From the NCBI GenBank assembly GCA_964229335.1, contig CAXRCZ010000007.1, positions 59,275 through 123,274 of the forward strand: a stretch of DNA of 64,000 nucleotides, read 5' to 3'. This document shows, one piece after another, positions 1 through 64,000 of the stretch. The position numbers and the translations under genes are program-made. This DNA is from Minisyncoccia bacterium (GTDB taxonomy: Bacteria > Patescibacteriota > Minisyncoccia > Phycocordibacterales > UBA918). The notes below the pieces were generated by a model that ran no database searches, was not told the origin of the DNA, and saw only the letters and a program-made list of their open reading frames with translations. How positions within the stretch are numbered: position 1 is the first letter of the stretch; every line of letters begins with the position of its first letter.

Positions 1-988
1 GGTCACCGGGAGTAGGGGTGAAAATATCACCCGACTCGCAGTTGTGTCCTACCACAATGTATTCTTTAGTTTCATCATCATTATTTATCACCTCGATTTT
101 ATGTTGAGCGCCGTACATAGCTGTACGCAAAAAATCATTCATACCAGTATTGATTCGCAGAAAAGTGAAGCCGTCGGCTCCAGTATCGACAATATCGTCG
201 ACAGTTGCTACCAAGGTGCCGGCATGCGCAATCAGGTACGTACCAGGTTCAATTTCAAGCCGTAACTCTCTGCCAGTTTCAGCTGCAAAGTTCTCTAACT
301 TGCTAGAAAAGAGCTCCATTATTACCGACATATCAGCCTCTTTCTCAGTATCATATCGATGCACTTTGAAACCACCTCCGATATCGAGCGCGATGACATC
401 GGGTAATTGCGTGGCAATCGAAAGCGACCGATCCATCACCTCTCCCCACACTTTGGGATCTGAACCTGACCCAACATGGATATGTAGGCGATCAATGATC
501 ACATCATTTTCTTTGGCTAGTGCTAGAGCTTCGGGAATATATTCGTACCAAAGTCCAAACGCTGAGGTTGCTCCCCCGGTACTGGTGCGCTTGTTATGCC
601 CCACCCCCATATCAATATTAATCCGTATCCCAACAGTATCAGGATGATTGGCGGCGGCAATAAAATCTCTCAGTTGTCGCATCGAGGTGGCCACATAGAG
701 CACTCCTTGCTCAAGTAATTCAGCAAGATTAGGAGTTGACTGCTGTGAAGATAGCGAAATCTTATTACCCTCGATACCCATTTCTAATAACTCATCTGCT
801 TCATAACTTGAACTGGCATCAAACTCAACACCTGCAGTATCAATGAGTTTTATTATTTCTGGATGTGGATTGGCTTTAACGGCGTAGCGAGTCGTCAAGC
901 CAAATGGAGCTTCTAGACTAGTTAGTTCTTGTAGTCGTCGCTGTATTATTAATCGACTGTATTCGTAACGCGGAAGTGCTGTAGACAT
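1..988 (-). CDS. PLP-dependent group IV decarboxylase (Orn/DAP/Arg decarboxylase family); mirrored copy of 7181-8311, C-terminus cut by the window start
   Basis: ATG at 986-988 (reverse strand). Sequence is identical to the first 988 nt of 7181-8311. Confidence 0.8.
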   Translation of the reverse strand, partial: MSTALPRYEYSRLIIQRRLQELTSLEAPFGLTTRYAVKANPHPEIIKLIDTAGVEFDASSSYEADELLEMGIEGNKISLSSQQSTPNLAELLEQGVLYVATSMRQLRDFIAAANHPDTVGIRINIDMGVGHNKRTSTGGATSAFGLWYEYIPEALALAKENDVIIDRLHIHVGSGSDPKVWGEVMDRSLSIATQLPDVIALDIGGGFKVHRYDTEKEADMSVIMELFSSKLENFAAETGRELRLEIEPGTYLIAHAGTLVATVDDIVDTGADGFTFLRINTGMNDFLRTAMYGAQHKIEVINNDDETKEYIVVGHNCESGDIFTPTPGD

Positions 989-1014
989 TACTCGTAAATT
1001 ATCAAACTTAAATA

Positions 1015-1587
1015 TTAGACACGAATAAACTCGTCAACTTCTGGGAGCGGCATAATTTCTTTACCATTCTTTACCTTACCTTCCTCAAACGGAAATACAC
1101 TTATACTTCCATCTAATTCTAGATAGGCATATTCGACCTCTCCAATATTTCTCACTCCATTCTTTCTTAGTTCGGATTCTAGTTCAGCTTCAGTAAAGTT
1201 TTCAGTTTCCAACGCATGCTGAATTATTTGCCCATTTTTTACTAACAAATTTGGCCTACTATTAATAAATTTTTCGAAAGGTGACCACTTGAGTTTTAAT
1301 CTCGAAGTACCAAACTGCAACGTAATCACTGTCATAATAATTAGTGCTGCATAAATTATTGCTACAGATGGATAAAACATTACATCTCCCACCGCTGAAC
1401 CGAGCGCTACAATTAGTAACATCTCAACTGGAGTCATTTGTTTACGCGCTTTTTTTCCTCCTGCTCTCAGAAACACTAAGGCAAAGATATAAATAACCAG
1501 AACTCTAAAAGTAATTTCTAACAAGAATACCCATTCACTTTCACCAAAAATTGTTTGTGTTAGATCAAATGTAACTACCGGATCCAT
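1015..1587 (-). CDS. DUF421 (YetF-like) membrane protein
   Basis: 190-aa ORF with N-terminal TM helices and a C-terminal soluble domain typical of DUF421. Twin of 6582-7154. Confidence 0.7.
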   Translation of the reverse strand: MDPVVTFDLTQTIFGESEWVFLLEITFRVLVIYIFALVFLRAGGKKARKQMTPVEMLLIVALGSAVGDVMFYPSVAIIYAALIIMTVITLQFGTSRLKLKWSPFEKFINSRPNLLVKNGQIIQHALETENFTEAELESELRKNGVRNIGEVEYAYLELDGSISVFPFEEGKVKNGKEIMPLPEVDEFIRV

Positions 1588-1629
1588 GAAATTTTCTAAT
1601 TAATACGTGTAACGATTACTACAATATGT

Positions 1630-2238
1630 ATGTATAGTATCTTATTTTTCTTTTTTTCGCTTACGATAGCTGCGTCTGGTTTTTTAAAATGGTATGGTTT
1701 CTTAATGGATTGGATCTATCAGTCATATTCAGATGTGCCACAAATACTGTTCTCAGTAATAGTATTTACTTCGATAGTAGTACTTTATACAAGAATCGTT
1801 GGTCTTCGAAGTTTTTCTAAAATGTCTAGCTTTGATTTTGCCATCACAGTAGCGTTTGGTTCTATACTAGCTTCTGTGGTAATCGCAAAAGAACCTAAGA
1901 TATTCCAAGCTGCAGTAGCTATGGGTGGTTTATATTTGTTTCAATACGTACTGTCATTTATAAAAGTGAGGAATAAATGGTTTGCTACCTTGATTGATAA
2001 TGAACCGATTTTACTAATGAATAATCAAGGTTTTTTAGAAGACAATTTAAAAAAAGCCCGAGTTACTAAAGATGAAGTCAGAGATAAACTACGCAAAGCT
2101 AACGTGCTTCAACTCTCAGAAGTAAGGGCTGTAGTTTTTGAAACTACTGGTGATATTTCTGTATTACACAGTACATCCGACAGAAAAATAGATAGTGAAA
2201 TTACAGCCAACGTAAGAGATAAACATTTAATTCAATAA
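1630..2238 (+). CDS. DUF421 (YetF-like) membrane protein, paralog
   Basis: 202-aa ORF with the same architecture. Twin of 5931-6539. Confidence 0.7.
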   Translation: MYSILFFFFSLTIAASGFLKWYGFLMDWIYQSYSDVPQILFSVIVFTSIVVLYTRIVGLRSFSKMSSFDFAITVAFGSILASVVIAKEPKIFQAAVAMGGLYLFQYVLSFIKVRNKWFATLIDNEPILLMNNQGFLEDNLKKARVTKDEVRDKLRKANVLQLSEVRAVVFETTGDISVLHSTSDRKIDSEITANVRDKHLIQ

Positions 2239-2272
2239 CTAGCCGTCTGGGACAATGTTGGAACTTTTTTAG

Positions 2273-2800
2273 CTAAGAAATCGGCTTAATTTCTACTCCA
2301 CTATCTTTATACTCCCGGTATTCTTCCTTGGTTTCTCTCGAATCTACTGACTTACAATAAAACACTTCGTCACCAAAAGAAGACGGTACATCCCACAGCT
2401 TATGTTTAATAACAGCTCCCCACATCCACTTAGAGAGAACGATGTCATCAGATTTCATTATTCCCCCATGAGTAATATTTTCTCCTCCGTCTTTATAGAA
2501 CACCAGATCTCCAGGTTCTGGATTATTTGTTGCTACAAGAATATTCTTACTAAATAGATGTTTTATAAATTCTTGCTGTACAGGATTGTTTCCTCCAAGG
2601 AACTCTGGATCTTGCTCAAGTCCAAAAGCGAATACGAAACAATTATAGTTTATTAAGTATGCTGGTGGTGGGGCTACTATTGTTAACTCCAAAGGAAGAC
2701 GAGATCGAATATATGCTTCAAATTCATCCGGTACCCACCACTTTCTTCCTTCTTCCTCTTCAATTAGTTCTGTGAGTTCCTCTCTGTCTTTTTTGTTCAT
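2273..2800 (-). CDS. Hypothetical protein, possible papain-like Cys/His hydrolase
   Basis: 175-aa ORF with NCFVFAFG and ITHGG motifs. Twin of 5369-5896. Function not recognised. Confidence 0.55.
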   Translation of the reverse strand: MNKKDREELTELIEEEEGRKWWVPDEFEAYIRSRLPLELTIVAPPPAYLINYNCFVFAFGLEQDPEFLGGNNPVQQEFIKHLFSKNILVATNNPEPGDLVFYKDGGENITHGGIMKSDDIVLSKWMWGAVIKHKLWDVPSSFGDEVFYCKSVDSRETKEEYREYKDSGVEIKPIS

Positions 2801-3101
2801 ATGAAGAGTATACCTTGATCAAGAAGTCGAACTAAATATAGCTGAAATATCGGTGCTAGCCGTCTGGGACAATGTTGGAACTTTTCTGGGGTTATGATAA
2901 CTTACTCACAGGAGGACACCATGCACGAACAATCAAGCTCTTACGCAATGTGTTAACAGATTCTCAACCATCCTCGGTTCAAGGACTCGGACGCTCATGA
3001 GCGTTCATCTCTCTACAATAAATTGTCAGGGATGACATTTTCTGAACTCGCTGAAGAGCGAAAGAAAATTGGTCTACTGACTTATGAAGATTAATTTGCG
3101 T

Positions 3102-3129
3102 CACCTCTTTAACAGGAGGTGGCTTTTTT
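3102..3129 (+). terminator. Rho-independent terminator-like hairpin (mirror copy at 5040-5067 on the minus strand)
   Basis: Stem cacctc / gaggtg with an 8-nt loop, followed by gctttttt. Confidence 0.5.
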
Positions 3130-3161
3130 ACGAGCTACCGGACAGGGACGATGTTGGAACT

Positions 3162-3641
3162 TTATTGGCCAGCCGCTTCTAGAGCAGCAAGTGCATATCG
3201 TTGAGTTTCTGGTCGCATTCTCTCATCTTTTTCTAACAAATCATCTAGGTCTACTCTGGTGCACCATCTGTATTCTGTATCCATACTGTCTTCTTCTTGT
3301 GGATTGATTTCTCTAGAATCAGACCGTGCTGCAAATACTAAAGAGGAGTGGTCGTGTACCTCGTTTATTTTATGACGATTCATAAACAATGGTGGGACAA
3401 GGTCTTTATTTGTTTCAGTATCTGTTTGAGTCCAATTTTTAGGACCAATCAAAGTAACTTTTAGACCTGATTCTTCCCAAGCTTCTCGTACCGCAGCTTC
3501 GTTTGCATCTTCGCCGGGATCAATATGCCCTCCTGGCGTACCCCAATAGTTGTACTTTTCATGCAACCTCAGTAGTACAGCATCTCCATTTACTATGAAG
3601 GTATCTACGCAGAGGTCTAGGTAGTAATTTATATGTGCCAT
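3162..3641 (-). CDS. NUDIX hydrolase
   Basis: Nudix box GGHIDPGEDANEAAVREAWEESGL. Twin of 4528-5007. Confidence 0.85.
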   Translation of the reverse strand: MAHINYYLDLCVDTFIVNGDAVLLRLHEKYNYWGTPGGHIDPGEDANEAAVREAWEESGLKVTLIGPKNWTQTDTETNKDLVPPLFMNRHKINEVHDHSSLVFAARSDSREINPQEEDSMDTEYRWCTRVDLDDLLEKDERMRPETQRYALAALEAAGQ

Positions 3642-3833
3642 ACATGAAAGTATAGCAAATTACTGGACAGGGACTCGGTCAGGAGTCGATTATTTTCATG
3701 AATGAAAATATATCGCTCACGACCCTGGCTCGAAACTCCAGTCCCCCAGACTGGTTTTCTCCGCCTTTCTCGTCCCAGTGCTCGGTATCCATAACGATAA
3801 ATTGCGATAGCAAATGCTATCGCAGTTTAATCG

Positions 3834-3907
3834 TGGCTACCGGACAGGGACTCGAACCCCGATCGCTTGGACCAAAACCAAGTGTCCTACCATTAGACGA
3901 TCCGGTA
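3834..3907 (-). tRNA. tRNA-Gln(TTG), mirror copy
   Basis: Exact reverse complement of 4262-4335. Confidence 0.9.
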
Positions 3908-4261
3908 AAATATTTCATTACCAACGATTTACTAACGGGAGGACGCGCAGTGTCCATACTGTCGAGCTAAGTGAGGGTCTAAAGAAAATATGTTTTCTTT
4001 AGACCGAACGTGCGCTGACAGCAAGCTTTGCTTACCATTAGACGATCCGGTAATTTTGTAAAATATAGGTACGTACTTTGGTACGTACCAAAGTACGTAC
4101 CTATATTTTACAAAATTACCGGATCGTCTAATGGTAAGCAAAGCTTGCTGTCAGCGCACGTTCGGTCTAAAGAAAACATATTTTCTTTAGACCCTCACTT
4201 AGCTCGACAGTATGGACACTGCGCGTCCTCCCGTTAGTAAATCGTTGGTAATGAAATATTT

Positions 4262-4335
4262 TACCGGATCGTCTAATGGTAGGACACTTGGTTTTGGTCC
4301 AAGCGATCGGGGTTCGAGTCCCTGTCCGGTAGCCA
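4262..4335 (+). tRNA. tRNA-Gln(TTG) with encoded CCA
   Basis: Acceptor taccgga/tccggta (U1-A72). Anticodon arm cttgg-ttTTGgt-ccaag. T arm cgggg-ttcgagt-ccctg. Discriminator g followed by cca. Confidence 0.9.
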
Positions 4336-4491
4336 CGATTAAACTGCGATAGCATTTGCTATCGCAATTTATCGTTATGGATACCGAGCACTGGGACGAG
4401 AAAGGCGGAGAAAACCAGTCTGGGGGACTGGAGTTTCGAGCCAGGGTCGTGAGCGATATATTTTCATTCATGAAAATAATCGACTCCTGAC

Positions 4492-4508
4492 CGAGTCCCT
4501 GTCCAGTA
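4492..4508 (+). repeat. R1: near-exact copy of the tRNA-Gln 3' end (mirror at 3661-3677)
   Basis: cgagtccctgtccAgta matches tRNA positions 4315-4331 cgagtccctgtccGgta at 16/17, 177 nt downstream. Confidence 0.85.
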
Positions 4509-4527
4509 ATTTGCTATACTTTCATGT

Positions 4528-5007
4528 ATGGCACATATAAATTACTACCTAGACCTCTGCGTAGATACCTTCATAGTAAATGGAGATGCTGTACTACTGA
4601 GGTTGCATGAAAAGTACAACTATTGGGGTACGCCAGGAGGGCATATTGATCCCGGCGAAGATGCAAACGAAGCTGCGGTACGAGAAGCTTGGGAAGAATC
4701 AGGTCTAAAAGTTACTTTGATTGGTCCTAAAAATTGGACTCAAACAGATACTGAAACAAATAAAGACCTTGTCCCACCATTGTTTATGAATCGTCATAAA
4801 ATAAACGAGGTACACGACCACTCCTCTTTAGTATTTGCAGCACGGTCTGATTCTAGAGAAATCAATCCACAAGAAGAAGACAGTATGGATACAGAATACA
4901 GATGGTGCACCAGAGTAGACCTAGATGATTTGTTAGAAAAAGATGAGAGAATGCGACCAGAAACTCAACGATATGCACTTGCTGCTCTAGAAGCGGCTGG
5001 CCAATAA
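4528..5007 (+). CDS. NUDIX hydrolase
   Basis: 159-aa ORF with a Nudix box. Confidence 0.85.
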   Translation: MAHINYYLDLCVDTFIVNGDAVLLRLHEKYNYWGTPGGHIDPGEDANEAAVREAWEESGLKVTLIGPKNWTQTDTETNKDLVPPLFMNRHKINEVHDHSSLVFAARSDSREINPQEEDSMDTEYRWCTRVDLDDLLEKDERMRPETQRYALAALEAAGQ

Positions 5008-5035
5008 AGTTCCAACATCGTCCCTGTCCGGTAGC
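5007..5035 (+). repeat. R2: att-like repeat aaagttccaacatcgtccctgtccggtagc (mirror at 3134-3162)
   Basis: The last 15 nt, tccctgtccggtagc, are identical to the tRNA-Gln 3' end. The first 14 nt are shared with R3 and R4. Confidence 0.85.
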
Positions 5036-5284
5036 TCGTAAAAAAGCCACCTCCTGTTAAAGAGGTGACGCAAATTAATCTTCATAAGTCAGTAGACCAA
5101 TTTTCTTTCGCTCTTCAGCGAGTTCAGAAAATGTCATCCCTGACAATTTATTGTAGAGAGATGAACGCTCATGAGCGTCCGAGTCCTTGAACCGAGGATG
5201 GTTGAGAATCTGTTAACACATTGCGTAAGAGCTTGATTGTTCGTGCATGGTGTCCTCCTGTGAGTAAGTTATCATAACCCCAGA

Positions 5285-5314
5285 AAAGTTCCAACATTGT
5301 CCCAGACGGCTAGC
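5285..5314 (+). repeat. R3: att-like repeat aaagttccaacattgtcccagacggctagc (mirror at 2855-2884)
   Basis: Direct repeat of R4, and shares 11/15 of its 3' part with R2. Confidence 0.85.
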
Positions 5315-5368
5315 ACCGATATTTCAGCTATATTTAGTTCGACTTCTTGATCAAGGTATACTCTTCAT

Positions 5369-5896
5369 ATGAACAAAAAAGACAGAGAGGAACTCACAGA
5401 ACTAATTGAAGAGGAAGAAGGAAGAAAGTGGTGGGTACCGGATGAATTTGAAGCATATATTCGATCTCGTCTTCCTTTGGAGTTAACAATAGTAGCCCCA
5501 CCACCAGCATACTTAATAAACTATAATTGTTTCGTATTCGCTTTTGGACTTGAGCAAGATCCAGAGTTCCTTGGAGGAAACAATCCTGTACAGCAAGAAT
5601 TTATAAAACATCTATTTAGTAAGAATATTCTTGTAGCAACAAATAATCCAGAACCTGGAGATCTGGTGTTCTATAAAGACGGAGGAGAAAATATTACTCA
5701 TGGGGGAATAATGAAATCTGATGACATCGTTCTCTCTAAGTGGATGTGGGGAGCTGTTATTAAACATAAGCTGTGGGATGTACCGTCTTCTTTTGGTGAC
5801 GAAGTGTTTTATTGTAAGTCAGTAGATTCGAGAGAAACCAAGGAAGAATACCGGGAGTATAAAGATAGTGGAGTAGAAATTAAGCCGATTTCTTAG
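5369..5896 (+). CDS. Hypothetical protein, possible papain-like Cys/His hydrolase
   Basis: 175-aa ORF flanked by R3 and R4. Confidence 0.55.
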   Translation: MNKKDREELTELIEEEEGRKWWVPDEFEAYIRSRLPLELTIVAPPPAYLINYNCFVFAFGLEQDPEFLGGNNPVQQEFIKHLFSKNILVATNNPEPGDLVFYKDGGENITHGGIMKSDDIVLSKWMWGAVIKHKLWDVPSSFGDEVFYCKSVDSRETKEEYREYKDSGVEIKPIS

Positions 5897-5901
5897 CTAA
5901 A

Positions 5902-5930
5902 AAAGTTCCAACATTGTCCCAGACGGCTAG
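5902..5930 (+). repeat. R4: att-like repeat aaagttccaacattgtcccagacggctag (mirror at 2239-2267)
   Basis: Identical to R3 over 29 nt. Confidence 0.85.
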
Positions 5931-6539
5931 TTATTGAATTAAATGTTTATCTCTTACGTTGGCTGTAATTTCACTATCTATTTTTCTGTCGGATGTACTG
6001 TGTAATACAGAAATATCACCAGTAGTTTCAAAAACTACAGCCCTTACTTCTGAGAGTTGAAGCACGTTAGCTTTGCGTAGTTTATCTCTGACTTCATCTT
6101 TAGTAACTCGGGCTTTTTTTAAATTGTCTTCTAAAAAACCTTGATTATTCATTAGTAAAATCGGTTCATTATCAATCAAGGTAGCAAACCATTTATTCCT
6201 CACTTTTATAAATGACAGTACGTATTGAAACAAATATAAACCACCCATAGCTACTGCAGCTTGGAATATCTTAGGTTCTTTTGCGATTACCACAGAAGCT
6301 AGTATAGAACCAAACGCTACTGTGATGGCAAAATCAAAGCTAGACATTTTAGAAAAACTTCGAAGACCAACGATTCTTGTATAAAGTACTACTATCGAAG
6401 TAAATACTATTACTGAGAACAGTATTTGTGGCACATCTGAATATGACTGATAGATCCAATCCATTAAGAAACCATACCATTTTAAAAAACCAGACGCAGC
6501 TATCGTAAGCGAAAAAAAGAAAAATAAGATACTATACAT
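5931..6539 (-). CDS. DUF421 (YetF-like) membrane protein
   Basis: 202-aa ORF. Confidence 0.7.
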   Translation of the reverse strand: MYSILFFFFSLTIAASGFLKWYGFLMDWIYQSYSDVPQILFSVIVFTSIVVLYTRIVGLRSFSKMSSFDFAITVAFGSILASVVIAKEPKIFQAAVAMGGLYLFQYVLSFIKVRNKWFATLIDNEPILLMNNQGFLEDNLKKARVTKDEVRDKLRKANVLQLSEVRAVVFETTGDISVLHSTSDRKIDSEITANVRDKHLIQ

Positions 6540-6581
6540 ACATATTGTAGTAATCGTTACACGTATTAATTAGAAAATTTC

Positions 6582-7154
6582 ATGGATCCGGTAGTTACAT
6601 TTGATCTAACACAAACAATTTTTGGTGAAAGTGAATGGGTATTCTTGTTAGAAATTACTTTTAGAGTTCTGGTTATTTATATCTTTGCCTTAGTGTTTCT
6701 GAGAGCAGGAGGAAAAAAAGCGCGTAAACAAATGACTCCAGTTGAGATGTTACTAATTGTAGCGCTCGGTTCAGCGGTGGGAGATGTAATGTTTTATCCA
6801 TCTGTAGCAATAATTTATGCAGCACTAATTATTATGACAGTGATTACGTTGCAGTTTGGTACTTCGAGATTAAAACTCAAGTGGTCACCTTTCGAAAAAT
6901 TTATTAATAGTAGGCCAAATTTGTTAGTAAAAAATGGGCAAATAATTCAGCATGCGTTGGAAACTGAAAACTTTACTGAAGCTGAACTAGAATCCGAACT
7001 AAGAAAGAATGGAGTGAGAAATATTGGAGAGGTCGAATATGCCTATCTAGAATTAGATGGAAGTATAAGTGTATTTCCGTTTGAGGAAGGTAAGGTAAAG
7101 AATGGTAAAGAAATTATGCCGCTCCCAGAAGTTGACGAGTTTATTCGTGTCTAA
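6582..7154 (+). CDS. DUF421 (YetF-like) membrane protein
   Basis: 190-aa ORF. Confidence 0.7.
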   Translation: MDPVVTFDLTQTIFGESEWVFLLEITFRVLVIYIFALVFLRAGGKKARKQMTPVEMLLIVALGSAVGDVMFYPSVAIIYAALIIMTVITLQFGTSRLKLKWSPFEKFINSRPNLLVKNGQIIQHALETENFTEAELESELRKNGVRNIGEVEYAYLELDGSISVFPFEEGKVKNGKEIMPLPEVDEFIRV

Positions 7155-7180
7155 TATTTAAGTTTGATAATTTACGAGTA

Positions 7181-8311
7181 ATGTCTACAGCACTTCCGCG
7201 TTACGAATACAGTCGATTAATAATACAGCGACGACTACAAGAACTAACTAGTCTAGAAGCTCCATTTGGCTTGACGACTCGCTACGCCGTTAAAGCCAAT
7301 CCACATCCAGAAATAATAAAACTCATTGATACTGCAGGTGTTGAGTTTGATGCCAGTTCAAGTTATGAAGCAGATGAGTTATTAGAAATGGGTATCGAGG
7401 GTAATAAGATTTCGCTATCTTCACAGCAGTCAACTCCTAATCTTGCTGAATTACTTGAGCAAGGAGTGCTCTATGTGGCCACCTCGATGCGACAACTGAG
7501 AGATTTTATTGCCGCCGCCAATCATCCTGATACTGTTGGGATACGGATTAATATTGATATGGGGGTGGGGCATAACAAGCGCACCAGTACCGGGGGAGCA
7601 ACCTCAGCGTTTGGACTTTGGTACGAATATATTCCCGAAGCTCTAGCACTAGCCAAAGAAAATGATGTGATCATTGATCGCCTACATATCCATGTTGGGT
7701 CAGGTTCAGATCCCAAAGTGTGGGGAGAGGTGATGGATCGGTCGCTTTCGATTGCCACGCAATTACCCGATGTCATCGCGCTCGATATCGGAGGTGGTTT
7801 CAAAGTGCATCGATATGATACTGAGAAAGAGGCTGATATGTCGGTAATAATGGAGCTCTTTTCTAGCAAGTTAGAGAACTTTGCAGCTGAAACTGGCAGA
7901 GAGTTACGGCTTGAAATTGAACCTGGTACGTACCTGATTGCGCATGCCGGCACCTTGGTAGCAACTGTCGACGATATTGTCGATACTGGAGCCGACGGCT
8001 TCACTTTTCTGCGAATCAATACTGGTATGAATGATTTTTTGCGTACAGCTATGTACGGCGCTCAACATAAAATCGAGGTGATAAATAATGATGATGAAAC
8101 TAAAGAATACATTGTGGTAGGACACAACTGCGAGTCGGGTGATATTTTCACCCCTACTCCCGGTGACCCAGAAGAAATCGAACCGAGAATGTTAAATAAA
8201 GCAGAGATTGGCGACGAGATACGTATTTATGATGTTGGTGCGTATGGCGCAAGTATGCGAGCCAAGGGCTACAACTCGTTTCCAGACGCTGTTGAGGTGA
8301 TAGTCGATTAG
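7181..8311 (+). CDS. PLP-dependent group IV decarboxylase (LysA / Orn / Arg / carboxynorspermidine decarboxylase family)
   Basis: Motifs YAVKANP (PLP lysine), HIHVGSGS, DIGGGF, EPGTYL, GHNCESGD, GAYGASM. Confidence 0.8.
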   Translation: MSTALPRYEYSRLIIQRRLQELTSLEAPFGLTTRYAVKANPHPEIIKLIDTAGVEFDASSSYEADELLEMGIEGNKISLSSQQSTPNLAELLEQGVLYVATSMRQLRDFIAAANHPDTVGIRINIDMGVGHNKRTSTGGATSAFGLWYEYIPEALALAKENDVIIDRLHIHVGSGSDPKVWGEVMDRSLSIATQLPDVIALDIGGGFKVHRYDTEKEADMSVIMELFSSKLENFAAETGRELRLEIEPGTYLIAHAGTLVATVDDIVDTGADGFTFLRINTGMNDFLRTAMYGAQHKIEVINNDDETKEYIVVGHNCESGDIFTPTPGDPEEIEPRMLNKAEIGDEIRIYDVGAYGASMRAKGYNSFPDAVEVIVD

Positions 8312-8344
8312 ATATATTGTACTATAATAGGTATTATAGGTAGT

Positions 8345-8611
8345 ATGAAAAAAAGTCATTATATTGCTGGAATCTTGCTTGGCTTACTCACTCCAGTTGC
8401 CGGAATATTTATTGGATTACAAATCTCTACGACATTCGGAACAATTTTAGCCTGGCCGCTGGTGCTGATGAGTTTCTTGACCGGGATTCCATTTGGTATG
8501 TGGTCACCACTGCTGTGGTTGGTGGCGATGATTCTCTCGGTTATTGTGTGGACGCTAGTGGTGTATGCTCTTAGTCAACTTGGTAAAACACGTGCCAAAG
8601 ACAAGTCTTAG
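8345..8611 (+). CDS. Small membrane protein (hypothetical)
   Basis: 88-aa ORF with 3 hydrophobic helices, followed by hairpin acgcctaccaggcgt and a T-run. Confidence 0.5.
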   Translation: MKKSHYIAGILLGLLTPVAGIFIGLQISTTFGTILAWPLVLMSFLTGIPFGMWSPLLWLVAMILSVIVWTLVVYALSQLGKTRAKDKS

Positions 8612-8686
8612 TAATTGACCAAATAGACTTTTACGCGTACTCTTCAGACATCAACCACGCCTACCAGGCGTATTTATTTTTTACTT

Positions 8687-10477
8687 ATGCAACAATCAGA
8701 AATTCGCAATATCGCTATTATCGCTCACGTAGACCACGGTAAAACTACACTTACCGATGGTTTGATGGAGTTTACTGGTGCCAGAGAAGGGGATGCGTCG
8801 ATGGACAACAACGCGTTAGAGCAAGAACGAGGTATTACCATCTATGCCAAAAACACTTCTGTTGACTATAAAGATACAAAAATCAACATTATTGATACAC
8901 CCGGCCACGCGGACTTTGGGTCTGAGGTTGAGCGTATTTTGCGTAGTATTGACTGCGTTTTGCTGGTGGTAGACGCGCAGGAAGGGCCAATGCCGCAAAC
9001 TAGATTTGTATTAAAAAAATCTCTTGAACTCGGACACAAACCGATTGTGATTATCAACAAGATTGATAAGCCAGCAGCCAATCCTGATCAGTGCGAAGAG
9101 CAGGTACTAGAACTCTTCTGGGAGCTTGGCGCCAGCGATGAACAAAGCGAATTCCCAGTAGTGTACGCTGTCGGTAGAGACAAGGTGGCTAAGCGAAATC
9201 TGACTGACGAAATGACAGACCTCTCTCCAGTACTCGATACAATTCTCGAACATGTTCCAGCCGCCAAAGGATATACCGAAAACGACCCACTCCGAGCTCA
9301 AGTATTCAACCTCGGGTACGATAACTTTTTAGGACGACTAGCGGTAGCGAGAATTTACGAGGGTAAGGTGAGTAAAGGTCAATCAGTGATTGTAAAGCAT
9401 AAAGGCGAGGAGTCCTACAAAGGAAAAATCGTCAAACTATCTGGCTACAAAGGAGTGCAACAAGTAGAGGTTGAAGAAGCGTTTGCTGGCGATATCGTTT
9501 TGATAGCGGGGCTCGAAAAAATAAATATCGGTGACACTATTACCGATACTGATGAAGCAGAACCACTACCAGCAATTGAGGTTGATGAACCAACCGTAAG
9601 TATGACCTTCTTAGTCAACTCTTCGCCTTTTGCTGGAAGAGAAGGTAAGTATGTTACTAGTCGACAGATTGGTGAGCGGTTAGAAAAGGAGTTAGAAATC
9701 AATGTTGGTTTGCAAGTAGAGCAGGCAACAGGTGACGCGTATGTCGTAAAAGGTCGGGGTGAAATGCACATTGCAATTTTGCTTGAAAATATGCGGCGTG
9801 AGGGATATGAACTGTCAGTTTCTCAACCAAAAGTTATTTTCCGGGAAGAGAATGGTCAGACTCTTGAGCCATTTGAAGAAGCGATTATTGATATCCCGAG
9901 CGAATACCAAGGATCAGTGATTGAACGTCTTAGCAATCGTGGTTTTATTATGCAAAACATGGTTCCGCATGAGAACCAAGTTCGACTTATATTCGAAGGT
10001 CCTACCCGCGGTCTATTGGGATATAAAAACCAATTTATTATTGATACGAAAGGAGAGGGAATTCTATCTTCACGGTTCATTGAATTCCGTCCACATGCCG
10101 GAGAAATCAAAAAACGCCAAGTTGGCTCAATGACATCGATGACTACAGGAAAAGCTCTCGGCTTTGCATTGGCTGGTTTGCAGGACCGTGGCGAGCTCTA
10201 TATTGGCGCGGGTACCGAAGTGTATGAAGGGATGGTTATCGGCAACACCAACAAAGGTGAAGAAATGGCGGTAAACCCGACTAAAGGCAAACAGCTCACC
10301 AACATGCGTGCCTCAGGTAGTGACGACAACGTTTCACTTACTCCGCACCGACCACTGAAGATTGAGACAGGTTTGGAAATTATGCAGGAAGATGAGTATC
10401 TAGAAGTCTGTCCAGAAAGTATTCGCTTGCGTAAGCAACTACTCAAAGAAAACGAACGATCACGCCTGCGCCGCTAG
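8687..10477 (+). CDS. typA: Translational GTPase TypA/BipA
   Basis: [17 protein letters not shown] and DTPGHADF motifs. Length 596 aa with an EF-G-like domain order. Confidence 0.9.
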
Positions 10478-11721
10478 TTAGTGGCCGGAATAAACGTTAG
10501 AGCCTTTCCGCGCTCTTTACCTCGACCAGTTCGTCCAATACGGTGTACGTAGTCCTCGAAAGTATTAGGTAGGTCGTAGTTGATGACGTGACTAACACTG
10601 TCGACATGGATTCCACGAGCAGCTACATCGGTAGCTACTAGTACTTTGGCTTGACCACTCTTAAAGCGCTTGAGAGCACGCTGTCTCTGACTATGACTTT
10701 TGTTACCGTGGATTGATTCGGCAGTGATTCCGTTTTGGTTAATCTGGGAGCCGATTCTTTCCACTTGGTGTTTCATTGCGCCAAAGATAATTACTCTGCG
10801 CAGCTCGTCTTTTTTCAAAAGCTCAAGCAAAGTATCAAACTTTTGATCACCGATATACGACACAACATCTTGTTCGATGCTGTCAGTCACGGCCTTTTTC
10901 TTTACCGAGACAGTCACAGGATTGTCCATAAAATCCTTTATCAGACCAGCGGTCTTATCATCCATAGTGGCGGAGAAGAAAAGAGTCTGTCGTTTGGGTG
11001 GAAGTAAATCCAAGATATAGCGCATATCATGAATAAATCCCATATCCAACATACGATCAGCTTCATCAAGTATTACTGAATCAATAGTCTTTAGCGGCAT
11101 CAACCGACGATCTATTAAATCTTTGACTCTGCCTGGCGTACCAATAATGAATTGATTTTTTCGCTTAAGACCACGGATTTGCGGCGCAATACTGGTACCA
11201 CCGACGCATACTGTTGAGTACATCGGGAAACCTTTGCTGAGTAATCTAAGCTCATTTTCAATTTGGATTGCTAATTCTCGAGTCGGAGTGAGAATGAGAG
11301 TAGTTTTTTGATTGTCTGATAGCTTGCGTTCAATCATAGGAATCAGAAACGCAGCTGTTTTTCCAGTACCAGTTTCGGCTAGACCCACCACGTCCTTTCC
11401 TTGCAAGATTTCTGGTATTACTTGGTCTTGAATAGGGGTTGGATCAATTAATCCCATTGTTTTGATGGCTTTTTTCAGAGTTGCGGTAAGGGGTAGGGCA
11501 GAAAATTGTGATTTTGGTACGTATACTTCCTCTGCTACCTCTACAGGATTGCGGTTGATAAACTGAGTCGGGTCAAAAGACGGCATTTGACGGCGTTTTG
11601 AGGTTCGGGTCCGAGTACGAGAAGAAGAGCTCGAGTAACGTCTTCGATTGTTTTGGCTAGCATTATTTTTACGACGTCGAAATTGGCTACCGCCACTTCG
11701 ACGGGGTCGAGTGTTTGTCAT
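10474..11721 (-). CDS. DEAD-box ATP-dependent RNA helicase with a basic N-terminal tail
   Basis: Q motif PTPIQ, plus AETGTGKT, DEAD, SAT and HRIGRTGR. Confidence 0.9.
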   Translation of the reverse strand: MTNTRPRRSGGSQFRRRKNNASQNNRRRYSSSSSRTRTRTSKRRQMPSFDPTQFINRNPVEVAEEVYVPKSQFSALPLTATLKKAIKTMGLIDPTPIQDQVIPEILQGKDVVGLAETGTGKTAAFLIPMIERKLSDNQKTTLILTPTRELAIQIENELRLLSKGFPMYSTVCVGGTSIAPQIRGLKRKNQFIIGTPGRVKDLIDRRLMPLKTIDSVILDEADRMLDMGFIHDMRYILDLLPPKRQTLFFSATMDDKTAGLIKDFMDNPVTVSVKKKAVTDSIEQDVVSYIGDQKFDTLLELLKKDELRRVIIFGAMKHQVERIGSQINQNGITAESIHGNKSHSQRQRALKRFKSGQAKVLVATDVAARGIHVDSVSHVINYDLPNTFEDYVHRIGRTGRGKERGKALTFIPATN

Positions 11722-11935
11722 ATTAGTGAGTATGGTGATTTATACACCAAAGGTGTAAGGGCGGTGCAGGTAATAAATGGAGAAACTAAACAGTATCTGC
11801 AGCTTGAGAGCCCTACACAGATTTCAAAAGCGTCTGTACTCTAACACATTTAAATAATATGTAAATATCAGCTAATCACAGTTTGCTGCAAAAGCTGACA
11901 GCTGCTGAACGGTAGGTAGGGTATGATGAAATAGT

Positions 11936-12133
11936 ATGAGACAACAGCTTCTCTACAGTGAAAACGAATACGCTCGTGTGAAATGGTATCTCGTCAATAG
12001 TGGCAAGGAAGGTACTATCGAAGATATCATGCGGGTCACTCGTCATGGATATCTGAAAGCTGGTCAGATACAGGAACAGTTGCATCGTGAAGGCATTCTC
12101 GACCTCAACGAAATTAGGGAATTTGATGAGTAG
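11936..12133 (+). CDS. Small hypothetical protein
   Basis: 65-aa ORF in an otherwise empty intergenic region, with a weak RBS. Confidence 0.3.
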   Translation: MRQQLLYSENEYARVKWYLVNSGKEGTIEDIMRVTRHGYLKAGQIQEQLHREGILDLNEIREFDE

Positions 12134-12305
12134 CTTTTTGTTCCGGTGTTTGCTATGCGAAAGTAGTCATTCTTATGTATAAGAAAGCCGTACTAGCTGG
12201 AGGACGCTTTCGTAAGACCTTGCCAGCTACTTTGCAAAGCATGAAGTAAAGTAGCGACAAGGTATACGGCTCCTGTAAGGAGTAAGAGATGCTATATTTC
12301 TATAT

Positions 12306-12794
12306 ATGATAAAAAAAGCTGTAGTGGCGGGAGGATGCTTCTGGGGACTCGAAGACCTCATCCACACCCAAAAAGGAGTGGTTGATACTGAAGTTGGCTA
12401 TACAGGCGGAACAAATACCAATCCGACCTACCAAAATCACCCCGGCCACGCTGAGGCAGTAGAGATTACATATAATCCTGAAGAACTCTCTTACAAGGAG
12501 TTGTTAGATTTTTTCTTTCAAATTCATAATCCCACCACATTAAATCAGCAAGGTAATGATAAAGGTACTTCTTACCGTTCAGCCATTTTTTACCAAAACC
12601 AAGAAGAAAAGGCTATAGCTCAAGAAATGATTGCTATTGTAAACCAGTCTGAACGCTGGTCCGATCCAGTTGTTACTAGCCTTGAGCCCTTCACGGCATT
12701 TTATCCAGCTGAGGACTATCACCAAGACTATTTGATAAAAAATCCAGGTGGCTATACCTGCCACGCCATTTATTTTGATAGCTATTTGAAATAA
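12306..12794 (+). CDS. msrA: Peptide-methionine (S)-S-oxide reductase
   Basis: GGCFWG active-site motif and HDPT-like NPTTLNQQG region. Confidence 0.9.
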
Positions 12795-12862
12795 CTTATT
12801 TTGTCTCGCTACTCATGTAGTGTAGAATTAGCAGGTAACTAACCAATAATTTACCTATTACT

Positions 12863-13654
12863 ATGAATCCTTCTGATAATTCAGACCAAAAAGAAACCAC
12901 TACCACAGCTACTGAACCAGTAGCTACTCCAGTTGAGTCCGGTACCAAAAAACCGGCTTGGATGTATTATGCTATAGCGGCGATTGTACTAATTATCCTA
13001 GCGTTGGGGTTGTTGTATGTGATGGAAAAGCAAGGTAAAACCGACACCGGCCTATTTGATTCAATTTTGACCATGCAGTCACAGCAAGTCACTGTCGCAT
13101 TGGTTAATGGACAAAGTATTTCTCAATATGAGTTAGACACTAGTATCGAACAGTTGTCTGCCGGAGCTGCTTCACAGGGAATTGATCAAAATGATCCTCA
13201 AGTGCAACAAGGTCTTCGCGATCAAGCGCTTGAAGTCTTGATTAACACAGAGTTGCTTCGACAAGAAGCTGAACGTCGAGGAGTGACAGTTACAGATGAA
13301 GAGGTGCAAGCACGCTTAGACGCACTAGTACAACAGGTTGGTGGCGAAGAAGTTTTGGCTGAAAGAATGGAAGAGTTCGGAGTGAGTATGGAGACCTTGG
13401 AGTCAGATATTCGCAGTGAGCTCGCTATCCAAAAAGTACTCGACGCAGTCTTTGCTGAAAGAGAAATCACAGTAACTGAAGAAGAAATAAATGAGTACTA
13501 CACAGCCGCTGGTGGAGAAGAAGCTGGCCTACCTCCACTTCAGGAAGTGCGGGACCAAGTTGAACTAGAAGTTCAAAATACCAAACAACAAGAAATCATA
13601 AACGAACTCATCACTGAATTACGCGCCTCAGCCACTATCGAAATAATTGAATAG
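12863..13654 (+). CDS. Membrane-anchored SurA-N/PrsA-like chaperone domain protein
   Basis: Single N-terminal TM helix followed by a helical, Glu/Gln-rich region resembling the SurA N-terminal domain. Weak assignment. Confidence 0.4.
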   Translation: MNPSDNSDQKETTTTATEPVATPVESGTKKPAWMYYAIAAIVLIILALGLLYVMEKQGKTDTGLFDSILTMQSQQVTVALVNGQSISQYELDTSIEQLSAGAASQGIDQNDPQVQQGLRDQALEVLINTELLRQEAERRGVTVTDEEVQARLDALVQQVGGEEVLAERMEEFGVSMETLESDIRSELAIQKVLDAVFAEREITVTEEEINEYYTAAGGEEAGLPPLQEVRDQVELEVQNTKQQEIINELITELRASATIEIIE

Positions 13655-13722
13655 ATTGCTTTGCACACGTCTAGCGCGTTTTCTTCATATACTCCAATAA
13701 GGACTTGGTATACTTATTGGTA

Positions 13723-14976
13723 ATGTCCGAGTCCCTTCAAGCAATCGCTCACGCTATTACATACCACCCACAGGAACGGATAAAGATGCTGCAGAATCTA
13801 CCGCAGTCTCAGCGCAGCGCGGTATTTGAATTACTCTCACCGTATGTGCAGCAGTCTATCTTGCGACATCTTCATGATCACGAAATAGTCGAATTACTTG
13901 ATAATCTTGACTTACGTCACGCCGAACAAGCTCTGGCTCGTCTGAAGAATGTTAAAAGAAGGGTTCGTATTGTACGAAAATTAAAAGGAGAGGTGAGAGA
14001 AAAAGCCGAATATTTTTTGCGGTTTCATCCACAAGCTACGCTGTCCCTGATTAATTTCGATTACTTGTTTGTGTCTGGTGACAAAACACTGGCCCAAGCG
14101 GCTGACTTAATTGAGAGTCATTACGAAGAAACAGGAAAGTATCCGGAACTACTGGTGCATGAGCACGGCGATTTGATTGGGGAGGTGACGTTTGCGACGT
14201 TAGTGCGAGAAAGAAATAATGCTAAGTTAAAAAATTTTGTACATCCGATAAGTACTATTTCTTATCAAACCGAACCGGCCAAAATCGTCGATCATTTGGT
14301 CACCACTAAAAATAAAAAGGTAGTGGTACAAGACCACGACAACAGCATTATCGGCATCATATACGCTGATACGATGAAGTCACTATTTGGAGAATTACCA
14401 GCTGAAGCACTCTATGATTTCGCTGGAGTTGATGATAGCGAGCGACCGTTTGATTCAGTGGGTAAAAAAGTCTCACACCGCTATCGGTGGTTGATACTCA
14501 ACTTACTAACTGCTTTTGGGGCCGGGGCAGTAGTTTTGCTGTTCCAAGATACGCTCGACACCCTGACCATTTTGTCAGTGTACATTCCAATTATGGCTGG
14601 TATGGGCGGTAATGCTGCAACTCAGTCTTTTGCCATTATGGTTCGAGGCTTAACTCTTGGCACGGTGTCATTGCAATCTGCTGGACCAGCTATTGTAAGA
14701 GAGTTTATCGCTGGCGGATTTAATGGTGTGATTATCGGGGCTATAGTCGCCGTTATTTCGTGGTTGTGGAACGGAGAACCATTATTAGGAATAGTAGTAG
14801 GATTAGCTTTGATAATTGCTCATGCTATAGCAGCAGTAGCCGGTGCAATTGTGCCACTACTAATGAAGAATTTGGGGTATGACCCAGCTGCAACATCGAC
14901 TATATTTATCACCACTATCACTGATGTGTGCGGACTCTTATTGTTGTTTGGACTAGCAACGTTAATTCTGTTGTAA
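13723..14976 (+). CDS. mgtE: Magnesium transporter MgtE
   Basis: MgtE N-domain, CBS-like region, and TM domain with GMGGNAATQS. The ATG at 13723 is preferred over the TTG at 13705. Confidence 0.85.
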   Translation: MSESLQAIAHAITYHPQERIKMLQNLPQSQRSAVFELLSPYVQQSILRHLHDHEIVELLDNLDLRHAEQALARLKNVKRRVRIVRKLKGEVREKAEYFLRFHPQATLSLINFDYLFVSGDKTLAQAADLIESHYEETGKYPELLVHEHGDLIGEVTFATLVRERNNAKLKNFVHPISTISYQTEPAKIVDHLVTTKNKKVVVQDHDNSIIGIIYADTMKSLFGELPAEALYDFAGVDDSERPFDSVGKKVSHRYRWLILNLLTAFGAGAVVLLFQDTLDTLTILSVYIPIMAGMGGNAATQSFAIMVRGLTLGTVSLQSAGPAIVREFIAGGFNGVIIGAIVAVISWLWNGEPLLGIVVGLALIIAHAIAAVAGAIVPLLMKNLGYDPAATSTIFITTITDVCGLLLLFGLATLILL

Positions 14977-14999
14977 GGACATAGTGGTATACTAGTGAC

Positions 15000-15557
15000 A
15001 TGAAGATTGCCGAGAGAGTGGTAATGGTAGCTTTGCTCCTAGCTATTTTGGGTGGGGGAGGAGCGCTGTATTACGCAGTCACAAAGGAGAGCGCTGCAGT
15101 ACGCGATGCTGTTGCTCGAGGTGAGTATGAACAACCACTGCCGTCAGAAGAAACGGACACTACCGATCAATCTAACTGGCGGGTTTACTATCCTACTACA
15201 GTTCCAATAGTTATCGGGCCAACTACCGTTGCAGCATCCGTAGCCGATTCGTTACCAGAACGAATAAAAGGCCTCTCTGATACACCATATTTACCTGAGG
15301 GCTTGGTAAAATTATTTGCTTTTGGTGCTGCTGGCAGCCATTCGATATGGATGAAAGACATGCAATACCCACTTGATATCATATGGGTAGACAAAGAAGG
15401 GAGCATTACCCATATAGAAGAAAATATTTCACCAGAGACCTTTCCAGAATCTTTTTCTTCGCCAACACCAGCTTGGTATGTAATTGAAGCGAATGCAGGG
15501 TTTGTGGCAAGTAATAATATTACAAAGACTGACCAAGTAACTATTGTCTTGGAATGA
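15000..15557 (+). CDS. DUF192 domain protein
   Basis: N-terminal TM helix and a PLDIIWVD...ITHI core typical of DUF192/COG1430. Confidence 0.65.
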   Translation: MKIAERVVMVALLLAILGGGGALYYAVTKESAAVRDAVARGEYEQPLPSEETDTTDQSNWRVYYPTTVPIVIGPTTVAASVADSLPERIKGLSDTPYLPEGLVKLFAFGAAGSHSIWMKDMQYPLDIIWVDKEGSITHIEENISPETFPESFSSPTPAWYVIEANAGFVASNNITKTDQVTIVLE

Positions 15558-15623
15558 TGATGTTATCCCATATTGTGCCGAAGGGTATGTTTTTGCTAAA
15601 AACTTGCATAATAGTATAAAACG

Positions 15624-16029
15624 TTGCATACTATGCAGGCACGATGGTCGCCTAAGCTAGTAAATTGTGAACCACAATTGGATAGTTTGGGAGGAAAGTC
15701 CGAACACGCACTAGATTATCTAGTAGCCGGGTAGCGGGTAACACCCGTCATTTAGTCTTTGACTAAAAGAGGTGCGAGCAGAGACGTCACAATCGAAAGA
15801 AAGTGAGTTCCTTCGGGAATAGCTCTATAAGAAATTATAGAGGTGAAACGGCTAAATCCTTACCTGCGTGCAAGGCCGTGCTTTTGTCTCATGGCAAAAG
15901 AGAGCCGCATGAAATATCGAGTAATTGATATTCAAGATATATGACCATCCTAGCCTCACTTTTTGTGTGTGTTTAGACACTAAATACGTACAAAAAGTGA
16001 GGCTACGACAGAATTCGGCTTATGTGCAA
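15624..16029 (+). ncRNA. rnpB: RNase P RNA (bacterial type A)
   Basis: GGAGGAAAGTCCG (CR-I) at about 15692. ACAGAATTCGGCTTAT (CR-V) at about 16008. Terminal pairing ttgca/tgcaa. Terminator at 16033-16055. Contains a long extra hairpin at about 15950-16005. Confidence 0.85.
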
Positions 16030-16112
16030 AAAAGCAGCTCGCAAGAGCTGCTTTTACTATATGATAGACTGAGTCTATAGGAGGCAACAATAGTGTTTTA
16101 AATAATTTTTAT

Positions 16113-18626
16113 ATGGCAAACCAAAATGTTTTTATCCCGCGTTCGTTTCAAAGCGAAGCACCGAAAGAACCAGAGAAACCAGTTCAAAGTGAACCGAAAA
16201 AGGACGATAAGTTGGGAAAAACGTTACATAGAATCACTCAGTATCTAGTGGTGGCACTGGCTTTCTTATTGCCATTGTTTTTTGTGCCAGGGCTGTATGC
16301 GTCGCTTGGTTTTGACAAAGTAATTCTAGCAACTGGTCTGTCACTAACTATTGTTGTTATTGCTAGTTTGTCTGCTTTACGTTACTCACAAGTGAGACCG
16401 GTATTGCCATTACCGTACTTTATTTTTTGGGGAATTGCGGGTATTGCGCTCGTGAGTGCTCTTTTGTCCGGTGACATACAAGATTCTTTAGTTGGGTCAT
16501 ATTTCGAAATCCATACCACTGGCTTCTTGCTATTGTTAGCGTTAGTTATTACGACAACTTTGGTATTGCAACGCTCAAAAATAATGAGCCTACAAGCTTT
16601 ATTGGCGCTACTAATTGGCGCAGGAGTGTTGATAATTTACAATCTCGTTCGGTTTTTTGCCGGGCCAGTCTTGCCACTTAATAGCTTTGGTGACGTCACT
16701 GTCTCACCGCTTGGAGGACTAAATGACTTGGCGGTGTTTGCTGGTGTGACCATTATTTTGTCTCTAGTTGCTCTGTTGCAACTACCACTTAAAATGTGGA
16801 CTAAAAGTCTATTAGCGTGTCTTTGTGTGGCTAGCTTGCTGGTACTCGCAGTGGTGAACTTCTTCTATATTTGGTTGGGTGTAGGTTTCTTTTCTTTATT
16901 ACTACTTATCTATCTATTGTCACGAGACACATTGTTTGGTCATGAGGACGAAACTCCGTCGACTACTACTCGTTCGCTTTTGTTAATCATATTGTCACTA
17001 GTTATTGGTGTAGTTAGTGCTGTGTTTGTGATAGCAGGAAATTATGCTGGCAGTGTGGTATCCCAAGCCACCAATATTGATTACATTGAAGTTCGCCCTT
17101 CGCTCTCTGCTACAGCGGATATTGCGCGAGCTACCTATCAAGACAACCTCCTATTAGGAAGCGGTCCGAATCGCTTTGCTGATATGTGGCGTCTCCATAA
17201 GGATCGTAGTATCAATGACACAAACTTCTGGAATGTTGACTTTACAGCTGGCTTTGGTTTCGTTCCAACCTACTTTATCACACTTGGTGCACTAGGCGGC
17301 GTAGCCTTTATTACGTTTCATCTAGCGTATCTATTGATGGGGTATCAAATGTTAATTAAAACTCAAATTCGTGACCAGTTCTGGTATTTTTTCGGAACAG
17401 TCACTTTTGTGGCATCGCTGCTGCTGTGGGGAGTGACGTATGTATATGTGCCAGGAGCAGCTATCTTATTGCTAACCGCTTTGTTTACTGGACTATCCTT
17501 CGTTGCGTACGGGGCACTCATGCCGGCTACCGCAATAACTATTCCGCTTATAGGCAGTCGGCGACAAGGATTCTTATTGATGGCAATTACTGTCATTTTG
17601 GTGGTTGGTTCAGTCGTACTATTGTTCTTTGTTGGTCAACAATATGCAGCCCAATACGAATTTACTCGCGGCCAAGTGGTCTCAGAATCAGTTGAAGAAT
17701 TCGAAGGCAGTGTGGAACGTGCCTATATGCTATTCAATGACAATCAATTTTTAGCTGGTCTGGCACAGCTAAAGCTATCAGTGATGCAAAGCCTGACGGC
17801 TATTGAAGAACCAACCGAGGCTGATCAAAACAACTTTGCAGAAACTGCACAAGAAGCAATTGTCTTGGCCGAACAAATAATCACCAACGATCCGACTGAC
17901 CCTACTGGCTACGCATTGTTGGCTGATGTGTACTATCTTCTTGATCAGGCTGGCCTAGAAGGCGCCAAAGAACGCGCCGATGCTGCTTTGGCGTCAGCAC
18001 AAGAGCGAGATCCAAAAGATCCAGGGTACGATCTAGCCTCTGCGGTGGTTGCATCTCGAGCCGGCAATACTGAGTTGGCTCGTGAAGAAATCGCCAATGC
18101 GCTGACTCTAAAGAGAAATTATGTCGATGCACTGTTCTTGCTCGCACAGTTAGATATTGAAGAAGGTAATATTGAATCTGCTATTGCTGCCACTACCCAA
18201 GTAGTAACACTTGAACCAAACAATCCGACTCGTTACTACCAATTAGGAATTCTCTTGGCAGCTAACGAACAATATGATCAAGCTATTGCCGCGTATCAAG
18301 AAGCCCTACTTCGTGACAACAGCTTTGCGAATGCTCGCTATATGTTAGCGATGGCATATGTGGCAGCAGAACAAGTTGAAGCAGCACTCGAAGAGCTAAG
18401 AATCGTCCAGTCTACGAATGAAGAAAACGAAGAACTAGCTGCTCTTATAGTTCAACTAGAGACTACCGGTACTCTACCGGCTGCAACCCAAGGATTAGAA
18501 TCTCCCATTAATGAAAATGACAGCGCTGCGACTGCTGATGGGGTGGTGACTGATGAGGTTCCAGAATCAAACGTTATTTCTCCTATCAACACTAACGCAA
18601 GTTCGGGTGAAGCAGGTGCTCAGTAG
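16113..18626 (+). CDS. Large polytopic membrane protein with C-terminal TPR repeats (O-antigen-ligase/Wzy_C-like)
   Basis: 837 aa with more than 10 predicted TM helices, then TPR-like A/L/Y-rich repeats. Sits next to murJ. Confidence 0.5.
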   Translation: MANQNVFIPRSFQSEAPKEPEKPVQSEPKKDDKLGKTLHRITQYLVVALAFLLPLFFVPGLYASLGFDKVILATGLSLTIVVIASLSALRYSQVRPVLPLPYFIFWGIAGIALVSALLSGDIQDSLVGSYFEIHTTGFLLLLALVITTTLVLQRSKIMSLQALLALLIGAGVLIIYNLVRFFAGPVLPLNSFGDVTVSPLGGLNDLAVFAGVTIILSLVALLQLPLKMWTKSLLACLCVASLLVLAVVNFFYIWLGVGFFSLLLLIYLLSRDTLFGHEDETPSTTTRSLLLIILSLVIGVVSAVFVIAGNYAGSVVSQATNIDYIEVRPSLSATADIARATYQDNLLLGSGPNRFADMWRLHKDRSINDTNFWNVDFTAGFGFVPTYFITLGALGGVAFITFHLAYLLMGYQMLIKTQIRDQFWYFFGTVTFVASLLLWGVTYVYVPGAAILLLTALFTGLSFVAYGALMPATAITIPLIGSRRQGFLLMAITVILVVGSVVLLFFVGQQYAAQYEFTRGQVVSESVEEFEGSVERAYMLFNDNQFLAGLAQLKLSVMQSLTAIEEPTEADQNNFAETAQEAIVLAEQIITNDPTDPTGYALLADVYYLLDQAGLEGAKERADAALASAQERDPKDPGYDLASAVVASRAGNTELAREEIANALTLKRNYVDALFLLAQLDIEEGNIESAIAATTQVVTLEPNNPTRYYQLGILLAANEQYDQAIAAYQEALLRDNSFANARYMLAMAYVAAEQVEAALEELRIVQSTNEENEELAALIVQLETTGTLPAATQGLESPINENDSAATADGVVTDEVPESNVISPINTNASSGEAGAQ

Positions 18627-18634
18627 GAAGCGGT

Positions 18635-20311
18635 ATGGTACGCAGAGTTTTTGATCTCATGTATAAAGAAATACGCGGCTTACATCAAGCCGCGTATATC
18701 CTGGCCCTGTTTGCTATTGGTTCACAGCTACTCGCGATAGTAAGAGATAGGTTGTTAGCGCATATATTCGGCGCTGGTCCTGAACTTGATATATATTACG
18801 CTGCCTTTCGTATACCAGATTTATTGTACGTATTATTTGCCTCGATACTGTCTGTATATGTTTTGCTACCGTTTGTTAATCGAGCCGAAGAAAAGAACGG
18901 TATCGCGGCTGGTGTTGCTGTTATCAGTCAAGTATTCTCGTTATTCTTGATTGGTTTCAGCGTTGTGGCTGGGGTATTGGCAATCACTGCGCCATGGTAT
19001 GTACCATACATATTTCCCGGTTTGGCCACTGAGGCGGGTACACTGACAGTTTTACTACAAATATTACTCTTGCAGGCCTTCTTCTTGGGACTATCCAGTC
19101 TGTGTGGGGTGGTTACCCAAATCGGACATCGGTTCGTCTTGTATGCTATCAGTCCGTTATTTTATAACCTAGGAATTATTATCGGTATCACAGTGTTTTA
19201 CCAATTCTTTGGGTTGGCTGGACTAGCGCTCGGTGTTGTTATTGGTGCTTTGGGGCATTTGGCAATACAGATTCCATTTGTGGTTACAAGCCAGTATCGA
19301 TTTACCTGGCAGCATAAAATTGAATGGAAGTTAATCAAAGAAATTCTAGTCGTAGCGATACCACGCGGACTTACTTTATCCGTAAATCAATTGGTTTTAT
19401 TGCTTTTAATTGGTATCGCAACCACCATGGCAGCGGGGTCTGTGTCGGTATTCCAGTTCGCTTTTAATTTGCAATCCGTGCCACTGGCGGTTATTGGTAT
19501 GAGTTATTCAGTAGCAGCATTTCCCACACTGTCCCGTATGTTGGCAAAAGGGAAGACTAAAGAGTTTAACTTACATCTTTTGACTGCACTGCGGCACATA
19601 ATATTTTGGTCAATTCCTATCATGGTCTTGATTGTGGTGTTACGAGCGCAGATTGTACGTGTATTACTCGGTAGTGGCGCGTTTGATTGGGCAGACACAA
19701 GATTGACAGCTGCAGTGTTAGCAGTGTTCGTTATATCGTTATTTGCACAAGCTATCTTGTTACTTTTGTTTCGAGCGTTTTATGCTGGCGGACGCACACT
19801 TGTGCCATTTTTAGTGGCTAGTATTTCTTCAGGATTAGCAATTATCACAGCTTTCTTGTTAGTTGATTTTTATGTGACTCAGCCGGCTTGGCAAATAGCA
19901 CTTAGAGATATGTTCCGTTTGCAAGATGTTATTGGAGCAGAGGTACTCATCCTTGCTTTTGCCTTTACAGTGAGTCAACTACTACAGCTAGTGATGTTAG
20001 TATTCTTGTCTCGAAAAACTTTTGGGATTAGTTATCGTCCGCTATATAAGCTTACCTTAAAGGCAATTCTAGCCAGTATGGTGGGTGGTATCATCGCCTA
20101 CGCCAGTCTGACGTTTGTGGTAGACGGTATCAATCAAAACACCTTTATTGGTATTTCACTACAAGGGCTGGTAGCTGGGGTCGCCGGAATCGTCGGTTCT
20201 GCACTAACATACTATGTACTTAGAGCACCAGAACTACAGGAAATCTACTATTCATTTAAGTCAAAGATTCTAAAAACAGACGTCATCGCTCCTGAACCAG
20301 AACGACTCTAG
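18635..20311 (+). CDS. murJ: Lipid II flippase MurJ/MviN
   Basis: N-terminal LLAIVRDRLLAHIFGAG..DIYYAAFRIPDLLY signature and about 14 TM helices. Confidence 0.85.
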   Translation: MVRRVFDLMYKEIRGLHQAAYILALFAIGSQLLAIVRDRLLAHIFGAGPELDIYYAAFRIPDLLYVLFASILSVYVLLPFVNRAEEKNGIAAGVAVISQVFSLFLIGFSVVAGVLAITAPWYVPYIFPGLATEAGTLTVLLQILLLQAFFLGLSSLCGVVTQIGHRFVLYAISPLFYNLGIIIGITVFYQFFGLAGLALGVVIGALGHLAIQIPFVVTSQYRFTWQHKIEWKLIKEILVVAIPRGLTLSVNQLVLLLLIGIATTMAAGSVSVFQFAFNLQSVPLAVIGMSYSVAAFPTLSRMLAKGKTKEFNLHLLTALRHIIFWSIPIMVLIVVLRAQIVRVLLGSGAFDWADTRLTAAVLAVFVISLFAQAILLLLFRAFYAGGRTLVPFLVASISSGLAIITAFLLVDFYVTQPAWQIALRDMFRLQDVIGAEVLILAFAFTVSQLLQLVMLVFLSRKTFGISYRPLYKLTLKAILASMVGGIIAYASLTFVVDGINQNTFIGISLQGLVAGVAGIVGSALTYYVLRAPELQEIYYSFKSKILKTDVIAPEPERL

Positions 20312-20372
20312 TAATTTTTATATTCTCAGGTAGAGTAAAGCCACTGTCATCGGCTAGGATGTCACTCTTGTT

Positions 20373-22157
20373 ATGAAAAATATCAGAAATTTCAGCATTA
20401 TTGCTCACATAGATCACGGAAAAAGTACTCTCGCAGATAGAATGCTAGAGGCGACAAAAACGGTAGAAGACCGAAAAATGAAAGCCCAGGTTTTGGATTC
20501 AATGGAGCTGGAGCGTGAGCGTGGCATTACTATCAAAATGCAGCCCGTTTCTATGCAGTATCAAAATGATTCGGGAGAATTTGAATTGAATCTAATTGAT
20601 ACACCCGGACACATCGATTTTTCCTATGAAGTTTCTCGAGCACTAAAAGCAGTCGAGGGTGTTTTACTGTTGGTAGACAGTACCCAAGGTATACAAGCCC
20701 AAACTCTGACCACGCTGCAAATGGCCAAGGAGCTTGGATTAGTTATCATCCCAGTTCTCACTAAGACCGACATGCCACACGCTCGCCCTGATGAAGTAGG
20801 GGAAGAAGTGACAAAATTGTTGGATTGTAATAAAGAGGACATACTACTAGTATCGGGAAAGACTGGTGAAGGTGTGCCAGAGCTACTCGAGGCTATATGC
20901 GCAACTATTCCAGCCCCACGGGAACCGCTAATGTCGGAATATAGAGGATTAATTTTTGATTTTCAATACTCCAACCATCGCGGCATCATCGTGTTTATGC
21001 GAGTGTTTGATGGTTCGGTCAAAAAAGGCGATGTACTGCAATTTGCTGCCAGTAAACGATCTTTCACGGCTTTGGATGTGGGTGTGGTCAAGCCCGAAGA
21101 AGCTCCACAATCAGAACTGACAGCCGGACAAATCGGCTATATAGTCACCGGTATTAAAGAGCCCGGTGTGGCAAGTGTGGGGGACACCTTGATTCCTAAT
21201 AAATCAGAAGTAGCACCTTTGTCTGGTCATCAGCTAGCAAGACCAGTGGTCTGGGCGTCTATTTTTCCAGAAAACCAAGATGAGTTTACAAGTTTGAGAC
21301 AAGCTCTAGAGCGCCTTAAATTATCCGACTCATCGCTTTCTTTTGAGGAAGAGTCGTCGGGTATATTAGGTCGAGGTTTCAGATGTGGATTCTTGGGGAT
21401 GCTTCACCTGGAGATAATTACCGAGCGCTTGAAACGCGAGTTTGCGATTGAGATTATTATTACCGCACCATCTATTTCCTACGAGGTGACTTGGCCTGAT
21501 GGGCAAACCGAAGAAATCTATGCTGCTACTCGGTTTCCTGAACATGGAGAAAAAGCCAGTATTAAAGAACCCTGGGTACTGGGCCAGATACTGATGCCAA
21601 GTGATTATATGGGTAACATTCTTACTTTGTTATATGAGCACGAAGGGTCCGTGATAGATACTGAGGTATTTAGTGATGGCCGCACCCTCTTGTCGATTGA
21701 AATGCCACTTCGCGAACTTATGAGAGGATTCTTTGATAGATTGAAGAATGCTAGCAGCGGATACGCCTCTTTTTCTTATGAGATTGCAGAAATACGGCCA
21801 GCCAGCGTTACTAAGTTGGACGTGTTGGTAGCAGAAGAAATAGTACCAGCGTTCTCTCGAGTAGTCGGCATGTCTCGAGCTGATACTGAAGCTAAAGCGA
21901 TTGTCGACAAGTTGTACAAAGCTCTGCCGCAACAGCAGTTTGTGACCAAAATTCAGGCTAAGGTCATGGGTAAAATTATTGCCACTAAAAAGCTCTCAGC
22001 CCTACGAAAGGACGTGACAGCCGGTCTCTACGGTGGTGATATTACTCGAAAAATGAAGCTTCGAGAAAAGCAAAAGAAAGGTAAACAAAAAGCTCTAGCC
22101 CGTGGTAAAGTCCACATCCCACCATCTGTGTTTATGGGTATGTTGAAGGATGATTAG
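20373..22157 (+). CDS. lepA: Elongation factor 4 (LepA)
   Basis: IRNFSIIAHIDHGKSTLADR, DTPGHIDF, and the LepA C-terminal domain. Confidence 0.92.
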   Translation: MKNIRNFSIIAHIDHGKSTLADRMLEATKTVEDRKMKAQVLDSMELERERGITIKMQPVSMQYQNDSGEFELNLIDTPGHIDFSYEVSRALKAVEGVLLLVDSTQGIQAQTLTTLQMAKELGLVIIPVLTKTDMPHARPDEVGEEVTKLLDCNKEDILLVSGKTGEGVPELLEAICATIPAPREPLMSEYRGLIFDFQYSNHRGIIVFMRVFDGSVKKGDVLQFAASKRSFTALDVGVVKPEEAPQSELTAGQIGYIVTGIKEPGVASVGDTLIPNKSEVAPLSGHQLARPVVWASIFPENQDEFTSLRQALERLKLSDSSLSFEEESSGILGRGFRCGFLGMLHLEIITERLKREFAIEIIITAPSISYEVTWPDGQTEEIYAATRFPEHGEKASIKEPWVLGQILMPSDYMGNILTLLYEHEGSVIDTEVFSDGRTLLSIEMPLRELMRGFFDRLKNASSGYASFSYEIAEIRPASVTKLDVLVAEEIVPAFSRVVGMSRADTEAKAIVDKLYKALPQQQFVTKIQAKVMGKIIATKKLSALRKDVTAGLYGGDITRKMKLREKQKKGKQKALARGKVHIPPSVFMGMLKDD

Positions 22158-22159
22158 AT

Positions 22160-22279
22160 TTACACCGCTCCTACACCACCAGAATAGGCAAAAATCATGC
22201 TGATTGCGATAATGGCTGCAAACACAATCCAAACCCACTTCACCGCTTTCTTGCCACGTTTATGAAATAGTATACTCAT
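22160..22279 (-). CDS. Very small membrane protein (hypothetical)
   Basis: 39 aa, MSILFHKRGKKAVKWVWIVFAAIIAISMIF..., a basic stretch followed by one TM helix. Confidence 0.3.
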   Translation of the reverse strand: MSILFHKRGKKAVKWVWIVFAAIIAISMIFAYSGGVGAV

Positions 22280-22382
22280 ACGCTCTATTCTACCTGAAGA
22301 TACTAATAATTTTAAGGGTTGATGGTAGTATAGTAGTGGTGTGTCTTTCCACACAGATTTATGTCTGCGAAAGATTATATTG

Positions 22383-22438
22383 GCCGCTCGTTACAGCCAT
22401 AATCTCCCTTGATAGGTCGATTCTGGCTAAACGCCGGC
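22383..22438 (+). repeat. 56-nt three-stem hairpin motif, copy 1 (candidate structured RNA leader)
   Basis: gccg-ct-cgt-tac-agcca-[24 nt with GTCGATTC]-tggct-aa-acg-c-cggc. Lies 43 nt upstream of the ftsB-like start. Confidence 0.6.
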
Positions 22439-22481
22439 ATAAATTCGCAATATTCGTGTTATCACACTCATTTGCTCATTC

Positions 22482-22865
22482 ATGTTTGATTTTTACCAAA
22501 AACGGAAAATCAGAGCTGTTCTAACTTCTGTCTATACCAGAATATTTTTGCTGATACTGGCCGTTCTGGTGGCTATGAGTGCCTATACGAGGTACAACAT
22601 TGCTGATCAAATGTCAGACCGCAGAGCTGAAGCTGAACGAGAAGTAGAGGAACTACAAACCCGCAAGGTAGAACTAGAAGAAAAAGTAAAATACCTCAAA
22701 GATGACCGCGGAATGGAGGCGGAAATGAGAAGACAGTTTGATGTGGCCCTACCTGAAGAAGAAGTAGTGGTGATAGTAGACGCTGAAAATGACCAGGGAG
22801 CAAATGTAATACTGCCCCTAGAGGCTCAAACCGAAGAGAGAAAATGGTACGAATTCTGGCGATAA
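22482..22865 (+). CDS. FtsB/DivIC-like septum formation initiator
   Basis: One TM helix followed by a coiled coil (EAEREVEELQTRKVELEEKVKYLK). Confidence 0.6.
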   Translation: MFDFYQKRKIRAVLTSVYTRIFLLILAVLVAMSAYTRYNIADQMSDRRAEAEREVEELQTRKVELEEKVKYLKDDRGMEAEMRRQFDVALPEEEVVVIVDAENDQGANVILPLEAQTEERKWYEFWR

Positions 22866-22927
22866 GTCGCTTACGGCGTCTCGGTAAATTTGGTATACTA
22901 TAGCAGTTAAGATATAAACTCATATTT

Positions 22928-23161
22928 ATGGAAGTAGCAATTTACACCACCCCAGTTTGTCATTTTTGTCAGTCAGCGAAAGAATTTTTCAAGGATCACA
23001 ATATTGAGTATACCGAACACGATGTAGCCGCTGATGCTGAAAAACGTGAAGAAATGATTGAAATGACTGGTCAAATGGGAGTGCCAGTGATACGAATAGG
23101 GGATGATGTTCTTATCGGGTTTGATGAACCAAAGCTAAAAGAACTACTGGAGATAGAATAA
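22928..23161 (+). CDS. Glutaredoxin-like protein (NrdH/YruB type)
   Basis: 77 aa with CHFC redox motif and GVPVI. Confidence 0.8.
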   Translation: MEVAIYTTPVCHFCQSAKEFFKDHNIEYTEHDVAADAEKREEMIEMTGQMGVPVIRIGDDVLIGFDEPKLKELLEIE

Positions 23162-23178
23162 TTTATAGAGATAATAAA

Positions 23179-23217
23179 ATCACCGCGTTAATGCATGCAT
23201 TAACGCGGTGATTTTTT
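23179..23217 (+). terminator. Rho-independent terminator
   Basis: tcaccgcgttaatgc / gcattaacgcggtga stem followed by tttttt. Confidence 0.8.
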
Positions 23218-23284
23218 GTTACAGTGAAAAATAAGAGAAAACACCCACCGAAGCGGATGAGTCTCCCGCTTGCGCGTAGGTGTT

Positions 23285-23701
23285 TTAGTTTGGGCTATAT
23301 TCGCGCCAAGGTACGACAGCTCCGTTGAGAGCAATATAGACACCTTTAGGAAGGTGCCGGATCGACCCTACCGCCATACCGAAGTTGAAGTCGACATCGG
23401 AACCAGGCTCACCTTCAGGCACACGACATCCAACAAGGACGATGGTACGAGCCCTGATTTCAGCAAGATGAGCAGCAGCTCGTTGTATTTTGTCGATATC
23501 GTGAATGACGATGTGGTTCGAGAAGTTCGCCTTGATGATGTAGTGTTCTGCAGTATCATAGCTGGCTTGCTTTCCGGTACAGGCTGGACAGAACATCACA
23601 GCCTCATCTTTAATGTGAGCTCGATCCAAAAGTGACTGGAGCGAGCGGCAGAAATTCTTGTATTCTCCATAAGGCATAATGCCAATCATTTCAAGACCCA
23701 T
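23285..23701 (-). CDS. Hypothetical protein, high-GC orphan
   Basis: ggagg RBS 5 nt before the ATG at 23701. 138 aa, no motif recognised. Terminator hairpin at 23232-23280. Confidence 0.6.
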   Translation of the reverse strand: MGLEMIGIMPYGEYKNFCRSLQSLLDRAHIKDEAVMFCPACTGKQASYDTAEHYIIKANFSNHIVIHDIDKIQRAAAHLAEIRARTIVLVGCRVPEGEPGSDVDFNFGMAVGSIRHLPKGVYIALNGAVVPWREYSPN

Positions 23702-23806
23702 CTGCGCCTCCAATTTTTAGGGTGCTATAAACTATCTAAATAATACACTAAAATAACGAACTGTCAAGTAATATTGCTAAATCACATTAGTTTCTTATCT
23801 AAAAGA

Positions 23807-23819
23807 AGGAGCAGACTCG
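23807..23819 (-). repeat. Copy of the tRNA-Phe 3' part (cgagtctgcTcct), distal boundary of the tRNA-Phe island
   Basis: 12/13 identity to cgagtctgcCcct in tRNA-Phe, in the same orientation. Abuts ttagtaactcgtgac. Confidence 0.6.
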
Positions 23820-24277
23820 GTCACGAGTTACTAAGTATATTTGTTCGTGATGCTCAAAATATTGCTTAGGGACATTGACTCGTCCTGGCGGTCACAAGGC
23901 TGAATTGAGTATCAAGATACTCAATTCAGCAAGTGCCGCGGGACACGCCTCGCTCGTTTTCAGCTCCAGGTAATGAGCTGAAAACATCGTTCCGGCGTTC
24001 GAGTCTGCACGCAAGCAAAGCAGTTTGCTTGCTCCCTGAGCAGTCAAAACCCCGCCAAGGGCGGGGTTTCTTTGTGCAGATGCACGGGACAATTCTCGAA
24101 CTTTTGATCTGAGAGTCCTTCACTCTATCAAGCAACTCGAACCACTCCAAAACGCAAACGACGACTCTGTTGAGCCGCCGATTGCTGATGTCGCGTAAGA
24201 GCGACTCTCTCAGCGCGACCGTACATAAAAACCCTCGATGCACGAATGCATCGAGGGTCTGCGGTAGCTAGCAATAG

Positions 24278-24772
24278 CTACTTGGGATTACGAACGAACA
24301 TCCAAGAAACGTTGCTGTCCCACCTGCGGTCGGGGTGACCGTTACGAGCGTAGATCCAGCGCCCGAAGTCGTCGCATACCACGCGGAACACGTTACGATC
24401 GCCTCCCGAGTCCACGATGGTTTCCATTGCCACAAGCGACCATTCGCCACGGGGCAACAGATCGTGGTCATGTAGCCAAAGCTGCGGGGCCGCTTCGGCA
24501 GGGCAGAGCGAGAGGTTGTGACTTTCGGCAGCAGCGTAAATCTGCGCTGTGGTCGCACCGTCTTCCAGTCCCAGCTCTTTGACCAACACCCGAACCAGGT
24601 CGAGCGGAGTTTCCGTATCCTCGAAGGTAGCCCGTTCGAGAATATCGTCACCCCAGTCGCCGATCCTGATGCCAGCATCTTCGAGGCGTTTGCGAGCTTC
24701 TTGAGCGCTTCCGAGATTCCCGACCGTGACTGTTTTCCAGGTCGGGAAGGTCGATTGTGTTGCAGTCTTCAT
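24278..24772 (-). CDS. Hypothetical protein, high-GC cargo of the tRNA-Phe island
   Basis: gggag RBS before the ATG. 164 aa. A spot count of one 60-nt line gave about 60% GC, against about 42% in a lepA line. Confidence 0.65.
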   Translation of the reverse strand: MKTATQSTFPTWKTVTVGNLGSAQEARKRLEDAGIRIGDWGDDILERATFEDTETPLDLVRVLVKELGLEDGATTAQIYAAAESHNLSLCPAEAAPQLWLHDHDLLPRGEWSLVAMETIVDSGGDRNVFRVVCDDFGRWIYARNGHPDRRWDSNVSWMFVRNPK

Positions 24773-24909
24773 TGAACATCTCCCGAGCCAGCTTCCGCCA
24801 GCTCATTTTGAGTGGCGGGTGGTTAACCCAGGAAAAACCTACCTGAATTCAATCACATATCGTGAATCTGTCAACTTGTGCCGTGACTCAGGAGAGCTAT
24901 CTTATTCTG

Positions 24910-25059
24910 ATGACTCACGACGAATGGCTGGAAGAATACATCGATATTTGCGCCACAATCTTCATACGACTGCAGCGAGAAGGACGACTGGAAGAGGTTC
25001 TGTCGACATATGAGAAGACTCGAACTGAGAAAGTCTTAGAAACCAACGATATTTCATGA
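24910..25059 (+). CDS. Small hypothetical protein
   Basis: aggagag RBS upstream of the ATG at 24910. 49 aa, followed by a terminator at 25104-25129. Confidence 0.3.
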   Translation: MTHDEWLEEYIDICATIFIRLQREGRLEEVLSTYEKTRTEKVLETNDIS

Positions 25060-25156
25060 CTTGAGAATCTGACTAAGATTTCTCGAAAGCTTGGAATACA
25101 AAAATACCGCTCAGGTGAGCGGTATTTTTGTGAGGCAGAAAAGCCGTCTCTTTTTG

Positions 25157-25230
25157 TGCTCAGGGGCAGACTCGAACTGCCGACACCTGGTTCTTCAGAC
25201 CAGTGCTCTAACCAACTGAGCTACCTGAGC
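25157..25230 (-). tRNA. tRNA-Phe(GAA)
   Basis: Acceptor gctcagg/cctgagc. Anticodon loop ctGAAga. T arm ggcag-ttcgagt-ctgcc. Confidence 0.92.
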
Positions 25231-25311
25231 ATTAGGTATTTATTTTACTCCACAACTAAGGAGTGCTCGCTATTGTACCGATTTTTACAATTAATTCAAT
25301 CTACTTATACG

Positions 25312-25590
25312 CTAAAACTCCAATTGATTGATATCAATACCGAATACCTCAAAAGTGTCCTGAAATGATTCGTAGTAAGGTGCTAAGAGATAGTAATACA
25401 GCAAGAAAGGTAATCCTAATACTATAGCTACCCATAGGATACGTAACCAGAATCCCCACACCATACTCCGATGGATTTTGTTTAGTAACTGATTGTTTTT
25501 AGATAAGAGCTCTTTGTTCTCAGTTATCATTTCCTCCAATTCTTCAGTGTGCCGACACTCTACTTCGGGTATTTTATTTTTATCCGACAT
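25312..25590 (-). CDS. Hypothetical membrane protein
   Basis: 92 aa, with a coiled N-terminus and 2 TM helices. Confidence 0.5.
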   Translation of the reverse strand: MSDKNKIPEVECRHTEELEEMITENKELLSKNNQLLNKIHRSMVWGFWLRILWVAIVLGLPFLLYYYLLAPYYESFQDTFEVFGIDINQLEF

Positions 25591-25655
25591 AGTTACCAGT
25601 ATAGCAAAAGAGTAGTTGATTATAGTGACTTTGTGCTACTCTAGGAAAATTAATT

Positions 25656-25730
25656 GTCCTTATAGTTTAATGGATAAAACGGCTCCCTCCTAAGGAGCAA
25701 ATCTAGGTTCGATTCCTAGTGAGGACACCA
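25656..25730 (+). tRNA. tRNA-Arg(CCT) with encoded CCA
   Basis: Acceptor gtcctta/tgaggac. Anticodon arm gctcc-ctCCTaa-ggagc. T arm ctagg-ttcgatt-cctag. Confidence 0.9.
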
Positions 25731-25893
25731 ATCAGCCGCCCTGAACACGAACGCGTTCAGGGCGTTGCTGTTGGTAGTACACTACTAGGAATCGAAAGAC
25801 GGAGCTGGTACACAAGACGAGCGTAGCGAGGGCTTGTCAGCGAGTCCGGGGAGGAAGTTCTTAACGAACGAAGTGAGTTTAGAAACTTGACCC

Positions 25894-25912
25894 CGATTCC
25901 TAGTAAGGATAC
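25894..25912 (+). repeat. Copy of the tRNA-Arg 3' end
   Basis: cgattcctagtAaggaTac vs tRNA 25710-25728 cgattcctagtGaggaCac (17/19), 184 nt downstream. Confidence 0.85.
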
Positions 25913-25915
25913 TGG

Positions 25916-26431
25916 TTATTTACTACCCGCTTTCACTTTGAGTTGCGTGGTGCGGTGCTTATCGAGTTTTGGTAGCTTTATTTCTAAGAGACCGTGTTTT
26001 TCTTGGGCGTCAGCTTCATCAATAGCCACTTCTTCAGGTAGGAGTAGGGTACGAGAAAAACTACCCCAAAATAATTCTCTGTGGAAATAACTATCGTCGT
26101 GAGCCTCTTGGAACTCTTCTCTTGAGCCACGGATAGTAACCATATCGCGGGTGATTGAGATATCTAAGTCAGAAGGACTAACACCAGCTACTAGAGCTCG
26201 AATTACAATATCGTCGTCTGTTTGATACATATCTACCGGCAACTCACCCTCACGCGGTTCGTTGCTTGAAACAGAGTCCTCCCATTCTTCATCAGCATCA
26301 TCAGAAAAAGAGACATTTAAATCCATGTCGGCATCATCGTCGCCAAAGTGATGAGAATCATCCAAGACACGATCATAGTCGTCTGATTGGCTGCTGCCAG
26401 TTATTCTTTCTAAAAATGAGGGTTTTTTCAT
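25916..26431 (-). CDS. Hsp20/alpha-crystallin small heat-shock protein with an acidic N-terminal extension
   Basis: ACD core: DMYQTDDDIVIRALVAGV...FSRTLLLPEEV...GLLEIKLPK. Confidence 0.8.
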   Translation of the reverse strand: MKKPSFLERITGSSQSDDYDRVLDDSHHFGDDDADMDLNVSFSDDADEEWEDSVSSNEPREGELPVDMYQTDDDIVIRALVAGVSPSDLDISITRDMVTIRGSREEFQEAHDDSYFHRELFWGSFSRTLLLPEEVAIDEADAQEKHGLLEIKLPKLDKHRTTQLKVKAGSK

Positions 26432-26437
26432 AGGTAC

Positions 26438-27133
26438 TTATCGTAATCGACGGGCTGGTCGTCGGATGCGTTTTATTTTTTCAAATAGGAAAAAGAGAAG
26501 TATTACTCCCATCCACACGACGAGAAAAACTCCTAAAATAGTTTCTCCGCTTGCATTCATTATAAAAAAGTTAAATAAGGCATGCAATACGATAGCAATG
26601 AATAACCCAACCATTCCAAACAACATCTGAGTCCATCGACTCTTGTAATATGCAAAAGCTAAGAATACACCTACAGTAGCTGAAGCTAGCACATGTAAGA
26701 GGGTAGCGCCGACAAATCGGAAGCTACCAGTAAGGGCAGAGTCAAGGTACGCACCGCTAATCAGCGGATTAAAGATGAACAAGGCGTTTTCAAGCGCTGC
26801 AAAGCCAAGTGCGATGGTTATCATGTAAATGACCATATCTATTGGTTCATCCACTTCTTTGTTCCATAATATGACTATCAAAGCGGCGGCATATTTGAGA
26901 AGTTCTTCCAGTATGACCCAGACGAGCACCACTGTTTTTCCGTCATATATATCAATAGCGTATTTTTGCAAGGGTAGTGCAATTGGTACCACTAGCATTC
27001 CTGCCAAAAAACTTAGTGCTACCAATAAATATGGTTCCGGATGCTCTTTATCTTCACGCAACCAAAACCATAGCCAGAAAAGAGCAGGGACAAGTCCAGC
27101 CAATAGCGCGATGGCAACGTACGAAGGATCCAT
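26438..27133 (-). CDS. PrsW-family intramembrane metalloprotease
   Basis: EELLKY and HALFN motifs in a protein with about 7 TM helices. Confidence 0.75.
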   Translation of the reverse strand: MDPSYVAIALLAGLVPALFWLWFWLREDKEHPEPYLLVALSFLAGMLVVPIALPLQKYAIDIYDGKTVVLVWVILEELLKYAAALIVILWNKEVDEPIDMVIYMITIALGFAALENALFIFNPLISGAYLDSALTGSFRFVGATLLHVLASATVGVFLAFAYYKSRWTQMLFGMVGLFIAIVLHALFNFFIMNASGETILGVFLVVWMGVILLFFLFEKIKRIRRPARRLR

Positions 27134-27197
27134 TGTTTGTTTATTGTAACAAACAGCACGGCACCATTTGGACGCCGTGCTGTTTATATGGTTCTAC

Positions 27198-29411
27198 TTA
27201 GTTAGTCGGCCAGCTTTCTATCATCAGAAATTCTCTCTGCTTCATTTCTTCGGGTGCATTTTGCCAGATTGTCTCTGTGACATACGGCATAAATGGGTGG
27301 AGCATTTTGAGTGATTTGGTCAAACATTCTTTGAGTACCTCCTGACGAGCGCGTTTAGCTTCATTATCCTCGCCATTAAGTATCGGCTTTGATTCTTCAA
27401 GAATATTGTCAGCTAATTCGTGCCAGACATAGTGATAGGCTTTATCAGCTGCAAGGTATAAGTTGAATGACTCGATATCGTTGGCTACTTCATCAACCGT
27501 GTTTTGTAAGTCAGTAAGAATTTCATTATCACGTTCACTTAGGTTTGGAGATTGTGCCCAGTCGGTATCAGCAATTGAGGTCAGCACAAAGCGACTAATA
27601 TTCCATACTTTATTAGCAAATTTCTTATAACCACGAACTTTGTCTTCATTAAGTGGCATGTCATTGCCTGGGGCAGCACCAATGATGAGTGATAGGCGAG
27701 TGGCGTCAGCGCCATATTTATCAATCATCTCAATTGGGTTAATGATATTTCCGAGTGACTTGCTCATCTTTTGCCCTTTTTCGTCTCGGACTAATCCGTG
27801 CAAGTATACGTTCCTAAATGGTACTTCTCCTAATAGATACGTGCTCATCAATACCATTCTGGCAACCCAGAAGAAAATGATGTCGTAACCGGTCTCAAGT
27901 ACAGTGGTGGGATGATAGCGTTTCAAATCTTCGGTTTGTTCTGGCCAGCCTAAGGTTGAGAAGGTCCATAATCCCGATGAAAACCACGTGTCTAGCGTAT
28001 CTGGGTCTTGTGTCCAGCCCTCGCCGGGGGAAGATTTTGATACCGTTTTCTCGTCACCCTTGTACCAAACGGGAATCCGGTGGCCATACCAGATTTGCCG
28101 TGAGATACACCAATCACGCAGATTGTGAATCCAGTGGAAATAGATTTTTTTGAATCTATCTGGAAAGATATCGATTCCGCCGTTCTCAACTGCAGCCAGC
28201 ATGAGTTGTTTGAGTGATACCTGATCACCTTGGTTGATACCAGGAATACTCGATTCACCCATGGTGAACGTCTTGTTCACATCAATAAACCATTGTTCTT
28301 TGATTTGTGGTTCAATCACGCCACCTCCACGTTCATTGGTAGCAATGCTATGAACATACTGCTCATCAATTTTTTCAACTAGTCCTTTTTCTTGCATCTT
28401 CTCCACCAAGAGAGGGCGAGCTTTCTTAATATGCATGCCAGCAAAGTCTCCGGCAATATCTAACAAACAACCTCGCTCATCAATGATTGGTTCGTAGTCA
28501 AGACTATGCCGCTCAGCAATTTCAAAATCGACTAGAGAGTGCGCCGGGGTGATTGTCATCACACCTGAACCCATTTCAGGGTCTGCAGCCTCATCTTTTA
28601 TGATAGTGGCGGTAATTGGTCCATTAATCCATTCCACTTCAATTTCTTGTTTGTGTTTGTATTGTGAATAGCGTTTGTCATCCGGGTGCATCACCACGTA
28701 TTTGTCGCCAAATTTGGTTTCTGGACGAACTGTACCGATAGTGAAAGGGCCATACTTGAAATAGTAGAACGGATCAGTTTGCTCCACGTACGCCACTTCA
28801 TCATCTGACACTGTCGTGTGCATGGCCGGATCCCAATTAACTATTCTGGCCCCGCGATAAATCAATCCATCGTTGTACATTCGGATAAAAGCCTCAGTAA
28901 CTGCGTTGTATCGTTTTTCGTCTAGGGTGTAAGCGTAACGACTCCAATCCATGCTGGCGCCCATGCGCTTGGTTTGGTCGATAATAGTTTCCTTACTCTC
29001 TTCGGCAAAAGCAGCAACTTGTTTTAGAAGTTCTTCGCGTCCAATTTCATCTCGACGCTTCTTTTCTTTTTTGTAGATAATGCTTTCAACCTTACTCTGC
29101 GTAGCCAGAGCTGCAGAGTCGGTGCCTGGTACCCAAAGAGTTGGTCGTCCTTGCATGCGGTTATATCGAACAAGAATATCTTCGATGGCAAGCATAGCCG
29201 CGTGCCCCATGTGAAGCGTCCCGGTTACATTTGGTGGGGGGAGAACAATAGAAAAAGGATCCTTTTTTTCATCAGACACAGTTTTCTCGATGCAGGTGTC
29301 AGGATTAAAATAGCCAGATGTTTCCCAAGCGTCATACAGCGCACTTTCGTGTTCATCTGGATTGTAAGGAGATAAAAATATCTCCGGTATTTGAGGCTTG
29401 TTTTCACTCAT
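27198..29411 (-). CDS. valS: Valine--tRNA ligase (short form, no C-terminal coiled coil)
   Basis: PPPNVTGTLHMGHA (HIGH region) and KMSKSLGN. Confidence 0.9.
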   Translation of the reverse strand: MSENKPQIPEIFLSPYNPDEHESALYDAWETSGYFNPDTCIEKTVSDEKKDPFSIVLPPPNVTGTLHMGHAAMLAIEDILVRYNRMQGRPTLWVPGTDSAALATQSKVESIIYKKEKKRRDEIGREELLKQVAAFAEESKETIIDQTKRMGASMDWSRYAYTLDEKRYNAVTEAFIRMYNDGLIYRGARIVNWDPAMHTTVSDDEVAYVEQTDPFYYFKYGPFTIGTVRPETKFGDKYVVMHPDDKRYSQYKHKQEIEVEWINGPITATIIKDEAADPEMGSGVMTITPAHSLVDFEIAERHSLDYEPIIDERGCLLDIAGDFAGMHIKKARPLLVEKMQEKGLVEKIDEQYVHSIATNERGGGVIEPQIKEQWFIDVNKTFTMGESSIPGINQGDQVSLKQLMLAAVENGGIDIFPDRFKKIYFHWIHNLRDWCISRQIWYGHRIPVWYKGDEKTVSKSSPGEGWTQDPDTLDTWFSSGLWTFSTLGWPEQTEDLKRYHPTTVLETGYDIIFFWVARMVLMSTYLLGEVPFRNVYLHGLVRDEKGQKMSKSLGNIINPIEMIDKYGADATRLSLIIGAAPGNDMPLNEDKVRGYKKFANKVWNISRFVLTSIADTDWAQSPNLSERDNEILTDLQNTVDEVANDIESFNLYLAADKAYHYVWHELADNILEESKPILNGEDNEAKRARQEVLKECLTKSLKMLHPFMPYVTETIWQNAPEEMKQREFLMIESWPTN

Positions 29412-29458
29412 ATATTAAGCGATGGTAGCATGAAAAGAAGCTAGATTGAAGTTATTCA

Positions 29459-30631
29459 TTACGCCAATGATTTATTTCCATCAGCGCGGATAACATCCGA
29501 TGCGTCCGGTGCAATCGCACTGCCGGCTCTCGCGTGGCCAGCTAAAGCAATCATTATACTGTTATCAGTAGATAGGGAAGGCGCTGGAAAGTACACAGTG
29601 ACATCGGGTAAATGCTCTAAGAAATATTTTTCAAATTCGTGCTTGATGTGTTGATTGGCACTCACTCCACCGCCAACAATCAGAGTTTTGGCTTGAGTTT
29701 GTTTACTTGCGGCAGCAGTTTTCTTTATGAGCACTTCTGTCACCACATCTTCAAAATCTCTAGCGATTGCTTGTATGTCAGTCTCGCTCAATTCTTTCTC
29801 CTGCACTGCATAGCGCACGGCCGTCTTTAAGCCTGAAAACGAAAAATCCAAGTCACCAGACTGCAACATTGGCTTCGGTAAGTCAGCAAAAGCTGGTAAG
29901 TTGTTTACTCTGGCAACCTTGGCTTGTTTGCCAATTTCAGGTCCACCGGGATAGGGAAGTCCGAGTAAACGAGCGACTTTATCAAACGCTTCGCCAACCG
30001 CATCGTCTCTCGTTTGGCCAACTTTTTTGTAGCTTTGCCAATCATCCATGGCTATGAGCTCGGTATGTCCACCAGAAATAAGCAGACTGATAGCAGGGAA
30101 GGTGATGTCTGAGAGCTGGTCATCACGATCGCTATCGTACACACTAGCTAATACGTGTCCTTCCATGTGATTGGTTGGAACTACCGGAATATTCCACAAG
30201 AGTGCCAGTGCGCGAGCAAAGTTCACTCCCACCCACAACGCAGGCTCCAAGCCAGGACCATTGGTGACAGCAATAATGTCTATTTCGACAAGTGAATGAT
30301 TACGTGCAAATTCAAGTAGTGAATCAGCCAGTCCAGGCTCACGCTCCAGAATCTTCCTCACCGCTTGTTCTTTAGTACTTTCTATGTCGATTGAATCGGT
30401 GTGTAGCTCATCAGCTTCTTCTAGGGTGTTTTTTAGAATTGGGACGATAGTGGCAACATGCTCTCGTTTAGCCAGACGAGGGAACACGCCACCGTATTCA
30501 CGGTGAATATCCACCTGGCTCCATAAGCAATTTCCTAGTATTTCGTAGGTAGCGTGCGGAAACTCACCAGTTGCTTCTATCAAACTAATAGCAGTTTCGT
30601 CACATGATGTCTCAATCGAAAGGATTCGCAT
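29459..30631 (-). CDS. tsaD: tRNA N6-adenosine threonylcarbamoyltransferase TsaD
   Basis: MRILSIETSCDETA start, HMEGH metal site, and GGVSAN. Confidence 0.88.
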   Translation of the reverse strand: MRILSIETSCDETAISLIEATGEFPHATYEILGNCLWSQVDIHREYGGVFPRLAKREHVATIVPILKNTLEEADELHTDSIDIESTKEQAVRKILEREPGLADSLLEFARNHSLVEIDIIAVTNGPGLEPALWVGVNFARALALLWNIPVVPTNHMEGHVLASVYDSDRDDQLSDITFPAISLLISGGHTELIAMDDWQSYKKVGQTRDDAVGEAFDKVARLLGLPYPGGPEIGKQAKVARVNNLPAFADLPKPMLQSGDLDFSFSGLKTAVRYAVQEKELSETDIQAIARDFEDVVTEVLIKKTAAASKQTQAKTLIVGGGVSANQHIKHEFEKYFLEHLPDVTVYFPAPSLSTDNSIMIALAGHARAGSAIAPDASDVIRADGNKSLA

Positions 30632-30647
30632 TTTAGTACTATATATA

Positions 30648-31571
30648 ATGCTTACTGGCTTGGCAAAACTATGGTATCGTCAAATGCAAATGAAAACTGT
30701 AGTAACTCATAACGGAAGCTTCCACAGCGATGAAGTGTTTGCCATTGCAACACTCCAATTAGTGTACGGCAAAGAAGAGATAGAAATTATTCGCACCAGA
30801 GAAGAATCCATCATTACTAGTGCAGACATTGTAGTGGATGTAGGTGGAGTATATGATCCACAATCAAATAGGTTTGATCACCATCAAACAGATGGCCCAG
30901 TTCGACCTAACAGTATTCCTTATGCCGCTTTCGGTTTGGTATGGAAAGAATATTCGCAACAATTGGTTGATGAGTCTATCGCCAGTCATATAGAAGAGAC
31001 ATTGGTGCAACCAATTGACGCTGGAGATAACGGTTTAGAGTTGTATAAAGTCAACGAAATTGGAGTAAAACCAACTGAGTTGTATGCAGTCGTGTCATCG
31101 TATCACCCAATCGGTATTGCAACAGACGTTGAATATTATGAAGCATTTCTACAAGCGGTTGATTTTGCTCGGTGTTATGTGGAAAGAATAATAAAGCATG
31201 GAGAACACATTGAAGAAGAAAAAAAGAAAGCTGAGGAATTGTATATAGCCGCAACTGATAAAAGTATCATAGTCTCACCACAATCGATCAGCAGAGGATT
31301 ATTTAATGAATACGAAGAGCCTTTAGTGGTGGTCTCACCTTCTCCTAATGATTCAACAAAATGGAGGGCTAGCACTGTACCTGTAAGAGGTGAATCATTT
31401 GAAACCAGGGTCAAATTTCCTTCTTCTTGGGCAGGTCTCAGCAATCAAGAATTAATTAATGTCAGTGGAATTGAAGGGGCCCAATTTTGTCATAAGGGTG
31501 GATTCTTGTTTGTGTGTGATTCAAAAGAAGGTGCAATTACAGCGGCTAAAATAGCTACTAAAAATATTTAA
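30648..31571 (+). CDS. MYG1/UPF0160 family metal-dependent hydrolase
   Basis: THNGSFHSDEVFA and FDHHQ motifs. The true start may be the ATG at 30690. Confidence 0.75.
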   Translation: MLTGLAKLWYRQMQMKTVVTHNGSFHSDEVFAIATLQLVYGKEEIEIIRTREESIITSADIVVDVGGVYDPQSNRFDHHQTDGPVRPNSIPYAAFGLVWKEYSQQLVDESIASHIEETLVQPIDAGDNGLELYKVNEIGVKPTELYAVVSSYHPIGIATDVEYYEAFLQAVDFARCYVERIIKHGEHIEEEKKKAEELYIAATDKSIIVSPQSISRGLFNEYEEPLVVVSPSPNDSTKWRASTVPVRGESFETRVKFPSSWAGLSNQELINVSGIEGAQFCHKGGFLFVCDSKEGAITAAKIATKNI

Positions 31572-31578
31572 AATTTTG

Positions 31579-31651
31579 TGTCCGGTACAAGACTTGAACT
31601 TGTGACCTCTACAATGTCAATGTAGCGCTCTACCAGCTGAGCTAACCGGAC
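31579..31651 (-). tRNA. tRNA-Val(GAC)
   Basis: Acceptor gtccggt/accggac. Anticodon arm ctaca-ttGACat-tgtag. T arm acaag-ttcaagt-cttgt. Confidence 0.9.
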
Positions 31652-31676
31652 AAATAGGTGGCTATTAGTATACTTA

Positions 31677-32579
31677 TTATCTGAACAAAGCCAAACCTTC
31701 TTCGATTGCCTCGTCAGCACGACGATTTTTTAAATATTCTGATTGTTCAACCTTTCTTTCAGAGTCCAGTTTATCCGCGATACTCCTCACGAAATCTAAT
31801 GAACGCTGAAGATGCTTTGCAGCAGCTGGATTTTTCTCGTTGGCATACTCGATGAAAGTAGTCAGCTGCTCTACAATTTCTAAAATTGTGACGTGCTTAG
31901 ATATGTGGTCATGTAGAGCATCAGCGTCTTTCAGTCTGGTCATGTCACGCAACATTGGCAAATCAACAGCCACTACTGCACGAGCCATACTGTGCAGCTC
32001 ACCTCTAACACCCGTGTTTTCGGAAGAAAAGTATTTAACCACTGCCAATCTATTGTCCTTGCCGTCGTAGGCATCTATCTCATCTTTAATTCGTCTAAAT
32101 TTAGCAAGCACATCTTTTGAGAAGGTTACATCAACACCTAGTCCAAGGTGACCATATGAGTTTCCTTCTAGTGTTTCAAGAACGATATCAACGCCATTTT
32201 TGATATCGTCATACTCAGACGTCTTGTGTGCTCCCATACCTTCAAACCAGTGTCCGGCATTAATCCCTCGAATCACTTCATATTCTACTCGCTCAGCTAG
32301 TTTCCTGATGTCGCCGCGTGTTAAATCTTCTGTAACAGCTACTCGATCACTGTCCCGGAAATCTTCATGACGGTTTCTTACATACCTAAGGTCATCTTTG
32401 ATACTGTCGGCGCCATAGAGGTTAGAAAAATCTTCTGGTTGAAATGCTAATTCATTGAGTATCTGATGAACATGTTCCGAATTTCTCAATAGTTTATCGG
32501 CTGCTTCTTGTATATCATCAGTTCGCTTTCTTCTATCTAGATTTCTTATAGCCGCTTGTTCTGGGTTCATATTTATCAA
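31677..32579 (-). CDS. Hypothetical protein
   Basis: 300-aa ORF with no recognisable motif. Confidence 0.55.
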   Translation of the reverse strand: MINMNPEQAAIRNLDRRKRTDDIQEAADKLLRNSEHVHQILNELAFQPEDFSNLYGADSIKDDLRYVRNRHEDFRDSDRVAVTEDLTRGDIRKLAERVEYEVIRGINAGHWFEGMGAHKTSEYDDIKNGVDIVLETLEGNSYGHLGLGVDVTFSKDVLAKFRRIKDEIDAYDGKDNRLAVVKYFSSENTGVRGELHSMARAVVAVDLPMLRDMTRLKDADALHDHISKHVTILEIVEQLTTFIEYANEKNPAAAKHLQRSLDFVRSIADKLDSERKVEQSEYLKNRRADEAIEEGLALFR

Positions 32580-32634
32580 GATACATCAATTAGCATCAAA
32601 TGTCGTGTAATAATGTTAAAATCATCAAATTATT

Positions 32635-34413
32635 ATGGCTCAAATCAAGCAACAACGAGACATTCCAAAAACCCCACTAAGCTATGGCTTATACATCCTT
32701 AGGCCATTTCGATATATCGCCTTACTTTCGCTGGCCTGGGTTGTAATTGCTCAACTGTTGGGATTGGCTGTGCCATACACTTTAAAACTTATTGTAGACA
32801 ATGCGCTTATAGCCGAAACTTCCGAGCAACAACAATTGGTATTTTGGCTAGTCATGGCAGTGCCGGTTTTAATCGGATTTGAGTCAATGTTTTGGCGTTT
32901 GAGTGGATTCACCGGGATGCGTTGGATTACCAGGTTACAAGCCAGATCCTACCGAGTTTTATACCGCCATGTAGTGCAACATAGCCACACATATTTTGCC
33001 AATCGTTTTGCAGGTTCGGTTTCGAGTAAAGTCTCAAACGCCTCTGATGGGATTACTGATCTTTCAGACCAGATTCTTTGGCGTCATGTACCAACACTTC
33101 TTAGTTTTGTTTTTTCTGGTTTTTTGATTTTTACAACCCACGTGATAGCCGGGAGTGTCTTCACTGTTATGCTGTTGATTCTGGTACCACTGAATGTATA
33201 TTTGGCTCGAATACGTAGACCTCACGTAGTCTCCTGGGCAGAGAAAAAGACTAAGCTCAAAGGTTATACCGTTGACCTATTAACTAATATTGCTGCCACA
33301 CGACAATACACTCGCAGTACAAGTGAGCTAGAAGATGTGTCAGCTCATGCCGACGACGTAAGAAGTGCAGATTTGAAACAGTGGAGTATTAGTGAATGGA
33401 TTCTTGTTGCTAATGGGGTTGTCATCACGGTTGGTATATTTCTCATGATGCTTGTTTTAGTATTGAACTGGCAAGCCGGTAATGTTACTACCGGAGATTT
33501 TGTCTTAGTTTCAGCTCTGGTTTTTAATCTTGTTGGTACCCTTACTTTTATCGGAGGCTCTATCAATCAATTTGTAAGATTATACGGAGAAATTCAAGAA
33601 GGTTTGGAGCAAACATTATTACCAATCGAAATAGAAGATGATCCAAGAGCCCGGTCTCTTAAAATTGATAGGGCAGATATCTCATGGGACTATGTTTCGT
33701 TTGATTATGAAGGCGTGCCGGTCTTTAAAGATTTTAATCTTAAGATACCAGCGGGCCAGAGACTAGGTTTAGTGGGGCATTCGGGAGCTGGAAAGACGAC
33801 TTTTGTTTCGCTCCTATTACGTCAGCACGATGTCAGCGCAGGTTCAATCAATATCGACAGTCATAACATAGCTATAGTGACTCAAGATTCACTCCGAGAG
33901 CATATTGCGGTAGTACCACAGGAGCCACTTCTGTTCCATCGCTCTATTAGAGACAACATTGCGTATGGCAAGCCTGGTGCTACTGAGGTAGAAATCATCG
34001 CAGTTGCGAAAAAAGCTCAAGCTCACAACTTCATTACTACTTTGCCGAATGGCTATGAGACATTGGTTGGGGAGAGAGGAGTGAAGCTTTCGGGTGGTCA
34101 AAAACAGCGTGTTGCCATTGCTAGAGCTATGTTAAAAGATGCACCGATATTAGTTCTTGATGAAGCGACTTCAGCCCTCGATAGTGAAAGTGAAGTGGCA
34201 ATTCAAAAGGCATTAGAAGAATTGATGGAAGGAAAAACTGTAATTGCAGTAGCTCACCGACTTTCTACTTTGCGTAAAATGGATCGAATCATTGTGCTCG
34301 AAGAAGGGCAGATTGTTGAAGATGGTACGCATGAAGAACTCTCACAGCAGGGTGGTATCTACCAAAGACTCTGGGAGCATCAGGCCGGAGGATTTCTCAC
34401 CGATGAAGAGTAG
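32635..34413 (+). CDS. ABC transporter, fused permease/ATPase (MsbA/multidrug-exporter type)
   Basis: 6-TM domain, Walker A GHSGAGKTT, signature LSGGQKQR, Walker B ILVLDEATSALD. Confidence 0.9.
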   Translation: MAQIKQQRDIPKTPLSYGLYILRPFRYIALLSLAWVVIAQLLGLAVPYTLKLIVDNALIAETSEQQQLVFWLVMAVPVLIGFESMFWRLSGFTGMRWITRLQARSYRVLYRHVVQHSHTYFANRFAGSVSSKVSNASDGITDLSDQILWRHVPTLLSFVFSGFLIFTTHVIAGSVFTVMLLILVPLNVYLARIRRPHVVSWAEKKTKLKGYTVDLLTNIAATRQYTRSTSELEDVSAHADDVRSADLKQWSISEWILVANGVVITVGIFLMMLVLVLNWQAGNVTTGDFVLVSALVFNLVGTLTFIGGSINQFVRLYGEIQEGLEQTLLPIEIEDDPRARSLKIDRADISWDYVSFDYEGVPVFKDFNLKIPAGQRLGLVGHSGAGKTTFVSLLLRQHDVSAGSINIDSHNIAIVTQDSLREHIAVVPQEPLLFHRSIRDNIAYGKPGATEVEIIAVAKKAQAHNFITTLPNGYETLVGERGVKLSGGQKQRVAIARAMLKDAPILVLDEATSALDSESEVAIQKALEELMEGKTVIAVAHRLSTLRKMDRIIVLEEGQIVEDGTHEELSQQGGIYQRLWEHQAGGFLTDEE

Positions 34414-34559
34414 TTAGAGAGGCGACCAATTGGTCGCCTCTATCTGTACAGCCTTAAATTTAGGTGTTATTGTAGCGCCTTCACCGGATGTGAATGAAGA
34501 AGTATCCGGACGGATGCCTGTTCTTTCACATTCACACACTATCTACAAAGGAGGCTTAA

Positions 34560-35741
34560 TTGTCTGCTCAAATAAATGAAAATGTTCCGCTGCCGATTCA
34601 GTGGCTCACCAACCACCTTCCGTGGATGATTACGTGGGGTCCTGCAGGATTCATTCTGGCAAACATCGGCGTAGTCGTGCTCGGCTGGTCGCACTTGTAC
34701 CACGACATTGTTCATGGGGTGCTGAATTTCGGTCTGACGATGGGGTCAGTCACTATATCGGGTCAACCGGATGTGCACTTTTTCGTCAATGACTTTCTCA
34801 TGATGTTCTTCTTCCTCGTCGTGGGGACAGAAGTCAGACGTGAGCTCAGTCAGTTTCCGAGTGTGTCGAGTGCATCAGTGCCGTTCATCGCAGCTGCTGG
34901 TGGCGTCTGCTTGCCAGCAATTCTGTCGGCGGTGATCGCTCCCGACTACGCCTCGACTATCTTCGGCATTCCGATGGCGACTGATATTGCGTTTGCGCTT
35001 CTCTTCGCCGAGGTGTTGAAAGTCGACAAGACGCAACGAACTATCCTGCTGCTCTTGGCGGTGGTGGATGATGTTTTCGGCATTCTCGTCATCGCGGTGT
35101 TCTACACCGACCAGATCGACCTGACCTTTTTGCTGTACGGCATACTGGTTTCGGTCGTTCTGCTCTGGCTCGGCTTCGGACCGAAAACTCCCTACAAAGG
35201 CATTTACCTCATTGGGGCACTACTCCTCTGGTATCTGTTTTATAAGGCGGGTATTCATCCGACCTTGGCGGGTGTCGTCGCTGGGGTAGCGGCTCCGTTT
35301 GATGAATCTGGAGAATCAACTTCAGAGCGCATCGAACGGGTGTTTGCAACCTGGTTTCTGCCAACCATCCTCGGCTTGTTTGCGTTCGTTAATCTCGGTA
35401 TAAACGTACGCGAGTTGGTCGAGTCAGGCATCCAAGCTGACGTGGCCAGCGGTGTTGCAATCGGTCTTTTTGTCGGCAAGATTGCAGGCGTGGCTGGTGC
35501 ACTCTGGCTCATCCAACGTCGCAACCCAGACGCAATCCCGTTCGGCAAACTGGCTATGGCCAGACTTGGAGCTTTGGCTGGGATTGGACTAACAGTCGCT
35601 CTGTTCATCAACAATCTGGCTTTCAACGATGAAAAATTGATTGCCAGTGCCAAGGTGGGTATTTTGACTGGGAGTTTCCTAGCAGTGCTAGCAGCCTGGG
35701 TCTTGACGATTGTTATCAATAGGCAAGAAGCGAAAGTGTGA
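34560..35741 (+). CDS. nhaA: Na+/H+ antiporter NhaA (high-GC)
   Basis: FFLVVGTEVRREL, ATDIAFAL and VVDDVFGILVIAVFY motifs. TTG start. One 60-nt line spot-counted at about 60% GC. Confidence 0.85.
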   Translation: MSAQINENVPLPIQWLTNHLPWMITWGPAGFILANIGVVVLGWSHLYHDIVHGVLNFGLTMGSVTISGQPDVHFFVNDFLMMFFFLVVGTEVRRELSQFPSVSSASVPFIAAAGGVCLPAILSAVIAPDYASTIFGIPMATDIAFALLFAEVLKVDKTQRTILLLLAVVDDVFGILVIAVFYTDQIDLTFLLYGILVSVVLLWLGFGPKTPYKGIYLIGALLLWYLFYKAGIHPTLAGVVAGVAAPFDESGESTSERIERVFATWFLPTILGLFAFVNLGINVRELVESGIQADVASGVAIGLFVGKIAGVAGALWLIQRRNPDAIPFGKLAMARLGALAGIGLTVALFINNLAFNDEKLIASAKVGILTGSFLAVLAAWVLTIVINRQEAKV

Positions 35742-35830
35742 ATGAAAGGGCGGGGGACTGAATATCCTCCGCCTTTTTGTATAAAATTAGTATAATTTGT
35801 ACAATAATATATATTTGTTATAATTAGAGC

Positions 35831-36376
35831 ATGTCTACAAAAATCAATCATTCAAACTTAAACAACACCTTGGTAGCAGTGTCTGCCAAGGAACACGGAA
35901 AATTATTTCAAATTAAAGATAATCAGCTACATCTTCTTGATTATGTAGCTGAACATCCGCCGACTCACAGTGATGACGAAGGGTTCTTTTGGAGCTCAAG
36001 TGATGGTGAAAACCTTGGTTCCGGTTATCCTAAAGAAACTGACGACAAACGAAACCTGGACCGCTACCTCAACGCTATTGGTGGGGAGCTGAGTGAAGCG
36101 GTCAAGAAGATTAATCCGGACAAGATACTGGTCTTAGAACCAGAACACTACAAAGGATTAATCGAAGAAAACTTAATCAATCCAGACCATATTCCAGTAG
36201 AAATCATTGAATACGGAAATTTTGTCGAACACTCAGTCGATGATATTGCTGAATTAATTAACGAACATTATCAAGAAGATCTTGACCCAGCTGATCCAGC
36301 TTCAGTGGCTGGAGAAGAAAATGCTGAAGAGAAACGCAAGATATTAGAGACAGCTCAATTACGATATTCTAACTAA
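35831..36376 (+). CDS. Hypothetical acidic protein
   Basis: 181-aa ORF. A faint resemblance to host-attachment/baeRF-type proteins is not verifiable here. Confidence 0.5.
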   Translation: MSTKINHSNLNNTLVAVSAKEHGKLFQIKDNQLHLLDYVAEHPPTHSDDEGFFWSSSDGENLGSGYPKETDDKRNLDRYLNAIGGELSEAVKKINPDKILVLEPEHYKGLIEENLINPDHIPVEIIEYGNFVEHSVDDIAELINEHYQEDLDPADPASVAGEENAEEKRKILETAQLRYSN

Positions 36377-36391
36377 TCAAATAAATAATAT

Positions 36392-36898
36392 ATGTCAAAA
36401 ATTGCTATTGTTGCTACCAACGGGTTTGAGTACTCAGAACTTACAAAACCAAAAGAATCATTAGAAGAAGCCGGACACGAAGTAACAGTATTATCGATTG
36501 AAGAAGGAGAAATTCAAGCAGCTCATGATGCCGGCTCAGTCACTGTGAATCAGTTGATTGAGGGTAGTGATGCCAATGACTACGATGGCGTGGTGTTGCC
36601 AGGGGGAGTGGCCAACCCTGATATACTGCGCACTCACAGCCACGCAGTTGCGTTTATTCGTCATTTTATTGACGCCAATAAGCCAGTCGCTGCCATTTGT
36701 CATGGTCCCTGGACATTAATCGAAGCTGATGCGGTAGCAGGCAAGAGAGTTACTTCATGGCCATAACTCCGCACAGACTTAGAAAACGCTGGAGCTAACT
36801 GGGTAGACGAAGAAGTTGTTACTGACGGTATGTTGGTTACTAGCCGCAAGCCAGACGATATTCCAGCTTTTGTTGAGGCTTTTAAGGAGTTACTTTAA
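36392..36898 (+). pseudogene. DJ-1/PfpI family protein interrupted by an in-frame TAA at 36764-36766
   Basis: AAICHGPWTL nucleophile-elbow motif. The same frame continues after the stop as [35 protein letters not shown], the normal PfpI C-terminus. Confidence 0.75.
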
Positions 36899-36962
36899 GA
36901 GAATAAAAACTCGATATAGAAAATACGTGAGGGTGTTTCCTCACGTATTTTCTATATATGTG

Positions 36963-37034
36963 TGATCCCACGGAGAATCGAACTCCGATTTCCAGGATGA
37001 AAACCTGGCGTCCTAGCCGTTAGACGATGGGACC
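36963..37034 (-). tRNA. tRNA-Glu(TTC)
   Basis: Acceptor ggtccca/tgggatc. Anticodon arm ccagg-ttTTCat-cctgg. T arm cggag-ttcgatt-ctccg. Confidence 0.88.
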
Positions 37035-37369
37035 ATGGACTACGTTGTGAAAACGTGCGCAGCATAATAACAAATCTGGCAAAAAATGCTAGCTTTCTCG
37101 AATTCTCACAGTGCTAAAAATGGCATTTATACGCAGGGTTAATGACAGGGTTATACAAAAGTTTTGTACATAGTTGCTCACAGTTTTTCCACAGCGAACT
37201 ATATTTATAGCTATTTCGGTAGCTTATTGACTCATGAACCCTGTGTGCGATGCTAGGTATAGGTTTGCGCGGTGGTGAAGTATTTAATACTTTGTTCCGA
37301 GGCTACGGACAATGCGTGCAGGCCAAAGCTCTACGTTGTACAGCAAAAGCGCCCTTTGGGCGCTTTTGC

Positions 37370-37996
37370 TTATGGTAGTTTTACGATATACCAATTCCAT
37401 ATACTTTTCACTGAATATCCATCTTGTATTCCGGAATGAATAATCTGCCAGCCTCGGTCCGCTATATATTGCTTTTGCTGAGTAGGGTTAAGGATAGTGA
37501 ATTGTCGAGGATCTTCATTTTCTTTGTCTCCAGAGGGGTGCTGGGATGGAAACGAAAGATATCCTACCGCTCCAGACCGCATCATTTTTTCAATGTTACT
37601 AAACATCTGATTCCATTGCTCAAGTGGCACATGCATAAGTACTGCGGTAGCAAGAAAACCATCAAAGGTCTTGTTTGGTAGAGAAGCAATATCAGCAATG
37701 TTTCCCAATTCGAAACAAAGTTGAGGATATCTTCTTCTAGCAATATTTAAAAATGATTCACTGATGTCAATACCGTGGTATTCCAGATGTCGGCCGATAC
37801 CAAAGAAAAGTGGTACGAGACTACCGTTAGCGCATCCTATATCTAGAATTTCAGACTTTTCCGGGAGTAGACTCGCGAATTTAGAGAATTCTTTTTCATG
37901 GTAAAAACTATTAGTCTTTACACGAGCCCAATCTTCAGCACGCTCATTGTAATAGTTTTTGGTTTCTTCAATCTTATTTAGCTTTGAGGTTGACAT
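37370..37996 (-). CDS. Class I SAM-dependent methyltransferase
   Basis: ILDIGCANG motif I. The ATG at 37996 is preferred and overlaps the trxB end by 23 nt. Confidence 0.75.
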   Translation of the reverse strand: MSTSKLNKIEETKNYYNERAEDWARVKTNSFYHEKEFSKFASLLPEKSEILDIGCANGSLVPLFFGIGRHLEYHGIDISESFLNIARRRYPQLCFELGNIADIASLPNKTFDGFLATAVLMHVPLEQWNQMFSNIEKMMRSGAVGYLSFPSQHPSGDKENEDPRQFTILNPTQQKQYIADRGWQIIHSGIQDGYSVKSIWNWYIVKLP

Positions 37997-38900
37997 AGAT
38001 GTCTTCGAGGGCGCGGACGGCGTCGCCGGCAGAGATGTTGTTTTGGTGGTAGTGGATATTAGTACAATCACCAGCTGCCCAAATATTTTTCACATTGGTT
38101 TGCTGTGTCCATGGGTCAATCTTGATGCGTTGGTACTCATCCAGTTCTACTGTGTCACCAACAAAGTCAGTATTGGGAATCATCCCAATCTCCACAAACA
38201 CACCAGCTACTGGTAAGGTTTCTTTTTCGCCTGTCGAAGTGTCTTCGTAGGTGAGTGAAGTGACAAATTTGTCTCCTTCAATAGAAAGAGTGTTGGCGTT
38301 GGTGATGCCACGCATGTTTTCATGAGCTAGTACCTTTTCGATAGTAACTGGATCGGCTTTAAACTCGTCGCTATGGTGCAATAGCGTCACGCTCTTAGTA
38401 TAGGCTAGAAGCTGAGCGGCGGTCTCAAATCCAGCGTTACCGCCGCCTATCACTGCTACGTCTTGACCAGCGAAGAGAGGACCGTCACAGCTGGCACAGT
38501 ATGTCACACCCTTGTGCTCAAATTTGTCAGCTCCAGGTACATCAAGTCGACGTCGATTTGAGCCGGTAGCAATAAGAACTGCAGAGGCAGAGTGCTCTGT
38601 ACCGTCTGATAGAGTCGCTGTCGCAGTATCGCCATCAGAAGTCAGGTCGGTGACTAGTTGGTCAGAAACAATGTCTACAATGCCTTCTGCGTAGGTTTCG
38701 ACATGTTTCTTAAGGGAGTCGGCCAATTCGCTACCACTAATAGAAGGACTACCAATCCAGTTTTGGATATCAGGAGAGACGATACTCTGTCCACCCCATT
38801 CCTTTGTAACCATAAGGGTGCGTAGTTGTTTGCGGGAAGCGTATACGGCGGCTGCAGAACCCGCTGGTCCACCACCGATAATTATCAAATCGTACATCAT
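37974..38900 (-). CDS. trxB: Thioredoxin-disulfide reductase
   Basis: IIGGGPAGSAA, redox CASCDG, and GGGNAG. Confidence 0.88.
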   Translation of the reverse strand: MMYDLIIIGGGPAGSAAAVYASRKQLRTLMVTKEWGGQSIVSPDIQNWIGSPSISGSELADSLKKHVETYAEGIVDIVSDQLVTDLTSDGDTATATLSDGTEHSASAVLIATGSNRRRLDVPGADKFEHKGVTYCASCDGPLFAGQDVAVIGGGNAGFETAAQLLAYTKSVTLLHHSDEFKADPVTIEKVLAHENMRGITNANTLSIEGDKFVTSLTYEDTSTGEKETLPVAGVFVEIGMIPNTDFVGDTVELDEYQRIKIDPWTQQTNVKNIWAAGDCTNIHYHQNNISAGDAVRALEDIYVNLKAK

Positions 38901-39016
38901 TAATTTCTTACTCGTAAGGTGTCCACCATCATACCAGAGTAGGGCAATCTAATGAAGAAACCACCTAGTAGTCTAGATGGTTTCTGTTGGGAAGATAAAT
39001 TGTAGTTTTTAGAACG

Positions 39017-39150
39017 CTGGTACCGGTCACAAGTTACTAAGTGTTTTCACTAACTTCGTTAGTTGCGAGCACTAAGTACTCGCGACCCCAGCTCGCTTCT
39101 CGTCGCTGCGGGATAGAGCCGCTCCTCACATCGCTGCGCTTGGCGGTACC
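39017..39150 (-). repeat. Solo copy of the tRNA-linked element family, between ftsZ and trxB, bounded by ggtacc
   Basis: The plus strand carries gtcacaagttactaa (39026-39040), cttcgtt, ctaagtactcgcgaccccagctcgct (39072-39097) and gagccgctcctc. These blocks occur in the same order as at the tRNA loci. Confidence 0.65.
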
Positions 39151-39151
39151 C

Positions 39152-40381
39152 TTATTTCAGCTTACTTCGTCGCAGAAATGCGGGTACCGCCCCCCAATCG
39201 TCCTCTTCATCAGAGTCTTCACTCGCGTCGACTGGTTTTGGTTCACGTTTGGGAATTTCTGGACGTGAAGACTGATTAGTGTTTGCTGCTGGAGCTGGTG
39301 TTTCCTCAGCTTTCTTTGGTAGAGAGTTAAATATCTTTCCTTTGGTTGGTGTAATCTCTATATCTTCATCATCCTCTTGAATCGGAGCTCGGCGAGAGAT
39401 ATGCATGCCACCGGTGTTGAGAGTTTCGTCAGGGAAACCAGTAGCGATAACGGTGACTTTGATTTCATTCTTCTTCAACTTCTCGTCACGAATTGCTCCG
39501 AAGATAACTTTTGCTTGAGAATCAATTGATTCAGTGATTACCCGTGCCGCGTCTTGGATTTCGAGCATACCAAGATCATCTCCACCAGCGATGGCGAATA
39601 GAACACCTTTCGCTCCAGTAATCGAAACTTCCAATAGGGGAGAGTTAATAGCGTCTCGAGAAGCTTCCTCAGCACGCTTGTCGCCAGAAGAAATACCTAC
39701 ACCCATCAAGGCTGAGCCGGCATTTTCCATTACGCTGCGGATGTCAGCGAAGTCGACATTGATGATACCTGGCATGGTAATCAGGTCAGAGATACCTTCT
39801 ACCGCTTGACGTAGAACGTTGTCACACTGCTCAAACGCGTTTTTAACAGTGGTCTCCTTGTCTACAATTGCTAGCAAGCGATCGTTAGGGATGGTGATGA
39901 GTGCATCAACCTCTTTCTTCAGTTCTTCGATTCCTTGCAAAGCAAGACGCATACGCTCTTGGCCTTCAAATAAGAATGGTTTAGTCACTACACCAACAGT
40001 GAGAGCACCACTTTCACGAGCGATTTTAGCTACGACGGGAGCAGATCCGGTACCGGTACCTCCACCCATTCCTCCAGTGATGAAGATCATATCTGATCCT
40101 TTGATGGCGTTGGCGATTTCTTCTCGAGTTTCTTCAGCAGCGCGGCGACCCATGTCAGGGTTACCACCAGCTCCTAGACCGCGGGTGAGGTTCTTACCGA
40201 TGTGAATTTTTTTCTTAGCTAGCGAGTGATGTAAGTCTTGGGCGTCACTGTTTACTGCAATAAATTCCACTCCTTTAACTTTTGAGTTCACCATGTGGTT
40301 CACGGCGTTCTTTCCAGAGCCGCCGACACCAACGACTCTTATACGTGCAAATGACTCTACGTCTGATTTAATTTGTTCCAT
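39152..40381 (-). CDS. ftsZ: Cell division protein FtsZ
   Basis: [11 protein letters not shown] tubulin signature and NTD...GxxGxG start. Confidence 0.95.
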
Positions 40382-40527
40382 ACTGAAGATTATTTTTCAC
40401 CTACTCACCACCCATCAGTCGTGTTCGTAGCTAGTAACATCATCTATCATACACAAACAAAAAAGACCTGTCATCCTATTGACATATCTCACATTCGTGT
40501 AATTGACTTTTACTATCTAAAGTTAGT

Positions 40528-41703
40528 TTATGGTAGGAATTGACTAAGCCAAGCTAACAGATTGTGTCTGGTTTTTTTAACTACTCCGATAGCTGAGGTA
40601 TCGGCAGTGTCACTGGCACCCCACATACACAATCCGTATGCTACCGCCCATGACACATCGCGTCCTTTGACATTTTTTCCTTTACCTATTTCTAAATTCG
40701 CTGTCCTTGCTGGTAGAGATAGGGTCTCTTTAGCGACATCAACCGTTTGAGGTAGAGAGGCACCACCGCCTGTCATAATAATTCCTGCTGGCAACAGACC
40801 GTCACGTTTGATATGTTTGAGATGATTTTCTACCAGGTCAAATATTCCTTTCAATCGTTCGGTAATAATTTCATCTACTTTCTTTTTGGAAAACGTTGCG
40901 CTCGTCATAGCACCGCGTTTTATCTTCTCAGCTTCTTCTAGTGGTACTCGCAAGCCAAGCGCTAGGTCGTTGGTAACGTCAGCGCTCCCGACTGGAAAAA
41001 TTTTGAGAGAGATGGGGGTGGATTCTTCAAATACTACCACTGAGGTTGTTTCAGCCCCTATGTTAGCTAGTACACACCCGGCTCTCTTTTGGGCTTTGGA
41101 GAGCAGTACAAAGCTGGCAGCAAGCGGGGATGCGATGACATCTTCTACGTATACACCGGTGTTTTCGATGGTGCTAATTAAATCATTCACATGCTGTTCG
41201 TAGGTAGTAATGAACAAACTATCAACCTCGAGCTTGGTACCCTTGAGACCTTGCGGTCGACCCAAGACTTCAGTGCCGTCGATGGTGTATCGAAGCGGAA
41301 TTCCATGCAGGATGCGGCGATTAGGAATATGGTCAAGGACGCGTTCCTCGCTATCCTGCATTAACTTTTCAGTGTCAGTGGATGTCACTTCGGAATCTGC
41401 TCGGGTCGGAATGATTTCGCCGTGAGAGTAAATTTCTTCAAGACCAATACTACCAATTGCTACATGAGCCTTTTTAATGCTAATTCCAGCTGTTCTTTCG
41501 GCTTGAGTGAGGGCAGCTTTGAGACTACGTGATACCTCGCCTGGTTGTAGTATGTAGCCATTTTTTAGACCACGGCTTTCTGATAGGCCAGTGGCAATGA
41601 TTTCAGGTTTTTGTGACCCTGACTGATTTTTAACCACACGAGCCACTGCCACTTTAATGTGGTAGGTTCCAATATCGATACCAGTGATGATTTGATCAGC
41701 CAT
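40528..41703 (-). CDS. ftsA: Cell division protein FtsA
   Basis: Actin-like fold motifs GIDIGT and GGGASL. Immediately upstream of ftsZ. Confidence 0.88.
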   Translation of the reverse strand: MADQIITGIDIGTYHIKVAVARVVKNQSGSQKPEIIATGLSESRGLKNGYILQPGEVSRSLKAALTQAERTAGISIKKAHVAIGSIGLEEIYSHGEIIPTRADSEVTSTDTEKLMQDSEERVLDHIPNRRILHGIPLRYTIDGTEVLGRPQGLKGTKLEVDSLFITTYEQHVNDLISTIENTGVYVEDVIASPLAASFVLLSKAQKRAGCVLANIGAETTSVVVFEESTPISLKIFPVGSADVTNDLALGLRVPLEEAEKIKRGAMTSATFSKKKVDEIITERLKGIFDLVENHLKHIKRDGLLPAGIIMTGGGASLPQTVDVAKETLSLPARTANLEIGKGKNVKGRDVSWAVAYGLCMWGASDTADTSAIGVVKKTRHNLLAWLSQFLP

Positions 41704-41706
41704 AGA

Positions 41707-42090
41707 TTATGTAATTTTGAACTTACGCAAATACGCTTGCTCTTGTTTTTCCATTGTATCCCCGTGGTCATGTCCTTTCAAATGCAGACAACCGTGGATA
41801 AATAAGAAAGCGACATGTCCTCTGGGAGTGAGGGAAAACTTAGTAGCCTCTCTCTTGGCAATGTCTGGACAAATATATATTTCGCCCACTTTTTCATCTA
41901 GAGGGAAAGAGAGTATATTTGGAATGTAGTCTTTGTTCCGGTATTTTTTATTTAAAGTGGCGGCACGGTCGCGGCCAATGAAGGTAAGAGATAGCTCGTA
42001 ACGCTGGCCAAGGATTTCGTTTTTGATTGCTTCATACGGCCACACCGGATAGTCGGAGACGGTAGCTGAGACGGTGACAGAATTAGACAT
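41707..42090 (-). CDS. ybeY: rRNA maturation RNase YbeY
   Basis: HGCLHLKGHDH zinc motif. Confidence 0.88.
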   Translation of the reverse strand: MSNSVTVSATVSDYPVWPYEAIKNEILGQRYELSLTFIGRDRAATLNKKYRNKDYIPNILSFPLDEKVGEIYICPDIAKREATKFSLTPRGHVAFLFIHGCLHLKGHDHGDTMEKQEQAYLRKFKIT

Positions 42091-42114
42091 AGCAAATGTT
42101 ATTATACACTACTA

Positions 42115-42154
42115 AAAAACCGCGCCGTGAGCAGATGCTAACGGCGCGGTTTTT
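42115..42154 (-). terminator. Rho-independent terminator after rpsU
   Basis: accgcgccg...cggcgcggt stem flanked by A and T runs. Confidence 0.75.
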
Positions 42155-42158
42155 GGTT

Positions 42159-42401
42159 TTACCGGCGAGAACGAAAATCTTGAATCTTGCCTAGCTTTAC
42201 GAGTTTTTCGTATCGATCACGTTTCTCCAGTTTTTTGAGTTTAGCAGTGCGTTGTACATTGCGACTCTTGTTGCGAGAGTGGTAGCGATTATTTCGCACT
42301 TTAGGAATGATCCCGGCGCCTTGTACACGCTTTGTAAAGCGACGAATTACGTTCGCGCTACTCTCATTATTGTTTTTTGTTACTTCAACATTGGTTGCCA
42401 T
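42159..42401 (-). CDS. rpsU: 30S ribosomal protein S21
   Basis: MATNVEV...ANVIRRFTKRV...RYHSRNKSR basic profile. The ATG at 42401 is preferred. Confidence 0.8.
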   Translation of the reverse strand: MATNVEVTKNNNESSANVIRRFTKRVQGAGIIPKVRNNRYHSRNKSRNVQRTAKLKKLEKRDRYEKLVKLGKIQDFRSRR

Positions 42402-42446
42402 AGGTCGCAAGAGCATAGCATCACTCGCCGAGATTAGCAAGACTAT

Positions 42447-43607
42447 TTAGAGCGTCACACTACTTTTTCGGCGCAGGCGTTTGACAGCTTCGTGCATATT
42501 AACAAATTCCTGGTTTCGAGCGTCCATATCGCGCAGTATCACTGTATCTTCGACAAATTCTTTTTGCCCGATAATGATGGAGTACTTCACCCCTTTGTTT
42601 TCCGCATCGCGCAGCTGCGCTGATAATGAATCAGACGTTAGGTCGTGAAAGACAGGCACACCAGCTTGTTTAAGAGCGTCTATCAGCAGCAAACTGCGGA
42701 TTTTTGGTCCAAAGCCGAGGTGAACTACATATACCGCTGGGGTGATACTTTTTATACGAGGTAGTCGAGCAGGGGTCTTGGAATTTTTAAGGGTCACCAC
42801 TACACCAGCGGCAGGTGTGCGAGCGTGCGTGTTGCGGTGAACAAATTCGTCAAATCGACCGCCTTGGATAGTTAGCGGCGGCTCGTCTTCGCCTAGCAAG
42901 TCGATAGAGAAAATAGCGTCTGAGTAGCATTCATGGTGAGCCATCATCTTTGGGTCTATCTCATATGGAGTGTCACTCATATCGAGAAATTCAATGATCT
43001 CTCGAAAGTGCTTGCGGCTCGGATCGCTCAAGTATTCTAGAGGGTTAGGTGAACGCTGGGCCAGTTCATGATTTTCCTTAATGAGTTGACTCAGGGCACG
43101 CAGAGGGTGTTCTTTCATTAACTCACGAGCCTCAGACGACATAGTGTCCATTCGTTTCTTAAGGAAATTAGTCAACTCGCGCGTATATCGCGCGACTGAA
43201 TCTCGGTCTCCAAGTGAATTAATTCGCACTGAGTGTTCAGTGTGGCCGAGGTCAGTAGCTAAAGCACGGGCAGTTTGAATGAGTAAGGCTTCAGCAATGC
43301 TTTTTTCAGCATTGAAGACATGAAAGATTACCGCCGCTTCACCGGTTCGTGGGGTTTGGGCAATAGAGTAAAAGAGAACCGGTCGATCAAACGCATGAAG
43401 CTGGTCTTCACAGTAGGTAACTAGTCCCGAACTCAACAAACCATTTTGTTCATCAACACGCTTATTAAGACCAGTGACTGAATGGGGAAGGGTGACAGTG
43501 CACTCTTTGCACTCAGTTTCTTTTTTGAGTTGCTCAGCCTCCCGAAATCCAAAGTGTTCAGCCACTTGGCGAGCAGTTTTAAGGAAATCTGTTGGAGAGT
43601 AAGACAT
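42447..43607 (-). CDS. HisRS-like class II aaRS paralog with an HGTP anticodon-binding domain and degenerate catalytic motifs
   Basis: INSLGD and QGGRFDEF match HisRS. The C-terminal VYVVHLG...KYSIIIGQKE matches the HGTP domain. The motif-2 arginines and RGLDYY are not recognisable. Confidence 0.6.
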   Translation of the reverse strand: MSYSPTDFLKTARQVAEHFGFREAEQLKKETECKECTVTLPHSVTGLNKRVDEQNGLLSSGLVTYCEDQLHAFDRPVLFYSIAQTPRTGEAAVIFHVFNAEKSIAEALLIQTARALATDLGHTEHSVRINSLGDRDSVARYTRELTNFLKKRMDTMSSEARELMKEHPLRALSQLIKENHELAQRSPNPLEYLSDPSRKHFREIIEFLDMSDTPYEIDPKMMAHHECYSDAIFSIDLLGEDEPPLTIQGGRFDEFVHRNTHARTPAAGVVVTLKNSKTPARLPRIKSITPAVYVVHLGFGPKIRSLLLIDALKQAGVPVFHDLTSDSLSAQLRDAENKGVKYSIIIGQKEFVEDTVILRDMDARNQEFVNMHEAVKRLRRKSSVTL

Positions 43608-43608
43608 A

Positions 43609-44229
43609 TTAGTTAGAGGTATTAGTTACGCTAGTAATGGCGCCTGGAAAAAACTCAAATGACTGAGGCGGAAACAGTCGTACCCACGCTCTGCCAATAA
43701 TCTTATCCTCTTCCAGTGGTCCCCAGGTGCGAGAGTCAGAGCTTTTATCACGATTATCACCCATCACAAAATATTCATCTTCACTGAGGGTGGTAGTGAA
43801 TGGAGCGGTCGGTGTCATTTGAGCGATGTATGGTTCGTCTAGTACAAAGCCATTGGGTGAATTTTGATTAGATATTGTCACTTCGTTATCAATGATTGAA
43901 ATGGTTTCTCCTGGTAAGCCAATCACTCGCTTAATAAAGAATTTTGATGGATCACGGGGGTAGCGGAATATGATTACTTCACCGCGAGCAGGCTCATCAA
44001 AGTGGTAAGTTACTTGATCAATTATCAAATACTCACCGGTATAAAATGTCTCTTCCATAGATGCGCCAGAGACAATAAATGGTTGAGCAATAAATAACCG
44101 AATCGGGACTACGATAATAATGGCGATGATAGAAAAGCGGACAATTTCTGCGAGAGGATGCTCCTTCTTCTCCGGTTTGGTGGTGTCGGTAGAAAGATCA
44201 GTGGAGGGTTGTTGAGAAAATAACGCCAT
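43609..44229 (-). CDS. lepB: Signal peptidase I
   Basis: SGASME (Ser box), RVIGLPGE, and GDNRDKSSDSR. Confidence 0.9.
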   Translation of the reverse strand: MALFSQQPSTDLSTDTTKPEKKEHPLAEIVRFSIIAIIIVVPIRLFIAQPFIVSGASMEETFYTGEYLIIDQVTYHFDEPARGEVIIFRYPRDPSKFFIKRVIGLPGETISIIDNEVTISNQNSPNGFVLDEPYIAQMTPTAPFTTTLSEDEYFVMGDNRDKSSDSRTWGPLEEDKIIGRAWVRLFPPQSFEFFPGAITSVTNTSN

Positions 44230-44323
44230 GAGAAGATGATTTTTATTATTATACGAAATTTTAGAAGGTAAAACAAATTAAGCAAAATCACGAGCAACAA
44301 AGTTGCGACTAAATTTTGCTTAT

Positions 44324-44379
44324 GCCGGCGCTTAGCCAGAATCGACCTCTCAAGGGATATTTTGGCTGTAGCGAGCGGC
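44324..44379 (-). repeat. 56-nt three-stem hairpin motif, copy 2
   Basis: Minus strand reads gccg-ct-cgc-tac-agcca-[24 nt with GTCGATTC]-tggct-aa-gcg-c-cggc. Lies 94 nt upstream of the lepB ATG. Confidence 0.6.
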
Positions 44380-44423
44380 AAAGGAAGTCTGTTCCGTTGC
44401 CGACAGTTAAAGCAAGTACTTAT

Positions 44424-44479
44424 ACAGGCACTTAATCAGATTCGACTTCTCTAGGAAGAATATGATTGTAGTGAGCTGT
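44424..44479 (-). repeat. 56-nt three-stem hairpin motif, copy 3
   Basis: Minus strand reads acag-ct-cac-tac-aatca-[24 nt with GTCGAATC]-tgatt-aa-gtg-c-ctgt. Exactly 100 nt from copy 2. Confidence 0.6.
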
Positions 44480-44662
44480 AAAGAAAGTACAACATCAACT
44501 ACTATTAGTTAAATTACTCTGAAGTGATTGGGTCGGCACTGTGCTTAGAACACGAATCGAGTTCTCCGCTCACAATCTTAGATTGCTCCGCGAGATTCCA
44601 ATCACAGCGCCGACCCAACACCGCCCTCCGAAAACACTAAACAACATGCTATTGTTTTAAGA

Positions 44663-45250
44663 ATGCATTACATCGTAGGACTAGGGAATCCAGGTACAAA
44701 GTATGAAGAAACCCGTCACAATGTTGGCTGGATGCTGCTGGATTACATGAGAGAACAGGCCTCACTACCGGCTTTGGTGCACGAGAAGAAAAATAGTGCC
44801 CACCTGACTGAAGGTAGTATTAGCGGAGTATCAGTGAAGCTCATATACCCTGACACATATATGAATAACTCTGGCTCAGCGGTGGCAAAATTTGTCTCGA
44901 AGGATGAGATTCAGAATTTAATTGTTGTTCACGATGATGTGGACTTGCCATTTGGTACGATTAAAATTGGTAAGGGTAGGGGTGATGGTGGTAACAACGG
45001 CATCAAATCCATCATTTCAAAGCTTGGCAGCAAAGATTTTATTAGAATTCGTATCGGCATAGCTCCCACTAGTTTTTGGACTGGCGAAGTCAAGCGACCG
45101 CGAGGGGGAAGGGTGCTCGAAAGTTTCGTACTCAAGCCATTTAGCAAGAAAGAGGAAAAGCAGCTCAATGAAGTGTTGGAAAAGACTTATAAAGCACTTC
45201 AGGAGATACTAAAAAACGGCCCCGAAGTCGCGATGAACAGATTCAATTAA
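44663..45250 (+). CDS. pth: Peptidyl-tRNA hydrolase
   Basis: VGLGNPG..Y..TRHNVGW start and HDD(V)DLPFG. Confidence 0.92.
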   Translation: MHYIVGLGNPGTKYEETRHNVGWMLLDYMREQASLPALVHEKKNSAHLTEGSISGVSVKLIYPDTYMNNSGSAVAKFVSKDEIQNLIVVHDDVDLPFGTIKIGKGRGDGGNNGIKSIISKLGSKDFIRIRIGIAPTSFWTGEVKRPRGGRVLESFVLKPFSKKEEKQLNEVLEKTYKALQEILKNGPEVAMNRFN

Positions 45251-45254
45251 TCAT

Positions 45255-45839
45255 ATGGAGAGATTTGAAACATACCCCAACAATAGACAAGAAAATTGGA
45301 TTACTTATCGAGAGTCTCCAGAATTTTTGAGTGGTATAAAAAAACTTGAGAAGTTATATGAAATTACACATCAAGCTAAAGTAATTATTTTAGCCGTTGC
45401 ATTAAATATAAAAAAAGCTGGAGAATTTGAGGTATCAGAATCAGAGGCTAACTACACAGAAGAAATGTTGTCTGAATTAGGGGTCTTTTTCAATCGTCAC
45501 AGTACTCATGAGGAGCACGGTTTAATTGAAACGCGCTTTTTTATTGGTGCTACAATGGAAGATTTACATGAAGCTCTTGATGCTACTGGAAAAGGAGATC
45601 ATGCTAGTTTTGGAAAAGCAATGGATTTTCCAGTGACCGCAGTCGAAGCGTATGCTAATGAGAGTAAGTTAGTGCAATGGGGCGATTGGTCACGCTTGAC
45701 CGAAGAAGAGAAAGCTTTCCTCTTCTTTCGTTTTTCAGAAGAGCATTTTGACGAAGAGGTTAAGTGGCTTGAACAAATCATAGCAGCAGTTAAACGGTAT
45801 TCTCCAACTATATACGAAGAAGTCATGAAAATGAGATAG
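45255..45839 (+). CDS. Hypothetical protein
   Basis: 194-aa ORF, 4 nt after pth. Confidence 0.55.
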   Translation: MERFETYPNNRQENWITYRESPEFLSGIKKLEKLYEITHQAKVIILAVALNIKKAGEFEVSESEANYTEEMLSELGVFFNRHSTHEEHGLIETRFFIGATMEDLHEALDATGKGDHASFGKAMDFPVTAVEAYANESKLVQWGDWSRLTEEEKAFLFFRFSEEHFDEEVKWLEQIIAAVKRYSPTIYEEVMKMR

Positions 45840-45995
45840 TGGACCACAAAAAAATCCGCCGAGGCGGATTTTTGTGTCTTGAGAGCGTTTCAAAATCAGA
45901 CAAGTGCTTAGGAGGCCAGCTGAAATTTTTCGAGTCGTACTAGGTTGTACGGTGAGAAAGATTACAGTGCCAGCCAACAACTCAATTGTCGATTT

Positions 45996-47123
45996 TTAAG
46001 AGTTCGCCTGGGCTTCTTTGTAAGATAGCGTCATCTTCTGTTCGTTTGGTTCGAACAAAGTAATTTTGAATTTGTACACTCCGCCAAGCGACAAGGTCTC
46101 TTTGAGTTGTTCTTCTGATTCAAATTCAGAAACATGTACCAATCCAGCTACGCCTTCTTCGATAGAAGCCAGTGCACCATGTTTGTTGTACTTGATAACA
46201 ACCGCGTCCACTACTTCATCCTTGGTGTACTTCTTAGAAGCAGACACCCAAGGGTTTTCTTTCAGTTGCTTGATTGAGAGTGAGATTTTGTCATCTTTCA
46301 CTTCAATCACTTTCACTTCAATCTGATCACCTACTTTGTAGAGAGACTTGGTGTCTTCTACTAGACCCCAATCAATTTCAGAGATATGTACCAGTCCTTC
46401 GAGGCCTGGTTCAAGTTTTACAAAGATACCAAAGTCCACTGCACCGGTGACTTCACCTTTGACCACTTCACCAACATCGTACTTGTTCACTTTTTCACCT
46501 TTTTCTTCTTTTTCTTGCTGGCTCTTTTCAGAGAAGATAAGTTTGTGTTCTTTTTGGTCAGCGGTGATGATAGCGACTGACAGGTGCTGTCCAACCAGCT
46601 CGTTAAGAGCGACTAGGATTTTGTCCTTGTCACCATCAGCTACCCGAGGATAATTCTCAGATGATAGCTGTGAGGCCGGTAAGAATCCTTGAATTCCTTG
46701 CCATTCGATAATAAGTCCGCCTTTGTTAGCTTCTTTAACCTCAAGGCTCATTACTGTGCCACGGTTGGCAGCTTCTTCAGCTTCACCCCAAATGAGGGCT
46801 TGGCGAGCTTCCTTGAGTGATAATTCGATGTATCCGTCTTCGTTTTCTGGTTCGACCACTTTTGAGGCAATGGTGTCACCAACTGAAACTTTGCGAAGAA
46901 TATCACGAGCGTTCATGTACTCACGACCATAGATAATACCGGTTCCGTAGGGAAGGATATCGATATATACCTTAGCTCGTCCAACAGCTGATACAGTTCC
47001 TTCGACAATTTGTCCAGCTTCAAGTGGGGCTGGTGTGTCAGCTAGGAAATGCTGCATGATGTTGGCTGAATCGCCTCCGGTGATGGTGGCGTTTGAAGAC
47101 GCAACGGTAGTTGCTTCTGACAT
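45996..47123 (-). CDS. rpsA: 30S ribosomal protein S1 (four S1 domains)
   Basis: Repeated G.VV.G.V......G.FV S1 motifs. The ATG at 47123 is preferred. Confidence 0.85.
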   Translation of the reverse strand: MSEATTVASSNATITGGDSANIMQHFLADTPAPLEAGQIVEGTVSAVGRAKVYIDILPYGTGIIYGREYMNARDILRKVSVGDTIASKVVEPENEDGYIELSLKEARQALIWGEAEEAANRGTVMSLEVKEANKGGLIIEWQGIQGFLPASQLSSENYPRVADGDKDKILVALNELVGQHLSVAIITADQKEHKLIFSEKSQQEKEEKGEKVNKYDVGEVVKGEVTGAVDFGIFVKLEPGLEGLVHISEIDWGLVEDTKSLYKVGDQIEVKVIEVKDDKISLSIKQLKENPWVSASKKYTKDEVVDAVVIKYNKHGALASIEEGVAGLVHVSEFESEEQLKETLSLGGVYKFKITLFEPNEQKMTLSYKEAQANS

Positions 47124-47324
47124 ACTATATATTTGCTTTACTTCCGACGACACGCGTCCGCGCAACTGTCGCTCGTGGCCATTGTCCGTGAGCGCGGGGT
47201 TAAACGTGTGCCGCTAGAAACTATTAATACCTAAAAGGTGCTAGCAAATATACCAAAAAATATTTTTTTGTCTATATAAACATGAAGGCCGCACGAATCT
47301 AAGATCCGTGCGGCCGTAACCTCT

Positions 47325-47831
47325 TCAGAGGTAGTAGTACCGTTGGCGGTGCATCCGGCGCGTGCGTCCGGTCCATCCACGTTGCCACTTGGGAGCCCGC
47401 TGAGCTCCATAGCCGCGCTGATTGCGAAACGCAGGACGGCATTCGCGCCTGAAGACTTCTTCCTCAGGAAGAATGCCGACATTGGTGCGGTTCCGACCGT
47501 AGAACGCGGGTGGCGTCTGGGTCTGGTAACCGAACTCGTCATTGAGACGGATTACGTCGCCGTAGCGCTTGTGAAGCCAGTCTTTGATGTCGACCTGCAA
47601 GCCGTCATCCCAGTCATAATCGCTGCCGAGGAGCAGCGAAGACATGACGGTCTGCTCCAGTTCTTCGTCGAACGTGTGGTCGAAATCTTCCTCGTCGTCA
47701 TTCGATGGTGCCAGCTCGTAGATGCTGACTTGATCCGTCGAAAGTTCGTACTCGGAGCTTTCGTCGTCTTCACTGAGACCGAAGTTGGTATCGATGAATT
47801 GACCATTCACAGCGTCTCTCAAAGCAGGCAT
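47325..47831 (-). CDS. Hypothetical high-GC protein with an acidic N-terminal half and an Arg-rich C-terminal tail
   Basis: ggagg RBS 7 nt before the ATG. Terminator hairpin ggccgcacg...cgtgcggcc at 47288-47316. The antisense ORF 47343-47855 was rejected. Confidence 0.6.
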   Translation of the reverse strand: MPALRDAVNGQFIDTNFGLSEDDESSEYELSTDQVSIYELAPSNDDEEDFDHTFDEELEQTVMSSLLLGSDYDWDDGLQVDIKDWLHKRYGDVIRLNDEFGYQTQTPPAFYGRNRTNVGILPEEEVFRRECRPAFRNQRGYGAQRAPKWQRGWTGRTRRMHRQRYYYL

Positions 47832-48009
47832 TTCAAACCTCCATACTGTAGTTGATAGGGAACGAATTCAAACTTTACTATATCATAGTATATATAATAA
47901 GTCAAATAAATATTAAAAATAATTTTGTGGATAAATGACATGTATATGCAACACCAGACGCCGCTGAAAACTTCGTTTTCCGCCTGCACTGCTTTATACT
48001 AGTGACACT

Positions 48010-48630
48010 ATGGTTATTACATATCACGGAGGACAGTGTTTTAAAGTATCGTTTGGTGATACCACGTTAGCGTTTAACCCTGTTTCAAAAAAATCAAAAT
48101 TACCAGAAAGCAAATTTGGCTCAGATATCGTGTTCGTATCGTTGTGGCACCCAGACTATAACGGAGTTGAGCAGGTGACTCACGGTTCTAAACAACCGTT
48201 TGTAGTTGATAATCCCGGCGAATACGAAATCGGCACCGTAACCGCTCGCGGGTACGGGGTAAAAACCACCTACGACAAACAAGAGACCTTCAACACCATT
48301 TATCAGGTAAGACTGGAAGAAATGAATATTGTATTTCTTGGTGCACTTGGAGAGCCTGATATTGACCCAAAGATTCTTAGTGAACTCGGAGATATCGACA
48401 TCCTATTCTTACCAATTGGTGGAGGAGACTTATTAGAAGTACCTCAAGCCAGTAAACTAGCAGTCAAACTAGAAGCCAAGGCAGTCATTCCAATGCAGTA
48501 TGATGCCGCTGCGTTGCAATCATTTCTTAAAGAAGAAGGGGAAGAAAAATTAAAGTCTGTAGAAAAACTCACCATCAAGCGAAAAGATCTCGCCACCATG
48601 AGTGGAGATGTGGTGGTACTAAAAAGTTAA
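48010..48630 (+). CDS. MBL-fold metal-dependent hydrolase (UPF0173-like)
   Basis: An ITYHGGQCF start and about 206 aa length are typical of this family. No full HxHxDH motif was seen. Confidence 0.55.
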   Translation: MVITYHGGQCFKVSFGDTTLAFNPVSKKSKLPESKFGSDIVFVSLWHPDYNGVEQVTHGSKQPFVVDNPGEYEIGTVTARGYGVKTTYDKQETFNTIYQVRLEEMNIVFLGALGEPDIDPKILSELGDIDILFLPIGGGDLLEVPQASKLAVKLEAKAVIPMQYDAAALQSFLKEEGEEKLKSVEKLTIKRKDLATMSGDVVVLKS

Positions 48631-48645
48631 TTATAGAGATACGAC

Positions 48646-49011
48646 ATGCGTGATCTTATCGAAAAGGCGAGACAAAAACCCAAAGAGGCACGTGATCGTA
48701 TTGCATTTGCGAGTGCTGCCGGAGTGACAGCTGTCATTTTTGCTGGCTGGTTGGCGGTATCCCATACTCAGTTTTCAATGCTGGCAGAAGTCAGTAACGA
48801 TATCCAGCCAGCCGGTGCTTTCTCAGGTCTCATCAATCAAATTAAAGAACGAACCAGCGATTTACCAATGATGAATCAGGAAAGTGAACCTGCGCCAACA
48901 CCAAATGCTTCTTCAACTATCTATAATCGTTCGACTACCTCGCCAAGTAGCGTTTCACTGGAGCAAAGACGAGAGGTTCGAATTGCCACCAGCACAGCAA
49001 CTAGTTCATAA
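48646..49011 (+). CDS. Hypothetical membrane-anchored protein
   Basis: 121 aa with one TM helix. Confidence 0.5.
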   Translation: MRDLIEKARQKPKEARDRIAFASAAGVTAVIFAGWLAVSHTQFSMLAEVSNDIQPAGAFSGLINQIKERTSDLPMMNQESEPAPTPNASSTIYNRSTTSPSSVSLEQRREVRIATSTATSS

Positions 49012-49069
49012 AACTAGTATGAATGTGCTATACTAGCCTAGTTATTTTCACCCAAAACGACGATCTGTT

Positions 49070-51538
49070 ATGCCGAAAAAAACCGTAGTGAACGACACTC
49101 CACCAGAAGAAGATCGGATTATCGATCAAAGTATTACCACCGAAATGGAAACGGCGTATTTGGACTACGCGATGTCGGTGATTACCTCGCGCGCCCTGCC
49201 AGATGTACGTGACGGTCTCAAGCCAGTGCACCGTAGAATCCTCTACTCAATGCGTCTAAATGGCCTGACTTCAGGCGCGAAGTTTAAGAAATCTGCGACG
49301 GTTGTGGGAGATGTACTCGGTAGTTTTCACCCACATGGAGATAGCGCTGTATATGAAGCGATGGTGAAGTTGGCACAAAATTTCTCTACTCGCTATCCAT
49401 TGGTACTTGGTCAAGGAAACTTCGGTTCGATTGATGGTGACTCAGCTGCGGCCTATCGATATACCGAGGCCAAGATGTCTAAGGTAGCGGAAGAGTTGTT
49501 GCGGGATTTAGAAAAAGACACCGTTAATTGGCGACCTAACTTTGATGGTACAAAGAAAGAACCAGAGGTCCTGCCAGCTGCAGTGCCCAACCTATTACTC
49601 CTAGGCTCGCTTGGTATTGCAGTCGGGATGGCTACTAACATACCGCCACACAACCTGCGAGAGGTAGTTAACGCCACTGCCCACCTCATCGATGATCCTG
49701 ACGCGAGTACCGACGATTTGCTTCAACATGTCAAAGGGCCAGATTTTCCAACCGGAGCGATTGCCTTTAACCAAAAAGACATCAAGCACGCCTACGCCAA
49801 CGGTCGGGGTGGGGTAGTGGTGCGTGGTGAAACCGAGATTGTCGAAGACAAGCGTGGTTCGTTTTCAATCATCATCACGTCACTACCGTATCGAGTCAAT
49901 AAGGCGGACATGCAAGAAAAGATTGCCAACCTAGTCCGTGAGAAAAAAATTGAAGGCATCAAAGAAATGCGCGATGAATCAACTAGCGATATTCGTGTCG
50001 TGATTGACCTGAAGTCCGGTTCACAACCACAAACAGTACTCAACAAACTCTACAAACACACTCAACTCGAAGACACGTTCCATTACAACATGGTGGCACT
50101 GGTGGATGGTATTCCGCAAACTCTATCTCTTAAAGTAATTCTCCAAGAGTACATTAAACACCGAGCTGAGGTGATTCGGCGCCGTACCGAATACGATTTA
50201 AATAAAGCCAAAGACCGCGAGCATATTTTGCTCGGACTCAAAAAGGCCCTCGACCATATCGATAAAATCATCAAGCTAATTCGAGCTGCCAAAGATGTGC
50301 CGACCGCACATGCGCAGTTGATGAAAGAGTTTAAATTCTCAGACATTCAAGCTCAAGCTATTCTTGACATGCGGCTCCAGAAACTTGCTGGATTAGAACG
50401 CAAAAAGATTGAAGACGAGCTGGCTGAAGTACAAAAACTCATCAAATCACTTGAAGCTATCCTCAAGAGTAAGGCCAAGATGATGACCATCGTCAAAGAC
50501 GAGCTGATGGAAGTGGCTGATAAATTTGGCGATGATCGTCGAACCAAAATTGTCAAAGGCGGCGTCAAGCAACTCAACCCAGAAGACTTGGTTCCTGATG
50601 AAGAGAGCGTGTTGGTGCTCACCAAAGGAGGGTATGTAAAGCGTACTAATCCGTCAGAATACAAAACCCAACGAAGGGGAGGGGTCGGTGTAGTTGATCT
50701 CAACACCAAGGAAGAAGACATGGTGACCACCCTCCTTACTACCTCTACCCATAGTGACTTACTCTTCTTCACCAATGCTGGGAAGGTCTATCAGAGTAAA
50801 ATGTACGAAATCCCAGAAGGAAGACGAGCTACCAAGGGCAAGTCAATTATGAACTTCTTGCCACTACAGTCTGAAGAACAAGTAACTTCAGTATTGGCAG
50901 TCCGTAAAGAAGAATGGGATGGCGAGTGGAGTCTGATGATGGTGACCAAAAATGGGGTGGCGAAAAAGAGCGACGCAGCTGCCTTTAAGGACGTGCGTCG
51001 AAGTGGACTCATCGCTATCAAGCTCAAGCCAGAAGACTCTCTAATTGCTGCCAAATTTGTTGGTAAGGGAGATGAGGTGTCACTCATTAGTAAAAATGGT
51101 CAGTCAATCCGCTTTACCGAAGCCGATGTGCGCCAAATGGGCCGTACTGCTGCCGGAGTAGGGGCTATGAAACTGTCTAAAGGCGATACGATTGTGTCAG
51201 CCGACGTATTTAAGAAAACCGAAAAAGACCGCGAAATATTAGTGGTCACTGAAAATGGTTTTGGGAAATCAACGCCAGCTAAAGAATACAAAACTCAAAA
51301 ACGCGGTGGCTCAGGGGTCAAAACCGTCAAAGTAACCGAAAAGACCGGTAAGGTAGTTGGAGCTATCGTCCTCAGTCAGGAAGAGCGAGCCGAAGGCGAA
51401 TTAGTCATCATGAGTCAGAAAGGACAGGTAATTAAACTACCACTCAAACAAGTCCCAACCCTCGGTCGTGATACGCAAGGAGTCAAAGTGATGAAGATGC
51501 GGGCCGGAGACTCAATTGCTTCAATTGTGTTTGTGTAG
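49070..51538 (+). CDS. gyrA: DNA gyrase subunit A
   Basis: [24 protein letters not shown] and the active-site AAYRYTE region. C-terminal beta-pinwheel repeats. Confidence 0.95.
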
Positions 51539-51611
51539 TCAAATCTCTATCAGTACTGGCTTTACACAGCGCCGGAGTCCAGTACCACGTCTGTACTATA
51601 TAATGTAAGGG

Positions 51612-52154
51612 ATGAATACTAGCGGCAGATTTGTAGCGCCGGAGGCGGTGGCATCTCATTTTCATATTAAACCTGGAGACCAGGTGGCTGATTTTGGTGC
51701 TGGTTCCGGATTTTTCTTACCGGCCCTCTCAGCTCGAGCTGGTAAGAGTGGTCGAGTCTACGCCTGCGAAATCCAACGACCACTGGTAGATGCTATTGCT
51801 GAGAAATCCAGAACCGAAAACTGGTTCAATGTACAAGTATTGTGGTGTGACCTAGAACATGCCGAAGGGGTGGCAATACCCGAAGGGTCGCTGGATGTGG
51901 GGGTGTTAGTTAATACCTTGTTTTTACTAGAAGACAAAAAAACAGCAGTGAGCGAAATAGCTCGGGTACTGCGTACTGGCGGCAATTTGTTTGTAATTGA
52001 CTGGACCGAATCCTTCAAGGGACTGGGGCCGCGACCGGATGATGTGGTTGATGCGGCTATTGCGACAGCTCTGTTTGAACAAAATGGTTTTGTCTTAGAG
52101 CGAGAATTTGACGCTGGTGAGCATCATTATGGCTTAGCCTTTAAAAAGATATGA
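51612..52154 (+). CDS. Class I SAM-dependent methyltransferase
   Basis: VADFGAGSGFF motif I. Confidence 0.7.
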   Translation: MNTSGRFVAPEAVASHFHIKPGDQVADFGAGSGFFLPALSARAGKSGRVYACEIQRPLVDAIAEKSRTENWFNVQVLWCDLEHAEGVAIPEGSLDVGVLVNTLFLLEDKKTAVSEIARVLRTGGNLFVIDWTESFKGLGPRPDDVVDAAIATALFEQNGFVLEREFDAGEHHYGLAFKKI

Positions 52155-53449
52155 AACTCCGTCCATTTGAATTAGCTTTAATACTAGGATTTGCGCTATT
52201 GGCCGCAGTGGCTCTGCTTCTCTTGGCAAACTTTCAAAACAGTAACCGTGGGGAGGTGACAGTAGGTACAGTAGTCATCTGGGGAACTCTAGATGGCGAG
52301 AGAATGTATGAATTATTGCAAGAATTAGCTGATGCTCAAGACGAATACAGTGATGTAAGTTATCGGCAAATAGCTGCTGAAGAATTAGAAAATCAACTTG
52401 TCAATGCTCTCGCTGATGGTCGAGGACCGGACTTGTTACTAGTGCCGCACGAACAATTGGTCAGCATGCGCAGTCGTTTGCGTCCAATTACCTACGATTC
52501 ATTCCCAAGACGCGACATTATCGATACTTATATCGACGGTGCGCAAATATTTGCTCTTAACGATGGGTTGTACGCCTATCCAATCGCTGTCGATCCCTTA
52601 CTGCTGTATTGGAACCGAGCTCTGCTAGCGAACGCTGGATTTCTCAATGCGCCTGCCACTTGGGAGCAGCTTGTAAATGAATATGTACCAGCTCTAATCG
52701 AGCGTGATGCCAATCGACAGATTATGCGCAGTGTAGTAGCTATGGGTGAATATGAGAATATTCGCAACGCGCATGGTATTGTATCGACGCTGCTACTCCA
52801 AGGTGGGAGTGAAATGGTGCTCGAAGATGGTCGACAGTATTCAGTGCTATTAGACACATCTGTGTCAGGCTCTGGTCGACCATTGCAATCAGCGGCTGAT
52901 TTCTATACTCGATTTAGCCGGCCTTCTAACACACTATATTCATGGAACCGGTCTCTGCCAGAAGATCGGCAACATTTCCTGGCCGAAGATCTCTTGCTTT
53001 ACTTTGGCTACGCTAGCGAAGGGGTAGAAATTGAGCAGCTCAACCCAAATCTCAGCTTTGGAGTGGCCGAAGTGCCACAAGGCGCTTCAGCCACTGTACG
53101 CCGCACCTACGGAACCTTTTACGGACTAGGACTACTACGGGCCTCAGATAATATTGCAGGCGCAGCCGCGGTAATGAACATCCTCTCGAGTCCAGCTGTA
53201 GCAGCTAGAATTGCGATTGATAACGACATTGTGCCGGCGCATCGTAGTTCGGTAGCTACCGGTAGCAATGATACGTACGGGCGTACTGCTTACTCAGTTG
53301 CCCCTGTGACTTACGGTTGGCTCAATCCCGAGATTGAAGCCAGTCGAGATATTTTCTCTACCATGGTTAGGGATATTGTTGAAAACCGTTTTGATGTTAG
53401 TGATGCAGTGAGGGATGCCATTGACCGTTTACAAGTGCAGTATAATTAA
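52151..53449 (+). CDS. Membrane-anchored extracellular solute-binding-protein-like protein
   Basis: N-terminal TM helix, then a family-1 SBP-like pattern (GPDLLLVPHEQL, LLYWNRALL). Confidence 0.5.
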   Translation: MKLRPFELALILGFALLAAVALLLLANFQNSNRGEVTVGTVVIWGTLDGERMYELLQELADAQDEYSDVSYRQIAAEELENQLVNALADGRGPDLLLVPHEQLVSMRSRLRPITYDSFPRRDIIDTYIDGAQIFALNDGLYAYPIAVDPLLLYWNRALLANAGFLNAPATWEQLVNEYVPALIERDANRQIMRSVVAMGEYENIRNAHGIVSTLLLQGGSEMVLEDGRQYSVLLDTSVSGSGRPLQSAADFYTRFSRPSNTLYSWNRSLPEDRQHFLAEDLLLYFGYASEGVEIEQLNPNLSFGVAEVPQGASATVRRTYGTFYGLGLLRASDNIAGAAAVMNILSSPAVAARIAIDNDIVPAHRSSVATGSNDTYGRTAYSVAPVTYGWLNPEIEASRDIFSTMVRDIVENRFDVSDAVRDAIDRLQVQYN

Positions 53450-53452
53450 CCT

Positions 53453-53908
53453 ATGAAATTCATTTCTCAACTACACGTTTGCTTGATGAGTCTGGCCGGA
53501 TTGTTACTTTTTCCGAATAGTCTTTTGGCTCAGACTAACCCCACTAGCCCCAGTCGACCACCAGAAGACCCAGGAGCTAATCCCACCAGTCCTAGTCGAC
53601 CGCCAGCTAGTGGTTCGGAAGGGGATAGTGGAGCTGGTTCGCAAACGTTGACTAACCCACTTGCCTTCGATTCCATTCAAGATTTATTAGTGGCACTACT
53701 CAATGTGTTGATAGTTATTGCTACTCCAATAGTTGTCTTCTTTATTATTTTTGCTGGTTTCAAGTATGTAACCGCTCAAGGTAATGCCGAGAAGGTAAAA
53801 GAAGCTACTCGCGCCCTTACGTATGCCGTTATTGGAGGAGTGCTTATTATCGGCGCTGTAGCCATAGCCGAAATTATTGGAAATGTGGTTGACCAATTTA
53901 GCGCCTAA
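53453..53908 (+). CDS. VirB2/TrbC-like (T4SS-pilin-like) small membrane protein with a Pro-rich tandem repeat
   Basis: Signal peptide, then NPTSPSRPP twice, then a helix / charged GNAEK loop / helix core. Confidence 0.55.
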   Translation: MKFISQLHVCLMSLAGLLLFPNSLLAQTNPTSPSRPPEDPGANPTSPSRPPASGSEGDSGAGSQTLTNPLAFDSIQDLLVALLNVLIVIATPIVVFFIIFAGFKYVTAQGNAEKVKEATRALTYAVIGGVLIIGAVAIAEIIGNVVDQFSA

Positions 53909-53910
53909 GC

Positions 53911-54165
53911 ATGGAAACTCCGACAGACATAAAATCATTAGCAGCTTTCATTCTTAGATTTATAGAGATTCTTATCCCAGCGTTATTTGCTGTCGTCTTT
54001 GTGTATGTGATTTGGAAGATTATTAATGCTTGGGTGATTCACGGTGGTGACGAAACTAAGCGTGCTGAAGGCCGGCGGCTAGTAGTTATCGCAGTACTGG
54101 TATTTGTGGTGATGATCAGTACGTGGGGAATTGTCGCGTTGATCAAAAATTCTTTATTTGGATAA
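53911..54165 (+). CDS. VirB2/TrbC-like small membrane protein
   Basis: 84 aa with two TM helices separated by a GGDETKRAEGRR loop. Confidence 0.5.
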   Translation: METPTDIKSLAAFILRFIEILIPALFAVVFVYVIWKIINAWVIHGGDETKRAEGRRLVVIAVLVFVVMISTWGIVALIKNSLFG

Positions 54166-54182
54166 AGTATAATTAATTTACT

Positions 54183-54554
54183 ATGAAAAAAGTAATAACC
54201 ATTGCTAGTCTAGTCCTTATGACACCATTGATTACCTTTGCCCAGTCTCGGGATGGTGTTGGCGGGCCACTGAGTAACACCCTCCAAGAAATTTTGATTT
54301 TTATCAATGATGTACTCATTCCGTTTATTATTGGCATCGGCTTTTTAGCCTTTGTGTGGGGAATGTTTCAGTACTTTATCGCTGGAGGCGCTAATGATGA
54401 GTCAAGAGAGAAAGGTAAGAAGTTGATGGTCAATGCTACTATTGGCTTTGTGGTGATTATCATTTTCTTTGGCTTCATTAATATGCTCACTAGTAGTTCT
54501 GGTCTTGAAGGCGAGCGGCTGAAGAATATTCCACAGGTCAACGTACCGAGATAG
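54183..54554 (+). CDS. VirB2/TrbC-like small membrane protein
   Basis: Signal peptide. LIFINDVLIPFIIG...YFIAGGANDESREKGKK core shared with the next gene. Confidence 0.55.
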   Translation: MKKVITIASLVLMTPLITFAQSRDGVGGPLSNTLQEILIFINDVLIPFIIGIGFLAFVWGMFQYFIAGGANDESREKGKKLMVNATIGFVVIIIFFGFINMLTSSSGLEGERLKNIPQVNVPR

Positions 54555-54655
54555 GTTTTGTTATACACATTGGTTTTTTAGTAGACTGAAAAACCACCAG
54601 TTTTAGTATATAATTGATAAAACGTTACCACGTTGTTAGAAATATTTACAAATTT

Positions 54656-55051
54656 ATGAAAAAAATTACCTCAACATTACTAGCGCTTGCGCTACTAGTT
54701 ACACCATCATTGTCTCTTGCTCAACAAGGATTTGATGCGGACAACAGTCAGCTCACAGACTTCTTTACCGAAGTATTGATATTTATCAACGATGTTCTAA
54801 TTCCATTTATTCTTGGAGTAGCCTTCCTGTTCTTTGTCTGGGGAGTCTTCAGATACTTCATTGCTGGCGGAGCCGACGAAGAAAAGCGTGAACAAGGCAA
54901 AAAGATTATAATTTACTCTCTCCTTGGATTTGTAATCATTATCATCTTCTGGGGATTGGTAAACTTGCTGGCTGAAAGTACTGGATTTGAAGGAGATCGG
55001 TTAGACGACATTCCACAAGTTGATAATTTGATTAGGGGAGGTGGTAACTAA
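54656..55051 (+). CDS. VirB2/TrbC-like small membrane protein
   Basis: Close paralog of 54183-54554 (LIFINDVLIPFILG...YFIAGGADEEKREQGKK). Confidence 0.55.
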   Translation: MKKITSTLLALALLVTPSLSLAQQGFDADNSQLTDFFTEVLIFINDVLIPFILGVAFLFFVWGVFRYFIAGGADEEKREQGKKIIIYSLLGFVIIIIFWGLVNLLAESTGFEGDRLDDIPQVDNLIRGGGN

Positions 55052-55123
55052 CAACTACTCAATTTATACTCAAAAAAGCCCCGTACGGGCTTTTTTATTA
55101 CTTGTTCATGCTAAAATTTTATT

Positions 55124-55453
55124 ATGACTCCTCAACAAAAAGCCAGTACTGAAGCGGCTACTTTTGTCGCTAAGCTGAACGACATAATCCTGTTTCCCAT
55201 TATCGCTATCTTGGCTGGAGTAGCTTTCCTGGTTTTTCTCTGGGGATGTGCGCAGTACATCTTCAAGGCTAACAATGATCAAGCTCGGTCAGATGGTATT
55301 CGGCACATTACCTTCGGTATTATTGGTTTAGTAGTAATGCTGAGCGCTTGGGGAATACTTTCTATAGCCACAGCTACATTTGGTTTAGACGATGAGCTTA
55401 ATTGTGCGCAAGACCCGACACAATCAGGCTGCGATAACGCATTTCGTCCATAA
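55124..55453 (+). CDS. VirB2/TrbC-like small membrane protein
   Basis: Same helix-loop-helix core with a C-terminal Cys pair. Confidence 0.5.
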   Translation: MTPQQKASTEAATFVAKLNDIILFPIIAILAGVAFLVFLWGCAQYIFKANNDQARSDGIRHITFGIIGLVVMLSAWGILSIATATFGLDDELNCAQDPTQSGCDNAFRP

Positions 55454-55508
55454 GAAAAGCCCCTGCCGCAATAAAGCAGCAGGGGCGTTTAGTAAAGAAC
55501 TCTGGAAC

Positions 55509-56861
55509 TCAGGAACAGGGATTCGGGCGGTCGGTGTTGAGACGAACTCGAAAGTTCATCTCATCCTGATCGCCAAAACCATCCGGACGGGGCACCAAGA
55601 GTGCCGACCAGAATTCTTGGGCCGGGTACTCTGCGTCGGTTGCCCAACGCGTGGCCTCGCAAAAGTCCACTTCAGGGGTTAGGTTTTCCAGATATACCCC
55701 CTCAGGAACTTCATTCTGGTTGAACATCAGCATGCAGTCCTTACCGAAGTTGACCTGCATTCCCTCAGCGATTTTGTCAGTGGTAACCACCACGACATCA
55801 TCGCAGATTTCGAGAGCTGCCGATCCGGTCCGGTCAACAGATACCGATGCTGCACTGACTGCAGCTGGGCCTCCGAAAATGGAGAACACCAGCAGCGCAA
55901 CCAGCAAGATGCCGGCCCCACCCCCTATCTGCGCGGTCGCCTTGCGGGTGCTACGCATATAGGAACGCGAGTACACCACAAACGCACCGATGGTGATGGC
56001 CAGGAGGATTGCTCCCAACCAAAACCACGGCGAGCCGGTCAGTTCGAGGAGTTTGACCACCCCCACTTTCGGATTTCGCCAGTTGGCTTCTTCTGTGGTA
56101 AGCGGTTCGAGTTTCACTCCTACTCCATCCTTGGCATAACACGGCTTTGTTTCCGTGCAGTCGGCCGGCGAGAGATCGGGTACGATTTCCTTGGTTACCG
56201 GGTTGTACATAACCACCGCGGCACCATTCTCATCGCTGACTTCTTCCGGCAGGTTGTAATTCAGGCTAATGCCAAAAGTGCTCCAGAGCAGTGCCAGAAA
56301 CGCTCCTGTGAGGTATAGAAGCTGAAGTCGTCGCGACCAGTTTCCCCGCTTGCCATAGACAAGTCCGAGAGTGGTAAACGCCACGATCACCAGTAGCAAA
56401 CCCCAGAAAGCAAACGGCGCTTCACCGAACGAATAAGTGGCAAGCACCACACTGCTCATCGAGAAGACGTGCAGATAGATGAGTCCAACCTTCGCCAGGT
56501 TGCCAGGCGTGTTTGCGATTCCTTGGCTTACATCCCGATCCTTCAGGAACGTAAATATCGCCCCAATTGGAATCGAGTGTGCGAGCACTGTCGACGATGT
56601 GAGCACACCCGCGATGGCTAGTAGGCCAATTATCGCCGGGATGAAGTTGAGCGGGTGGTACACCAGATTGATGAGCCACATGATCAACAGCATACCGACA
56701 AGTGTCAGCAAGCTACCACGTGCGATAAAAGAAATCGGCTGCAACAACCATTTCAGGTGCTCCACTATCCATTCAATGATGTTGGACTGTGTTGGAGTGT
56801 GTGGAGCCGGCAGTTCGTTGGGATTATGTACCCGAACCGGCAAGTTACGTGGATCGTACAT
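55509..56861 (-). CDS. Hypothetical polytopic membrane protein with a C-terminal extracytoplasmic Cys-containing domain (high-GC)
   Basis: ATG at 56861 with an aaagga RBS, 16 nt after the upstream gene stop. About 8 TM helices. 60-nt lines spot-counted at 52-63% GC. Confidence 0.6.
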   Translation of the reverse strand: MYDPRNLPVRVHNPNELPAPHTPTQSNIIEWIVEHLKWLLQPISFIARGSLLTLVGMLLIMWLINLVYHPLNFIPAIIGLLAIAGVLTSSTVLAHSIPIGAIFTFLKDRDVSQGIANTPGNLAKVGLIYLHVFSMSSVVLATYSFGEAPFAFWGLLLVIVAFTTLGLVYGKRGNWSRRLQLLYLTGAFLALLWSTFGISLNYNLPEEVSDENGAAVVMYNPVTKEIVPDLSPADCTETKPCYAKDGVGVKLEPLTTEEANWRNPKVGVVKLLELTGSPWFWLGAILLAITIGAFVVYSRSYMRSTRKATAQIGGGAGILLVALLVFSIFGGPAAVSAASVSVDRTGSAALEICDDVVVVTTDKIAEGMQVNFGKDCMLMFNQNEVPEGVYLENLTPEVDFCEATRWATDAEYPAQEFWSALLVPRPDGFGDQDEMNFRVRLNTDRPNPCS

Positions 56862-56877
56862 GATTAAATTCCTTTCA

Positions 56878-57633
56878 TTACCAACTAAGCCAGCGGTACC
56901 ACCACGGTTGAGCGGCTCGGCGTTGTTTGAGTTGTTGAACCGATTCGTGCATCGAGCGACTCCAGCTTCCATTGTTTTCACCAAAGTTGGCTGGGACTCT
57001 TTTCAGACGACCATCAGCTTCGCGTATTTTCTCCACAAAGCTTGGCGTCGGCATACTTTTTTGCCTGAGCCACGAGATACCGGCTGCAAAACCTGTACGA
57101 TCACCTGATCGATCATTGCTGTTTTCTTGAATCACAGCAGCAAACCGCTTAAGAAAGTCAACCGAATGAGAATCATCAGGAGGGTTTTTAATCTCCTCGG
57201 TTTTCTTACCACCCTTCTTATCAGTGGTCGATACTAATTTGGTTACTTTCTCAGGCGTCCGCATTCTTACCACTAGGGCACGAAATTGGTTAAGGTAAAA
57301 CTTACTGGCAAAATAGCCAAGGAAGCCATTACCGTAACCAGTTACAATCCATTCGCGAAATTTACGCAGGGTGGTACGTTCGTGCTCGTCGAGCTTAGCT
57401 TCGATACCATCCATGGCAATCTCATCTTTGAAACTAAAGAGACCGCCATGAGCCAGTTTCGCAGCACGCGATGATTTTTCAGAAGGCTCAGATCCACCCC
57501 AGACTGTCGATATAAAATCGTAAGCAATCCAGAGATTTCCGCCGGCCTGAAAAATCTCTTTGAAAATCTCAGAGATTTTTTCTAACCCACGTGTTTTCTC
57601 TTCAACTTCGTCGAGCTTTTTTTTGTCAGGCAT
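56878..57633 (-). CDS. Hypothetical soluble protein, first gene of the high-GC two-gene operon
   Basis: 251-aa ORF with no motif recognised. Confidence 0.55.
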   Translation of the reverse strand: MPDKKKLDEVEEKTRGLEKISEIFKEIFQAGGNLWIAYDFISTVWGGSEPSEKSSRAAKLAHGGLFSFKDEIAMDGIEAKLDEHERTTLRKFREWIVTGYGNGFLGYFASKFYLNQFRALVVRMRTPEKVTKLVSTTDKKGGKKTEEIKNPPDDSHSVDFLKRFAAVIQENSNDRSGDRTGFAAGISWLRQKSMPTPSFVEKIREADGRLKRVPANFGENNGSWSRSMHESVQQLKQRRAAQPWWYRWLSW

Positions 57634-57810
57634 TACTATATTCCTTTTTCAATACGCTAGTATTTTGCCAGATTGGGCAATCAAGCGGTTAAACACAAGC
57701 GGGGAAGCAGAGCCTCCCCATTCCACCTAAAATAATAGCATATTTATCAAATAAGTCAATATATAGCAATTTTTCTTGCCAGTCACTATATCTTTGCTAC
57801 TATTTGCCAC

Positions 57811-58842
57811 GTGAACAAAAAATCTCGAGATTTGCGTAGCCGTGAAGACAAAAGAAAGGCGGCTGCAGAAGATACCCGACCTAGACGAACGATTTCGTTC
57901 TACCGTTATGTGCAGATTGATAATCCGGAAGCTTTTCGAGAGCGATTATTAGACAAATGGCAGGAGCTTGAATGTCTAGGACGAATATATGTAGCCAAAG
58001 AGGGAATCAACGCCCAAATGAACGTACTAGAAAAGAAGTGGGATGAGTTCAATACTTGGACACAAACCCAGCCAGAACTAGCTGGTGTACCGTACAAAGT
58101 TGCGGTGGAAGAAGGCCAAGCGCCATCGTTCTATAAATTGGCTATCAAGCTGCGTGACAAAATTGTGGCTGATGGACTAGATGATAGTAGTTTCGATGTG
58201 ACTGATACTGGCGACTATCTGACTGCTGAGGAGATGAATCAATATCTTGATGATCCAGATGCGGTAGTGGTAGATATGCGAAATAGCTACGAGAGCGAAG
58301 TAGGGCATTTTGATGGGGCGATTACTCCGAAGGTAGAAACCTTTCGCGAAGAATTAAAGAAAACACCAGAATTATTAAAGGAACACAAAGATAAAAAAAT
58401 TGCTTTGTACTGTACTGGGGGTATTCGTTGTGAAAAAGCCAGTGCATGGCTCAAGCATAGTGGCTACAAAGATGTGCGACACCTCAAAGGCGGGATTATT
58501 GACTATGCGCACCAGGTAAAAGAGAAGCAATTACCGAATAAGTTTAAAGGTAAGAACTTTGTATTTGATGAGCGGCTTGGGGAACGAGTCGGCGAGGAAA
58601 TCATTGCCACTTGTCACCTGTGTCGCAAAGTCAAGAGTGACACTCACTACCACTGCCGAAACCAAATTTGCCACACATTATTTATTGGTTGTGATGAGTG
58701 TGTTGAGAATAAGCGTGGGTACTGCGGCAAAGTGTGTGAACTGATTGACAAACTACCCAAGCCTCTAAAAAAGAAAGCAGCGCGGTTTTACAATACTGTC
58801 GTCCGGGGACGTAAACAGTTTAAGAAAACTCGGCTGGTGTAA
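57811..58842 (+). CDS. trhO: tRNA uridine(34) hydroxylase TrhO (rhodanese-domain UPF0176/YceA)
   Basis: FYRYV...EGINAQM and the rhodanese loop YCTGGIRCEKA. C-terminal Cys cluster. Confidence 0.85.
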   Translation: MNKKSRDLRSREDKRKAAAEDTRPRRTISFYRYVQIDNPEAFRERLLDKWQELECLGRIYVAKEGINAQMNVLEKKWDEFNTWTQTQPELAGVPYKVAVEEGQAPSFYKLAIKLRDKIVADGLDDSSFDVTDTGDYLTAEEMNQYLDDPDAVVVDMRNSYESEVGHFDGAITPKVETFREELKKTPELLKEHKDKKIALYCTGGIRCEKASAWLKHSGYKDVRHLKGGIIDYAHQVKEKQLPNKFKGKNFVFDERLGERVGEEIIATCHLCRKVKSDTHYHCRNQICHTLFIGCDECVENKRGYCGKVCELIDKLPKPLKKKAARFYNTVVRGRKQFKKTRLV

Positions 58843-58887
58843 ACAAAATCCCTGCTTTAATACTAGTATTAAAGCAGGGATTTTTTG

Positions 58888-58968
58888 TGCGTGAGAGAGG
58901 ACTCGAACCTCCACGGATTGCTCCACTAGTTCCTAAGACTAGCGCGTCTACCATTTCGCCACTCACGC
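58888..58968 (-). tRNA. tRNA-Leu(TAG)
   Basis: Acceptor gcgtgag/ctcacgc. Anticodon loop ctTAGga. Long variable arm. T arm ggagg-ttcgagt-cctct. Confidence 0.9.
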
Positions 58969-59071
58969 GTAAATGTGGCGCTGAGTATAGCAAACAATTA
59001 GTACCAGTGCCAGTTGAAAATACGCTTGAACTATCGATATCACTGAGGTACACTCAGGCGCACCAACTATT

Positions 59072-59144
59072 CCGCCCATAGCTCAGTTGGTAGAGCAGGT
59101 GGCTCTTAACCACAAGGTCCTAGGTTCAAGTCCTAGTGGGCGGA
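59072..59144 (+). tRNA. tRNA-Lys(CTT)
   Basis: Acceptor ccgccca/tgggcgg (C1-G72). Anticodon loop ctCTTaa. T arm ctagg-ttcaagt-cctag. Confidence 0.85.
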
Positions 59145-59340
59145 CAACGTTAAGAAAAACTGTGCCTGCGCACAGTTTTTTAGTTGTCCGAGGCGGAGCT
59201 ATGTTTTTTCTCTTAACCTTGAGAAAAAGCCAGCGAGCCGGGGTCGCGAGTACTTAGCAAAATTTTTGCGAAGCGAATATTTTGGTTAGTAACTGGTGAC
59301 GTCAACGTAAAGAAAAACTGCCCAACGGCAGTTTTTCTAT
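59145..59340 (+). repeat. tRNA-linked element copy downstream of tRNA-Lys, bracketed by a duplicated flank-plus-terminator
   Basis: caacgttaagaaaaactg + hairpin at 59145-59182 recurs as caacgtaaagaaaaactg + hairpin at 59304-59340. The interior has cgaggcggag, agcgagccggggtcgcgagtacttag (59232-59257), gcgaag and ttagtaactggtgac (59286-59300). Confidence 0.7.
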
Positions 59341-59428
59341 TGGTGCCGGGAGCGGGACTCGAACCCGCACGCCCTGTAAGAGGCAAGGGATTTTAAGTCC
59401 CTCGTGTCTACCATTCCACCATCCCGGC
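59341..59428 (-). tRNA. tRNA-Leu(TAA) with encoded CCA
   Basis: Acceptor gccggga/tcccggc. Anticodon loop ctTAAaa. Long variable arm. T arm gcggg-ttcgagt-cccgc. Confidence 0.9.
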
Positions 59429-59451
59429 ATGCACTATCGAACAATGTTTTG

Positions 59452-59474
59452 TTCGTGAGTCCTGGGCGGGAATC
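59452..59474 (-). repeat. Exact 23-nt copy of the tRNA-Cys 3' end plus flank
   Basis: ttcgtgagtcctgggcgggaatc is identical at 59452-59474 and 59631-59653. Confidence 0.9.
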
Positions 59475-59636
59475 TTCCCACAGTTACTAATTCGTTACAC
59501 TCATAAGTACTGCTAGACGCGGCTCAACCGTTTCAATTTCTAGGAATGGAAATTGAACCATGTCTCCGCCGTTCGATTCCAGAAAGATTGTGCGCAGGCA
59601 CAATCTACCCATGCCTACGAAAACTTAGTTTTCGTG

Positions 59637-59708
59637 AGTCCTGGGCGGGAATCGAACCCGCGCATGGAGGTTTTGCAGACCTCAGCGTTACCACTTCGCC
59701 ACCAGGAC
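59637..59708 (-). tRNA. tRNA-Cys(GCA)
   Basis: Acceptor gtcctgg/ccaggac. Anticodon arm gaggt-ctGCAaa-acctc. T arm gcggg-ttcgatt-cccgc. Confidence 0.9.
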
Positions 59709-59767
59709 AGTAATAATTCGCTCCGTACTTTAGCATTTATATAATGCGGTGACAAAGCACAAACTAA

Positions 59768-60103
59768 CTAATCCTCACTCTCAAGTTGGCGAAAGACATC
59801 ATCTATATGTTGACGGTGCCGTTCACCAGCATCAATCATGAAGTCGAAGTGAGGAATTCTTTTTATCTTAGTGTGGCTTTTTAGATATTGCCGCATATCT
59901 CCACCCGAACGCTTCAAAAAAATAAGCGCTTCATTCTCCTTACCGTCAGGCAAGGTTGTGAAGAAAACTATTGCACGTTTCAAGTCAGGCGAAATATCAA
60001 TCCGTGTAATAGTAATTAACGGATCAGCATTGGCTTCTTGCTGTACAAACTTGGCTACGTTCTCCTGTAGCAAATGTGCTACTTTAGCTTGTCTTTCAGA
60101 CAT
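59768..60103 (-). CDS. rbfA: Ribosome-binding factor A
   Basis: 111 aa, directly downstream of infB. V..LL...V..F KH-like pattern. Confidence 0.8.
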   Translation of the reverse strand: MSERQAKVAHLLQENVAKFVQQEANADPLITITRIDISPDLKRAIVFFTTLPDGKENEALIFLKRSGGDMRQYLKSHTKIKRIPHFDFMIDAGERHRQHIDDVFRQLESED

Positions 60104-60106
60104 AGG

Positions 60107-61615
60107 TTAGGTGATTACTGTATCGTATGGCTTGAGATAGTCTCCAGCTGCGATTTCGCTACGGGTTTCAAGTTGCATACCAAATTCACCCTCTTCGACT
60201 TGGTTCACATCAGACTTACCTTGCTGCAGGTTTTTGATTACTCCGGTACCGATTTCTATGTCACGACGAGTAATTTTGACTGGTTGATTCATTTTGATTA
60301 CTCCTTCGTCCATTCGTCCACCAAGAACGTGAGTGTATTTTTGGGTACTAAAGTGTTTTAAGATTTTTACTGAACCTGTAGTTATCTTTTCTTCTTTTTT
60401 TGGAGTGCGGTTTTTAAGAGCCGTGTTAAGCCATTCTGATAGTTCGTAAATAATTGAGAAAGTATTAATCTCTACCCCTAATCGTTCTGCCAGGTCTTTG
60501 GCCGGCCGCTCTACTTTTACATTAAATCCGACGATAATCGCGTCAGGAGTTGCACTGACATTTTGGACGTCATTGGCAGTCACGTCACCGACACTACTAT
60601 CAATAACCTTTACTATAATTCGATCTGATTCAAACTTATCTAATTCGTGGCGAATGGCCTCAATGGTTCCGTACACATCTGCTTTGATTGCTATTGGCAC
60701 CACCGGCAGGCTACTAGCCTCATATGCTTGTTGCGGGTTATCCTTAGCGGTTTGGTTCTCCTCGACCAGTGCTTCAGCTTCCTTTTTACTACTCACTGCT
60801 TGAAAGTTGGTACCGACTTCAGGAACTTCATTAAAACCAATGACTTTCACTGGGATTGATAGACCAGCTTCTTTCACCGTTTTTCCTTGGAAGTCTTCCA
60901 TGATGCGTATTGGTGAGTAAGCAGTGCCCGACACGACAAATTGACCGCTAGCAAGCGTACCGTTGGTTACTAGTAGCGTAGCGGTATTTCCCCGACGAGG
61001 ATCAAGATTACTCTCAATTACCTTTCCGCTAGCGGCGGCGTTGGTGTCACCAGTAAGTTCGGCAAGGTCAGCTGTTAGACTAACGAGGTCTAGCAACTCC
61101 TCAATTCCTTCTCCGGTCTTGGCAGAAATTCCTGCCCAAGGAATATCACCTCCCATTCCCTCAATATAAATTTCGTTTTCAATCAGGCTGGTCTGAGTTT
61201 GAGAAATATTAGCCCCAGGCTTATCGATTTTATTGATGGCTACAATATAAGGAATATCTGCTTGTTTGATTGATTCGAGCGCCTCTAATGTCTGTGGCTT
61301 CACTCCATCTTCAGCCGATATGATTAAGATAGCAATATCTGCCACATCGGCTCCTCGCAAGCGCATCTTTTGAAACGCTTCATGGCCTGGAGTATCGAGG
61401 AAGGTCAGAGTCTCATCGCTCCCTTCTTTGGTCGTATGCTCCACTACATACGCTGAAAGGTGCTGGGTAATACCGCCCGATTCGGTATCTACCACGTTAC
61501 TCTTGCGAATGTAGTCGAGGAGAGTCGATTTTCCGTGGTCGATATGACCCATTACTACCACGATGGGGTGGCGCTTGATTACATTGGGAGCTGCTGTTTT
61601 TGTTTTTTTTGCCAT
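60107..61615 (-). CDS. infB: Translation initiation factor IF-2 (short N-terminus)
   Basis: RHPIVVVMGHIDHGKSTLLD, DTPGHEAF and NKID. Confidence 0.92.
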   Translation of the reverse strand: MAKKTKTAAPNVIKRHPIVVVMGHIDHGKSTLLDYIRKSNVVDTESGGITQHLSAYVVEHTTKEGSDETLTFLDTPGHEAFQKMRLRGADVADIAILIISAEDGVKPQTLEALESIKQADIPYIVAINKIDKPGANISQTQTSLIENEIYIEGMGGDIPWAGISAKTGEGIEELLDLVSLTADLAELTGDTNAAASGKVIESNLDPRRGNTATLLVTNGTLASGQFVVSGTAYSPIRIMEDFQGKTVKEAGLSIPVKVIGFNEVPEVGTNFQAVSSKKEAEALVEENQTAKDNPQQAYEASSLPVVPIAIKADVYGTIEAIRHELDKFESDRIIVKVIDSSVGDVTANDVQNVSATPDAIIVGFNVKVERPAKDLAERLGVEINTFSIIYELSEWLNTALKNRTPKKEEKITTGSVKILKHFSTQKYTHVLGGRMDEGVIKMNQPVKITRRDIEIGTGVIKNLQQGKSDVNQVEEGEFGMQLETRSEIAAGDYLKPYDTVIT

Positions 61616-61713
61616 AATTTCTCGAACTAAAAAAGCCTGTAACTAAGGCAGACTCTAGCGTGTAAGTGGCGGCAGTATAGCAGATATTTACTAGTTATTC
61701 TAGGTGTGTCATT

Positions 61714-62928
61714 ATGCGAACATATATGTTTTGGAAAACTGCACCAAAAAGGATATATCTGGATTACGCGGCAGCTACACCACTCTTGCCTGAAGTTGTG
61801 GCGGCTATGCAGCCGTATCTAGATAATTTGTATGCAAATCCCAGTTCGATTCATAGCGAAGGACAATTAGCCAGTGCTGCTGTTGAAGAAGCACGAAAGA
61901 ATATTGCTAGGACGTTTGAGGTGCGACCAGAGTTTATCACGTTTACCTCTGGCGGGACTGAGGCAAACAACCTTGCAATTAGAGGGTCTGTGATGGCGGC
62001 GCGCAAAGAGGGGCAAGATTTGTCTGAACTAGAAGTGATAACTACTAGAATTGAACATCCAGCCACTCTGAAAACAGTTGAAGCGCTAGCTCAGCGTGGA
62101 GTAACCGTACAGTATGTCAGTGTCGACGAGCGCGGTTTAATAGATATAGAAGAGCTGGAAAAGAAAATTTCAGCCAACACGGTTCTTATGACCACAACGT
62201 ATGCCAATAGTGAAATTGGCAGTATCCAAAAGTTACACACCATTAAAAAGACACTACGAAAAAAAGAACAGCAGTTTGGAAATAAAATACTTTTTCATGT
62301 TGATGCTGCCCAGGCTCCTCTATGGCTCAATTGTCAATTCGACGCTATGAAAGCTGATTTAGTTACATTTGATGCAGGGAAGTGTAATGGACCAAAAGGA
62401 GTAGGGTTACTACTCCGGTCACCTCGTGTTGCGCTAAAACCAGTTATCTATGGCGGCGGACAAGAAGATGGATTGCGGCCCGGAACCGAGAATGTGGCCG
62501 GTATTGTCGGTGCAGCAGTGGCGTTTCTCGAGGCTCAATCCAACTGGCGTAAAAATCAGGAGGCTATCAGTAAAACTAGAGATGAAGCGATTGCTTACAT
62601 CCAAAAAGAAATTCCTAATGCAATAGTAAACGGTGCTGTCGGAGAGTTGCGCCAAGCCAATAATATAAACATCTCTATCCCTGGACATGATACAGAGTTT
62701 GCCACCATAGTGCTCGATAAGCACGGCTTTGCCGTATCAACCAAGTCAGCCTGTGCTGGCGCGGGCGGGGGAGAAAGTGTAGTAGTGCGCGAGATTTCTG
62801 ATGAACCAGCTCGCGCCAGCTCGACCTTACGTATTTCACTTGCTCCAGACACCAAACTATCAGACCTTAAACGCCTTACAGCTGTTCTTACATCTCATAT
62901 TGAGAAAATGTCCAATTACACACCATAA
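61714..62928 (+). CDS. Cysteine desulfurase (class V aminotransferase, NifS/IscS-like)
   Basis: IYLDYAATTPL, HVDAAQA, and the C-terminal STKSACAG active-site Cys loop. Confidence 0.85.
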   Translation: MRTYMFWKTAPKRIYLDYAAATPLLPEVVAAMQPYLDNLYANPSSIHSEGQLASAAVEEARKNIARTFEVRPEFITFTSGGTEANNLAIRGSVMAARKEGQDLSELEVITTRIEHPATLKTVEALAQRGVTVQYVSVDERGLIDIEELEKKISANTVLMTTTYANSEIGSIQKLHTIKKTLRKKEQQFGNKILFHVDAAQAPLWLNCQFDAMKADLVTFDAGKCNGPKGVGLLLRSPRVALKPVIYGGGQEDGLRPGTENVAGIVGAAVAFLEAQSNWRKNQEAISKTRDEAIAYIQKEIPNAIVNGAVGELRQANNINISIPGHDTEFATIVLDKHGFAVSTKSACAGAGGGESVVVREISDEPARASSTLRISLAPDTKLSDLKRLTAVLTSHIEKMSNYTP

Positions 62929-62998
62929 GTTTTGACTTATTTTGCCAATTGGCGCAATATGCTGAGCGAACAGTTATTTATAGGACGGAGGTCAAACT

Positions 62999-63274
62999 AT
63001 GTGTATCTTTTTGCCTCTGGCCATGTGCTTTTTAGCTCCCCAACCAGCTGAAGCAATTCCTGAGGAAGTCCGCTCGATTCGGCTGCCAGAATGGTGTTTG
63101 GAAGTGACCGAAGAAGAGTTTGAGTCGATACCGTTAGGTAAATTCACTAGAACCAGTTGGTGGTGGATGTACGTGTTTCGATATAATAATAAAATCTATT
63201 CAATCACTTACTACAACAATCCAGTTTTTACCGCTGAGGTAACTTCTGGACGCTGTTATCAATTGGTTGGTTGA
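62999..63274 (+). CDS. Small secreted hypothetical protein
   Basis: ggaggt RBS and signal-peptide-like N-terminus. 91 aa. Confidence 0.45.
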   Translation: MCIFLPLAMCFLAPQPAEAIPEEVRSIRLPEWCLEVTEEEFESIPLGKFTRTSWWWMYVFRYNNKIYSITYYNNPVFTAEVTSGRCYQLVG

Positions 63275-63428
63275 AGAAGCAACAATTACGAAAGCCCGCG
63301 CAGAATTCGCGGGCTTTTCTTTTGACTTGCGTAGTCATCTATTGCAATATAGAGAGACGACTGCGTGGAGGAAAGACTGTTTTGACTGATAAGCTGAAAG
63401 AACTTATACAACGAACATATTTTTTGTT

Positions 63429-64000
63429 ATGCCGAATTTTCACAACTTTACCTCAAAGGCCAAAGAGGCTATTCGAAAGGCTCACGAGCTAGCTATTGAA
63501 CGTGGCCAAAATCACGTCAGCACTCTCCATTTACTGACAGCTTTGTCGATGCAAGATGATAGCGCGGTGATTGTGATGCTTGATCGCTTGGATATCGATA
63601 TTATTGCCTTTACCGATTTGCTCCTTGAGGCCTTGGAGACACCCGAAACCCAAAATACTATTTCTCAATCATACCAACTATATCTCACACCAGAGCTGGC
63701 CAAGGCGCTAGAGTTTTCTACTGTGTACGCAGAGCAACTAGGAGATACATACGTAGGAGTAGAGCATTTATTTGTCGCAATTCTTGAGAATCCTGGTCCT
63801 GCTGCTGAGATTATTCAGCGAAGCAATATTCAGAAAAAACAAGTACAAGACACTATTAAAGAGCTACGCGAAAACAATATTAGTGACGCAGAGATGCCAA
63901 AGAAGTTTCGTACGCTTACTAAATACACTCGCAATCTTACTAAGCTTGCTCAAGAGAACAAAGTTGATCCAGTTATTGGTCGCGACATAGAAATCCAACG
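63429..64000 (+). CDS. Clp/Hsp100 ATPase (ClpB/ClpC type), N-terminal part, runs off the window
   Basis: Open frame from the ATG at 63429 to the window end; not in the ORF track because it has no stop. Two Clp_N repeats (HVSTLHLLTAL, VGVEHLFVAIL) and LDPVIGRD-like VDPVIGRDIEI. Confidence 0.8.
   Translation, partial: MPNFHNFTSKAKEAIRKAHELAIERGQNHVSTLHLLTALSMQDDSAVIVMLDRLDIDIIAFTDLLLEALETPETQNTISQSYQLYLTPELAKALEFSTVYAEQLGDTYVGVEHLFVAILENPGPAAEIIQRSNIQKKQVQDTIKELRENNISDAEMPKKFRTLTKYTRNLTKLAQENKVDPVIGRDIEIQ

Follow-up and report, generated by a model that had tools for sequence, protein, structure and literature searches.

The window analysed here is a 64-kb stretch of DNA that contains three copies of a hairpin of about 57 nt (HP1) at two intergenic sites. 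Copy 1 lies on the plus strand upstream of a divIC/ftsB-like gene, and copies 2 and 3 lie in tandem on the minus strand in the spacer between pth and lepB. The gene downstream of lepB (42447-43607, minus strand) encodes a 386-aa protein, for which the precomputed annotations of homologues give an HGTP_anticodon domain only (HisRS-like or HisZ-like); this gene is syntenic in all relatives. The features of the two sites are listed below, and the strand given for each hairpin (the listed strand) is that of the preliminary description of this DNA.

22326-22334, plus strand: promoter-like TAGTATAGT upstream of copy 1, read from the sequence; counterpart of the TAGTATACT/TACAAT -10 in element-free relatives
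22383-22438, plus strand: HP1 copy 1, 43 nt 5' of the divIC/ftsB-like ATG (22482); orthologues in loci L015 and L022
22449-22481, plus strand: 3' module of copy 1, with the box AATATTCG, the hairpin GUGU-UAUC-ACAC (22456-22467) and a U-rich run up to the divIC ATG
44501-44506, minus strand: -10-like AATAGT in ACTAATAGTAGTTGATGTTG, 21 nt upstream of copy 3, read from the sequence; resembles TAGTATAGTAGTGGTGTG upstream of copy 1
44479-44424, minus strand: HP1 copy 3, 100 nt upstream of copy 2; every stem altered relative to copy 2 by paired changes
44379-44324, minus strand: HP1 copy 2, a five-segment rod with P1 GCCG/CGGC, P2 CGCU/AGCG, P3 AGCCA/UGGCU, P4 AAU/AUU and P5 CCU/AGG
44306-44313, minus strand: box of copy 2, TTTAGTCG (consensus (A/T)ATAGTCG), exactly 10 nt after the hairpin; a -10-like sequence
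44280-44321, minus strand: second hairpin (HP2) of copy 2, with the outer stem AAGCAAAAU/AUUUUGCUU around GCAAC-UUU-GUUGC (44306-44294), then a U-rich tail; terminator-like
44276-44248, minus strand: lepB promoter TTGTTT-17-TATAAT between copy 2 and the lepB ATG, conserved in relatives without the element

On the minus strand, copy 2 reads GCCG-CT-CGC-TAC-AGCCA-[24 nt]-TGGCT-AA-GCG-C-CGGC-ATAA and copy 3 reads ACAG-CT-CAC-TAC-AATCA-[24]-TGATT-AA-GTG-C-CTGT-ATAA, with a spacing of exactly 100 nt between them. Copy 1 has the same layout on the plus strand. The layout, pairing and positions of the three hairpins, read from the sequence of both loci, are exactly those given in the preliminary description. 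The 24 nt enclosed by P3 had been described as a loop of constant length. The length is indeed constant, but the segment is not unpaired, as it contains the helices P4 (AWUC/GAWU), in which A-U covaries with U-A, and P5 (CCU/AGG). The hairpin is therefore composed of five short helical segments rather than three, and the W in the conserved motif GTCGAWTC is explained by the covariation of P4. The invariant unpaired nucleotides of HP1 are the CU bulge, the AC/A loop, the UC/UC loop and the C opposite N; GUCGAWUC is likewise counted among the invariant bulges and internal loops.

Copies 1, 2 and 3 are each predicted to fold into the proposed rod, and their MFE z-scores relative to shuffles range from -2.1 to -3.2. 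When both strands of the 64-kb window were searched with the 15-mer GTCGAWTCTGRYTAA, allowing up to two substitutions, only the three hairpin sites were found. The covariance model scored the three copies at 85-91 bits (E of about 1e-23 to 1e-25) and returned no further match within the window.

Family, covariation and the conserved unit

Additional copies were identified by two routes. Scans of species-representative genomes and JGI metagenomes with conservative patterns yielded L001 and L002-L006, and contigs fetched via LepB and LepA homologues yielded further copies in L009 (two copies, L009a and L009b), L015, L022 and L025. Copies per genome and associated genes were assessed on the 64 kb of the window genome and on fragments of its relatives of up to 20 kb. 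The family contains 11 distinct full copies (three from the window and eight others) from seven independent genomic contexts in at least five genomes, and three copies each are present in the window and on contig k141_494286. Copies within one genome are 70-90% identical, and the GC content of the hairpin is 35-55%. Judging by the names of close LepA and LepB homologues, all carriers are Patescibacteria of the Paceibacteria/Parcubacteria type. The covariance model found no copy in the other related contigs, which add up to about 100 kb or more of distinct sequence, and no match to a degenerate family pattern was obtained in viral contigs. The HP1 family is a set of multi-copy structured intergenic units in a few Patescibacteria genomes.

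In the model-fitted alignment of the 11 copies, 96.4% of the cells are paired and double changes occur in 12 of the 20 pairs; 30 cells are doubly changed and two are single-sided (G-U). The observed pairing and covariation were matched by none of 500 shuffles, and pairing dropped to 25-35% in controls with slid partners. A MAFFT alignment of nine copies gave similar results (93% of cells pair; 10 of 22 pairs doubly changed), and an independent run of RNAalifold recovered P1-P4 with 12 of 17 pairs covarying. In P1, P2 and P3, the orthologous copies at the divIC site (window, L015 and L022) differ through paired changes, whereas the remaining spacer is barely alignable beyond short motifs; the pairing has therefore been maintained in place. 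Together these data are strong evidence that base pairing is under selection in the HP1 family, as had been proposed on the basis of the window copies.

No Rfam, tRNA or tmRNA model matches the element, which agrees with the preliminary view that it is not a known riboswitch or leader. A scan of the whole window with Rfam 15 at gathering score returned 10 tRNAs only, a search of 44200-44700 at E ≤ 10 returned only spurious miRNA and sroH matches, and nothing was found on the elements of L003, L005, L006 and L022 at E ≤ 1. The HP1 family appears to be undescribed; its general kind (structured intergenic hairpin unit or small RNA) is already known.

Two other observations were made during annotation of the window. 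An RNase P class A RNA is located at 15639-16031 (plus strand; 73 bits, E 3e-22); it was missed in the default scan because its score is under the Rfam gathering score of 100, and the syntenic copy in L022 scores 105 bits. Positions 1-8168 form a perfect fold-back, the arms of which (1-4084 and 4085-8168) are 100% complementary without a spacer and mirror their genes, including two tRNA-Gln genes (3834-3907, minus strand; 4262-4335, plus strand). The fold-back is most likely an assembly artefact at the contig end, with a real hairpin end as a conceivable alternative.

The conserved unit exceeds the hairpin and consists of HP1, ATAA, the (A/T)ATAGTCG box, a short covarying hairpin and a U-rich tail. 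AUAA (or ACAC/AUCA) is found directly 3' of HP1 in all copies, and the box begins exactly 10 nt past the hairpin in seven of the nine copies examined. Five copies have a perfect short hairpin after the box, with unrelated sequences (GUGU/ACAC, GCGC/GCGC, ACGCGC/GCGCGU, GCAAC/GUUGC and AUAUGC/GCAUAU), followed by the U-rich tail. The short hairpin of copy 1 covaries with GCGC-AAUA-GCGC in L015 and ACGCGC-AUU-GCGCGU in L022. A terminator scan classified two of the 3' hairpins (copy 2 and L022) as terminator-like on the listed strand; several are weak as terminators (4-bp stems), and L001 and L004 deviate. Three 3' subtypes (ATAAATTC..., ATAAGCAAA... and ATCACYACAAGAG...) are each kept between genomes, and the subfamily of copy 1, L015, L022 and L009a terminates in ...TTCATG.

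Upstream of HP1, -10-like hexamers were identified by eye at 20-50 nt, including TATAGT (copy 1 and L003), TATACT (L022), TAAGAT (L015), TATAAT (L025) and AATAGT (copy 3). In L003 and L025, the TATAGT/TATAAT hexamer is located 32-33 nt upstream of the unit. The AATAGT at 44501-44506 is a possible promoter of a transcript containing copies 3 and 2. A sigma-70 promoter scan called no promoter upstream of HP1, the distance of these boxes to HP1 is not fixed, and AT-rich spacers readily give such hexamers.

The divIC site, the lepB spacer and other contexts

The divIC site is occupied in three genomes (window, L015 and L022) and empty in the contigs of five relatives. In the five element-free relatives, a -10 sequence (TAGTATACT or TACAAT) is located 6-11 nt from the divIC start codon, which suggests that their divIC mRNA is leaderless or near-leaderless. 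In the three occupied genomes, 26-52 nt separate the corresponding -10 from HP1, after which come the box, the short hairpin and a U-rich run reaching the ATG. No promoter-like hexamer occurs at leaderless distance from the ATG of the occupied sites, and between HP1 and the divIC ATG only the box, at a distance of about 27-31 nt from the ATG, is -10-like. Copy 1 can accordingly be read as a bona fide leader with predicted attenuator architecture at divIC. The filled and empty sites represent a natural experiment in which an apparently leaderless form of the gene is set against one that has a structured leader of 130-155 nt with a terminator-like hairpin at its end.

Many genes of the clade lack a Shine-Dalgarno sequence and have a -10 hexamer just 6-11 nt before the start codon. 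Examples are pth (44632-44665), a 39-aa ORF at 22278-22315 (hydrophobic and membrane-protein-like by reading) and the divIC genes of L017, L019, L020, L023 and L024. This suggests that leaderless or near-leaderless mRNAs are widespread in the clade.

All copies had been assigned to the 5' regions of envelope or secretion genes. This is valid for copy 1, which, like the copies of L015 and L022, lies between the promoter and the divIC ATG, but not for copies 2 and 3, which lie upstream of the lepB promoter. The block TTTGTTTT...TTTCGTATAAT 5' of lepB is also present in L008, L009, L012/L013 and L025, and a terminator-like hairpin (44306-44294 and its T-tail) separates copy 2 from the lepB promoter. 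As the conserved promoter and the terminator-like hairpin are both downstream of copy 2, the suggested lepB leader was not supported, and copies 2 and 3 are predicted to lie outside the lepB 5' UTR. The pth-lepB spacer of L008, L009 and L025 is about 110 nt long and contains a terminator-like hairpin only, and that of L012/L013 (about 420 nt) contains a called small ORF and then terminator-like hairpins. The element is absent from all of these spacers, and among the relatives compared the site is occupied in the window only. The window spacer measures 434 nt and contains a long unrelated hairpin, then copy 3 and copy 2. Given the conserved promoter and the short element-free spacers of the relatives, it is therefore regarded as a lineage-specific insertion upstream of the lepB promoter.

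The long hairpin (99 nt; GGTGTTGGGTCGGCGCTGTG ... CACAGTGCCGACCCAATCAC; 44524-44622, minus strand) is immediately upstream of copy 3 and unique among all loci compared. It shares TCGATTC, CTAAGC and GCCG with the family and was considered as a fourth copy; this was rejected, as the model scores nothing there even with filters off and BLAST found the sequence to be unique to the window genome. A different terminator-like hairpin is located between the divergent pth and lepB promoters of L008 (about 1270-1312), L009 (about 9926-9965) and L025 (about 2196-2234). It has a conserved loop, (A)CGAAG(T), and wholly different stems (AAAACGTCGGAGAAA.., GAAGCAATAAGA.. and AAAAGGCGTGTGAGA..), is absent from the window and may be a second covarying element.

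The other contexts are diverse. The unit of L001 begins 14 nt after the stop codon of an rsmI-like gene, on the same strand; downstream of the unit is the separate promoter of a small ORF, membrane-protein-like by its hydrophobic sequence. The L003 element is flanked by two bidirectional terminators and faces the convergent xth gene, the L009a element follows a terminator and also faces a convergent gene, and L004 and the L009b/L025 pair are antisense to the flanking genes. A co-oriented downstream gene is thus missing from four of the seven independent contexts (L003, L004, L009a and L009b/L025), and in spacers between genes of the same direction the element lies in sense in one case and in antisense in two. 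The bias for 5' UTRs and orientation on which the preliminary description had staked its idea is largely absent; the mixed orientation and the lack of a consistent downstream gene therefore argue against a dedicated leader.

Arrays were found at two loci. That of L003 (1376-1747) contains four 94-nt units with 99% identity, three truncated units being followed by a complete one, and a similar array of 93-nt units with a different copy number is present in L002 (1753-2023), which comes from another sample. The array units (97-99% identity) comprise the TATAGT box, the leader and the 5' two-thirds of the hairpin, and the last unit alone is complete. All-against-all BLAST of the ±700-nt flanks detected the element itself and syntenic coding sequence only, and the possibility of a larger conserved non-coding locus was dismissed on this basis. 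In a LepA tree of these relatives, which share about 85% LepA identity, genomes with and without the element are intermixed; being star-like, this tree does not discriminate between a single gain and several.

Interpretation of the element

The explanation tentatively preferred is a modular structured-RNA unit that has been duplicated and inserted at unrelated intergenic sites, and that functions as a leader or attenuator at divIC and as a stand-alone unit elsewhere. The unit would be about 110-150 nt long and would comprise a -10-like box 20-50 nt upstream (in most copies), HP1, AUAA-N6-(A/U)AUAGUCG at a fixed distance, and a short hairpin with a U-rich tail. Transcription on the listed strand would produce a small structured RNA ending at a weak, leaky intrinsic terminator. 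HP1 would serve as a recognition platform, most likely for a protein, because the unpaired nucleotides are invariant and the stems are free to covary. The unit may have spread by tandem duplication, which is supported by the 100-nt spacing of copies 3 and 2 and by the arrays of L003 and L002, and by insertion into unrelated spacers. Insertion between a promoter and an otherwise leaderless start (copy 1, L015 and L022) would have created a promoter-HP1-terminator-ATG leader and possible attenuator. Copies 3 and 2 would represent a stand-alone tandem unit ending just before the separate lepB promoter. The stand-alone role is supported by copies located between terminators or facing a convergent gene (L003 and L009a).

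The listed strand is favoured because the short 3' hairpins with U tails are meaningful on that strand only, and transcription through the element in that direction is proposed because the arrangements at divIC and L001 force it; the sequence layout implies the same direction at L003 and L025. Against the preferred explanation, the opposite strand folds better by 0.7-11.5 kcal/mol in all nine copies tested, because the conserved C.A mismatches turn into G.U. A structured RNA transcribed from the opposite strand is nevertheless very unlikely. In that case the box, read as CGACTAT(A/T), would serve as a -10 element 8-10 nt upstream, with transcription beginning at the hairpin foot. The greater stability in nine of nine copies, the formation of P5 in all of them, the conversion of an invariant C.A into an invariant G.U, and the TATATT/TATTCT/TAAATT-like hexamers read by eye 8-11 nt from the hairpin are consistent with such an RNA. 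However, on that strand neither a terminator nor a U-tract follows the hairpin, the short 3' hairpins and their U-rich tails make sense on the other strand only, and the divIC and L001 layouts point the other way. Counts of G-U against A-C gave five variable wobble-compatible cells on the opposite strand and two on the listed strand, a difference that is not decisive.

The main rival of the modular RNA unit is a DNA-level palindromic dispersed repeat (REP/MITE-like), the single-stranded or cruciform hairpin of which serves its own mobilisation or maintenance (e.g., HUH/Y1 recognition or hairpin-templated correction), with any RNA effect being incidental. The family is multi-copy and strictly intergenic, occurs in seven unrelated contexts in both orientations relative to its neighbours, includes tandem arrays with truncated units, and shows presence/absence polymorphism at two orthologous sites (divIC and pth-lepB). 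The interleaving of occupied and empty genomes on the LepA tree also favours a repeat, and the scattered occurrence of the element in relatives that share about 85% LepA identity looks like that of a mobile repeat as much as that of a gene. The substitutions are almost purely Watson-Crick to Watson-Crick on either strand (30 double changes against two G-U) and are equally expected of a DNA hairpin. In addition, small bacterial repeats that fold into stem-loops, carry promoters and show compensatory changes have been documented (PMC3184786). The unit itself fits a repeat less well, as it is not bounded by terminal inverted repeats and is asymmetric, the box and the second hairpin being confined to one side. 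Comparison of filled and empty sites shows no target-site duplication, the 70-90% identity within a genome indicates that there was no recent burst, and no transposase is present in the gene lists of any locus examined. The density is low, with two loci in 64 kb and none in the related contigs searched with the model. Moreover, arm-to-arm correction should erase the asymmetric bulges, which are invariant, and the orthologues retain structure and loops while their flanks have diverged, which implies selection in place. Selection on the folded molecule rather than passive upkeep of a palindrome is therefore favoured, and the DNA repeat is considered somewhat unlikely.

The view taken in the preliminary description, namely a dedicated cis-regulatory 5' leader of envelope, secretion or division genes (riboswitch-like or a protein-dependent attenuator), is considered unlikely. 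The order of promoter, HP1, terminator-like hairpin and ATG is conserved at divIC in three genomes, and the co-oriented downstream genes, where present, are of membrane proteins (divIC-like, LepB and, by its hydrophobic sequence, a membrane-like 75-aa ORF). A dedicated leader is difficult to reconcile with the lepB promoter conserved downstream of copy 2 and the terminator-like hairpin in between, with the four contexts that lack a co-oriented downstream gene, and with the situation in most relatives, in which divIC and lepB are expressed although the element is absent. No conserved alternative (antiterminator-type) pairing between HP1 and the 3' hairpin was seen on reading the sequences.

A more specific proposal, which is considered unlikely, is that the modular RNA unit represents a new class of structured regulatory RNA in the Paceibacteria (CPR). 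It would combine a protein- or ligand-binding rod hairpin with a leaky terminator, would be insertable so as to attenuate leaderless genes such as divIC, and would also occur as stand-alone or tandem small RNAs. To our knowledge, which is based on a limited literature search, CPR/Patescibacteria have few described regulatory RNAs apart from the universal ones, and such a class, if real, would be among the first covariation-supported candidate riboregulators in Patescibacteria. The clean covariation (12 of 20 pairs from 11 sequences), the invariant unpaired nucleotides and the modular 3' part make HP1 a good candidate for a new Rfam-type family and for the identification of a partner that binds RNA (or a DNA hairpin). 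If the family is REP/MITE-like instead, it would be, as far as known, a new repeat family of this kind for Patescibacteria, useful for strain typing and for studies of reduced-genome dynamics.

Comparison with known systems

Several known elements were considered and rejected. A tmRNA fragment or tag was suggested by UAGUCG and a 13-codon frame between TAA codons, ending in DFA-stop, which are shared by copy 2 and L001; the stop is not conserved in other copies, the frame is absent from L004, copy 1, L003 and L009a, and ARAGORN and Rfam were negative. A peptide-coding hairpin (PLATAKISLERSILAKRRHK-like frame) has no conserved start, its stops vary, and by reading, the paired substitutions explain the apparent conservation. 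In TIGR-Tas arrays, the tandem units have variable spacers bordered by box C/D motifs, and a Nop-domain Tas gene is adjacent (PMC12045711), whereas the loops and bulges of HP1 are conserved and its neighbours are housekeeping genes. The hairpin feet carry no RYYYAAC/GTTRRRY cores of integron attC sites, and no cassette array or integrase is present in the gene lists of the loci. A link to oriC and DnaA boxes, prompted by TCTGTGGAAAAC near L003 and L009a, was discarded because no cluster of at least three boxes within 400 nt was found anywhere.

Tandem and paralogous sRNA genes (PrrF1/2 and OmrA/B) and riboswitch-terminated transcripts resemble the unit in having a promoter-like box, a conserved structured domain at the 5' end, an A/U-rich single-stranded stretch and a U-tailed hairpin, and in occurring as tandem and dispersed paralogues. 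The HP1 units differ from PrrF1/2 and OmrA/B in being known from sequence alone and in their patchy distribution even among close relatives. REP/BIME elements with RAYT are likewise extragenic, sometimes clustered, imperfect palindromes kept by compensatory changes. HP1, however, is 57 nt long (REP, 20-40 nt) and not GC-rich, it clusters in direct tandem arrangement and not as alternating inverted pairs, and the GTAG of REPs is absent from the hairpin foot, occurring in HP1 only inside the opposite-strand internal loop.

MITE-type repeats (Correia/NEMIS, ERIC and RUP) and SPRITE repeats are similar in size class, intergenic position, formation of a fold-back RNA if co-transcribed, insertion polymorphism and possible promoter or terminator activity. 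The HP1 family shares with MITEs the insertion polymorphism (divIC and pth-lepB) and the presence of multiple copies per genome, but no terminal inverted repeats bound the unit, which extends asymmetrically on its 3' side, and the filled and empty divIC and lepB sites show no target-site duplication. It also has no cognate transposase among the genes found, and its copy density is low and its divergence high. The Neisseria REP2 and Borrelia IR-type repeats (PMC3184786) are dispersed intergenic sequences of about 100-180 bp with internal stem-loops, which can directly precede genes and bring a promoter and a start codon. A similar arrangement is seen in copy 1, L015, L022 and L009a, which end in TTCATG, and a -10-like box is present in all copies of the family. 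The HP1 family has no sequence relationship to these repeats and many of its copies have no downstream gene; it is distinguished by one long covarying rod hairpin with invariant bulges and by its occurrence in the phylum Patescibacteria.

Follow-up and report, generated by a model that had tools for sequence, protein, structure and literature searches.

The evidence leans towards the interval downstream of tRNA-Cys in this 64-kb stretch of a Patescibacteria (Paceibacteria) chromosome (hereafter the window, i.e., the whole stretch that was analysed) being one copy of a family of small, non-coding and non-autonomous insertion elements located at the 3′ ends of highly conserved genes, the direct repeat around it being a junction duplication. 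The gene ends occupied by such elements are mostly those of tRNAs, and the tRNA is left intact. The tRNA-Cys element belongs to what is apparently an undescribed and widespread family of strongly folded insertion elements of about 150 bases in these ultra-small bacteria. Patescibacteria genomes are streamlined (~1 Mb) and thought to be poor in mobile DNA, and here about one in five of the tRNA genes that were sampled near infB has a structured insert of 100–200 nt. Such a family would bring a new motif of RNA (or single-stranded DNA), strongly covarying and missing from Rfam; a new route by which a non-coding element enters essential genes without breaking them; and possibly a connection between the ends of tRNA genes and small GIY-YIG nucleases. 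In practice, assemblies of these genomes may break up at repeated tRNA 3′ ends, and the annotation of their tRNAs and att sites could be led astray.

The tRNA-Cys locus and other copies in the window

A preliminary description of this DNA, made from the sequence, had reported an exact 23-nt repeat with a 179-nt offset at the tRNA-Cys gene. Indeed, the window contains TTCGTGAGTCCTGGGCGGGAATC at exactly two places, 59452–59474 and 59631–59653 (+ strand), with that very offset, and 100 dinucleotide-preserving shuffles gave no match to it, even with three mismatches permitted. The tRNA-Cys(GCA) gene lies on the minus strand at 59636–59708 (ARAGORN) or 59637–59708 (Rfam), and the repeat therefore spans the tRNA 3′ end from G57 of the T loop together with 5–6 nt of trailer, in agreement with the content first proposed for it; the last 17–18 nt of the gene are themselves the proximal copy of the repeat. 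The two copies are separated by 156 nt with no ORF inside, and since tRNA-Leu is co-oriented and starts 23 nt past the distal repeat, the element forms a spacer inside a tRNA cluster. The interior blocks listed in the preliminary description (in tRNA direction, the hairpin gattgtgcctgcgcacaatc, then ctggaatcgaacggcggagac, gagccgcgtctagcagtacttat, aacgaa and ttagtaactgtggga) are all there in the order given, and the tRNA-Arg copy shares this order. The element follows the plan X-X′-core-X, that is, the tRNA 3′ end, a trailer hairpin, an inverted copy of the 3′ end, a three-way-junction core and the direct repeat, as follows.

59636..59708, minus strand: tRNA-Cys (GCA), intact (ARAGORN; Rfam tRNA, 64.7 bits)
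59631..59653, minus strand: proximal repeat copy X1 (T-loop G57, acceptor 3′ strand, discriminator, then trailer CACGAA)
59617..59635, minus strand: element-borne trailer hairpin ACGAAAAC-TAA-GTTTTCGT (sequence and comparison with relatives)
59608..59616, minus strand: inverted acceptor 3′ strand, decayed, AGGCATGGG against the perfect complement AGTCCTGGG, 7/9 match (read from the sequence)
59586..59605, minus strand: small conserved hairpin GATTGTGCCTGCGCACAATC, between the anti-acceptor and anti-T segments
59572..59582, minus strand: inverted T loop and T stem (CTGGAATCGAA), 5′ strand of helix P0
59475..59571, minus strand: three-way-junction core in five parts (covariance-model alignment, 30.4 bits; family covariation)
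59568–59570 (GGC) paired with 59521–59523 (GCC), minus strand: core helix P1
within the core: tandem G·A internal loop, GGAG / GA
59526–59563, minus strand: variable hairpin P2 of the core
within the core: joiner GCG
59476–59517, minus strand: long hairpin P3 of the core
59452..59474, minus strand: distal repeat copy X2, 3′ strand of P0, probably the displaced original tRNA-Cys 3′ end (repeat search; covariance model; comparison with element-free relatives)
59438..59455, minus strand: hairpin CGAACAA-AACA-TTGTTCG past the distal repeat, presumed ancestral tRNA-Cys trailer (sequence and relatives)
59341..59428, minus strand: tRNA-Leu (TAA), same orientation as tRNA-Cys (ARAGORN)

The ancestral-trailer reading of the hairpin at 59438..59455 is proposed because its organisation resembles that of trailer hairpins in element-free relatives. 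The element-borne trailer hairpin is kept in the filled alleles of two relatives (L083 and L086) and is unlike the trailers at element-free sites. Moreover, the small hairpin GATTGTGCCTGCGCACAATC has 14 nt in common with the tRNA-Lys copy, and the inverted-acceptor module is intact in other family copies. Note that the earlier reading of the sequence overlooked that the element contains the tRNA 3′ end in inverted form, as well as the evidence for a strand-specific single-stranded fold and the ancestral-trailer look of the distal repeat and its hairpin. In silico, an element-free junction at tRNA-Cys would read ...GCGCGGGTTC GATTCCCGCCCAGGACTCACGAA CAAAACATTGTTCG.

The repeat is extremely improbable as a chance match or as an assembly artefact of the tRNA cluster. 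The window does hold one probable assembly artefact, a perfect 4084-nt palindrome at positions 1–8168, and a Logan contig of the same organism ends at the last base of tRNA-Cys (which is uninformative on the empty allele); however, besides the lack of shuffle matches, only 23 nt are duplicated and not the 179-nt unit, and homologous elements stand behind the same tRNA-Cys in independent assemblies of related organisms (L083, L086 and L008), so that an assembly artefact is unlikely as the source of the repeat. The perfect identity of the two copies had also been taken as the mark of a comparatively recent event, which is plausible on indirect evidence. Among relatives with the same tRNA-Cys 3′ end, two that share the 5′ module of the element show decayed distal repeats (~2 mismatches in the tRNA part in L086 and at least 6 in L083), and a perfect repeat therefore speaks for an insertion, a replacement or a gene conversion of recent date. 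On the other side, the nearest sampled core is only ~67% identical to the tRNA-Cys core, and copies of one genome resemble each other hardly more than copies of different genomes (0.55 versus 0.52), which counts against a recent jump inside this genome.

That the repeat brackets a copy of an element, as had been claimed, was borne out by the same architecture and covarying core elsewhere in the window and in dozens of related genomes. A covariance model derived from further copies scored 58.6 bits at the tRNA-Arg copy (25784–25905) and 30.4 bits at the tRNA-Cys interval (59464–59584, minus strand; E = 4e-6 over 1.24 Mb). The other copies in the window are listed below.

59146..59325, plus strand: copy behind tRNA-Lys, with the repeat CAACGT(T/A)AAGAAAAACTG beginning at the discriminator (covariance model)
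25731..25911, plus strand: copy behind tRNA-Arg, distal repeat decayed (covariance model)
4336..4512, plus strand: copy behind tRNA-Gln (covariance model)
3657–3833, minus strand: mirror image of the tRNA-Gln copy, present because of the 8.2-kb palindrome
23871..24010, minus strand: tRNA-Phe-specific copy (anti-acceptor and anti-T segments), now 1.1 kb from tRNA-Phe
39013..39137, minus strand: copy just 3′ of ftsZ, with the X-X′-core-X plan made from codons of the FtsZ C-terminal peptide

An ORF-bearing 1.1-kb insertion separates tRNA-Phe from its element. In the ftsZ copy, the codons of the C-terminal peptide are duplicated, eleven residues (letters not shown) being retained upstream and VPAF* downstream.

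Family survey and the covarying core

The survey covered the tRNA genes near infB in 80+ related loci. A copy of at least 11 nt of the gene's own 3′ end was found downstream of 62 of 303 tRNAs versus upstream of 6, and when neighbouring tRNAs were excluded, 61 of 315 tRNAs had such a copy downstream, ~165 nt away. The repeats are 19–23 nt long, at times up to 68 nt, and their starts peak at C56 of the T loop (20/57) and their ends 1–3 nt past the discriminator, within elements of ~90–300 nt whose median repeat spacing is 165 nt. Across many tRNA types, the element also carries the 3′ end of its local tRNA in inverted form, and X1, the trailer hairpin and X′ often make up one long near-perfect palindrome (L077, L043, L022, L005, L048 and L064). 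A second tRNA gene copy was ruled out as the origin of X′, since its T-loop part is clearly antisense (e.g., AATCGAA for the loop TTCGATT) and since X′ runs on into the complement of the trailer. Tandem arrays of elements occur (L019, L058, L009, L052 and L002), as does a mirror-image class at tRNA 5′ ends. The covariance model recovered 62 cores in 1.24 Mb, 52 of which begin within 100 nt 3′ of a tRNA on the same strand; these matches sit behind the tRNAs for Cys, Leu (three anticodons), Lys, Tyr, Trp, Gln, Arg and Asp, in addition to the displaced Phe-linked copy and ftsZ. Mean identity of copies is 0.55 within a genome versus 0.52 between genomes, and the Gln core of the window is 80% identical to the Leu-TAA copy of L083. 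A literature search found no account of structured elements linked to tRNA 3′ ends in Patescibacteria, and a paper on rRNA-gene insertions in these bacteria does not mention tRNA.

The core combines a GNC/GN′C helix, a tandem G·A loop and a conserved G·U pair. With 20 aligned sequences, 89.6% of the cells were paired and the covariation score was 0.488 versus 0.176 when shuffled; none of 500 shuffles reached 0.488, and slid controls gave ~0.1. The 61 distinct model matches gave 92.1% paired cells, compensatory changes in 26 of 27 pairs and a score of 0.648 versus 0.189, the G·U pair being kept in 48 of these sequences. X′ and X2 form helix P0 on the tRNA-sense strand; this helix clamps the core and displays compensatory changes in all seven of its pairs, and the tRNA-sense strand gives the more stable fold in 50 of 55 copies (p = 5e-10). 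The folded molecule may be RNA or single-stranded DNA. Two results tell against the favoured reading: for the tRNA-Cys copy alone, the minimum-free-energy fold reaches a z-score of no more than −3.1, which is modest, and recovers P0 inexactly; and the fit of X′ is somewhat closer to the real tRNA than to X2 (45 versus 5, in a test confounded by the 5′ half of the T loop), so that the pairing partner is uncertain. Among the curated covariance models of Rfam 15, which include self-cleaving ribozymes, omega and HEARO RNAs and tRNA-like RNAs, tRNAs alone reached the gathering score over the whole window, and permissive searches gave nothing credible at E ≤ 10 over 58800–59800 nor at E ≤ 1 over nine element-rich loci; a known ribozyme or guide RNA was accordingly rejected as the identity of the core.

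The strong covariation of the core, its conserved G·U pair and unpaired nucleotides, and the strand-biased fold would also suit a family of small RNA genes that resides beside tRNA genes and benefits the host, which we consider unlikely. According to this explanation, X′-X2 pairing builds a mimic of the ‘top half’ of a tRNA, in which the acceptor stem stacks on the T stem and a hairpin replaces the D and anticodon arms, as compared with known tRNA-like structures (the tRNA-like domain of tmRNA, mascRNA and viral tRNA-like ends), which have such a stack with a free 3′ end that is processed or charged in the way of a tRNA; RNase P, 3′ trimming and CCA addition would release a stable RNA of ~130–150 nt from the tRNA operon transcript, the three-way-junction core would have a cellular role (e.g., protein binding or catalysis), and the repeat would reflect the need for a tRNA-like 3′ end and not an insertion. 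In many copies, the ‘AG-hairpin-CGT’ module between the acceptor and T-stem complements does occupy the topological place of the remaining tRNA, and the repeat, from C56 to the discriminator plus 1–3 nt, corresponds to the segment relevant to 3′ processing; the position between co-oriented tRNAs with no predicted terminator, as well as the age and divergence of the copies, also point this way. However, in the tRNA-Cys copy, in which the anti-acceptor segment matches at only 7/9 positions, the T loop that processing enzymes recognise is paired away in P0, and a generic tRNA-like end needs neither a match to the neighbouring tRNA nor lineage-specific trailer bases, while the copy made from ftsZ codons lacks a tRNA-like end altogether. 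The explanation further sits poorly with the patchy presence per orthologous tRNA, with core types that differ at the same tRNA in close relatives, with tandem arrays, and with the decay of distal repeats and cores in some lineages (L083 and L086) and in the Arg and Gln copies of the window.

Turnover, gene-end replacement and mobility

Element occupancy per orthologous tRNA is patchy, ranging from 8 to 36% in well-sampled types. Relatives that share the tRNA-Cys 3′ end followed by CACGAA are element-free in some cases (L082/L084 and L085), carry a type-A core with the same 5′ module in another (L083), or retain a remnant (L086); the present tRNA-Cys copy has a type-C core. This patchiness suggests that the elements move. 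A metagenome scan for a precise empty allele returned element-free related taxa, but no filled/empty pair from one species, which weakens the favoured model.

In the favoured model, recombination inside the stretch bounded by the T loop and the 3′ end, either Campbell-like or as a homing-like gene-end replacement, would introduce an element that supplies its own replacement 3′ end and trailer. The original 3′ end of the gene would be displaced downstream and become X2, and the 23-nt repeat would thus be a junction duplication, analogous to attL/attR. The element would then be transcribed as the spacer of a tRNA-Cys/tRNA-Leu transcript; in favour of co-transcription, predictions over 58800–59800 placed a promoter-like site only upstream of tRNA-Cys on the same strand (59755–59727) and no terminator-like site, and the next tRNA is co-oriented. 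Selection would act on the folded form, as RNA or single-stranded DNA, and the mobilising enzyme would act in trans, a small GIY-YIG nuclease being one candidate. Indeed, GIY-YIG ORFs of related genomes occupy the same slot with the same repeat geometry: as an example, one (PF01541) lies between tRNA-Gly and a 20-nt repeat starting at C56 (L059), and two (PF01541) lie at duplicated tRNA 5′ ends (L078). These GIY-YIG-bearing insertions have no inverted copy and no core-model match. Against the favoured model stand the within-genome identity of copies of only ~55%, with no recent bursts as in typical MITEs, and the scan of ~47 of the 72 window ORFs with Pfam or NCBIfam, which gave housekeeping genes or no match and no recombinase, transposase, reverse transcriptase or nuclease gene. 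The 164-aa ORF between tRNA-Phe and its element belongs to a small hypothetical-protein family with no Pfam domain and with unrelated contexts. The homing guide of a Cas12k CRISPR-associated transposon, a cyanobacterial system, was rejected as an identity for the element, given the Patescibacteria host and no cas or tns genes among the scanned ORFs.

Elements that integrate at tRNA genes are classically recognised by direct repeats covering the tRNA from its T loop to its 3′ end, and islands are known to accrete in tandem at tRNAs. The tRNA-Cys repeat, the tandem copies and the ORF-bearing 1.1-kb insertion at tRNA-Phe could thus be remnants of integrase-mediated genomic islands or prophages, comparable to the cis-mobilisable elements that internal deletion leaves behind, with the repeats as attL/attR and the interior as leftover ends of a larger element. 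We regard this origin as very improbable, since a single integrase specificity would not yield one ~100-nt covarying core at many tRNAs and at ftsZ, and since repeated independent deletions would not leave a conserved, compensating three-way junction. Moreover, no integrase was found in the 64-kb window (~47/72 ORFs scanned), and the strict type-A pattern had no match in 2.9 million viral contigs.

Gene-end replacement alone does not account for shared core types being found between sense and antisense copies of numerous different tRNAs and of ftsZ. An alternative, quite unlikely in our assessment, is a self-retargeting nucleic-acid-guided mobile element whose X′ and X read both target strands, in the manner of IS110 bridge RNAs, tandem-spacer tigRNAs or folded single-stranded attP/attC sites. 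With every move X′ would be copied anew from the next target, e.g., by snap-back synthesis or a template switch, for which the trailer hairpin and the near-palindromic T loop would offer the sites, and the same cores could then settle at any conserved gene end. Several observations fit this proposal: X′ and X always match the local gene, at ftsZ and at no fewer than 10 tRNA types with different T stems; P0 is fully compensatory (7/7); X1, trailer hairpin and X′ form the near-perfect palindromes cited above; similar cores stand at different tRNAs in related genomes, such as the window Gln and L083 Leu-TAA copies; and the mirror-image class exists at tRNA 5′ ends. In addition, the order X...X′-spacer-X is the product of folded single-stranded hairpin site integration in CTX-type phages. 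However, no partner protein was identified among the scanned ORFs, simple snap-back synthesis does not account for the conserved hairpin within X′, none of the guide-RNA families in Rfam gives a match, and TIGR arrays look entirely different (PMC12045711). Re-templating of the sense and antisense target copies with every move, if it occurs, would amount to a new principle by which targets are recognised, relevant to genome engineering. A further proposal, which we hold to be doubtful, is a mobile element free of protein genes, with a folded strand of ~100 nt as its only ‘gene’, which would find conserved gene ends by means of paired sense and antisense target copies and would be self-programmed by template switching on each new target; a small GIY-YIG nuclease or host repair might be its mobiliser, and such units would fill about one fifth of the sampled tRNA genes near infB throughout a class of ultra-small bacteria.

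Comparison with known systems

The tRNA-Cys element resembles tRNA-integrating islands, prophages and their cis-mobilisable derivatives in its direct repeat from the T loop to the 3′ end with a few trailer bases, in the intact tRNA and displaced original end, in tandem arrays, and in a presence that varies among relatives. Flanking repeats of the tRNA 3′ segment that restore the tRNA, as in integrase elements, are found at 23 of 23 nt. Unlike these systems, the element is only ~150 nt long, has no integrase inside or found nearby, and contains an inverted target copy and a covarying three-way-junction core; one tRNA target per family is expected of integrase elements, whereas the same core occurs here at many tRNAs and a protein gene.

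MITE-like palindromic repeats include Correia elements, REP/BIME and Rickettsia palindromic elements, which likewise are small, non-coding, hairpin-forming, non-autonomous and co-transcribed with their neighbours. In contrast to MITEs, the inverted repeats of the present family are copied from the target and vary with the site instead of being fixed termini, the duplication of 19–23 nt is defined by the gene end rather than being a short target-site duplication of constant size, the copies are ~55% identical and not near-identical and numerous within each genome, and no cognate transposase was found among the scanned ORFs. Folded single-stranded recombination substrates are known from the CTX-phage attP hairpin used by XerCD and from integron attC. 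Such sites are recognised by XerCD or IntI at dif-like or R′/L′ boxes. They share with the family the order of target copy, inverted copy, spacer and target copy, and a strand-specific fold with conserved mismatches and bulges; the differences are that the target is not dif or attI and that the spacer is a conserved three-way junction.

The omega RNA of TnpB/IscB, the IS110 bridge RNA and tigRNA are similar in having a structured scaffold flanked by segments of both strands of the local target, and guide-RNA scaffolds also share the tandem G·A (k-turn-like) motif. They differ from the element, which has no adjacent effector gene and no Rfam match, and whose target-matching segments are 12–25 nt long and mutually paired. 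TIGR-Tas systems occur in Patescibacteria, and their arrays consist of alternating edge and loop repeats of 8–12 nt and 9-nt spacers beside a Nop-domain gene (PMC12045711); a TIGR-Tas identity was rejected, as this array architecture is absent from the sequence and no Nop-domain ORF was found among the scanned ORFs.

Finally, free-standing homing-endonuclease insertions that duplicate the end of their host gene are represented by GIY-YIG ORFs in fungal mitochondrial genes and by T4 SegB in a tRNA cluster (PMC2330249). The tRNA-Cys copy differs from them by having no endonuclease ORF, or any other ORF, between the duplicated ends, and the GIY-YIG-bearing insertions of relatives differ from the family by having no inverted copy. 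The likeness lies in the duplicated host-gene end, in the highly conserved target sequences and in the gene that remains functional, the upstream copy of the gene end being the working one both at the intact tRNA-Cys (64.7 bits) and at ftsZ; moreover, the GIY-YIG ORFs located in the same slot of related Patescibacteria (L059 and L078) provide candidate nucleases.

The repeat at tRNA-Cys and the anatomy of a copy

The preliminary description had reported a 23-nt direct repeat at the tRNA-Cys 3′ end and had suggested a comparatively recent event. The repeat is confirmed as an exact pair: TTCGTGAGTCCTGGGCGGGAATC occurs twice in the window, at 59452-59474 and 59631-59653, and no match was obtained in 100 shuffles with up to 3 mismatches permitted. 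Read in the tRNA direction it is GATTCCCGCCCAGGACT-CACGAA, extending from T-loop G57 to the discriminator, with 5–6 nt of trailer. Decay of distal repeats is documented in relatives, which makes a recent event plausible; the perfect repeat could equally reflect a recent 3′-half replacement or gene conversion as a recent insertion. Note that L001 (7185-7256), a Logan contig (SRR28144605) whose IF-2 is identical to that of the window, stops at the last tRNA-Cys base, 5–6 nt short of the repeat end; either a graph branch, from strain variation after the tRNA, or low coverage may be the cause.

Features of the Cys copy
59636-59708 (Rfam: 59637-59708), minus strand: tRNA-Cys(GCA)
59617-59635: trailer hairpin
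59608-59616: anti-acceptor remnant (7/9 match)
59586-59605: small hairpin
59572-59582: anti-T segment
59475-59571: core
59452-59474: distal repeat

In the tRNA direction, copies follow the plan X - X′ - core - X, where X is the gene 3′ end (X1 proximal, X2 distal) and X′ its inverted copy. The 5′ part runs from the tRNA through a short trailer, usually with a hairpin, to the inverted acceptor 3′ strand, which often extends this hairpin into a long palindrome that takes in the real tRNA end; the 3′ part comprises the inverted T stem and T loop (e.g., GAGGGATTCGAA), the core and the direct repeat. Between the acceptor-strand and T-stem complements, many copies carry a conserved ‘AG-hairpin-CGT’ module. 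That the antisense copy belongs to a self-retargeting guided element, being re-templated from each target, appears unlikely to us. Several core types exist in the family: types A and C both have a 3-bp helix (GNC/GN′C) and a GGA/GA internal loop, then two hairpins, the variable P2 and the long P3, separated by a short, G-rich joiner; in type B the joiner is different (GTACTG) and comes with a short hairpin whose loop is GTA. In the window, the Cys core is of type C and the Lys, Gln and Arg cores are of type A. In the tRNA-Lys copy (59145-59340), as in Lys copies elsewhere, the repeat begins at the discriminator/trailer and not in the T loop; its small hairpin, preceded by an A run and followed by a T run, resembles a bidirectional terminator.

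Extent and turnover of the family

The neighbouring genes in the window encode a short IF-2, RbfA, a NifS-like desulfurase and TrhO, each of which gives weak scores with bacterial models. Using the window IF-2, 80 loci were retrieved, every one of them from a Patescibacteria MAG with the label Kaiser-, Nomura- or Paceibacteria (best IF-2 match 76% identical), which places the window on a Paceibacteria chromosome. In these loci and the window taken together, 62 of 303 tRNAs are followed 60–400 nt downstream by an exact repeat (≥11 nt) of their own 3′ end; the upstream control gave 6. With neighbouring tRNAs removed the count is 61/315; an artefact is hardly credible. Repeat starts peak at C56 (20/57) and repeat ends 1–3 nt past the discriminator, with a median spacing of 165 nt, and copies occur at tRNAs for Leu (three anticodons), Tyr, Cys, Lys, Trp, Met, Gln, Arg, Asp and Phe. 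No description of these elements was found in the literature searched, and no Rfam family matches them in the window or, at permissive E-values, at the locus and nine element-rich loci.

When metagenomes were scanned for the tRNA-Cys 3′ end followed by CACGAA, five contigs from related taxa were recovered. The related contigs L082/L084 and L085 are without the element, their tRNA being followed by a trailer hairpin beginning CGAA. L083 shares the 5′ module of the window (trailer hairpin ACGAAAAY...RTTTTCGT, anti-acceptor, small hairpin, anti-T) and differs in its type-A 3′ half and decayed distal repeat; L086 retains a short remnant with a decayed repeat. After the distal repeat of the window come CACGAA and the hairpin CGAACAA...TTGTTCG, arranged like the element-free trailers, so that, judging from this order, the distal side looks ancestral and the proximal repeat with its hairpin looks element-borne.

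Occupancy of orthologous tRNAs is 8–36% for well-sampled types. Tandem arrays (tRNA - element - repeat - element - repeat), often with different cores, occur in the related loci L019 (12189-12520), L058 (4800-5300 and 5325-5740), L009, L052 and L002. Copies are scarcely more alike within a genome (0.55) than between genomes (0.52), and the closest relative of a copy usually lies in another genome, sometimes at another tRNA; the Gln core of the window, for one, shares 80% identity with the Leu-TAA copy of L083.

A strand-specific structure under selection

The element structure is under selection. Indeed, in 20 aligned type-A copies, standard pairs reach 89.6% against 72.4% in shuffles (0/500 as high), and the covariation score is 0.488 against 0.176 when shuffled and ~0.1 in slid controls. 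A covariance model built from this alignment, searched over 1.24 Mb at E up to 0.1, gave 62 matches, 52 of which begin no more than 100 nt 3′ of a tRNA on the same strand. For the 61 distinct matches, in an alignment fitted to the model, 92.1% of cells are paired, compensatory changes occur in 26 of 27 pairs, the score is 0.648 against 0.189, and 48 retain a G·U pair near the junction. The Cys copy scores 30.4 bits, with both P0, the helix of X′ with X2 (UGGAAUC with GAUUCC), and P1 (GGC with GCC) present; its single-sequence fold is only moderately unusual (z = -3.1).

In whole-element folds, the tRNA-sense strand is the more stable in 50 of 55 copies (by 7.6 kcal/mol on average, p = 5e-10), which argues that the conserved unit is a strand-specific single-stranded form, RNA or single-stranded DNA, between which sequence does not discriminate. 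At many loci, GNA triloops and GCGAAGC or GCGTAGC motifs abound at the hairpin tips, and a GACG loop recurs in minimal P2 hairpins. GCGAAGC forms an unusually stable mini-hairpin in single-stranded DNA, and tips of this type thus keep the single-stranded-DNA reading open. A promoter-like site is predicted upstream of tRNA-Cys and none between it and the element, the interval 58800-59800 has no predicted terminator-like site, and tRNA-Leu(TAA) follows on the same strand 23 nt after the distal repeat; the element would be a transcribed spacer within a tRNA operon. That it is a resident small RNA, linked to tRNA genes and carrying a mimic of the tRNA top half, seems doubtful.

Targets beyond tRNA 3′ ends, candidate partners and known systems

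ftsZ copy, 5′ class and GIY-YIG ORFs
39013-39195, minus strand (model match 39013-39137): type-A copy directly 3′ of ftsZ
4117-4261 (mirror 3908-4052): 5′-class element upstream of tRNA-Gln
L059 7686-8100: single-domain GIY-YIG ORF, related locus
L078 11346-11833 and 14944-15452: two such ORFs, related locus

At ftsZ, X1 (GGCGGTACCC) lies inside the codons of the conserved C-terminal peptide and is followed by X′ (GGGTACCGCC, an inverted 10-mer), the core and X2 (CGGTACCAGCGTTCTAA), which translates as VPAF*; the peptide codons are duplicated, with an 11-residue peptide upstream and VPAF* downstream. Thus, the target is defined by the 3′ end of conserved genes in general and not by the tRNA as such. 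Altogether, we lean towards a non-autonomous element that replaces gene 3′ ends, in which the folded single strand would be the selected unit and the 23-nt repeat a junction duplication.

For a mirror-image class at tRNA 5′ ends, the count was 30 candidates, with 11 in the control; some of the candidates are simply neighbouring Leu tRNAs. At tRNA-Gln, an exact 20-nt duplicate of the tRNA 5′ end is followed by hairpins, a decayed antisense copy and the intact tRNA, and similar cases were seen in L084, L086, L003, L011, L042 and other loci. Positions 1-8168 form a perfect palindrome (arms 1-4084 and 4085-8168, 100% complementary, no spacer) that contains tRNA-Gln, its element and several genes twice, once as a mirror image; a fold-back chimera at a contig end is the probable cause, a real hairpin end being less likely. 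In 23800-25160 (minus), modules specific to tRNA-Phe (anti-acceptor, small hairpin, anti-T, core, decayed repeat and a second partial element) lie 1.1 kb from that gene. The intervening segment has a short flanking GCACAAA repeat and a 164-aa ORF (24278-24772) from a small hypothetical-protein family without Pfam domain, one homologue of which adjoins a diversity-generating retroelement (Avd and reverse transcriptase).

Among the ~47 of 72 window ORFs scanned, none was recognised as a recombinase, transposase, reverse transcriptase or nuclease; that the copies are remnants of integrase-mediated islands we consider quite improbable. The related loci contain three small GIY-YIG ORFs (PF01541, 87–90 aa), all of them at duplicated tRNA ends. 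The L059 ORF lies between tRNA-Gly and a 20-nt repeat of its 3′ end beginning at C56, in the same geometry as the Cys copy, and each L078 ORF lies between a 5′ pseudo-copy, with inserted hairpins, and the intact tRNA, at the 5′ ends of tRNA-Leu and tRNA-Gly. These ORFs are candidate partners, a lead and not a demonstration.

Among known systems, TIGR-Tas, known from these bacteria, has a different architecture. The closest kinds are islands that integrate at tRNA genes, homing-endonuclease insertions with duplication of a gene end and MITE-like palindromic repeats, from each of which the element departs in at least one defining feature, together with folded single-stranded att sites, to which it may be likened in repeat order only.
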